From: Vairimorpha necatrix
Taxonomy: Eukaryota
Assembly (NCBI GenBank): GCA_036630325.1
Contig: CP142734.1
Location: forward strand, 310,001 to 374,000
Reading direction: 5' to 3'
Length of the DNA stretch: 64,000 nucleotides
The translations under genes and the position numbers were made by a program. Below the pieces are notes generated by a model. That model was given only the letters and a program-made list of their open reading frames with translations, made no database searches and was not told the origin of the DNA. Every line of letters begins with the position of its first letter. The first letter of the stretch is position 1. This document shows, in pieces, positions 1 through 64,000 of this stretch.

Positions 1-790
1 TGAACATTTATACAACAATAAAAAATAAGACTTAAAGTGTCTAAAATGCGACGCTGATTGTAACACAACAGCAAAAAATAATTTGTAGCTATACGTGTTG
101 AAAAAACTTGTAGAATCAAAGTGTTATTATTGAAATTTTTCCGTTCCATTCCAAAAAATCAGTATTTAAGATATTTTTTTAGCTATAAACTATGGTCTTG
201 TAAAGATAAACAGGCCGCCATTAATGCATTGCTGCGTACTGGTCATAATTGTTTACAAATATAATTAAAAACCCAATTTTAAATGGGAAAACAAAGTTTA
301 TAATTTAACTATTAAAATAGAAGGAACTGAAAAAATAGCCAAAATGGACGAAAGCAATTTTGGAAAAGTTAAACAACAAAAAGAGGACTTATAGTCGATG
401 GTGTCTGGGGGGTTTGAGATGTTTGAAAGAACCACTTAAAGAAAATAATGATTTCAGTCGATAGTAAAAAAAACTTTTACTCTAGAAGAATTAATTAAAA
501 ATTTTGTTTACTGTGAATTAATAATACATAGTGACTGCTTAAGTCTTACACCAAATTAAAAGACTTTTTTGTTAAGCATAAAACTGGTATTATTCACTTG
601 AAGTTGTAAACATTTCAATAGCTGTCATACTGTCACTATTGAAGGAAAATGAAGTGGAGTAAAAAATAAAATTTCAAGAAAACACAGAAATCTCCTGATT
701 ACTGCCTTATTAATGAGATTTATGGATACAAGAAACTTTAAGGCGATTTAATTACAAATATTTTTACTTATTTGCTCTTCTTTTTTGCCG
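1..790 (+). mobile_element. Degenerate Merlin (IS1016/ISXO2-like) transposase remnant
   Basis: Broken frames give KMDESNFGK..VDGVW, IIHSDC and CHTVTIEG..SGVK. Paralog at ~31170-32070. Confidence 0.8.
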
Positions 791-982
791 TTTTGACTTG
801 CCAAAAAGGGTGTTTTTTTAAAAAAAATATTTACAGGCTAAAAAGGCCCCAAATGTATCTTTTACAACATACAATACCAAATTTTGATCTGATTACTCCT
901 CGATATTTTTGTTTTTGAAGGTTAGTATTATCCCTTTTAAGATCCTCATAATTTTTTTTCTAGTTCTTACACGCTGATGTTT

Positions 983-2180
983 TAGCACTAATTCATTTTC
1001 TTGCTTTCTCCCCCTTAGAAAAAATATTTTAACGCAAGAATTTATGATTTAATCTGATCTACAAAGTTCTATAATTTTAAAAAAAAGTAGATTAGGATCA
1101 TCATAATTTGAATGATTTATATTTCTTTTTGTTTTCTATGCAAATTCTTAAAGAAATAAATTAATTTTGTGTCTGCTAAGCTCAAGCTCGATCTGATCTT
1201 CTTCAAATGGAACCACAAATTCTCTATATTATTTGTGTGGTCTTCTTCTGGATTTATACACGAAAGCGAGTTATTTAGTATGTAGTGTTTGCTTTCGAAA
1301 TTTCTAGAGGCTAAGAACAAGGTAGATAGCCCTTAATAATTATAGAGCCTTGTTCTACTCTGCGTCTAAAAGATCCCAAGTGTTAGTAGATTGTCGATTA
1401 AGAAGCAATTTTTTACAAATTATCTCCAATTACTCTATAATGCCGCTTATAATCTAATGATATCCATACATATAATCTAAAGTGAAGAATGAATAGATTA
1501 ATGACCTCGTTGCATATGGCGGTTTTATCAAATTGTACTCAAACAGAAATTTCGTCAATTTCATATCTAGCATCAATTTTAGGAGCAAAGACTTCCATCA
1601 TTGTATCCTTGATTTTGAAATATGATTTTTCACATATTTTGCAAAGATCTATTGCTTGGTAAGTAGCATAATTAAATACTTCGCAATTGATTGCTTAAGA
1701 ATTTGTAAAATATAACGCGTATTTATTGTCGCTTAAGAAATGTTTAAGAAGCTCTTTGAACTAAACATTTTATTTATACAACAAAAAACTTTATCGTCAA
1801 TGTAACCGAGACATTTAATGATGTTCAAAGAACAACCTGTTTTATTATCGAACAATGTCTGCAAGCAATCGATCGATTTAGAAGATCTTCAACTAAAAAA
1901 ATTAAACGCTGATTCATTATTTCTAAAGCATAAATTTCCACAGATAGTTCATTTTCAGATAGTCTTCTTAAGATTCAACATTAAAAGGTTAAAAAATTCC
2001 TATTTTAAGTTTTAATGATAAATCAAAAGGAGACTATCATAAATTATCAAATAGTCAAAAATACCTTTACTTCATTTTCTTGCCCCCTCCCTGAAAAAAA
2101 ATGTTTAGATTTGTAAAATAACAAGATTTGAGGCTTTGTTGATGTTTTTTATTAGAGGGAAAAAAAGATGAGGTAACGTC
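983..2180 (-). mobile_element. Degenerate Merlin transposon, same family as 47322-48540
   Basis: ORF fragment INPEEDHTNNIENLWFHLK. Decayed TIRs (ttcattttcttgc...) at both ends, plus an internal inverted TIR copy at ~2067-2100. Absent from copy B. Confidence 0.75.
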
Positions 2181-2299
2181 AAACTTTTCGATTATATTGT
2201 TTCGAAATGATAATCATTGCAAAAATAAATATATGATAATGATTTTTTTTTATTTTAATACATTTTTAAGTCTTCAAACATGCAATTAATGACATTCTG

Positions 2300-3880
2300 C
2301 TTTCTTCTTACTTTTTACTTACCATTATATAGCCATGCCTCCTTGGTTATTGCATAACTAATAACCTTCTTATATTCTTCCTGTGTTAAAGGCTAAATAG
2401 ATTACACTATCCACAAATTATTCGTATCAATCGCGAAGGATTTAGATCTTTCATAATAAATTTTATGATATCTTACTAAGGAAATTTTGTTTTTTAAAAA
2501 ATCTATAAAATAAAAAAATTTTATTTTGTTTTATACTGATTAAATTGAATTAAAGATAACTTTAGTATCTTGAATATAATTATATATCTATATAAAAAAT
2601 ATACATTTTTTATGGCCTATTGTTGATGCAGTTAACAAAAAAATAGATGGGGTTGCATCTTTAGACCGAATGAGAGAGTTAAAGTCGCTCAGGAAAAAAT
2701 TTATATTGGGGCAGTAGTCGTATGACCAATGACAAAGCTCGTCTTTTTTGCGTGTAGAATAAAATACCTTCATAATCTAAGGTGCTTATATTCTATGATG
2801 CAGTTAGAACAAAATATATAATAAAAATAAGAACTGTGATTATTAATTTGACAATTAAACTTGTTTGTATACAGCAAAAAGGGAATAAGCATTTAGTAGG
2901 AGAACACACTTAAGGCCGTATAGAATATAATTTTTAAAGGAAAATTACACTGCAATTAATTCTGGGTACAACCTGTTCAAGCACAAGTTGGTTCATTTTT
3001 ATATGGGATTTCTGAGCCAACTAAGATACGTAAGAATTAGAGCAATATAAGTCGTGTTTTGTTTTTTTTCTTTGCGTGAGATTGGTAGAACCGCTACATA
3101 TGGATAAGGAGGTTTTGTTTTCGATTTCTATTTAACTGATACAGTGTAATCTTTATCGATTAAATTCATTCTTAAAAAACGTAGGATTAACTATCTCCGT
3201 CATAATAATTTGACTTTGGCTTCGTTAGAATTAATTTTCATCTATTCCTTCAATCGCGTCCAAAGTGTATTCACGACGAATACAATAAACAGGCATAGAA
3301 TTTATAACCCGAGGAGAGACATCTACGTCATACCCAAAGATGTGTTTCATCGTCTTATTTCACACACAACAACTTACACTGCCACTGTTCAGCCGGTATT
3401 TTATTGGTCTGTGCTGATCCCTTTACTACTAACAATTTGGATCACCATGGTTATAGTCTCGTATGATTTTGCTTACAAGACTTTATATTGCTCTACTTAG
3501 TAAGGTCTCTTATTTAACTTTTAATCACGACCAAAATGAAAAGGACATGGTGTTTAATCTGGAAGTATACAGCAATACTTTTATGTATCGATAAGTTTCT
3601 AAGTAATATAAGTTTTTAGTGCATAATGCATTTCAAAATATGTTTGTCCTCCCTATGACTAGATGCACACAAGTTTTATTGGATCAAATTAATGATTTTC
3701 GAGAATATTTTCATCATATAGGAGGTCAACTGCATCAAAGAAATATGAAATTATACGGTATCAAAGGGATCAGCATTCGTAATGTATCTGAAAGCTTTAT
3801 CTTTACCATTGGCTAAAGGGCACCTCGAGTTAATAAAATACTTAAAACGATCTGAGTATATTTTTAACAATGTTTTCTTG
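2300..3880 (-). pseudogene. Decayed gene of unknown family (copy 1 of 4)
   Basis: Homologous to 34870-36400 and, inverted, to 19520-20245 and 63060-63743. Fragment FGYDVDVSPRVINSMPVYCIRREYTLDAIEGID. Boundaries approximate. Confidence 0.5.
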
Positions 3881-4545
3881 AGTAATTATTGAAAAAATGT
3901 GTTAGCATAGAGTATTTACACTATAAAAAACAAATTGAACTATCAAGTTACATTTATTGTTACTTTGTAAATAAAAGGACTATATACTTCGTTAAGAGAT
4001 TTCAAAAGGATAAAATGAGGTGCAAAAAAGAAGCAAAATCCTTTCAATAATATAGTGGAAAGTTGTTTTATTTTACAAATCTCTTGATTTATGTTTTATT
4101 TAATAGAAGCAAACCAATTTTCACGTGCTAGAATGAATTATAAAAAAGTAATAATTCCGAAAAAATTATAAAAAAATATATATAGAGTGTTGAAGGGATT
4201 AACAGGCAAAGAGTTTTATTTATAGAAAATAAAGACTTCAACATAGAATATAATATTTTTATAATCTAAAACATCCCACTTTTCATTTAAGTTTTTTGGT
4301 TTTGTTTTTTTATTATTCTTTTCTACATTTTAAAGTTTATATTTTGAAAATACAGTTCAAAAAAATCTAAAAAAATATATATTTTACTGTGTAAACTTGT
4401 TTTTTAACTAAACACTCTTTAAGTATATTTTTTGATTCTAAACATTTCATTTTACAAATTTATACTATTTTTTTTTCATATTGCTTTCATCTCAATTTTA
4501 AATTTTTCTTGATAAAATGTTTTTTTTTTGATTTTGAAGCAGTTA

Positions 4546-4864
4546 CTGAATAACACATCTAATCTAAATAGGGAAATCAATCAAACTCAAAATATATTAT
4601 AAATATAATAACCAGTTTAAATCATCAATAATACTCAGTAAACTTAACGAGGTTAGAAAAAGAGGCAAAATATTTTTAAAAATTATGCAATAAAAAATAA
4701 AGAAATTTTACAATGTTCTTGCTTAAACTTGTACATTTAGCATCTTCCAATTATACACTTGGACATTTTATTAAATTTTCATTCGTATTATTCAGTATTT
4801 CTAGTCGTATTTATACCAATGTACAATGTTTTAGTAAATTACAGATATTTTGGAAGATTTATAA
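4546..4864 (+). pseudogene. Pseudogene copy of Rmp1-like gene (intact paralog 36990-37325)
   Basis: ATG changed to CTG, several frameshifts and a C-terminal deletion relative to 36990-37325. SSNYTLGHFIKFS is still recognisable. Confidence 0.85.
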
Positions 4865-4986
4865 AAACATAAACAATTTAGCTTCATCGCATTAATTTAA
4901 ATAATCTGTATTCTACTATATTATCTTATATTATATTTGTTTAGTATTAAATTTAATTAAAATCGTGTTACACTTTTATAGATTGG

Positions 4987-6088
4987 GGCTACTAGGAAAA
5001 TCGCCCTTAGCCTTTTACAAAGCGTATCAAAAAAAACATCACTTTTTTGACTTTTTTAGATATATTTTTTGTAGGGGAGGCAATTGTCAAAGCTATGGTC
5101 CCCTTTCTTTCACATTTTTTACCCTTTATAATATCAAGAATTTTTTATGTGTGTGAACATGGTCCTTGGAATTATATTTCAAGATAATGAACTCGCAAGT
5201 AAACTTTTCGTAGTCCGAGTGCTTTAAATCCTACCATTCAATGTGATTCAAAGTTTTGCCTGGAAAACATGTCTATTGCTAGAGATTCTGACTTCATTGG
5301 TGGAGAGTACAGATGTATCGTAAAAAAAAATACAAAGAATTGTTCTTAAAAAAGTGCGAATTATAATATATTATTATAGAATAGAAAAGATTTAAGGTGA
5401 GAATAATAATAGGTCTTTTCTTACGAACTATCAAGCTATTAATTTTTGCAAATAGCCGAGTCATAAATATTAATTTTAAAAATATATCAATAGATATTAA
5501 AGGTAATCTCATTCGGTAATAGAAAAGATAGTTTAGAAAGTATAAGAGTTCAAATCGATGAAACCATTATATGTAATGTCTTAGTGATTGATATTCTATC
5601 GTTTACACTACGATACCTCTATATACCATGGATACTTAAAGGAGTTATAAAAAGAGATGACTCCAATTTTTTTGTAACACTAATTACAACTGAAATATGA
5701 AACTTTAATATAAGAGTTAAAAAAAAACATTGGCTTTCTGGAACTATTATTGTTACTGATGGATATTCATCATGCTTAAAGCCGTAGCTAATTTGAGCCT
5801 CAGCCTGAAATAGTAAACCAATGCAAATGATTTAAAAACAACGAAGATGGACGTACAAATCACATTAAAAATTTCTGGCCCCACTTAAAACACGATTATA
5901 GAAAAAGAAGTGGATTAAATCATGATCGTATCGCTAAATTTTTAGGAGAATTTTTATAGCGTAAGAGATTTTTTCAAATTAGATTTAAATATTACTTTCC
6001 TCGTGCCTTTGCTTTACTTTCACAAATGTTTAGTTGTTTATAAATATATAATTAATTTTTTTGAAAGGGAGCTATTTTTCTAGTAACC
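4987..6088 (+). mobile_element. Old degenerate Merlin element (counterpart of the expanded 37447-50307 element)
   Basis: TIR-like ends ggctactaggaaaatc / ctatttttctagtaacc. Remnants GTIIVTDGY and TNHIKNFWPHLKHDYRKRSG. Holds the empty sites for copy-B insertions at ~5162 and ~5425. Confidence 0.75.
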
Positions 6089-7429
6089 ATTACTTTCATA
6101 TTAAAATGACTTTAGAAAGCTTAACTATGTAATCAATATGGGAAAAATACTTATATAGGAAGTGGTACACAAAAGCCCAATATGTGAATTTCAAAAAGAC
6201 ATCTAGGAATCGTGAAAAGAGGTAGTGGGTGTATCTTGTAAAAAATAATCAGTAAGTTGTTTTTTTCACCATTTATCTTTTTATTACTTTCATGGAAAGC
6301 TTTTATAGACGATATTTGAAAGAGAAATTGACTCTAAAAAATATTTTTTAAATGTTTTATGCAAATTCGTAAAGCAGTTAAATTATGCAGAATTTCTCTG
6401 TTTTTATTGAACTTCTAGTACACAATCAAATGCTTTATAAGAAAAACTAAATGTTGAAAAATAATATAATGAATATAACGGTCTTTTACAACAACAAAAA
6501 AATCATAATTCATTGTATTTTTAGTCTTAATGTTTAATATTGTTTTGTTTAAATAAAAAAATCTAAAAAGAAAAGTTCAATTTCACTATTTCTTGTGAAT
6601 GGGATTTAGACTAAGATTAATATTAGAAGAACTTAAGAACATAATTTATCCAATTTTCCTAATTCTTTTTACATTATAATTTACATGTGAATGGCTACGA
6701 ATTGAAAGTTGCCATCTTCATACAGCTTTTTCTTTACGAAAATGGTTGTTTTAATATCCTTATCGGCTATCATGTTTCAAGATATAGTATTAACGATACA
6801 CATATAAGAATTTTAGGAGACAGTAGAGTACATACTGCAAATTCTTATAGTGATAATATCTCACATATGTGTCTTTACAGTTCCACATCACTGGCCCAGC
6901 ATTGATGAATTACATTGGCGATTCGTATAAACGAGAGTTGACAAAATTGATACTGAATATTTTAGATAAAAAATGAGGTTTAGACACTGTTAGTATAGTC
7001 GCTATAGTTGGATTGAAATTTTTACTCAAAATACAAACGATCATAATTATAACAAATATTTTAAAAGACATTAAAATAGCAAATAATACATTCAATGTCT
7101 ATAAAAGAGTTCTTAAATAGGTCACAAATTCATATATGATAGAATTATACACATTTTAATGACTTTAAACCGAATCATGATGACAAATATTATCATTTAG
7201 ATGTTACAACAATTAAGATATAGATTTAAATGATGCTTATCGAAATTTAATCAGCATTTGATTTTCAGAGCAAGCAATTATATTTCTTGAAGCCTAATGC
7301 TATTCATAGTTTTTAATGTTTGTGCCATCCAATAATTCCTATTAAATCGAGAGACGTAAGACATGTTATTAACTTTGAGTCTTTACCTTTTCTAGAAAAC
7401 AAGGCCTAAAGTTTATATTTGAACTTCAA

Positions 7430-8246
7430 CATAAAAGATTTATTGAGTTAATTTATCATTAAGATTAGATAGTTATAGCACAGCTTTCCCCGGTATCGCT
7501 CATATGATTCAGCTCTTCACAGACTTTGGTTTCTGTGGATTTATTAATGTTTTCCAACTTTATTACCATTTGCCGACACCATTTCTTCAACAGTCGCCAT
7601 ATTTGCTAGTGCGCTTACAGCTCTTCCCACTTCTTCTTCTCCTGCATCCTCCTGATCGTATCCTCGTCGTTGTTAAAAAATGGACTCTAGAGTCCTTTCG
7701 AACACAATAACTAGATATATTCTGTAAGGTACGGGTTGTTTTCCGGCTCCAAGATGTACTTTCTGTGATATTTAGTCATCACTCCATCCCATGTCATTAC
7801 ATAAGAAAAATATTCTTGTCCGGGATTTATGTATTAGTCCCAGTTCATTTCTAAGAAGGTCATATTTTCTTAGTTTTTCATTTTCAACTATAGTATGTTG
7901 ATTTGGTTGGTTATACCAACTTCAACTATTAAAATTTCTTTCTTCTTCTTGTAAAACACAAGAATATCAGGCATATTATGGGTCACCTTTATATTAGTGG
8001 ATATTCTTTTTTCTACTCTTATTAATGAACGATCATTTTCTATATTCTTGTACTGAGTGTCCACGTATTTTTTTTGTCTTCTTAAGCCCATATTTAATAC
8101 ATAGTAAGAGATGAATGCTTTCAACTACCTCGTTGTGTCTTTTCATTTAATCAAACCCAACATTCGATCACACTTAGTAGCTAAATGATCCACGGTCTTC
8201 CTATGAGATCCACAATCGGGACATTGTCCCTCTTGTCCACAGAAAA
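7430..8246 (-). mobile_element. 5'-truncated non-LTR retrotransposon (R4/Dong-like, REL endonuclease)
   Basis: Zn knuckle CPDCGSHRKTVDHLATKC and REL motif PDILV..KKKKEILIVEVGIT. Flanked by 11-bp TSD TTGAACTTCAA (7419-7429 and 8247-8257). Absent from copy B. Confidence 0.85.
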
Positions 8247-8256
8247 TTGAACTTCA

Positions 8257-8283
8257 ATATATATATATATATATATATATATA
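8257..8283. repeat. (AT)n microsatellite
   Basis: About 13 perfect AT units next to the retrotransposon TSD. Confidence 0.9.
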
Positions 8284-9281
8284 ACAAGGTTAAAAATTTT
8301 CAATTTTTAAAGTATTAAAACATTATGCAAAAATGATTGTAATAACTTAAAAACTATTTTTTGTTAAATTAAAATAATAACTCTTGACCATAAAGAAAAT
8401 TTTCAAGTTATTTAAGGCGGGTTGATAACATTTAAGGCGAGAAAACAATCGTTTATCTTGTACGTTCGTTTATTGTGATCTTATACCTGATGAAATTTAC
8501 GACAGATATGATATTTCCATTTTTCGGCTTGCAATAATGTGTTAGATTCAGGACATAGACAAAAAAAAACTAAAGTTATTTGGAAACATATTTTATTTTA
8601 TTAAATGTTGAGATTGGGCAAAGAATAATTATAGAATTAATAAATTGAATGATTTTTTTTAATATATGATCTTTCTGGCTCAAAATTAAACACAGTGATA
8701 ATTTCCATCTATGTTGTATGTCTATTCAAAATTTTGTACTTTGGTTTTATGTTTAAAATTTATTATGTACTATTTAAGAGGTATAATGTATATGATTTTT
8801 GGATTTATAGTACTATCTTGTTTATCTAGTGTAGTTTACTTGTAAAATTTGTAATAAAAAAATTTTAGTTTGTTTTTTTGGTCTATAATTATTACCATGC
8901 AAAACTTATTGATATTTTTTTTACAATACAATAGTTTTAAAAGCAAAATTTAGATGATTTATAACATTGAACTTGCTTTTTCGAATATAATTTTATTCAT
9001 GATGATTGTATATAATTTTACAAGCCCCACACAATACAGTTAAAGGTTTTATGCTAAATATAAATATGCAATTAATCGTATATTTATATTCAATAGCATT
9101 TTATTCGGTATTTTCGATTAAAATCAAAATAAACAACGTATAAAAAATGTTTTTTTGATAAATTAATTTGTGCTGTAACTGTACATCGCTTTTTTGATAA
9201 AAAACAATAAATTACATAATAAGCAGCTCGTTCAAAAATGCTTTTTTATAAATTTCTTAACTCTAAATTAAAAAATAGAAA

Positions 9282-9289
9282 CCCTATAA
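9282..9289 (+). promoter_or_regulatory. Microsporidian CCC-like transcription signal upstream of ATG (representative example)
   Basis: accctataaATG after an AT-rich tract. Equivalent CCC/GGG motifs precede the starts at 11172, 13557, 16865, 18970, 22739 and 36990. Confidence 0.7.
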
Positions 9290-10258
9290 ATGAAGCCAAC
9301 AGAGCAATTGTTCACTAAAATTTTGCCTTTTCTAAAATTTAAAAGCGACGTTTACAAAAGTCAAGAATCTGTAGAAGATTTAGATGTAAATAGTAATGAT
9401 GATGTTTGGAAAAACGATAATGAAATTTTTAAGAACATTTTTAATTTTAACAATGTTTTATATAATGGTGGTCATAAAATTAAAGATAAATATATTGATC
9501 TCATTGCTCCAAAGTTACAACAAACCCGTTTGTCATTTGAAATATATTGTAAGTCTCGATTCGACGATAAAACTTTAGATTCTAAATCTATTAGAGAATT
9601 TCCAAAATGTAGTGCATATTTAATTAAAAGAGCCTGCCAATGTGATCAGGTTTGTATTGATAAAAACATATCAAATTTAAAATACGATCCTTCTTGCGTT
9701 ATCTTCGATCTTGAAAATGTCAATACTGACGTGTCATACCTTGATAGTTGTGATCGTCAAGCATTAAGGCCTTACGATGGTACATTAAAATTATATAAAT
9801 TCGGATTTAACATTGAAAGAGCGACTAAAGAGTTAAATGACTCTGTTATTGCATGTTGTAGAACATTAACTTATGCGCCTGATCTTATTTGTAATGCATA
9901 TGAACTAAGAGATGAATGTAAAAATGAAAAATTTTGTATGTCTAAAAATTTTATTGTACCTGGAAATTGTACACTAAATTTTAATAAAATAAAAGAAATA
10001 TTGGGAATTGAAAAAAATGGGATTTCTACAGAAAATCTAGTATCGAGCACCGATAATCCAACAGCACAAGCCGCCATTCTTATGCCTATTAAAGACGTCA
10101 ATTATTTTACTATCGGATTATCTGGGGCTTGTCTAATTATATTTTTATGTTTAATAGTTGTAAGTCTTTTTGGAAAATCAGTAAACAAAAAAATATTTTT
10201 TTTTTCAGTAATTGGGGTGATAATCGTATTCTTATCTTTAATATTGACTTTATATTAA
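9290..10258 (+). CDS. Hypothetical Cys-rich protein with two C-terminal transmembrane helices, 322 aa
   Basis: Long ORF with a CCC motif before the ATG and hydrophobic C-terminal segments. The paralog at 52807 keeps the frame despite many substitutions. Confidence 0.85.
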   Translation: MKPTEQLFTKILPFLKFKSDVYKSQESVEDLDVNSNDDVWKNDNEIFKNIFNFNNVLYNGGHKIKDKYIDLIAPKLQQTRLSFEIYCKSRFDDKTLDSKSIREFPKCSAYLIKRACQCDQVCIDKNISNLKYDPSCVIFDLENVNTDVSYLDSCDRQALRPYDGTLKLYKFGFNIERATKELNDSVIACCRTLTYAPDLICNAYELRDECKNEKFCMSKNFIVPGNCTLNFNKIKEILGIEKNGISTENLVSSTDNPTAQAAILMPIKDVNYFTIGLSGACLIIFLCLIVVSLFGKSVNKKIFFFSVIGVIIVFLSLILTLY

Positions 10259-10476
10259 AAAGTTTGAATTATTTTGTTTTTATGAATATACATAAATTTA
10301 ATTAAAAAAATTGTCTATAGGTCATGGCAACTATAGTTCTATATCAATTTCTTGCCTTAATAAGCAATTTAGAAAAATTCGTTTTTTAAAAAACAACATT
10401 TATGAATTCAACTAAATATTTGATGTTATTCATGAAAAAAAATTAAAAAACATAATAAAATAATCATTTAATCGCA

Positions 10477-11172
10477 TTAATTATGCAGCAAGGGATTCCT
10501 ATGGGTGGAATTTAAAGGAAGAAAGAAATCACTCTGTCTATTTATGGCGAAAGCATTAACAGTAGAAAGTTCAGTTGCATTAATTTTATATCCATCATTC
10601 CATATATTATCACAAATTAAGAAATAATCATCGAAATTTAAAATTTTCGTAATAGCATTGTTCCTTTTTTGATCTATTTTTAGATCTAAAAAACGAGACA
10701 ATACAGGTTCTACATTTTCTATATCAAATTTATGAATAAGAAAATAGTAGCAAACGAGGTTTCGAAAAAATTTTTTGAAAGCTTTTCCTAACACATATTC
10801 AAATTTATGTTTTGGTTCCTTACATATAATAGATTCTTCATCTTGTCCCATCATTGAATCTATAAAACTCAATGGAGACAAAAATTCCTTATCTTGAATT
10901 ATTTCTTCTTTCGTCCCTTTATTATATATTATTGGAGATTCTATATTATCATGAAGTAACCAATATATTATAAGTGCCATTGGAAAGACATCGCGCTTCC
11001 TATAATATTCATTACCAACCACGTAAACTGAACCCTTTCTGTTACATAGATTGAATAACATTATATGAAAATCATCTTTTAACCTACTTAAATCTTTTTT
11101 TACTGTTCCTCGAAACCTTTTCTTACTTGCATTTAGTAGAGTTAGAAAAAACATCAAAGAAGCCATACGCAT
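10477..11172 (-). CDS. Hypothetical secreted protein, 231 aa
   Basis: Start reassigned from the TTG to the ATG after acccataaa (MRMASLMFFLTLLNAS, signal-peptide-like). Identical copy in B. Confidence 0.8.
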   Translation of the reverse strand: MRMASLMFFLTLLNASKKRFRGTVKKDLSRLKDDFHIMLFNLCNRKGSVYVVGNEYYRKRDVFPMALIIYWLLHDNIESPIIYNKGTKEEIIQDKEFLSPLSFIDSMMGQDEESIICKEPKHKFEYVLGKAFKKFFRNLVCYYFLIHKFDIENVEPVLSRFLDLKIDQKRNNAITKILNFDDYFLICDNIWNDGYKINATELSTVNAFAINRQSDFFLPLNSTHRNPLLHN

Positions 11173-12690
11173 TTTATGGGTATATTCCAAACAAATTTAA
11201 AGGAATTTAAGATAGTTTTAATTAAAAAAAATTAAGTCAAGTCAAGTTAAATGAAAAATTATATAGAATTTTTGAGATTATACATTAAACAATGCAGTAT
11301 AATTTATAAATAAATCTCAGAAAATATAATATACATTAGAAAGCTCATCGATAAGATTGTTAAATAACTTTTAAAACTTAAATTTATCGCTTAGAACAGG
11401 AATTAAAGGATAAAGTCAATTTTGATGCTTTATTTTGTTTCTTCGTCGAAAAAATAAAATTGATTATAATCATCCAATTTAACCTTATTATAATATAAAT
11501 TAAAATCGGAGTTTGACAGGAAATATTCAATACCTTATTTGGTTATAATATTATAACTCAAGAAATAATTATTTTTTACAAGATACGCTTACAGTCTCTT
11601 TGACAGTTCTCGGAGTTTCTTCTGGAATTTGTGCAATGGACTCTCGACAAAAAATATAATTAAGTATAGTCAAAATAAATTTTGAAATTTTATTCTGACA
11701 TGAAAAAATTACCATAAGTCTAATTAATTTGCGTCAGAAAAAAATATAGGACTTTTATTGAACAAAGAGGTGCTCTAGTTTTTAAGTCTAATATTAAGTA
11801 AATTAGTATTTAGGATTGATAATGTTTTTTTTATACTAATTAAATTTGACCTATTAAAAATAATTAGATGTAAACTAAAGTTTTTTATGGTATAAAGTCT
11901 CGAATTTGCTGGAATTTGCAAATGGTTTCAATTTTTCTGCCCTTATATATTATATGACGTTTGTTATATAATTACATTCTAAATACTTAAAAATACCTAT
12001 ATTGTCAATTTACAGCCATATTTATAAGTAGGTATACAATATGAAACTTGGTTTACTTCGACCATGGCGACTAAAGTCAATTTATAATTTATCCTAAAGC
12101 AACTCTAAGTTTTATATAGTATATAATATTGTATACTGTGTTTTTTCTCAATATAGAGTATTCGATATACGGGATTTTTTAAAAAAATGATAATTGTAGA
12201 TTTATGAAAGGACGTATTAATTCGAAATACATAAAATTTTTTTTTGTAATTAATTATACGCATCAATCTAAGAACAAAAGGGCATAAGTTCAGTAATTTT
12301 TGTATAAAGAAATCGATTTGTAATAATTTTATTGTTGCATGTATTTACATATCTAATAATTACATTATTTTGGTTTTTAAATTTTACGATGTGTTGAATA
12401 TCTCAAAATATAAAAATAAATTTTCGAAAATAATACTAAAATTAAAAAGGTTTCTTCTATAAATTTTTTTAAAATTTGGAGCGAGAGTTAAAAGAAGATT
12501 GTTGTTATAAAAAAAATTAAAGTTTTTACATTAATCTTCATTGTGAATCATGAACCTGGTTTTTATAGGCACAATGTAATTTTATTGCAAATTTCTTATA
12601 ATTCGTATAAATATTTGTCAAACTATAATATTTTTTAAAGAAAATTGCAACGTTAATAAAACAAGGTTATATTAGATTAGTAAATTATAT

Positions 12691-13557
12691 TTAATTTTTT
12701 TGAATATTTTCTATTATCAAATTTGAAATTATTTCCATGTGCGATAAATAATTATCTAAATTTATATAAAAATTTGATATTATTCTATCTAATGACATCA
12801 ACTCATCTCTAATTTTACACAACAGAATAAAATTTATATTTGATTCTTCGACTAAACATTTTCCAGCATAATTTAAGATTTTAGGCAATGAAACCTCACT
12901 TATTAACATTTTAATATAGTTCGAATATATCCTATAATAATCAAGTAAATATTGATAATGTAACTTAACTTGACATTTAAATGTGTTCATTGTGATCAGA
13001 TCAACGCATCTTTCAACAAATTCAAAAACAAATACATAGAATTCTAATTTGTTCCTTGATAAATTTAAGCAATTTAATTCGGTTTTTAAAATTTTCGTAC
13101 ATTTTTTTGTGGAATATTTCAAGTTATTACTTTTGCATTGTATTCTCTTTCTATTTGAAGAAATAATGTGAAAATCTTTAGGACATATAGATAGTCTACC
13201 TCTCATAGCGGTAGGTAGGTATCTTAATTCATTTTGTATTTTTTTTATCTCGCAATAAACGTCTGAAGATTTGCTTAATTCAACAATGAGACAATATAGA
13301 TTATCATTTTTGTCGATTAAATGTTCATCTATAACATTAAAAAGTAAACTGAGTTCATCTGGTCCTAGCAAATTTAAATTTTGTTTTATGCATTCTAATT
13401 CTAAGAAATTCTCAGTAGTTCTATTAAATATCAAGTCAGGCGTCTGTTTATTAGATTCATATATATAAGATGCATATAAACAACTAGAAGTGTTCAAACA
13501 AAAGGTTGACGAAGTAATAAAACTAATTTCTAAAATTAATACGTAAATTGAAAACAT
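12691..13557 (-). CDS. Hypothetical secreted protein, 288 aa
   Basis: Start reassigned to the ATG after aacaacccc (MFSIYVLILEISFITSS, signal-peptide-like). Identical copy in B. Confidence 0.8.
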   Translation of the reverse strand: MFSIYVLILEISFITSSTFCLNTSSCLYASYIYESNKQTPDLIFNRTTENFLELECIKQNLNLLGPDELSLLFNVIDEHLIDKNDNLYCLIVELSKSSDVYCEIKKIQNELRYLPTAMRGRLSICPKDFHIISSNRKRIQCKSNNLKYSTKKCTKILKTELNCLNLSRNKLEFYVFVFEFVERCVDLITMNTFKCQVKLHYQYLLDYYRIYSNYIKMLISEVSLPKILNYAGKCLVEESNINFILLCKIRDELMSLDRIISNFYINLDNYLSHMEIISNLIIENIQKN

Positions 13558-26000: not shown

Positions 26001-26162
26001 AAATCATAATCAGACAATATTAGTCCATAAACAATCCTCTTAAACTCTTCTAATAACCTTCTGGCCTCTTGATTCAGCCAACACTTGTTAGCTCACAATT
26101 CGGTATCGCCCCCATGTATTTATTCTTCAAATAGGGTTTTTAAAATATAAGAATATATAACA
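23036..26162 (-). mobile_element. Degenerate Ty3/Gypsy LTR retrotransposon with ~49-bp LTRs
   Basis: Gag CCHC (CYNCSRMGHNSQMC), RT (FSVIDLKEAFY), RNase H and integrase (ITDNGKEF..SNGRVER). LTRs at 26115-26162 and 23036-23084 (TGT..ACA). PBS tgggggcgatac, PPT ggagggggaa, TATA TSD. No protease seen. Confidence 0.88.
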
Positions 26163-26764
26163 TATATATAAGCACATTCTAATAGAAACGATAAATTATC
26201 TGAAAAAAAACATAAAAATTCATAATTACAACATAAGGATTTGTTCTTAATTAAAAATATCCCAATAAATGAATTTACGAGCTTACAAACAAAAATTAAA
26301 AATTAAAAGCAAAGTCACAAATTTTGTAAAAAAAATAAACAAAATTGACCAAATTGGTCAAGAAGTTAAAGAAGTAGTAAAAAAATGTAAGATTAAAATC
26401 AGATATTTAACAAATCATAGTCCACATTTAAAAATATTTCACTATTACGAAAGACAAAAAAAATCTATTTAACCCTATGAAATGATTTTTTTAATTTAAG
26501 AGAATTTATTATTTGTTAATTTTCTTTGAGATTAAAAAAAAAAAAGTAATCCAACAAAAAATAAAAATGATCAAAATATTCATATTAATATATTTCTATT
26601 CAAATCGAGAACATATCAATCTTAAGTAAAACATATATATGTTTTTAGTTGAATATTTTAGAATCCATAAATTATAAAATAATTCAAGAAAACGATAATT
26701 TTTTACTTCTTAAAACTGTTTTATATGATCACATGGTATTTTAAGAAAAATTGCAAATATATGG

Positions 26765-29700
26765 TGTCGTATCCGCCTATAAATATTATATATATTCACC
26801 CCTGTGCAATTTAGAATAATAAAGCATTAGACATGGCAACAGCGATAAAAACTGTTGGCTGCTTCAGTAGAAAATTGAAGTGATAATAAATACATGTTTG
26901 CGTGACAGAACGTTTGCGGCTAGTGTTATGGGACTGAAAGAAGTTCAGACCGCTAGACTTGTATGCCCGGGTCTACGGGGACCGGCCCGTTCATGGATAG
27001 CCATGGCATTTGAATAAGCGTCCGAACTTGATCTGGCAGTGGTTACTATTAGTCTGAAATTTAGATTTTACAGTTCACAGAAAACTCTGGTCACTCTAGA
27101 CGAGTTTGTTAAAACGTAAAAACTTGGTAACCTAGAGACTTTCATAGACTTCTGCAATAAAGAAAACACTCTTATAGAGTAACAAACAACGGAGTACCAA
27201 GCAGTCAGCCACATAATAATCAAGAAATCACTTTCAGGCCTCAAATCAATTATTTGTGAATTTGCTAGTCAATGCCAAGATTGGAGTGAATTCCTGAGGC
27301 GCACAAAGGAAGTTGCTTGATAACATTCCCTATAAAAAGTAAGCAGACTAAGACGGACGAGATTCCAGATAACAGGGCTTTGAAGGTCGTACCGGCGAAG
27401 AAGGGAAGTATACCTACACCATAGAAAACTACAAGATTAACATCTGTTCCACTAACCCCTGCTACATAAAAGTAGAATTAAATCGTAAACGACATCGAGC
27501 ATTAATCGATACCGGAGCCATTGTCCTCCTGATACCTGCAAGAGTCCTCGAAGGGACAAATATCAGATTGACAAGATCTTCAACGATCATACGAGCAGCC
27601 TCAGGGACACCACTAATGATTACAGAAAGATGTATAGATAAAAATTTTAGGGCAGGAGACGCTTTAATTACTTTCGGCCCGACCGTCACAGAACGAGCAC
27701 CGGACTTATAATCTTAGGAGATGACGATACGGACGAACCCCATATTACTTGAACAACTGATCACTAAATTGCCGATACTGTTAAAGGAGCCTCCCCCTGA
27801 TTAACAAAGTCAATTCCATCTCTTCAAAGAGAAATACCACGAACTTGCTCAAAACTAAAATTTCAGAGCTTACACTTTGTAACATGGCGAAGAATCAAAT
27901 CGAGACAACAGTAGCGAAGGCAATTTTAAAAAAGCGGAAAATCCCTTGCAAAAATGAAGAGGAAAACACACAATAGATCAAGAATAACATGGAGCTGGGG
28001 GTATTAAGAAATGTAAGAGCCCCGGAACAGTAGAGTTGTTCCAGTAACAGAACCTGATGGGTCGATCAGCTCTGTCTAGATTACAGAGAGCTCAACAAGA
28101 TAGCAGTAAAAGATAAATACCTCTTCCACATATTTGCCAATTCTGGACGATCTAGCTGACGCGTCTATCTTTTTGACATTAGATGCTACGTCAGGATATT
28201 ATCAAATATCCCTTGAAGAAGTAGACAAAAGAAGACAGCATTCAGCTTGAAAAAAGGACTTGAATATTACAGAATGCCGTTTGTGCTATGTAATGCCCCA
28301 GCTACTTTTCAGGGAACTATGATAATATCTTTGTGAAAGAAAACAGAAAATTCGTCGTACCATACTTGGATTACATTATTATCTATTCTGATAATCATTA
28401 GGAACACCATAAACACTTATAATCGTATTGAATAGCCTAAAGGCAGCAGGATTCGCCATAACAGGAAGAAATTAAAATTCTAGGGAATATAGTAAAAACA
28501 AGACGATCAAACCAGACCCAGAGAAGGTCAAAGCATAAGGAGTATACGGAGCCGACGAATATTCCTCAACTACGGTCGTTTTTTCCTCATAAATTACTGT
28601 AGAGAGTTCATCACAACTTGTAAGCGATGCAACCCCTTTATAGGAACTGTTTAAAGGAGAGTCAAAACGAAGTGTTAAGAGTATTTCTCTCGGTAAAAAA
28701 GCGAAACAGGCATTCGAACATCTAAAGAGACTGCTCACAGAAGAGACAATACAATAAGATTGATCTCAAGAAACCGTATATTTTGACTACGGATGCGTCG
28801 GAGCAGAAAATAGGCGCAATCCTCTCACAGATTGGAAATTATGGGAAGATCACTTAGTAAGTGCATTCAGCAAAAGATTAGAGAAAGCACATAAGAATTA
28901 CTCTAACACAGACTTAGAGCTCTTGGCCGTATTAAAAGATATCGAGAACTATAGACACTTTCCCTAGGCATAGAGTTTATACTAAAGACGGACACAAAGC
29001 ACTGACTTATTGATGGAAAGCCAAGAACCCTACCAGTAGATTGCTGAGATGGAATGATGTTGCAGGAGTATGCATTTCGATCAACCTACATAAAAAAAGG
29101 TTTAACGGAGCAGACGGGTTAAAGACAAACTTTGACAGTTAAAGATATAAATAGCATCGAAGCTACAGGACATAGTGGTGAGAACAGACTGTAGATCCTA
29201 AAATCCTACAATCTTACGTTGAACGTACTAGCGCCAGTACGATGAGCTTCATGATTTTCGTAGGCACAAATGAGCAGGAATGCATAATGACATCAAGGAA
29301 CAAGTAGAAAAAGTAAAACGTGCTTGAAATCGGGATGCCCATTACAAACACAAAAAACAAAGTCATATATCAGAAACCGAACCAAACATGGGCGATAAAA
29401 CTCATGGGGCGAATCTGCGACCCTTCGGGCTAAAACAGCTTTATTTTCATTGCTATTGACCATTACTCTAAATTATTCGAAACAACGTGATTTATTATAA
29501 AACAGGGTCGACAATAACGGGAATAATTCAGAATTGATTATTGAGAAACATGGCATTCCGGAAAGAATCTTGATTCACAAAGGGCTAAAATTTATAAATT
29601 CTGACGTCAAAGACCTGTCCAAAATGAACCGTATTGACTGATAATACAGTTCACCAGAACATCACAGAACTGTAGGCGCAGTAGAAAGAAAACATCAGAC

Positions 29701-30236
29701 GTTAATAAAAATACTAAATAAACCGACAGATTTCGGAAGATTAAGCTGGAGAAATAAACTTGCGGAAGCCACGAGATGCATCAACCTGTCCTATAATCAA
29801 AGCATAGGAACATCCCCGTCTATGTTAAGAGAGAATAAATTGCCGATGCTTCCTATAAAGAAAGCGCTAGACAAGGAATAAGTGACATATTCAGCGGAGG
29901 AAACAAAGAGCAAGTGCGATGAAAACTTCGAAAAGTACAAAAAAACAATCTTGAAATGGAAACTAGAGGTGACGGCAAAGCTAAACGTGGGCGATAAAGT
30001 TTAAATATATCGTGAGACCAAAAGCGGGAAGTTCAAGTGCAATTGGGAAGATGGATATGTGATCATAGAAATAATTTTACCCAATGCCTTTATAGTAAAA
30101 AAAGAATGGAAAAGTAAACAGGCTTAACAAAGCACGAGTTAAAGCAGATGCTTCAATTAAGGGGTAGAGCTGTCGTATCCACCTATAAATATTATATGTG
30201 CTCAATCCCTGCAATTCATTAGTATAGCATTTGACA
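26765..30236 (+). mobile_element. Degenerate Ty3/Gypsy LTR retrotransposon with 69/66-bp LTRs
   Basis: LTRs at 26765-26833 and 30171-30236. PBS tggcaacagcg, PPT aaggggtagag, TSD TATGG/TATAG. Remnants ALIDTGA, LDATSGYYQI, YLDYIIIYS, TTDASE and integrase. Confidence 0.9.
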
Positions 30237-31169
30237 TATAGCATATAAGAAATGAAATCTGTGTAAAAATTTCCCACAAAAAGCGTGTAAACGTGAAAAA
30301 AACACCTTTTTGTGTTTTTTCAACCAACATGCTTATAATAATATCTCTCAAAAGTTTTTTATTTTTTGTATGTTTAAATTTTAAATGCACGATTCTAAGT
30401 ATTTGCCTTCTAAAGAAACCCAGAGGAGCTACCTCAAAGCAAATACAATTCTATGATGTTAATAATTTTATTATTGTTGTGGCTCGTTGGGCCATGAGTA
30501 CGGGGCATTAAGTCTTCCTTGTCATTGGGTTACAGGGGTAATGGTAATTAGGATGGTTGTTGTTGAAGTGTGTTGTCATCCTTCGAATTGTTGGGGTGAG
30601 AAATAAATTTAAATAAATATTCGATTTTTGGAATAGATCGGTCGAATGGTCTATTTTCCAAAAAGGGAAAATTGATAAAATAAAAATAAATAATTTGTGG
30701 TATTTATAATACCACACCTTCAAAGAGGGGTTCTCTCCCTATGGAAAACTTTGAAAAAAGAAAAGAAAATTTCTAAGAAAAATTACTTATAAATACGCAC
30801 GATAATTAATTCGAAACTTTTATATCATTCCGTTATTAAATATTATATATTAAGCTTAAGCACATTTTTTATATGTGTAATAAAATCATTTTAATGTAAA
30901 TTACATTTTTTAAAATTTTATTCATAAATTTTTATTGCTAAAATTTTTGTCACGGAATACAAAGAATTTTTTTTATGATTAAATAGACCGTTTAATGTAT
31001 AAGTTAGACGATCGTGAATTCAGGTTTTTTTTTATATATCTAATAAAGCATCTGATCCTAAAAACATTACTTTTGTATACTATCTAAATTCATTATTTAT
31101 AGTACGTAAGTATATAATTCTCTAAAAGTACTAATTAATTAAAATAAATTTGTTTCTATGTTTATATAT

Positions 31170-32070
31170 ATAAGTCCATGCAATGTATCTGTGCCCACTG
31201 TGGTATAAAAATGGTTTTTAAGCAAATTTGTCATTTTTAATCCTTGAAAATGAAATGTCGAGAGGATGAGCTCATGAACATTTATACAACAACAATATAA
31301 AAAAGACTGTAAAGTGTAAAAATGCATCGCTGATTGTAAAACAACTACAAAATAAAATTTGTAGCTATAAGTGTTTGGGAGCTTGTAGAATCAAAGTGTT
31401 ATTATAAAAGACATTTTATTTTATTACAAGAAAACAAGTATTTTAGATATTTTATTAGTAATATAATATAATATTGTAAAGTTTAACAGATCGCCATAAA
31501 AAAATTCCTGTGTACTGTAATAAATGTATACAACATATAATCAAAAAACAAATTTTTTGTATAAAACAAAGTTTATAATTTAACTGGTAAAATATAAGGA
31601 ACAGTAATAATATTAAAAACAAATTAAAGCAATTTTGTAAAGTTAAATACAACAAAGGAACCGTTGCGATGGGGTATAAGGGGTTGGAATGGTTATAAGA
31701 AATATACAAAAAAGAAAATAATGATTTCTGTATATAACAGAAAAGCTTACACTCTAAAAAAATTCTTGAAAGATTATGTATACTAAAAATCAATAACACA
31801 TAGTGACTGCTTAAGCCTTGCACTATTTTAAAAGACTACTTTTTTGAGTTGTAAACTGTTGATCATCTACTTGAATTTGTAAACAATTCTAATAGCTGTC
31901 ATACTATAGCTATTGAAAGAAATTGGTTTGGAGTAAAAAATGAAACTACAGCAAGACACAGAACAAGAACACTTATTACTGACTAATAAAAAAGATTTAT
32001 GTTAAGAAGAAAGTTTAAAAGTGAATTGATTACAAATATTATTAAATTAATTTGCTCTTTCTTTTTTTCG
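31170..32070 (+). mobile_element. Degenerate Merlin transposase remnant (paralog of 1-790)
   Basis: Colinear with 1-790; remnants ITHSDC and CHTIAIERNWFGVK. Confidence 0.75.
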
Positions 32071-32099
32071 TTTTGAAATTCCATAAAGGGTATCTTTTT

Positions 32100-34584
32100 G
32101 GTACCCGGAACGAAACAGATCATTAAAAGCAAAAGGTTAAGGACCAAATAATAGATGATAATCTATATATTTACAAATAAAGAGAACTAATCATATTACT
32201 ATTAAGTGGAGGTGCAGTGTAAGGCGCTAATGCCTCGGCTAATAGTAGTATTGTTTACGTCAGCAATCTCGAATCCTGTATTTATTCATTGTCCATAATC
32301 ATGAATCAAATGCTGAATCGGTCTGTAAGAAGAACAAAATAAATAAATGAAACAAAAAATTATCTCTAGCAAAGATTCTCCTAGAAACATTTTATTTCTT
32401 GCCTTAAGAGGAGCAGGGGAAGAAACAATCGCCGAGTAAGCCCTACGAGTCTATTACAAGAATATTAAGGTATTCTAGGATAAATTTCTTAACTCAACCA
32501 AACACCAACCAAACTTTGGGTTTATGTGCTGATTTACTAATCAGGAATGCGGGCGAACAATGGTATCAATATGGGCCTAAAGATTTTGCGAGTGATGAAC
32601 ACAATGATAAGGCTCTAAGGCCTATTCCCGTGAATTTTTTTATAAAAGGGGACCCTTAAAAAAAAGAATCTATATTATTTATTTCGAATTAAAAGTTTTA
32701 AGAGAGTTAAAAAGGCGTCTTTATTGGTATTGGAATTGTGAGTTTTTAATTTATTCTCCTCCAAACATATTCTTCTATATACCCTGGTATTTTTTTTTCG
32801 TTTTGATGTCAGATTTGAAATTAAATCATTCACATTCTATTAAATTAGTGTGGTACCCATCAGCATCGTATATCCTTCCTCATGATTCACGATTTTATGT
32901 ACTATGCCAATTCCAGCAATAGCGTATGGGTAAGATCTGAGGCCATAGTATTTATTACAGACAAAAGACTAATATTTTCAGGGTAAAAGTTGGAGAATGT
33001 TTCTTTTTTTTATTTGGGATAACTTTAAGAACTAGTTTTTTCTTCAAACGCACCAATTATCCATGTAGCTTTACTAATTGAATCATACGTTTCAGATGGT
33101 GACTTTAAATGTTTTCCTTTAATTATAACACTCTCATACACTTGTATTGGGTGCTCTTCCCCCAGAATCTCCCACGTTGTCATGTTATCTTCAGTTATTA
33201 CTTCTAAAATATTCAGTTTAATTCTTTTTATAGTATTTAATAAGACAATAGTATTTTTATTAATATTATATTCATAATTTATTTCGAGTCATGAATATAT
33301 TATAAATAAGTATTTGCTTGTGTCTATCTTTGGACTTGAAATTTTTAGACCCGGAAAAACTGATTTGGATTTTCTACACAATAAGTTAGAACATCTGAAT
33401 AGAAAACTGTTCGAATAATAAATGTCATGTTCCAAAACCATGCTCTCGTAACATTTTGAGCATGTTTTAAATTCTTCAAGTAAGCCATGCCTTTGAATAA
33501 AGGCCATGGATGCTTCATTTGAAGAAAAAATGTCAGATCTCGAATTTCTTGGTTCTTGTTCAAAATTATTCATTTTTTAGGGGTTGTAAAAATTTCCCAG
33601 TTTAGGGCCTATCCCCGGGAAATGCCGTATTTTTTACGTTCATTACCCGGATAGGCCCTGGCGCCAATGATAGTATAATAATTTAAGATACAGATTCGTC
33701 TATGGAAAAATTGGCACAGTATGACATGTGGGTGGTAAATTGGACCTTTGCGGTAGTCCCAATTCCGTATTATCAACTTTGTACCATTAGTTTTATCCGT
33801 GATGCCCATGCACTCAAGATAATATTTACAATTTGAAAGATAAAAGTTGTGAAACCTATTTTTTGTTCTGAATGGTAAAGAGAAGCTTCCAGAGCTCAAC
33901 CCAAGGTTTATTAAAACAAATTTGAAGTATGCTGCAATAAGAGCATTTTCCATAGTTTCCCCGATTGTCAAATTTCAGCTTGTTTTTTTCGCTTAACCCA
34001 GGCTATTGATAGACGTGTTAAAAGTTCGGGGGTTCATCTGTTTACACATGTAAATCTATGGTTAAAATATTTCTTTTGTCTCTTACGGCACTCATATGTT
34101 GAATATGACGAAATATTATCTTCTTTTTTGGAAATATAACAAGAAAGGAGTTTTTCGGAATGCTTGACTGAGTTATATTTCTATTTCTTTACAAATTACA
34201 TTGATTTAAGATACCGTTTTCCGCCGAATTTGTGGTACACGCAAAATAATATAAATTTAGATTTTCAAGAACGTATATGCCATTGAAGGTTGTCATAATA
34301 CCTTTAAAGACACATTTGGTACAAGTAGCTACAGTTTTCATTTATTAGTAAGCAATTTTAAGAATAAAGAAGATATAGTTAGAATCAAGATAATGCAACG
34401 ACCCGTTTTAAATCATGTTTTCGAACGTAAACAAAAATACATTGATAAAGAGAAACGGCTAACAGAATTTTTTAATAAAACTGAAGTTGAAGGTTTTGGT
34501 GCAGATTTTGTCTTTATAATTATTGAACTATTAAAGTTTTATTTTCACTTTTATTTTTCGGAAGTTTCGTCCCGGCCATATGGG
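32100..34584 (+). mobile_element. Degenerate Mutator-like (MULE) element with FLYWCH zinc finger, interrupted by a Merlin
   Basis: KWRCSVR..C...HNH (FLYWCH), WVVNWTFAVVPIPYYQL (degenerate DGTF), FPDCQISACFF, FPPNLW and AIEGCHNTFK. Possible TIR remnant ccgg(a/g)acgaaac at both ends. Absent from copy A. Confidence 0.78.
32619..33659 (-). mobile_element. Degenerate Merlin transposon nested in the MULE
   Basis: N-terminal CSKC..FRCSNLLCRK and PIQVYESVIIKG..WIIGA. TIRs ggcctat../..ataggcc; degenerate 8-bp TSD GGCTCTAA/GGCGCCAA. Confidence 0.75.
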
Positions 34585-34869
34585 TTAAAATAATATTTAT
34601 GGGTCAAAAACGTCTCAAGTAGAGCTTTTAACCCCATACAATATCATCTTTATTTAATTACCTTTTACATATTTTTATTTCGATATTAAGTATTACCCCT
34701 TTCAAAATCCTCATAAATTTTTTTTTCAGTTCTAACCCACTGAAGTTTTTGTTAATGTTATTTAGATGTTATAATCAGTACAAAAATACAAACATGATAT
34801 TAATATTTATAGGTATACTTTAATATGTATAAAAGTCTACAATCATACAATTAGTGACACCCTTTTTTG

Positions 34870-36400
34870 GCTTACTTTTTACTTGACATTATAAACCTAG
34901 AACTCTTTGTTATTGCATTATTACATAACTTCTTATATTCTACTGTGTTTAAGGGTAAATAGATTCACACTGGCCACATAATATTTGTGCCAATCACTAA
35001 AGATTTAAATTTTTCAAAATGAAATTCAAGATATCCTACTAAGACACTTTTGTTCTTAAGAAAAATCTAAATAATAAGAAGGCTTTGTATAATTTCGTAG
35101 TAATTAAATTGCTTTCAAAATATTGTTTTTATCTTAAATTTAGTTTTGTATCTGTGCGAAGAAATATAAGTTTATTTGACTAGTGTTTATCTAGTTTGAA
35201 AAAAAATAAGAAGGAATTGCATCTGTAGACTGAACAATATGAGTTAAAGTCACTATTGAAATAATTGTCATGGAGCAAAGTAAATGACAGAAGACAAAGC
35301 CTGTCTATTGGGCATAAGAATATAAATATCTTCATAATCTAAGGTGCCTACATTCTATGATGTGGTTAGTAAGGTATATGATATAAATGTTAACAATGAT
35401 TATTTATTATAAAATTTAACTTCTATGCATAAAGCAAAAAGATATAATCATCTAGAAAAATGTATCTAGGCCCATATCGATCTCGATTTTGAATGGAATA
35501 TTAAACTGCAAGATAAATTCTGGGTGTAGCCTGTAGAAGCTCAGGCATATTAATTCTGACATGGGGGTTTTGAGCCAACTAAGAGGATGGGTGAAGTAGA
35601 GCAACGATAGTCTTATGTTCTTTTTTTTCTTTGCAAAGAGCTAGGGAGAACCGTCTCATAGAAACCAGGAAGGTTTGTTGTTGATTTCTATCTACTTGAT
35701 TTTATATAATTCTTATCGACATAATTCCCTCTAAATATTTGCTGGATAAGCAATTTCTGTCGTATAACTTGAACTTTGGCTTCGGGAGATTGTATTTTAC
35801 ATCTATACCTTCAATCACGTGTGTTTTTTCCAACAAATATAATTAACAGGCATGGTTTTAATGACCCGGGATGAGTCATCTTCGCCTAAACCAAAAGTGT
35901 ATTGATCATCTTTTATACACAAAACAACTTACACCACCGCTGATCAGCCTTATTTTTTTGGTTGAGTTCACTTTTATTCTACCAACAATTTTGATCATCG
36001 TGGAATAGTACCCACAAGACTTTGTCTTAAACAAGCCTAGAGTCTCTTGGTTGGCTCTAAACCACTCCCAAAATGTAAAAGCCAAGGGCTTAAATCAGTA
36101 ATTACCTAGTTGATACTTTTATCTATCGAGAGTCCATATGTTCTAGGTTTGAAGATGCATTTTAAAATATGTGCTATTTTTTATGGTTAGACTCTTAAAG
36201 TTTTATTAAATCAAATTAACGATTATTGAATATTTTTACTATCTGTGTGGATCAACTGCATCATAAGAAGTAGAAATATTTAGGTGTTAGGGGATCCGAA
36301 CCCGAATATGCCTAAGAGAAACTCTGCACGAACTTAGGCTAAAGGACACCTAAAAGTTAAAAAAATTCAGGAAACGATCTGAGTATATCATGTAACATTG
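34870..36400 (-). pseudogene. Decayed gene of unknown family (copy 3 of 4)
   Basis: Fragments FKPLAFTFWEWFRANQETLGLFKTKSCGYYSTMIKIVG..LISGGVSC and EDDSSRVIKTMPVNYIC. Colinear with 2300-3880. Confidence 0.5.
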
Positions 36401-36989
36401 TTTTTTTTGAGTAATAATTTTAATAAAATATTTGCACTATGAACCAAATTATACTATCAAATTCAAATTTGTTGTTACTTTGTAAATATAAGCACTAAAT
36501 TTCGTTAAAAGAATCCAATAACAAGAAATAAAGAAGCAAAAAATAAGTAAAATTATTTTAGAGTGCAGCAAAGAATTCTTACTATGCAAATCGCTTGAAA
36601 CATGTTTTATTTTATAGAAGAAAACCAATTTAACATGTCCTGGAATATTTGAAAGTATAAATAATTTCTTGCGAAATTACAAAAAACATATATAAAAATA
36701 TTAAATATTTATATAATCTATAACATTCCTTTTTCATTTTTTTAGTTTGTTTTTATGTTTTTGTTTCTTTTCTACATTTCAAGTTTTTATTTTCGAAAAA
36801 GCACAAAAATTAAAGAAAAATATAAATTTTACTTTGTAGACTGTAATTTTCAACTAAAATATCTAAAAGTATATTTTTGATTCTAAAACATTTTCTTTTT
36901 ACAAATTTATAATATATTTTTTTCATATTGCCTTCATCTCAATTTTCAATTTTTCTTTAAAATGTTTTTTTTTAATTTTAAAACAGGGT

Positions 36990-37325
36990 ATGAATAACAC
37001 AGCTTCTTTAAAGAGGGAAATCGAATTAACTTCTAAACTATATTATAAATCAAAGAACCAGTTTAAATCATCAATAATACTTAGTAGACTGAACGAAGTT
37101 AGAAAAAGAGGCAAAATATTTCTAAAAAACAATACAATAAAAAATAAAGAACTTTTACAATGTTCTTGCATAAACTTGTATATTTCAGCATCTTCTAATT
37201 ATACGCTTGGACACTTTATTAAATTTTCAATTGTTTTATTTGGTATTTCTAGTCGTATATATACCAGTGTACAATGTTTTAGTGAAACTATAGATGAAAT
37301 TGATGATATTTTTGAAGATTTATAA
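36990..37325 (+). CDS. Rmp1/NEPRO-like RNase MRP protein subunit, 111 aa
   Basis: E.ELTSKLYYKSKNQFK, LY...LGHFIKFSIVLFGISSR and terminal DEIDDIF resemble Rmp1-family motifs (HRNKNQHR, LGQF, DEIDDIF). GGG motif before the ATG. Confidence 0.7.
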   Translation: MNNTASLKREIELTSKLYYKSKNQFKSSIILSRLNEVRKRGKIFLKNNTIKNKELLQCSCINLYISASSNYTLGHFIKFSIVLFGISSRIYTSVQCFSETIDEIDDIFEDL

Positions 37326-37588
37326 TTAAATAAACTATTTAGTGCCTAGAAATCCATTTATATAATTTAAATTCTGCTATAAACATCTTACATTATGTTT
37401 GTGTAGTATTAAATATAATTATTATAGTGTTATACTTTTGCATATTGGCGCCACCAGGGAATTCGTCCTACTTCCCTCAAAGCGTATGAAAAAAAACCAC
37501 TTCTTTGAAATCAATAAAACTCTTTATTCTTGTTGCAGTATGAATTTTTGCTACATGTCAAATTTCTCATATTTAAGAAAAAATTGAA

Positions 37589-39143
37589 TCATATATATAA
37601 CAGAATTTTATTTAATTTTTTACCCCTCTTTTTTGTGGTTTTGAAAAATCTAGACTACAAATTTTAGACTTATTGTGTATTAAAAATATCAAATTTACAT
37701 CTAATGTTTCGATGTGATTATTGTAAGTGTGTATATTATGTGTTAATGCATTTTTATTCTAATTATTATTTTTGTTAAACTCAGTTCCAAAATATCGTCA
37801 GAATCGTTTTTTAGAATTTATTTAACCCTTCCACAAAAATTCATAAAACAATTAACCATTTCGGATTTCGAATGATAAGTGTCAAATTTTGAACTAAAAA
37901 ACATTTAGAAGTTAAGCATTGAATTTTATATAATAATTTGAATCGAATTCTGTATTTAAGTCTGCCATTAATCTAATATTTACAGTTGTTAAGAATCATA
38001 TTCTCTTCTTTTATTATTCCAACCCAAAATGGTAAATCAATTAAAAAATGCAATGCGCACACACATTTATCCCGTTTTCAAAACGGGAAAGCATACGCTA
38101 GTCATATATATAAAAGAATTTTATTTAATTTTTTACCCCTCTTTTTTGTGGTTTTAAAATTTCTAAACTATGTATTTTGATCTTATTAAGTTATAAAAAT
38201 AGTTTTTTTAGATTTAATGTTTCAATTTGATAATTGTAGATGCGTATACTATATGTTAATACTTTTTTGTTTTTTATAAATTTTTTGTAAAACTCAGTTC
38301 CAAAATATCGTCAGAATCGTTTTTTAGAATTTATTTAACCCTTCTACAGAAAATTGCAAAATATCTGACAAATAAAGATTTTGAATGTAAGTATCAAAAA
38401 TTGAGCTTTAAGAATTCTCAAAATTATCGTAATGAGATTCATATGTGTTTTTAACTTACTTTTACGCTTTAGATGTTACTTAAAAGTGTATTTTAAAAAG
38501 TCAAAAATATACTTTTCAAATTCCTTCTTCGCGAAATGGAAATTCAAAAAAAAGATAAAGGAGGTACTTATTTTAAAGCAAAATTTAAATATCCCGTTTT
38601 CAAAACGGGAAAGCATACGCTAGTCATATGTATAAAAGAATTTTATTTAATTTTTTACCCCTCTTTTTATGATTTTGTAAAATCTAAACTTCTTATAATA
38701 GCTTTTTATCTTATTATAATATCAGATATAAACTCAATGAAGTATTTTGACTATCGTAAGTGTGTATGTTATAAGTTGATACTTTTTTGTTTTAATTATT
38801 ATTTTTGTAAAACTCAGTTCCAAAATATCGTCAGAATCGTTTTTTAGAATTTATTTAACCCTTCTAGAAAAAATTCACAAAAATATTAACCAAAGAAAAA
38901 TCGAATATAAGTGTCAAAACTTGAGCTTAGAAGTTCCCAAAATTTTTTAAATATAACTCATAAGTGTTTTTAACTCAACTTTACTCTCTATATGTTACTA
39001 AAAAGTATTTCTAATAAACATGCCTTTACCCTGTCAAATTCAATCATCCCAAAATGGAAACTTACCAAAATTTACCGAGGCGGGACATATTATAAAACAA
39101 AACATATTAATTCCCGTTTTCAAAACGGGAAAGCATACGCTAG
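37589..39143 (+). mobile_element. Head-to-tail trimer of non-autonomous Helitrons (37589-38101, 38102-38623, 38624-39143)
   Basis: Each unit starts TC and ends with the hairpin TCCCGTTTT-C-AAAACGGGA, 9 nt, then CTAG. The array sits between an A and a T. Confidence 0.88.
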
Positions 39144-40607
39144 TTGTTTATAAAATTATTTGTTATAAATAATTTTCATAAAAAGAAGGGTACGCGGCAA
39201 AAGAAGAAGATAAGAAACAGATGTAAAAGGAGGTAGAGAACCAAACAACAATAACAAAAGATTTATTGAGTTAATTTATCATTAGTCTTAAATAATTATA
39301 ACACTGCTTTCCTCGGTATCTCTCATAGGATTTTGCTCTTCGCAGAATTTGGTTTGAGTTGATTTATTTATACTTTCGAACTTCACTTTTTCAGCTTTAT
39401 TCCCCTTTGCCGACACCACTTCTTTAACAGACGCCATATTCGCTAGTGCGCTTACAGCTCTAGCCACTTCTTCTCCTGCATCCTCCTGATCGTATCCTCG
39501 TCGTCGTTCCAAATATATAAACTCTAGAGTCTTCTTCATCACAATAGACTGGATATACGCTATAAGGTAGGGCAGGATTTCTAGCTCCCTGATGTACTTT
39601 CTGTGATATTTGGTCACTATTACATCCCCCATGTTATTACATAAGGAACTATTCTTGTATGGGATTTTTGTAGTAGTCCCAGTTCATTTGCAAGAAGGTC
39701 ATATTTCCTTGTTTTTCAATCTCGACTATAGTAAGTCGATTCTGTTAGTTATACCAACTTCAACTAAATTTTTTTTCTTCTTGTCAAACACAAGATAATC
39801 AGGCTTATCATGGGTCACCTTTATATTAGTGGAGATTCTCGTACCTACTCTTATTTCCGCACAATCATTTTCCATGATCTCTTGTATAGAGTTTCCACGT
39901 ATTTTCTTTGTCTTCTTAAACCCATATTACATACATAGTAAGAGATGTATGCATCTAACTTCCTCGTTGGGCCTTTTCATATAATTGAACTCAACATTTG
40001 ATAACATTATTAGCTAATGATCCACAATCTTCCCATGAGATCTACAATGAAGACATTGTCCCACTCTATTGTCTACAGAAAATATTTCTATCCTGTAGGA
40101 AGGAGTGAATTGTTTGGGTCTAGCCTGATGGTTTCCTTACAACATCCAGGTAGAAGAATCCTTGATGAAAACTAAATCTACCCCCTTAGCTTTAAACAAT
40201 TTTCCATGGTTTGTCCTTATTTTAATTTTGCTGTAAAGCGCTTCTTTCTAGGATTCTATTAGCATCTTCCGTGGATCTCTCCTACAAAGCTATACCAGAT
40301 CCTTAGATACTCGTTAATTGTAGAAAAGTGGGATTTGCACTCCGCTTCTTTTATAGAATCGCTGCCCGTCTCAGAAAACTACTTCGTAGACTATATACTG
40401 TTTTATAAATATTCAGAAGCCTATTTTCGCTTCTATCTTCGATACTTATCAGCCTCTTCCCATTTTGGATATAGTTAGGTATTGTCTTTCCCTCAGTCTG
40501 GCCGTAGATGGAGCTGGTACTTGATAAGTACCTGTCGGATATCAAAAATGAGACTTTGAAATGTATTAGTATAATTTTAGAAGTCCTACATGATAGCTTT
40601 TTACTTA

Positions 40608-43600
40608 TGTAGGGAGTGCTAGAGTGTCAAATACATCATGTCGCTGTTTTGATATATTTGACACTGTGTTTCTTAAATATTTTCTAATAAATAAACTCAT
40701 CTTTCCAATCCAACAATTTGGCGACAACGCCAGGAACTTTCTCATTTCTAGAAATGAAAAAAAGATGATCTACAGCAGTTCTTGTGGGACTTTCTAGATG
40801 TAAGGAGGCTGATGGGTACAATAAAGATGAACTTGTACTTCTGTTCAGAGTGTCTTTGAAAGAAGAGACAAGGGATTTGCCCGAAACAGGTGGCAAGTCA
40901 TTGTATCTTAAATAATACTCTATGAGTGAAGTTGGAATATGTTTAGATGGTAACATGTTTATTTAGATATTTTTTCTTTGTATAGTTTTAAAGGAGTTTC
41001 CTGTTTTAATACATTCTATTGGTAGAAACAGATTGATTCTGTTTCAGATTAAATCAATTATAAAAGGAAACAAAATCATGTCATGTTATGTTTACATAAC
41101 AGGATTGGATTATCGCCCAGCCAATTGGCCTATCACTTGAAAGACTGACATTTTATTTCAAGAAAGGTTTGTTGGAGACATGGCTACGAAAGTGACTATA
41201 AATAATCTTTGCTCCTACAATATCATGTTGGATCTCTCGTCAACTATCTAGATAAGATGGCAGGATTGGTGCGCTGTAGGAATGTTCTAATGGCATATTG
41301 ATTGCCTTTGTGCTGAAAGGAATTCCAAATCATCTACAAACATGGTTTAAATACATAATAAGGACTCATTATTTCGGGAATATATATGCAAAGCCCTAAG
41401 TAATGTTAGCGCTTGGGAAGATAAATGTTATACATAATTTCGCAGGGAGGTTATTGGAATGTAAATTCGATTAGCTGCAAGGAATACCATAAAAGAGGCG
41501 GTTTCCTTTGAGTAACGGCATTAGGAGGTGATTTTATTGTGGAAAGAAAGGTCATATAATGTCAGGGTGTAAATATAATGGTTTCCGTAGTATATATGAT
41601 AATTCAAGAAGAAGAAATAGATGAAAATAAGAAATTAGATTTGAAGGAATTTATATAGAACTACTCTGTTGCAAAGTTCGAGGATATTAGGACTACGCTT
41701 AAGAAAGCGCCATTAAACAATTCATTAGCTAATTTTAAAGCGCTCATCGATACTGGAGCTGATATAAATCTAATTAGACCAGAGCTTTTGCCATTGAAAA
41801 TCGTTGTTAATCGTTCGAAACAACAGCTTAGGGCAGCAAATGGAACGAAAAAAGATCATTTTAGAAACAGTAAACATTTTATAAATTGAGGGTTTGATTT
41901 TCGAAGATAAATTCAATATTACTAGGGATATCACAATTCCGTGCAGAAAAGAGAACAAGGGATATTTGATAAGTACAAGATAAATGTAAAATTTGGAAAC
42001 AACAAAATGAAAATTGAATCTGGACAGTTGTCAACTGGGAAAGCTATAGGGTATCATTGAATTATTACAAAGGATGATGGTCTAATTTTTTCTTAGTTAT
42101 GCAAGTTGGGCGGAGCCAAATAGTAAAAGAGTAGCTAAAATGTGGAATCATTAGACCAAGTGTAAGCGCATGGAAAAGTCCGAAATTATAGTCCTAAAAT
42201 AGAATGAAGATCATAGTTTATGCGTTGTTTAAAAAGATTAAATGATGCGACTGTCAGAGACGCGTATACAATGCATAATAGAAGAGTTCATCAATTCTTT
42301 AGAGGGAAAACTTACTTCCATAATTAGATTCCGAATCTGGCTATCACCGAATAGACATGGCGCCTTGTGATATTGACAAGACAGCCTTTGCCTGTAGAGA
42401 AAACTTATTTGAATTTACAAAACTGGAATTTGGACTTGTTATGGTCCAGATACAATTTGGGACGGTGAATAATATATTGAGAGAATTTTTGTTTAAGTTT
42501 GTGGTAATATGTATGAATGATATACTAATATATAGTAAAACTAGAAAAGATCATGTAAAAGATGTATAGAGGGTTTTAGAAAAACTTTTAAAAGTAGGAT
42601 TAAAACTATTAAGAGGAAATGTGAATTCAATTAGACACATTTAAAAATCTTAGGCCATGTAATATCAAAGGAAGGAATAAGTGTAGACGAAGAAAGAGTA
42701 AGGAGTATTCAACAGCTACTTATTCCTAACATTAAGAAAAAACTACAATCATTGTTGGGATTGTATAATTACTGTACAAAATTTATAAAAAACAGTCACG
42801 GGGTGGTTAGCCCGCTATTTGATATAATCAGGCCTAAAGATAAGGAAGCGGATAACTTTTGGGAAAATGAAGAGAATGATAAAAAATACATCAAGTCAAT
42901 CGAAGAGGTAAAATAGGCCATGAAGAGAACGGCCTTATGACTATCCCAAATTTAAAGGATAAGTTCATTTAGAATACAGATGCATCAAAAGAGGGATGTG
43001 GTGCCACATTGGCACAAATAATTGAAGGAAAAGAAAAGATTATTTCTTATTACAGCTTCTTGCACTCGAAGACAGAAAAGAATTACTTCGCGATTGAACA
43101 AGAACTATTGGCGGTTGTAAAATCCATCCTACATTTCAGAGAGTATGTATTGTCACGAGCCCAGCTAGTTACCCGAGCCGGACTGGTTACCAAAAAAAAA
43201 GAATTTTTTTTAAAAGAAACCCCCAAAAGGTATTTAAAATGCTCTGGGGAGTTGTTTGACAGGTTTAGCATAAAACCTATTTCAATAACAATCAATATTT
43301 TAATTTAATTATAAAAAATATTCGAAAAAAAATAAAGACATTTTTCTTAAGAATTATCACTACTTTTATTATCTTATTTATATAAAAATTTATCTTCTAT
43401 TTAGTATTTTGAAATTTAAAAAACTTACAAAATTTCAATTAATATTTTTATCAGTATAATTTTTATTATAATACGCATTTTAAAATTATACAAATATTTT
43501 CAATTATAAAATTTTTTGTTTTAAATTTAAATACTAATATTTTACTAACAAAACTATATTTTAATTAATTAATTAAAACGGGTTACACATCGAATTATAT

Positions 43601-46600
43601 TCTCAATTTTATTTTAGAATAGTTTGTAATTGTGGAAAAGTCAAAAATATCATTTACAAGATGAGTTAGTGAATATCAATGATTGGTCTTGAGCATCGTA
43701 AACAAAGATTATAAATCTAGATTTCTGTAATTAAATTAATTGTACAATGAAAATATGACAATCTATTAATATTATCAGTTGTTTAAATATAATTCGATAT
43801 ACTAATGACACATATATTTTTTATGATGAATTATATTAACGCTGGAATAGAAATATGATAAGTATTAAAAAAAATATAGTTAAAATTTAAAAGTAAATTA
43901 TAAAGAATAATAGCTCAATTTAATAAAGCTTAACTATTTTTTTAATTTTTTTTACCAAATTCATGGACAAAATTTCTCCAGAATCTTCTAACTTAGCCTT
44001 TAACCTTTTATTAGACAAAATTTCTACTACTTCTCCAGGTTCAGAATAAAACGAGCTTAATTTAAACTTTTTCTTTTGGAATTAGCATCAAAATCTTTTT
44101 TTAATATTACTTTATCTCCTATAACAAAATTATTGATAGAACGATGAACGCATTTTTTGTCCATTCTTAAGAGATAATTTCCGTCTACCATAGATCTATT
44201 TTCTCGCCCAAGGTCAAAATCCAAGTCTTCATTTTTGATTTCCTCATCGTTAATACTGCTTTTACAAGTATTGTACCCCTTCCTTCCATAAAATAATTCA
44301 AATGGAGATTTTTTTTGTTGCAGAATGTACTGCGATGTTTTTTTTTATAAACAACTGTGTCAATGAATAAGACCAAGTTTTTATTATTTGGACCAAATTC
44401 GGCGTGAAGGTGTTTTTGTAAGTATCGAGTAATTGTTTGATTTAATCTCTGAACTTGTTTGACTCTGAGGATGCCTGTGTCTGCCATTAACTAGTAAAAT
44501 TTTATTCTGATCGCAGAATTCAGATAAAAGTGAATTTTTAAATTCTTTACCATTATCACACTGAAGTTCACTAGTAAGCCCGTACCGATTAAAATAAATT
44601 TGAAATGTAATAAAACTTCCGAGGCAGTTTTAGTTTTCATCACAGAAGTAAATGCATACTTAGAATACACATCTATAGCTGTTAGTAACCAACTATTTCC
44701 TTCGTTTTGGTCGGCATAACCTCTCATGTCTACCAGGTCGATAATAATCCTTTCAAAGGGCCTTTTAGCTAATATATGCTTGTAGGTTTCCTTTGTTTTT
44801 AGAGGTTGTGCCCGAACATAAAATTGCACTCTTTGCAAACCTCACGCACAAGACTTCTTGGGATAGTGTAAAATTCCTGACACAACTCATATAAACGATT
44901 GTGTCCATAATGATACTTACTATTTAGAGTTTGTACTTCCAATTTTATTGACTGTACCTTACTCTCTACAACTACCCTTTTATGTAAGCCAGAAATATCT
45001 CCTAGAAAGAGAATATCATCTGCAAGAAGGAACTTTTCGGCTCTTTTCATCAGCTTATACCTTGCTTGTTTGTCGATGATTGTGGTCAAATCATCTCCTT
45101 GGAGGATTTTTACCAGAAGATCATACTCTTCTTGTTTTAATTCCTTTCATTAATGGGATAAAAAAAATATATTCCAAAAAAGTTAAAATTTGTTTGAATA
45201 TACTAATTTTTAAGCTATTTGGCTCAGTGGTTACTATTGCGTCTTTGACTTCGGTATATTTGGTTTGAGTCTCATATGGGTAAAAATTTTAGTAGAAAAA
45301 TTATAAATATTTTACGTGATAAAACTAACGGAAACTTGGAATACATTATGAAAATATAGATCATAAATAAAAATAAAAAAATACAAGAAAATAATTTGGT
45401 AACCAGTCCGGCTCGGGTAACCAGTTGGGCTCGCGACATTTATTATTGGGCAAGTTCACATTATAAACTGATCATCAAGCTCTATAATATTTGTTTAAGC
45501 CTAGAAATTTTAAAGCTGGGCTGGCTAGATGGTCATTGATTTTACAAGAATATGACTTTGATATTGAATATATATAACAGGGCCGTCAAACCATACAGAT
45601 CACCTGAGCAGAGAATTTAAAAAGGAAGGAGAGAATGTTTTGGAAATAAATTTAGTACAAAAGAAAGTTATAAAAAAGAGAGAACATTGGTCTACTGAGG
45701 TTTTATCATGATTTTTAGGTCACGGATCAAAACAGAACATGAAGTATAATATCGGACAAAAATACAGATGGAAGCATATGAATAAAGACATAGAAGACTA
45801 TATTGACAATTGTGAAGTTTGTCAAAAAAAAAACCACAAAGAAACTTTAAGGATTTTGTACCAGTGAGCTAATAAATCAGGGGAGGTCTGAGAATTGGAC
45901 ATGATGGGACCCTGTAAGAGAGTGATCAAGGATATAAGTATTTATTAACAATGGCTGACCATTTCTCAAAAATTGTATGGTTTGCCGGGTTATACAAAGG
46001 ATATGAATATGGTTATTCATTTTATTGATAAACATATAGGTAGGAAACATGGTGTTCCAAAGGCCATTATAACTGATTATGGTAAAGAGTTCAAAAAAAA
46101 AATTTGTGATGAATATGCAAAGGTTTAGAATTTTATCTGGAAAATGGTTCCTTCTACAAATCTTCGACCACGGGGCTTGTGGGGCGATTTAATGGAAAAT
46201 TAGGTTCAAAGTTAATGAAAATTACGGAATTTATGGAATTCGATTTGGCAAGATGCGTTTCTTAAGTTGATCAAGACCTATATGCACGTTTACCATAGGG
46301 CTATAGGCTGCGCTCCAGTAGAACTTATAACGAGGATGTCGCTTGATAATATGGACTTACAGGAAGGGATTAGACAATAAAAGATAAGAAAGAGTATCAG
46401 GAACAGGCTATTAGAATTTGAAGTTTACAGGCTCATATAATACGAGTGATAAGAAAAATGAGAATAGTAAAGAAAAAAAAAGTAGGAGATGAGTCTGGTA
46501 TTATTTAATTCTCCCGATAAGAGGATAACTCGAACCTAAATTGGAAAAAAAGGGAGTAATTCTAAAACAAAAATTTCATTCGTTAAGTGTTTTAATTAGA

Positions 46601-46765
46601 TAGTAAGAAAACTTTTACGGCGAGTCGAAACCATGATAGGCTTTAAAGAAGGGGCAGTGTATAAAGTGCTACCCCTGTCAAATGTGTCGTGTCATTGTTT
46701 TAATATATTTGACATGTTGTTTCTTTGAATATTTTATAATAAAAAACGATACTTTTATTCAAACA
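40608..46765 (+). mobile_element. Degenerate Ty3/Gypsy LTR retrotransposon with 108-bp LTRs
   Basis: LTRs at 40608-40715 and 46658-46765. PBS tggcgac, PPT aaagaaggggcag, TSD ACTTA/ACTGA. Remnants ALIDTGAD, LDSESGYHRI, TDAS and ITDYGKEF. Confidence 0.9.
43151..45438 (-). mobile_element. Ginger2/TDD-like DNA transposon (retroviral-type integrase) inserted in Gypsy RNase H
   Basis: 44-bp TIRs (TGT..ACA, 3 mismatches) and TSD-like TGTAT/TTTAT. Frameshifted integrase: RPFERIIIDLVDM..WLLTAIDVYSKY, CDNGKEFKN and RHPQSQ. Confidence 0.85.
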
Positions 46766-47321
46766 ACTGATATACATGCCAATAAAAGAGCAAATCATAT
46801 TCTTAGCATTTTTTGAGGTTGCACGGGGGTTCAATTCTTCGTAGGATCTCATTTCTTACTTTTTTAAAAGTCTCTCTTCTGACAGAACTAGACATCCTCT
46901 GTTATTCCAAGTTATTTGTATCCTTGATGCCCTTCTAGTACTGCTGCATCTTCACTACAATCACTACAGTTAGTTGCAGACTTACTTTTGTTCATTTCTA
47001 AACCTACGGCCAGAAAACTTTTTAGTTTCACCATTCATCAATTTCAGAACGACATCGTTCTCTGCGAGGAGCGTAAGATCATCAATAAAAAGAAGATGGT
47101 AACTACATGAGCAATAAATTAATTTAAATTAGAAGCATTATAGAGTTGCTAATACTCACTGTAAAGAAAACTCGATGGACCACGATTTTTTACTTTTTGT
47201 ATATTTTTTTAAGGGGGGGGGGGTGATTGTCCAAGCTATGGTCCTCTTCCCCTTTTCTTTCCCATTTTTTACACTTCATGATAGCAACAATTTGGAAAAG
47301 GTGTGAGAACATTATCCTTGG

Positions 47322-48540
47322 GGCGCTACTTCATTTTCTTGCCCCCCCCCTAAAAAAAACATCAATAAAAAGATACAAAATCGTGTTATTTTTAAAATCT
47401 AAACATTTTTTTTTGAGGGGGGCAAGAAAATGAAGTTAAGGTATTTTTTGTCGATTTGAGAATTTTTAAATGCCTCCTTCAGATTCCTTATTAAGGGGTT
47501 AAAAAATTTTAATTTTTTAATCCTGAATAAAAAATTTAAAGGAAGCTATTCGGGAGCTAAATTTCTTCGAAGATGCGTGCTTTAGGCACAATAAAGCAGC
47601 AATTGATTTTTTTTAGATAATGGTCTTCTAAAAAAATCGATTGCTTGCAGACATTGTTCGACATCAGAACGAACTGTTCTTATAAACATTAGTGGGTGTT
47701 CCGGCTAAATTGACGGTAAAGCTTATCGTTGATTAATAAAAAGTGAAGTTCGAAGAGCTCACTTAAAAATGGTACGATGTTTAAAGGGATAAACGTTCAA
47801 TTTCACAAAATTCTTAGAGTATTCTATTGCTGGGTATTAAATTATACTACTTACAAAGCAATAGATCTTTGCAAAATATGCGAAAATTCATATATTAAAA
47901 TCAAGGATACAGTGATGGAAGTCATTGCTTCTAAAAGCGATGATAGCCACCAAATATGAGGAACTTCTGTTTGTGTACAATTTATTGAAAAAGCCATATG
48001 CAACGGGGTAATTGTATCCAATCCTTCTTCAACTTTGGATTCCATGCCTGGAATTCAATGGATTATAGGCGGCATAGTAGTAGGTAACTGTAGATAATTT
48101 GTTCTTGAATTGCTACAAACCGACAATCTGGTACTATTGAAGAGTTTTTTAGACACAGAGTAAAACGTGGCTCTATTATAATTACTGATGGATACCCCTC
48201 ATGTCCTTCAGCCTCTAGAAATTTTGGGAGTGAACATTACAAAGTAAATCATGCGCTTGGGTTTATAAATGCAGAAGGAGACCACACAAATAATATAGAA
48301 AATTTGTGGTCCCATTTGAAGAATGAATATAGATCGAGAATGGGGCTTAAAAGTCATAGGATAAATTTATTTCTAAAAGAATTCGCTTGGAAAAAAAATA
48401 TCAATAATTTCAATAATGATGATCATAGGTGTGCTTATATAAAAATTTTAGAACTTTGTATGTTGGAATAAATAAAATTTCTTCTAAATAATTTTTTTTT
48501 TAGGGGGGGGGGGGGGGGGGCAAGAAAATTAAGTAGCGCC
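47322..48540 (+). mobile_element. Merlin transposon, degenerate transposase
   Basis: TIRs ggcgctactt(c/a)attttcttgcccc and perfect 8-bp TSD ATCCTTGG. Remnants IITDGYPS and HTNNIENLWSHLK. Empty site in copy A at ~5162. Confidence 0.92.
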
Positions 48541-48812
48541 ATCCTTGGAATTCTGTATTATAGGAAATAATCTCCAAGAACACCTTTTGTAGAATTAGGT
48601 GCAATAAACCCCCCATTCTTGTGATTCAATGTTTTTCTACGAAACATGTACATTACTAAAGCTTCTTCGTATATTGATAGAAGAGTATAGATGTAACGTA
48701 AAAAAAAGACATAAGAAATTGTTGTTAAAAAAACTCGAAATTTTTAAGGATCATCGAATTTAACTTGATTTCGATGTGTTTATATTTTTTTTTTCTTTTC
48801 TTACTCGAACTA

Positions 48813-49650
48813 GGAGGTGGGGTACTTTAGACCCCCCCCCTTTGAAGCGCTTCAATTTTTTTTTCGAACCCCAAAATTGAAGTGCAAAAAAAAAGAGGAG
48901 CAAGAAAGGGACAAAAATTTCTTATCACTTTAAACATTAAAAATACAAAATAAATATATATTTATGTACACAATTATATTTTAATACAAGTTTTTACAAT
49001 AATATAAACCAATAAGCTAATTTTGCCCTTCTGATTTTTTAGAATTGGGGACAAAAACGCTCCCCTCTGAGAGTGTTCACTTTATAATTTTGAACCCCAA
49101 AAACGAAGTGCAAAATAAAGGAGAAGCAATCATTAGTACTCAAATTACTTGCATCTTCAAACAGTAAAAATACCAAATAAATATATATTTGTATACGAAA
49201 TTTAATTTAAAAAAAGATTATAACCATAAAACTATATAAGTCTTTATAACTTAACATATTTAAATTAAATTTTTTGATTTAACAATATGTGTAGATCGTT
49301 GAACATTTATTTAAATTTTCTTTTATAAATAATATTTATAATTTTAATTGTTGGTTTATTATTAAAGTAGATTTTTGAAGAAAATCTACTTTAATAATAA
49401 ACCAACAATTAAAAAAAATTGAAAAAATAAGAAGGGCGAAAAAAGACACAATACTTCAAATGATTATTATAACTAAATCTAAAATTAATTTTTGTATAAA
49501 AGCATATATTTATTTGTTATTTTTAATGTCATAAGTGATAAGAAATTTTTGTCCCTTTCTTGCTCCTCTTTTTTTTTGCACTTCAATTTTGGGGTTCGAA
49601 AAAAAAATTGAAGCGCTTCAAAGGGGGGGGTCTAAAGTATCCTTCACCCC
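48813..49650. mobile_element. Merlin-derived MITE (related to 21741-23006)
   Basis: Long near-perfect TIRs and perfect TSD TCGAACTA. Shares asymmetric termini and the subterminal motif cgaaccccaaaa..gaagtgcaaaa with 21741-23006. Empty site in copy A at ~5425. Confidence 0.92.
49342..49414. repeat. Perfect 34-bp inverted repeat with 5-nt loop
   Basis: ttttaattgttggtttattattaaagtagatttt-TGAAG-aaaatctactttaataataaaccaacaattaaaa. Confidence 0.95.
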
Positions 49651-52600
49651 TCGAACTATAAAGTTATTAATTTTTGCAAAATAGGCGAATCAACATTCAT
49701 TTTAAAAAAAAATATATTATTAATTTAAACCGAGAATTCCTCAAGAAAAAAAATAAGGAAAAAATATAAGATTTCAAATCAATAAAACACCATTATTTAA
49801 TGTCCTAGTGATTGATATTCCGTACTTTTACACGACATTCCCCTATTATATAATGGATACTTAAAGTAGTTCTATAAGGTGTTGGGACAAGGTTTTTTGT
49901 TTCTTTAACTCCTAACAGAAAACGTAAAACTATAACAGAAGAGTTTTAAAAAAAAACTTTGCTCCCGGAACTATTTTTGTTACTGATGAATATCCATCAT
50001 ACTTCAAAGCCGTGGCAAATTTTGGTTCTGAGCATGAAATAGAAAGTCAAAGCAAAGGATTTGTGAACAGCGAGGGTGACATAAAATTAGTTTGAAAATT
50101 TCTGGTTCACTTTAAACACGATTATAGAAAAAGAAGTGGATTAAATCAATGTCAAATCGTAATAGATTTAAAAAAAATTCGTAAGAGACATTGTCAATAA
50201 TTTAGAAAAAAAATATTACATTCCTCATGCCTTTGTTTTATTTTTTACAAAAATGTTCGGTTATTTAGTAAATTTTTTTGTAGGGAGCCGATTTTTCTAC
50301 TAGAGCCACTTTCGTAAGAATGATTTAACAAATACTATACCAAAGTTCTTTATTTTACTACATATAAAATGACAATCAAACCTTTAATCTCATCATAAAA
50401 ATATGTAACTTGGATTGACTTTGGTATAATGGAACACTATTGCACATTTTTTTCTACTCATAATAATACTACTACTTTCATAATGAAATAACTTTAAAAA
50501 GCTTAATTCTTAAATCATAAATGGGCTTGTTACTGTTCAGGAAGAGGTATTCGAGTGTCCGATAATTTGATTTCAGAAAGAAACGTTAGAAGAAATTGTG
50601 AGTGTATCTTGTAAAAAGTAATTAGTAAGTTTGATATTATACCAAAAAAAATAAAATTACATACATAAATCGCTTTAGTTACGGATCATAGAAAAAAAAA
50701 ATTACTCAAAAATTTTTTTTTAAATGTTTTATGCAAATTGTAAAGCAGTTAAAACATGAGGAATTTCTCTGTTGCTTTACTTTTAAGTACAAAAGCAAAT
50801 TCATTAAAAGAAACACTAAAAGTTAAAATTTAATAAAATGATTAAAACGGTCCTAAACAATTCAGAAAAGAATAAAAGATATTGTTTCTGTTGGCGTGAT
50901 ATACTTATTATTTTATCTTGAATTAAAGCATATAAAAAATAAACATACACTTTAATATTTTCTAAGGATAAGAGTTGACTTATAACAATACAAGAAAAAT
51001 TCGATACCATGGCCCATCCAACGGTTAAGTAAAATATCAACATCATAACAATGTAAATGTAAATCACCACAAAAAAGAGTAGTCATGTTCATTAAGCAAT
51101 AGCTTAACAAAAAATGATTTTTAAATATCTCTATCGCCTTAGTCTGTTCCAAGTGATATTATATTCGCATTTACTATCTAGAATTAGAGAAGACGATATA
51201 TTACAAACAGCAAATTCTATAGCATGATAATACCTCACACATGTCTCTAAACAATGGCACATCACTAATAAGGCATTTATGCATTACATTAGCATTTGTA
51301 ATAAGCGAGTATAGGCAAGCGTGATACTAAATATTTTAGCATAAATACTCGGTTTTAGGCTCTTTTAGTTTACTCGCCAAAGCTGGATTGTAATTTTTAC
51401 TCATACATACAAATATAAATTATAACATAATATATTATGCATACATATAAGTAGTAAGTAATATATTGAAATCTTTAGAGGGATTTTACATAGGTTACAA
51501 ATCTGCATATGATTGAAAACTACACAAGTTCATAACTATACCAAACAATTGACGCTTACAATTATTTTTTTTTTAAACAAATGGCGCATATCGGAATAAA
51601 GTTTGACATTTCATTATTGCAGCAAACGCTTACTAATATGTTATAAGACCTAATGCTGTGCATCGTTTGTTATGTATATAACTTTCAAATGATTTGTGTT
51701 GAATCGAGACATTAAAGATTTATATTACAACTTTAATTTTCTATACACGCATGAATTTGCAATTGCCCAAAGTTTATATTTATGACGATTAAATATAATT
51801 CTAGTTATATAACTTCCAATGTTATAAAATTTATAATACTTTGTTGAAAATTTATGATAGCTTAATAAAAATTTTTGCAAAATTGAGGCAATTAAAATTT
51901 GATTTTGTGGATTGAGTTAAATTGTGTTTTTGAGGCGTTTTTTATATAACATTTTCTGCGAGAGAACACATGTTTGTCTTGTCCATATATTTATTATGTC
52001 TTATGTCTGATAAAATTTACGGCAGATATAATATTTTCAATTTTCGACCTACAATCATGTGTTATTATCAGGACATTGCTAAAAAAATTCAAAGTTTTTG
52101 AAATCATATTTTATCTATTAAATGTTTAGATTAGTTAAAGAAAAATTATAGATTTTATACGTTGATATAATTAATTTGGAATATATTTTTTCCTGACTCC
52201 AAATGAACACAATGATACCTTAAATCTACATTGTATCTTTCATCAGCATTTTTGTACTTTAGTTTTTATTAAAATTCGTTTGGTAAATTTTAGGAAATAT
52301 TTTGTATATGATTTTTTTTATAGTGTCCTTTCTCATTTATATGATGTATCGTATTTTAAATTATTTTATTAAAAAAAGACGTCTAGTTTGTTTTTTGGTC
52401 TATAATTATTACAATGCAAAACTTAATGATCTTTTTTTTAATACAATAGTTTTAAAAAGCAAAATTTAGATGATTTATAACATTTAATTTGCTTTTTCGA
52501 ATTAAATTTTATTTGTGTCGATTAAAATATTTTTCAAGCCAACACAATACTGTTACAATGTAATATTTATGCTATATTTAAATATTCAATAGCTTTAAAT

Positions 52601-52806
52601 TATTATTCTAGAATATTTTACCATCAGTTCTAATAATAACAGCATAATATACGACGTATAAAAATGTTTGTTTTTTTAAAAAAATTGTGTAAGAAACGGT
52701 ATTTTTTTGATTTAAAGCCTTAAATTCCATCTAAGCATGGCGTATTCATATATTTTATTTTGGTAAATTTTTTAATTTAAATTAAAAAAAATAAGAAACC
52801 CCATAA

Positions 52807-53775
52807 ATGAAGCCGAAAGATCAACTTATGATTAACATATTGCCCTTTATAAAATTAAAAAGTTCTGTTAACAAAAGTCAAGAATCTTCAGAATATTTAG
52901 ATGAGAATAGTAATGAAGATGTTTGGGAAGACGTTAATAAAATTTTTAAAGGCTCTTTTAATTTTAACAATGTAGTAAATAATGACAGTCATAAAATAAA
53001 AAATAAATATATTGATCTCATTGCTCCAAAGTTACAACAAACTCGTTTGTCATTTGAAGTATACTGTAAGTCTCGGCCTGACAATAAAACTTTAGATTTT
53101 AATTCTATCAGAGAATTTCCAAAATGTAATGCGTATTTGATTAAAAGAGCCTGCCAATGTGATCAGGTTTGTATTGACGAACATATTAAAAATATCATAT
53201 ATGATCCTTCTTGCGTCATTTTCGATCTTACAAATGTCAATACTGACGTGTCATACCTTGATAGTTGTGATCGTGAGGCATTAAGACCTTATAATGGTAC
53301 ATTAAAATTATATAAATTCGGATTTAACATTGAAAGAACGACTAAAGAGTTGAATGACTCTATGAACGCAAGTTGTAGATCATTTACTTACGCGCCTGAT
53401 CTTATTTGTAATGCATATGAACTAAGAGATGAATGTAAAAATGAAAAATTTTGTATGTCTAAAAATTTTATTGTACCTGGAAATTGTACACTTAATTTTA
53501 ATAAAATAAAAGAAATATTGGGAATTGAAAAAAATGGGATTTCTACAGAAAATCTAGTATCGAGCACCGATAATCCAACAGCACAAGCCGCCATTCTTAT
53601 GCCTATTAAAAACGTCAATTATTTTACTATCGGATTATCTGGGGCTTGTCTAATTATATTTTTATGTTTAATAGTTGTAAGTCTTTTTGGAAAATCAGTA
53701 AACAAAAAAATATTTTTTTTTTCAGTAATTGGGGTGATAATCGTATTCTTATCTTTAATATTGACTTTATATTAA
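52807..53775 (+). CDS. Hypothetical Cys-rich membrane protein, 322 aa (paralog of 9290-10258)
   Basis: Intact ORF with CCC motif. The N-terminal ~195 aa are diverged and the C-terminal part is nearly identical to copy A. Confidence 0.85.
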   Translation: MKPKDQLMINILPFIKLKSSVNKSQESSEYLDENSNEDVWEDVNKIFKGSFNFNNVVNNDSHKIKNKYIDLIAPKLQQTRLSFEVYCKSRPDNKTLDFNSIREFPKCNAYLIKRACQCDQVCIDEHIKNIIYDPSCVIFDLTNVNTDVSYLDSCDREALRPYNGTLKLYKFGFNIERTTKELNDSMNASCRSFTYAPDLICNAYELRDECKNEKFCMSKNFIVPGNCTLNFNKIKEILGIEKNGISTENLVSSTDNPTAQAAILMPIKNVNYFTIGLSGACLIIFLCLIVVSLFGKSVNKKIFFFSVIGVIIVFLSLILTLY

Positions 53776-53993
53776 AAAGTTTGAATTATTTTGTTTTTAT
53801 GAATATACATAAATTTAATTAAAAAAATTGTCTATAGGTCATGGCAACTATAGTTCTATATCAATTTCTTGCCTTAATAAGCAATTTAGAAAAATTCGTT
53901 TTTTAAAAAACAACATTTATGAATTCAACTAAATATTTGATGTTATTCATGAAAAAAAATTAAAAAACATAATAAAATAATCATTTAATCGCA

Positions 53994-54689
53994 TTAATTA
54001 TGCAGCAAGGGATTCCTATGGGTGGAATTTAAAGGAAGAAAGAAATCACTCTGTCTATTTATGGCGAAAGCATTAACAGTAGAAAGTTCAGTTGCATTAA
54101 TTTTATATCCATCATTCCATATATTATCACAAATTAAGAAATAATCATCGAAATTTAAAATTTTCGTAATAGCATTGTTCCTTTTTTGATCTATTTTTAG
54201 ATCTAAAAAACGAGACAATACAGGTTCTACATTTTCTATATCAAATTTATGAATAAGAAAATAGTAGCAAACGAGGTTTCGAAAAAATTTTTTGAAAGCT
54301 TTTCCTAACACATATTCAAATTTATGTTTTGGTTCCTTACATATAATAGATTCTTCATCTTGTCCCATCATTGAATCTATAAAACTCAATGGAGACAAAA
54401 ATTCCTTATCTTGAATTATTTCTTCTTTCGTCCCTTTATTATATATTATTGGAGATTCTATATTATCATGAAGTAACCAATATATTATAAGTGCCATTGG
54501 AAAGACATCGCGCTTCCTATAATATTCATTACCAACCACGTAAACTGAACCCTTTCTGTTACATAGATTGAATAACATTATATGAAAATCATCTTTTAAC
54601 CTACTTAAATCTTTTTTTACTGTTCCTCGAAACCTTTTCTTACTTGCATTTAGTAGAGTTAGAAAAAACATCAAAGAAGCCATACGCAT
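53994..54689 (-). CDS. Hypothetical secreted protein, 231 aa (identical to 10477-11172)
   Basis: Identical translation; start supported by the CCC motif. Confidence 0.8.
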   Translation of the reverse strand: MRMASLMFFLTLLNASKKRFRGTVKKDLSRLKDDFHIMLFNLCNRKGSVYVVGNEYYRKRDVFPMALIIYWLLHDNIESPIIYNKGTKEEIIQDKEFLSPLSFIDSMMGQDEESIICKEPKHKFEYVLGKAFKKFFRNLVCYYFLIHKFDIENVEPVLSRFLDLKIDQKRNNAITKILNFDDYFLICDNIWNDGYKINATELSTVNAFAINRQSDFFLPLNSTHRNPLLHN

Positions 54690-56211
54690 TTTATGGGTAT
54701 ATTCCAAACAAATTTAAAGGAATTTAAGATAGTTTTAATTAAAAAAAATTAAGTCAAGTCAAGTTAAATGAAAAAATATATAGAATTTTTGAGATTATAC
54801 ATTAAACAATGCAGTATAATTTATAAATAAATCTCAGAAAATATAATATACATTAGAAAGCTCATCGATAAGATTGTTAAATAACTTTTAAAACTTAAAT
54901 TTATCGCTTAGAACAGGAATTAAAGGATAAAGTCAATTTTGATGCTTTATTTTGTTTCTTCGTCGAAAAAATAAAATTGATTATAATCATCCAATTTAAC
55001 CTTATTATAATATAAATTAAAATCGGAGTTTGACAGGAAATATTCAATACCTTATTTGGGTATAATATTATATCTTAATTAATAATTACTTTTCACAAGA
55101 TACGCTTAGAGTTCTTCTGACAGTCCTTGGAGTTTCTCTGGAATTTACGCAATGGACTCTCGACAAAAAATATAATTAAGTATATTCAAATAAAATTTTG
55201 AAATTTTGTTCTGACAGGAAAAATTACCATAAGTCTAATTAATTTGCGTCAATAAAAAAAGATAGGACTTTTATTGAACAAAGAGGTGCTCTAGTTTTTA
55301 AGTCTAATATTAAGTAAAAGTATTTAGGATTGATAATGTTTTTTTTTTTTATACTAATTAAATTTGACCTATAAAAAATAATTAGATGTAAACTAAGGTT
55401 TTTATGGTATAGAAGGCTCAAATTTTTGGAATTTGCAAATGGTTTAAATTTTTTCTGCTCTTATATATTATAAGACGTTTATTATATAATTGCATTTTAA
55501 ATACTTAAAAATACCTATATTGACAATTTACAGCCATATTTATAAGTAGGTATACATAATGAAACTTGGTTTACTTCGACCATGGCGACTAAAGTCAATT
55601 TATAATTTATCCTAAAGCAACTCTAAGTTTTATATAGTATATAATATTGTATACTGTGTTTTTTCTCATTATAGAGTCTATTCGATATACGGGATTTTTT
55701 TTCAAAAATGATAATTATAGATTTATGAAAGGACGTATAAATTCTAAATACATAAAATTTTTTTTTGTAATTAATTATACGCATCAATCTAAGAACAAAA
55801 GGGCATAAGTTCAGTAATTTTTGTATAAAGAAATCGATTTGTAATAATTTTATTGTTGCATGTATTTACATATCTAATAATTACATTATTTTGGTTTTTA
55901 AATTTTACGATGTGTTGAATATCTCAAAATATAAAAATAAATTTTCGAAAATAATACTAAAATTAAAAAGGTTTCTTCTATAAATTTTTTTAAAATTTGG
56001 AGCGAGAGTTAAAAGAAGATTGTTGTTATAAAAAAAATTAAAGTTTTTACATTAATCTTCATTGTGAATCATGAACCTGGTTTTTATAGGCACAATGTAA
56101 TTTTATTGCAAATTTCTTATAATTCGTATAAATATTTGTCAAACTATAATATTTTTTAAAGAAAATTGCAACGTTAATAAAACAAGGTTATATTAGATTA
56201 GTAAATTATAT

Positions 56212-57078
56212 TTAATTTTTTTGAATATTTTCTATTATCAAATTTGAAATTATTTCCATGTGCGATAAATAATTATCTAAATTTATATAAAAATTTGATA
56301 TTATTCTATCTAATGACATCAACTCATCTCTAATTTTACACAACAGAATAAAATTTATATTTGATTCTTCGACTAAACATTTTCCAGCATAATTTAAGAT
56401 TTTAGGCAATGAAACCTCACTTATTAACATTTTAATATAGTTCGAATATATCCTATAATAATCAAGTAAATATTGATAATGTAACTTAACTTGACATTTA
56501 AATGTGTTCATTGTGATCAGATCAACGCATCTTTCAACAAATTCAAAAACAAATACATAGAATTCTAATTTGTTCCTTGATAAATTTAAGCAATTTAATT
56601 CGGTTTTTAAAATTTTCGTACATTTTTTTGTGGAATATTTCAAGTTATTACTTTTGCATTGTATTCTCTTTCTATTTGAAGAAATAATGTGAAAATCTTT
56701 AGGACATATAGATAGTCTACCTCTCATAGCGGTAGGTAGGTATCTTAATTCATTTTGTATTTTTTTTATCTCGCAATAAACGTCTGAAGATTTGCTTAAT
56801 TCAACAATGAGACAATATAGATTATCATTTTTGTCGATTAAATGTTCATCTATAACATTAAAAAGTAAACTGAGTTCATCTGGTCCTAGCAAATTTAAAT
56901 TTTGTTTTATGCATTCTAATTCTAAGAAATTCTCAGTAGTTCTATTAAATATCAAGTCAGGCGTCTGTTTATTAGATTCATATATATAAGATGCATATAA
57001 ACAACTAGAAGTGTTCAAACAAAAGGTTGACGAAGTAATAAAACTAATTTCTAAAATTAATACGTAAATTGAAAACAT
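56212..57078 (-). CDS. Hypothetical secreted protein, 288 aa (identical to 12691-13557)
   Basis: Identical translation; start supported by the CCC motif. Confidence 0.8.
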   Translation of the reverse strand: MFSIYVLILEISFITSSTFCLNTSSCLYASYIYESNKQTPDLIFNRTTENFLELECIKQNLNLLGPDELSLLFNVIDEHLIDKNDNLYCLIVELSKSSDVYCEIKKIQNELRYLPTAMRGRLSICPKDFHIISSNRKRIQCKSNNLKYSTKKCTKILKTELNCLNLSRNKLEFYVFVFEFVERCVDLITMNTFKCQVKLHYQYLLDYYRIYSNYIKMLISEVSLPKILNYAGKCLVEESNINFILLCKIRDELMSLDRIISNFYINLDNYLSHMEIISNLIIENIQKN

Positions 57079-59016
57079 GGGGTTGTTGTATAAAAACAAC
57101 AAAATTTTAGATTTTCTAAATATATTTATATTATTTCATTAACGATTAATCAATGCATACAAATTGCATGATTTTAATTAATTACTTTTATTTTACATAG
57201 TTTTGTTTTAAGACTTCTACAATTAAAAATGCTTTTATCTCATATATTAAATCTGTGAACAATTATATTTTTGTATTAGTCTGTAATTTATTACAAAGAC
57301 AACACTTAATATTATTTATAATATATATATAATTGCATCTAATTAGTAGAGCAAAATTATAAAATCTTCCTCTTATAGTATTATAGAAACCGATACTTAC
57401 ATTTTATTATTGTTTTGTTTGTATAATGTCATATTTTTAATAATAAGTCATTCTTGATTTTTTGACATTATTTGTATATTTAATTTAAATCAAAATACCT
57501 CATGTATTATATAAATTTTTATTTATTGTATAAAACTATTCTTCTAAACAGAAATTTTGTAAAAATATGAACATGCAAATCTGCAAGATTTATCGCATGA
57601 ACAGTTATAAAATCTTTACGCCTTTTAAAATATTATGAATTAGACATTGTTTATCTTAAAGTATTTAATTGTTTATATATAAATTTTAATTTTTGTCTTT
57701 TGTTCTATAATATGTATATACAAGAAATAACAGGGAACATGTTGTAAATTAATTCTATGGATACTATTGTTTTGACATAATTGTATTCGTCTGAATCTAC
57801 TTTCTTAGTAATTCCCCACTACTTTCTTTTGCGGACTTTAAAAAATATACATGTATTTTGGATTGAATATAGACATCAATTTGGCTATTTCAGCCAAGCA
57901 CAATATAATTTATGATAAAACAGCAACATATAATCTCACGCAATAACATACGAAATATTCTAAAATCATTTTTATAAAAAAAGTTTCGGCAAAAGGTTCC
58001 ACATATAATAGTTATTGGATTTTTTGATTTATTCTTGATTTATCTTTGATTATAAGCATATTTGTATCGCACTTCGAACAAAAACCATCTCAAAAGAATA
58101 GTGAACAAAATTCTTAAAGTTTGATTAATTTTTTATTAGAAAATTACAACTTATATTTTCATTAAAAAGCAAAATAATATTTAATAAAAATCTGTTACAA
58201 TTTATATTTTTATTAATAATATTTTTTTTAGAATAAAAATTATGTTCTTATTGTTATAAACACAATATAGTCTGTAATTGTTGAAAGGAAAAACTTATCG
58301 GCCTTGAGAAAATGTGCTTCTAAGTATGAGGAGCTCTAATATTTTTTGTAGAGAGTAAAAATGTATTTCGATAAATATAAATATTATTGATAGTACAATG
58401 ATATCAAATTAGATATTTAAAAGCAGGTTTTATGTTAGTTTCTTTAATAAACTAAACATATACAAGTTATAAAAAATAAAATGCAAAGCTAGATAATGAG
58501 AAAAAATATATACCTGCAATCTTCTAGTTTTGTTTGTTTTTTTCTAAAATATTTGTTTTAGCTAGATTTCAAAATTTTTAAGAGAAGCATTGATAAATTA
58601 AAAATTACATCAAAAACATATAAACTACCAAATACAACAAATTAACAAATGTTATTAATAGAATAAAATACTGAATGTATTTTGGTCATAAAAAATCTGA
58701 TTAAAAAATATTTATACTATATTTCTAATTTTTTTATACTATTTGCAAATAATATACAAATTAGCATCAAAAATTGCCAAAATATTATAATTCAAAAAGT
58801 AAGATTATTGTTAACATAAGATTTATTTGTTCGTTTGAGGACAACACACAAGAAAGTTTTTAGACGAATAATTTTTCGCAGAATTTTTAGTGATTCATAA
58901 TGTTCCTTAATAAATAAAACGCAAAACAACTATAAGTTTTGAAATTAACATATTATTACACAAATTCTTCGATTTTAAACGTAAAAATATACAATAAATT
59001 TCACACTAATTGTTTA

Positions 59017-60392
59017 TTAATCCCTAAAGAATACTTTGTATAACCCTCTTTCTACTAGCTCTTCGTATTCTTCTTCAGATACACTTTCTAAGTCAACCTT
59101 GGATTTACTATGTTCTAATATGACATGATAGATCTTATTGCTGATAATCACTAGTAATTCGTTACAGTCTGTAATATACAGACATACATTTTGATTATAT
59201 GTCGCATTCAATTCGCAATGTATATCATACAATTTTAATGGATGATATAACAATTCAGGAATACTATTTGGTCTATATTCATCATCTTCATGAAGAGAAT
59301 ATGTAGTCTCGATCTTGCAATACAATTTGTCTATTTCTACTAATTTGAATGAATTTTCATCAATGAACGAGATCTCATAGACTTTTGATTCAGATGAGTT
59401 GCTTTTACTTAATCCATATGGATAACCGTAATTATCATAACATTTTTCATATTTACATTTTTGATTCGCAATTGGTTTACATTTTACATGCAAATATTCA
59501 TGTTCTTGACTGCTAGATTCGTTACAGACGTATCGACAATCTTCTGAACTTGAAGATTCACATGGTAAGAAACATCTTGGAATATTTTGGTTATCATATC
59601 TCTTGTTACAGTGATAAGAACGCGGTCTTTCACAAAGCACTTTTTCTTTGAGATATGAAAGAATGTTTGTATCGCAACATTTGTATTTTTCGTGTTGATG
59701 TGTTGGATAAGCGTACTTATGACAATTTGAATTATTGTAATTTGATTCATAACATGGTGATGGTAGATAATTTGCTTCGCAGCACGAAGTAGGAACGTTT
59801 ACTTCACAACACGGAGAAGGAAAATTTGTTTCACAACACGGAGAAGTAGCTTTATGCGATTGATTGTGTTGAATTGGTCCATGTATCGATCCGTTACATT
59901 GTGTTGGTGCATTATTTGATTGACAACATGGCTTCGGTACATATTGTGCAGGTATCTGAACATGCTGATTTTGTGTTACTTCGGACTGATGTGTAATGGT
60001 CGGTGTATTATGAATTGGCGCAGGTTTCGTGCAAATTTCTGCTGACGGAACAACAATTGAATTTTTTCTTGCACTGTCCTTGGTTTACATGGACAAGCTG
60101 CAATACAGAATGCATACCTACTTGTATTCCTATTTTTAATGTACGGTGACAATGTACCATTCCAAGTTAAAACCATCAACTTCTTATTATTCTCCCATCC
60201 ATACACAAATGCAGACTCGACCTTTGCTTCTTTCAGTATGTTCATGAGAAATACTACATTCTTCGCATTTGCTACTACTCCGATGCCCGAGCTTTTCCTA
60301 CATATCTCATACGGATCGTCGCATCCATCTCCTTCTATGAGTATAGGGAGGAATGCCCTTACGACACTAAGGATAAAGAGAGCAATCTTCAT
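59017..60392 (-). pseudogene. EnP1: EnP1 paralog with 1-bp frameshift
   Basis: 1376 bp versus 1377 bp in copy A. A deletion near 60057 shifts the frame after ...TVQEK. Confidence 0.75.
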
Positions 60393-62199
60393 TTTGTTAA
60401 ACCCTTAGTAAAAATTTTCTATTTATAGTTTTTTTCTATTGTTTATTTGTTTAATGAACACAATTATTTTTTAAAAAAAATTAATTAAAAAGTAAAAAAA
60501 AATAATTTTAGCTAATTCATATTTCCAGATTTGTTTACAATAAACAGTTTGTTCGTTAAATTGTTTGAGTTTGTTGGTTTTTAGTTTTGAACACTAACAG
60601 AGAGACCTTTTCTCAACTTTACTAAAAATTTTTAAAGTTAGCAAAAATGATTAATTAATAATCACCAAGTTTTATCATTAATTATAAGGTATTTTTATTC
60701 AAATTTTACTTTAACTGTAATACAATTTTTATAATATAAGACTATTGCAAATTAATCAAATAACCACGAATTTTTTTTGTCATGATAATAAAAAGTAATT
60801 TACTCAAAATACGCTCATAGTAACAAGAAAAAAAGTACAGAATGATATTTAGTCATGTTTTTTCATTTTGATAGAATTATAACATAGACTAATAAATCTA
60901 TGATAATAATGATGGATATAATGTGTATATACAATAAAGTTATATAATTTTTTTAATTTTAGGATTAAATATACTTCTCAAATAATAAAATGAACTTATT
61001 ACAGACACTTAGAAATAATGATGAAAATAATCTATAGCATTAATTAAGCTACAAATAATATAAAAGTGTGTTTCTATTATTTTTATGTTCTAAATACATC
61101 TTATTATTTTAAATATTAAGTTTATTAATGATATATTACATGTTTGCACATAAGTTTTATTTTGTTTGAATATTTATGGCAAATAAAAAACTTTTCTCGA
61201 TTTATTGAATTAATTTTCAAAATAAAAACATTAACAAAGTGGTTTATGTATTAAGTCTACTTATAAGTCAAACTCTTTTCCATTTTTAAATATTGAAATA
61301 GATATTAAATTTTTTCAAGTGAAGTATAGTACTAAACAGAAAATTGAAAATGCATTTCGTTAAATTATGTTGTTAACATATCCAATCATTAGTATATTTT
61401 TTAGATTAAATCAATCATATAGATATTATTTTAATATTATAACATCAATGAGGCTTTTTGACACAAAAAACTTGTTTTTCGTATTTTCCTGACTTTACAG
61501 CGCCTAAAAAGACAGAGTTTAACAATAAAGGAATTAAATTGAATGTTTGAAAAACTGGTTTTAATAATCAATGACCCAAAAGTTAACAATCAACTTTCAA
61601 TATTATATTATGATTTTTCAAAGTATTTTATTGGCTTCAATTTATATACCATTACTTTTATATGTTGTTTTCTGAAGTTGGTTTATAGTATTTTGAGAAA
61701 ATAATTAATTATTTGAATCCAATTTGTAATAAAATTTGGCTAGATTTTTGTGTTTATTTTTCTTCCAAAATAAAAAAAATTGTTTCTTTTAAATGTTTTC
61801 TCTAGAATAGATATCATATTTAGTATAATTTTAAATAATGTAATATAGTAAGAGTTAATCAATTTACAATAAAATGCAAAGTTTGAACCCTCAACTCATA
61901 TTTAAAAAACTCCTACATTCTCTCGTGAGATATTGAACATTTTTTGCTTGCCCTAACTTTCAATGAAAAGCAAGAAGCGCATTATTTGAAATTTTGTTGA
62001 TTCAATGATCTACAATATTAACTAAAAATATTTGATGATTTTTCATAAACAGAATCTTTTCAATAAGCTATTTTGTGAGCTTCCATAAGAGGATAAAAGA
62101 AAATGATCAAATTTTAAAATAGAGCTATTTTCTTTATAAAAATTTGATTTTCAAAATTTATACTTGTCTCCATATTTTAAATATAAATGTTTATTGTCT

Positions 62200-62499
62200 T
62201 TACACCCCATTTCTTATCTCACAATTACTAAAATGCGCCAGTCCTTCCGTCATTATCTTCATGTCTAAAGATTCCCTCTTGAAGATAATTTCTGCGTTGC
62301 TTATTGGCTTGTAATATTTCAGATTAAATCTGAAAATATAATCTAAGAGAAATACAAGGTCATAATTTCTATCTTGTTCTTCATAATCTACCACTGTATT
62401 AGGTAGAAGATGTCTGATTCTCTCTTTCAGATCTTCTGATACAATTTTAAGATTGTCTAATATTAAAATACTCTTAGGAATATTTTTAAGTCCAAACAT
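62200..62499 (-). CDS. NUS1: Minimal Nus1/NgBR-like protein, 99 aa (paralog of 18671-18970)
   Basis: Intact, with 4 amino-acid differences from copy A; keeps the terminal CEIRNGV. Confidence 0.65.
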   Translation of the reverse strand: MFGLKNIPKSILILDNLKIVSEDLKERIRHLLPNTVVDYEEQDRNYDLVFLLDYIFRFNLKYYKPISNAEIIFKRESLDMKIMTEGLAHFSNCEIRNGV

Positions 62500-62721
62500 A
62501 AGGGCATTTGTTTTTTTTTATATTTCTCATTAAATGCAATTATAAGACACACTACACCATTTTGACACATTGAAACATCTTCTTGTTTTTTTTTCTTCAA
62601 AAAATTTTCTGTTTTGAAGACTTAATCATATCATCACAGACAGTCTTTAGATTAGGCATTCTATTAAAAAAATTGATTCCTATTCTAGACAAGAGTTAAT
62701 TTAGAAATCTACCTCCATAAT

Positions 62722-62997
62722 CTACATCTTCATCATTATATTCTTTAATAATTTTTGCATCAAAGATATAAATTTTTTCAAATTTAATTTGTCTTTATTT
62801 TCTAGTAATAAAATTATTGTTTCAACAAGACTTTTAAAAATGTTTAATAACTTGATCAAGTTTAAAAAATCGTCTTTATTGACATTTGTGGGCTTTACAA
62901 ATATCTTAATTGTCTGATTATCGACTTGTGGTTTAGAAAATTTTTTGTACGAACAAACATGTACTGTTAAGACACAAAAGATTAGGATAAAAATCAT
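62722..62997 (-). CDS. Small putative secreted protein, 91 aa
   Basis: Signal-peptide-like MIFILIFCVLTVHVCS and an upstream GGG. It may be a remnant of a longer gene. Confidence 0.45.
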   Translation of the reverse strand: MIFILIFCVLTVHVCSYKKFSKPQVDNQTIKIFVKPTNVNKDDFLNLIKLLNIFKSLVETIILLLENKDKLNLKKFISLMQKLLKNIMMKM

Positions 62998-63059
62998 GAA
63001 AAGATTAGCCCATTGGTTATTGGTAATGCTTAAATGAGCAATGACTGGTCTCGTTTAAC

Positions 63060-63743
63060 AGTACCACCAATATTGTTTTTACTTTGAATGCAGAATGAAA
63101 AACTTGGATGTCGAAAATGTCCACGATATTCATTAAGTAGATTCAATGAAACTTGTGTGTCCAGCTACAAAAGAACATGCATCTAGTGTAAAAACGTACC
63201 ACAAGGCGAAAAAACAGTATCTCTTTTGAGGTGACTAAATAATACATAAAGGTATCTAATAAGTATGGCCTAATTGGAGCAATGGATGGCACTCTAAAGT
63301 GGGAACCTAGAGCTAACTAAGAGACTAGACGAAGTAGGGCAATAGAAGGTCTCGTGGTCCCTATCCTACAAATTCTGTAACACGCTTGAATCTAGTGGAA
63401 GAATGGTGGTCAACGCAGCCCAATAAAAACACAGGGCTTGTGATGTGGTTGTGTAAGGAGCCGTGTGTGCAACACAAATGATTGTAAGGATCTTTGAGTC
63501 AGTACGATGATGTCTCTCCTCGGGTTATAGATAAACATGCCCGTTAAGTATATCCGCTGTGAGGTCACTCTAAACGCAATTAGAGGCATAAATGGGAAGT
63601 GATCTCCTAAAGCCAAAGTCCAATGGATAAGAGGGAGTTTTAGTGAGTAAGATTCTTTCAGTACCAGTTAGATGAGGATCACACCCAAATCCCTCTGGTT
63701 CTTATGCAAGGTTTTTCCCTACCTCTTACTTGCAAGGAAAAAA
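63060..63743 (+). pseudogene. Decayed gene of unknown family (copy 4 of 4)
   Basis: Paralog of 19520-20245. Fragments KNLDVENVHDIH*VDSMKLVC, DDVSPRVI and NMPVKYIRCEVTLNAIRGI. Confidence 0.5.
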
Positions 63744-64000
63744 ATTAATGTAAAAATGTCACTAGGCTTATAGTGAAGTTGAACATTTTAAAAGAAGCCA
63801 CCCTTTATTATTACAACTTTTTTTTGCAATTAATTTTTCTAATAAATAAATGATAATTTTTTCACTCATAACATGTTTTTAATAAAAAATTTTGTGTATT
63901 GTATTAATTTGAACTTTAATGAATACATAAGATATATAGTTTTTTAGAATTCGATAATTACACATTTGTAACACCTCCAAATGATATGTTAGAGGCAGAC

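Follow-up and report, generated by a model that had tools for sequence, protein, structure and literature searches.

The locus at positions 37589–39143 of the window raises two questions: why a short internal block is kept identical in repeat units whose bodies are strongly diverged, and how such unlike units came to be joined exactly end to start. The window is the whole 64,000-nt stretch that was analysed, G000:C9:310001-374000 in a 15.0-Mb genome of 12 contigs. One protein of the window is identical to an NCBI entry under the name Vairimorpha necatrix. The original prediction described a Helitron trimer with units of 513, 522 and 520 bp, joints of CTAG|TC, an A before and a T after the array, and all of these were recovered. 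The 55-mer is identical at all three of its positions, as are the last 32 bp of the units, and the first 40 bp have two variable columns. The features are as follows.

37589–38101, + strand: unit 1, non-autonomous Helitron of 513 bp, recombinant
38102–38623, + strand: unit 2, 522 bp, with a 99.4% twin at G000:C7:394655
38624–39143, + strand: unit 3, 520 bp
37589–37627, 38102–38140 and 38624–38662, + strand: 5' termini of units 1, 2 and 3, 39 bp common to RepHel elements
38070–38101, 38592–38623 and 39112–39143, + strand: 3' termini of units 1, 2 and 3, a hairpin and then CTAG
37777–37831, + strand: internal block of unit 1, strict 43-bp core at 37789–37831
38290–38344, + strand: internal block of unit 2, core at 38302–38344
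38810–38864, + strand: internal block of unit 3, core at 38822–38864
3841–4044, - strand: decayed relic of the same Helitron family (27 bits), 5' end and block both eroded
33295–33296, + strand: A|T site, empty here and occupied by family members in the paralogues at G000:C7:626355 and C11:432328

The 5' terminus of the units starts with TC, followed by a TATA-like stretch and then a T tract with CCC. The 3' terminus contains a hairpin with an 8-bp stem that ends 14 nt before the end of the element, and CTAG is last. The region of the CTAG/TC junction folds with a z of -2.2. The trimer units are covered by contigs of two sequencing runs from two studies, one of which may be the source sample; no contig spans the whole stretch, and no RNA run was among those listed for the sequence. 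On one side the trimer is flanked by an old duplicated stretch (71%; 2182–5050 and 34743–37508). Its other neighbour is an 81% repeat (7433–8247 and 39256–40083) that resembles the start of a decayed retrotransposon.

Genome-wide, the 3' motif has 230 matches and the 5' motif 233, with none for control motifs. A 15-mer of the block has 273 matches vs 17 for its reversed control. The loci that were fetched comprise 214 ends, 210 starts and 209 blocks and gave 197 full units of 499–537 bp out of about 230 copies. Another element's end precedes 120 of the 210 starts (72 directly, 41 through one to three TCA and 7 otherwise), and a few of the remaining 90 starts adjoin RepHel or variant ends upstream. 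A host A is present before 80 of 90 first units and a host T after 94 of 94 last units; in clean arrays the A is upstream in 74 of 83 once TCA is stripped. Insertion is without target-site duplication. Among ten rows that lack TCA, empty paralogues join exactly in six and are 1–3 nt off in four, two of the ten rows not being true empty sites. The (TCA)n extras are copies of the element's start, not of the target.

These units have the canonical Helitron features, i.e., 5' TC, 3' CTAG (CTRR class), a hairpin at the required distance and A|T insertion. Helitrons are recognised by a 3' CTRR with a hairpin 10–15 nt before the end, and their families are delimited by the terminal 30 bp, according to PMC13286980. 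A RepHel partner with shared termini is present in the genome. All testable hallmarks of a canonical Helitron are present in this family. Sequence comparison confirms that the trimer consists of members of a ~230-copy family of ~520-bp non-autonomous Helitrons, recently mobile, in a microsporidian parasite of insects. Recent movement is indicated by 24 twin pairs. Metagenome contigs gave no matches to the block and no confirmed RepHel loci. Whole units are in two cases nested in other units at A|T (G000:C9:1037853 and C5:463372); the orientations agree in one case and are opposed in the other. Different family members are also found at apparently the same site within copies of other repeats (G000:C7:626355 and C11:432328; C4:850356, C9:753029 and C10:707712), which suggests insertion hot spots.

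The genome has 22 Helitron_like_N matches. Seventeen RepHel elements were delimited, of which 15 are ~5.1 kb and 12 lie in arrays. Twelve of the 17 have an open reading frame of 1421–1434 aa in which Pfam RepHel domains and the HUH, two-tyrosine and Walker A motifs are recognised. All 17 elements have the first 39 bp and the hairpin arms in common with the units. A profile alignment sets unit columns 1–447 against the first 413 bp of the RepHel elements at 44 bits, of which 26 come from the shared start, with a heavy composition bias. The units are very probably non-autonomous canonical Helitrons to which the 5.1-kb RepHel element supplies the enzyme, and they are probably old internal-deletion derivatives of that element with the same layout, for which the profile alignment is weak evidence. 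The original prediction proposed a search for the block in RepHel-encoding elements, and none carries it by sequence, by BLAST or by weight matrix (best score -23.9 vs -24.7 for shuffles). The profile alignment places the block opposite RepHel bases 159–221. Helper diversity drops there to 0.048 from 0.194 in the variable stretch before it, and RepHel stretches further on are low as well (0.075–0.096). The RepHel elements have a low-diversity stretch that is possibly colinear with the block.

The 610-bp RepHel leader (L152 2333–2950 and others) has about three copies of a T-rich/CC/A-rich motif, 170–180 bp apart, which coincide with the least variable windows of the leader. The leaders show two haplotypes at bases 40–158. 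Among the relatives listed, the two nearest to the L152 RepHel reach 55% (an unnamed record) and, across two thirds of the query length, 64%. The second carries the label Papilio xuthus, which may point to transfer between host and parasite or may be an error of labelling.

The internal block is conserved throughout the family. The full 55-mer is exact in 86 of the 197 units. Its last 43 bp, the core, are exact in 110, with at most one mismatch in 178 and at most two in 191. Among 164 non-redundant units (the set after collapsing at 97%), the first 39 bp have a diversity of 0.020, the core 0.024 and the last 32 bp 0.024; the value rises to 0.10 in the 5' shoulder of the block and to 0.275 in either body. 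In 10,000 column permutations no run of 43 columns was as conserved as the core, and the lowest value was 0.125. The block is therefore better kept than its flanks across these copies. The proposed invariant block of 55 bp is identical in the trimer and conserved family-wide, but only its last 43 bp are strict and the shoulder is looser. One unit with five shoulder changes has recent twins, and the shoulder is therefore dispensable. The 3' edge of the block is sharp and single positions within it are still polymorphic. There is no coding or 10-bp periodicity in the conservation pattern.

The ratio of private to shared alleles is 20:12 in the core, 39:25 in the termini and 165:721 in the bodies, whose sites are partly saturated. 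The core thus differs from the bodies (p 1e-7) and not from the termini (p 1). Per site, private mutations are about as frequent in the core as in the body. In five of six decayed copies examined the core is eroded to 0.76–0.88 along with the ends. Changes in the core therefore arise but are seldom passed on, and the core is lost in decayed copies, which fits selection at propagation or transposition and not host upkeep of every copy. Core-mutated units have twins in 10 of 46 cases vs 36 of 146 for intact units (p 0.84); 5'-end mutants give the same result, so the test is weak. The 43-bp core is likely to be a third cis-element beside the termini. The bodies would diverge over many copying rounds and recombine freely, with the termini and the core purged of change at each transposition.

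The best overall explanation, with a probability of about 45%, is that the units are mobilised by RepHel, stack at their 5' sides and carry the core as a cis-element with a promoter or open-chromatin role. Candidate functions of the core would rank as promoter or open-chromatin licensing, then a protein site, then minus-strand priming. The first is placed ahead since RepHel cuts only single strands and transcription supercoiling has been proposed to supply them; for Helraiser, the proposed source is negative supercoiling behind transcription (PMC4778049). As a candidate function, a compact host-type promoter or nucleosome-free site can be assigned to the core only tentatively, at somewhat less than even odds. 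Transcription or factor binding at the core, 200 bp inside the element, would help to open the AT-rich 5' end and so provide a substrate for the single-strand-specific RepHel nuclease. In the autonomous element the same 5'-opening service could come from the RepHel gene's own leader.

A CCC is present within 20 nt of the ATG in 44 of 86 host-like open reading frames, vs 3 further upstream, and CCC near the start codon is a motif reported for Nosema ceranae (PMC2685015). With 12- and 20-nt windows the score of the core's CCC equals the host median and lies at the 91st background percentile; with a 40-nt window it is at the 55th background and the 2nd host percentile. The GC-rich half of the core is found upstream of none of the 86 host-like open reading frames. 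The 5' terminus matches a promoter better than the core does (99th background percentile), which makes a second promoter at the core look redundant. Of the cis-elements first suggested for the block (promoter, small RNA or origin), the promoter gains modest support from the CCC scores. A structured RNA or a hairpin single-strand origin was rejected: the block has no stable fold (z +1.2 and +1.1 for the two strands), no base-pair covariation or compensatory changes in the family alignment, no Rfam family near the cut-off (two weak matches, E 0.6 and 2.3) and no tRNA.

The core could instead be a second RepHel site, or the site of a host DNA-binding protein that loops to the 5' end, and would in this way raise nicking or loading and give the units an edge over the helper. 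Its 3' half repeats a 13–14-nt motif of the 5' terminus, 210–211 bp downstream in 168 of 194 units, or about 20 helical turns. A protein site would need no secondary structure, and the level of constraint is that of the termini. The spacing from 5' end to core is tighter than that of the 3' body (SD 1.0 vs 1.9), which is modest evidence and is confounded by fewer homopolymer runs in the 5' body. The core sequence is absent from the RepHel elements, however, and the repeated motif, which is AT-rich, may follow from the same promoter grammar at both places. A protein site is considered rather unlikely.

Less probable still is a minus-strand priming signal, which would turn a 520-nt single-stranded circle into a double-stranded donor. 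Helraiser needs double-stranded donors and a circovirus-like minus-strand primer has been proposed for it (PMC5876387). A very small circle could need a dedicated site where a 5-kb circle would not. Single-strand origins of plasmids are hairpins with base pairing, whereas the block has neither a hairpin on either strand nor base-pair covariation.

The bodies of the units recombine extensively. Linkage decays from an r2 of 0.16 to 0.01 within 180 bp, and all four gametes are present in 9,813 of 10,585 column pairs. Mosaic painting with the stricter penalty requires at least one switch in 140 of 164 units. Unit 1 of the trimer is a clean recombinant, in which the 5' half matches G000:C1:1014158 and the 3' half G000:C7:721068, with the parental switch painted between alignment columns 188 and 208. 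These data bear on a very improbable alternative, a functionless block whose uniformity is due to gene conversion or to crossovers focused on it. Linkage across the block is indeed below that at equal distances elsewhere (r2 0.012 vs 0.034), and many clean half-swaps switch inside the block. However, the block holds only 18–20% of the switch mass vs 14% by length, where 62–81% would be expected if long perfect homology were needed, and linkage is equally low at columns 280–310, which are not conserved. The sharp 3' edge of the block, its polymorphic single positions and its erosion in decayed copies also argue against this alternative.

Three other roles of the block were tried and rejected. 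A dedicated crossover hot spot was suggested by the low linkage and the half-swaps and weakened by the mosaic painting. If circles integrated by crossing over in the block, the two halves that span a junction should be found together as units elsewhere; they are in 0–4 of 98 cases vs 0.3–3.7 at random, and switches are spread along the body. For a second nick site, no partial copy starts at the internal TCA and no TCA insertion is present there (266 profile hits, 197 aligned units). A small RNA that is encoded or templated by the block and needed by the parasite itself is highly improbable: CCC motifs precede microsporidian non-coding RNA genes (PMC5499648), but the block has no Rfam family near the cut-off, no tRNA and no fold, and its core gains private mutations at about the rate of the body.

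An origin of the trimer as a single rolling-circle concatemer, or as an old satellite diverged in place, can practically be discounted: exact CTAG|TC junctions are expected from circles and concatemers (PMC4778049), but neighbours are as unlike as strangers (identity of adjacent units 0.80 vs 0.79 between arrays), single-unit twins are found elsewhere (46 of 192 units) and multi-unit blocks are not common to loci (recurrent junctions 1 of 98, a local duplicate inside one array). A twin is here a unit with at least 97% in both halves, and the 192 units are those left after dropping five segmental duplicates. From the same observations, the units move singly and the trimer is no concatemer. Of the two origins originally offered for the array, landing of diverged members at each other's ends is borne out by this single movement and by the 120 of 210 starts that follow another element. 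An old array under constraint conflicts with the 99.4% twin of unit 2 on another contig and with unit 1 being a recent recombinant.

Arrays reach up to 10 units, and two paralogous pairs are informative on how they grow. The arrays at C8:562896 and C8:600423 agree fully in their 1-kb flanks and in five units; C8:562896 has one extra 5' unit, which is identical to C11:145063. The arrays at C6:62462 and C9:1040894 have the 3'-most unit in common (98%) and differ upstream of it. Their downstream flanks are 99.8% alike over 600 bp; upstream, the nearest 60 bp are common and only 65% is alike over 600 bp. These comparisons favour growth at the 5' side, although a loss of 5' units in place of a gain is possible. 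Unit 3 would be the oldest of the trimer if its array grew with the polarity of these pairs. There is no age gradient within arrays, i.e., twin frequency and decay are independent of position. Fresh targets resemble the element's own start, with ATAAA or TATAA soon after the site in 58 of 83 vs 9% of control sites. Target preference alone was rejected as the cause of stacking: the element's own 5' end is at the 98.7th percentile, yet ~43,000 genomic sites score equally, a figure extrapolated from 200 kb with a target matrix that may underfit. Duplication of the next unit was rejected as the source of 5' partial units, which are only 80% and 81% alike in two of two cases. In the proposed mechanism, the resident 5' end is nicked by RepHel and the free 3'-OH would serve as a landing pad for the incoming element.

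The (TCA)n runs at 5' ends are missing from most empty paralogous sites. A paralogous site was available for 22 rows, of which 12 have upstream TCA. In these 12 the empty copy is shorter by exactly 3n in seven and nearly so in two, the TCA is also present in one, and two are not empty sites. TCA is found at 9 of 45 solo copies vs 16 of 38 arrays (p 0.03). The runs may originate when a nicked resident 5' end is extended by three bases and joined again at an A, or else by slippage during repair. In maize, (TA)n excision footprints are known. Runs of (TATAA)n and (TA)n right after CTAG ends (G000:C3:224245-224276, C4:1141610 and C5:15306) are possibly a 3' counterpart of (TCA)n. A fuller model, at somewhat less than even odds, makes Helitron mobility in this parasite depend on a third cis-element inside the unit, always equally far from the nick and serving as licensing promoter, protein site or priming signal. 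It combines this with RepHel-nicked 5' ends as landing pads that build polar cassette-like arrays, (TCA)n that count past nicks, and bodies that recombine like those of tiny rolling-circle replicons.

The units are similar to Helraiser/Helibat1 and its HelibatN partners as described in PMC4778049 and PMC5876387 in the 5' TC, 3' CTAG, subterminal hairpin and A|T insertion, and also in an AT-rich preference 3' of the target and one RepHel of ~1,430 aa. They differ in the 120 of 210 starts after another element, the (TCA)n at 5' ends and an internal block constrained like the termini. Stacking of unlike Helitrons end to start is already in print: the maize r1 region has two adjacent head-to-tail unlike Helitrons with a G|T junction (Du et al. 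2008, PMC2267711). That pair was explained by consecutive insertion, and insertion at the A|T before the resident 5' end is one of two models given. Maize r1 is a single case whose account gives no definite order of insertion, whereas the present family offers 120 such junctions, arrays reaching 10 units and, in favour of 5' addition, two paralogous pairs. What goes beyond the known stacking is the internal core, the evidence on direction and the added (TCA)n. In the literature searched, which included few subscription papers, neither this family nor (TCA)n additions nor an internal block as constrained as the termini was found described.

A dispersed repeat of ~700 bp in Nosema ceranae, a related host genus, is likewise non-coding, often tandem and of several subtypes, and conservation in it is high at a promoter-like motif (Cornman et al. 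2009, PMC2685015). It is unclassified and not called a Helitron in the description given there, on which this comparison is based. The N. ceranae repeat may be a counterpart of the present family, which may then explain that tandem repeat and its conserved promoter. Non-autonomous Helitrons with internal transcription signals include the heat-shock-element Helitrons of Caenorhabditis, for which a mobilisation benefit was suggested (PMC6927752), and the promoter-carrying HelibatN3. Their signals, repeated or captured host motifs, occur in only some of the copies, whereas here a single motif is present in nearly all copies and was not found upstream of sampled host genes. The Helraiser papers leave open the source of 5' single-stranded DNA and the conversion of circles to double strands. 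The family is a natural mutational scan, with 164 distinct 520-bp copies, 27% diverged, and three short change-resistant stretches, one of them internal. With intact 1,434-aa RepHel genes beside the units, direct tests are possible of what the core does, of the rule for landing at 5' ends and of how (TCA)n arises.

A short Helitron 3'-end piece is present twice, 3.6 kb apart and with the same downstream flank, around gypsy-like open reading frames (L120, G000:C4:93570 and 97196), as if carried in both LTRs of a gypsy-like element. Elsewhere in the window there is a 12-kb segmental duplication of 92.9% (8425–20500 and 51946–64000). A 458-aa open reading frame at 15489–16865 has a copy of only 138 aa in the second duplicate (59976–60392). 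An IS1595/Merlin-type transposase (21921–22739, PF12762) lies between inverted repeats (21741–23006), and short inverted-repeat elements related to it are located near 48.8–49.6 kb (48813–49649).
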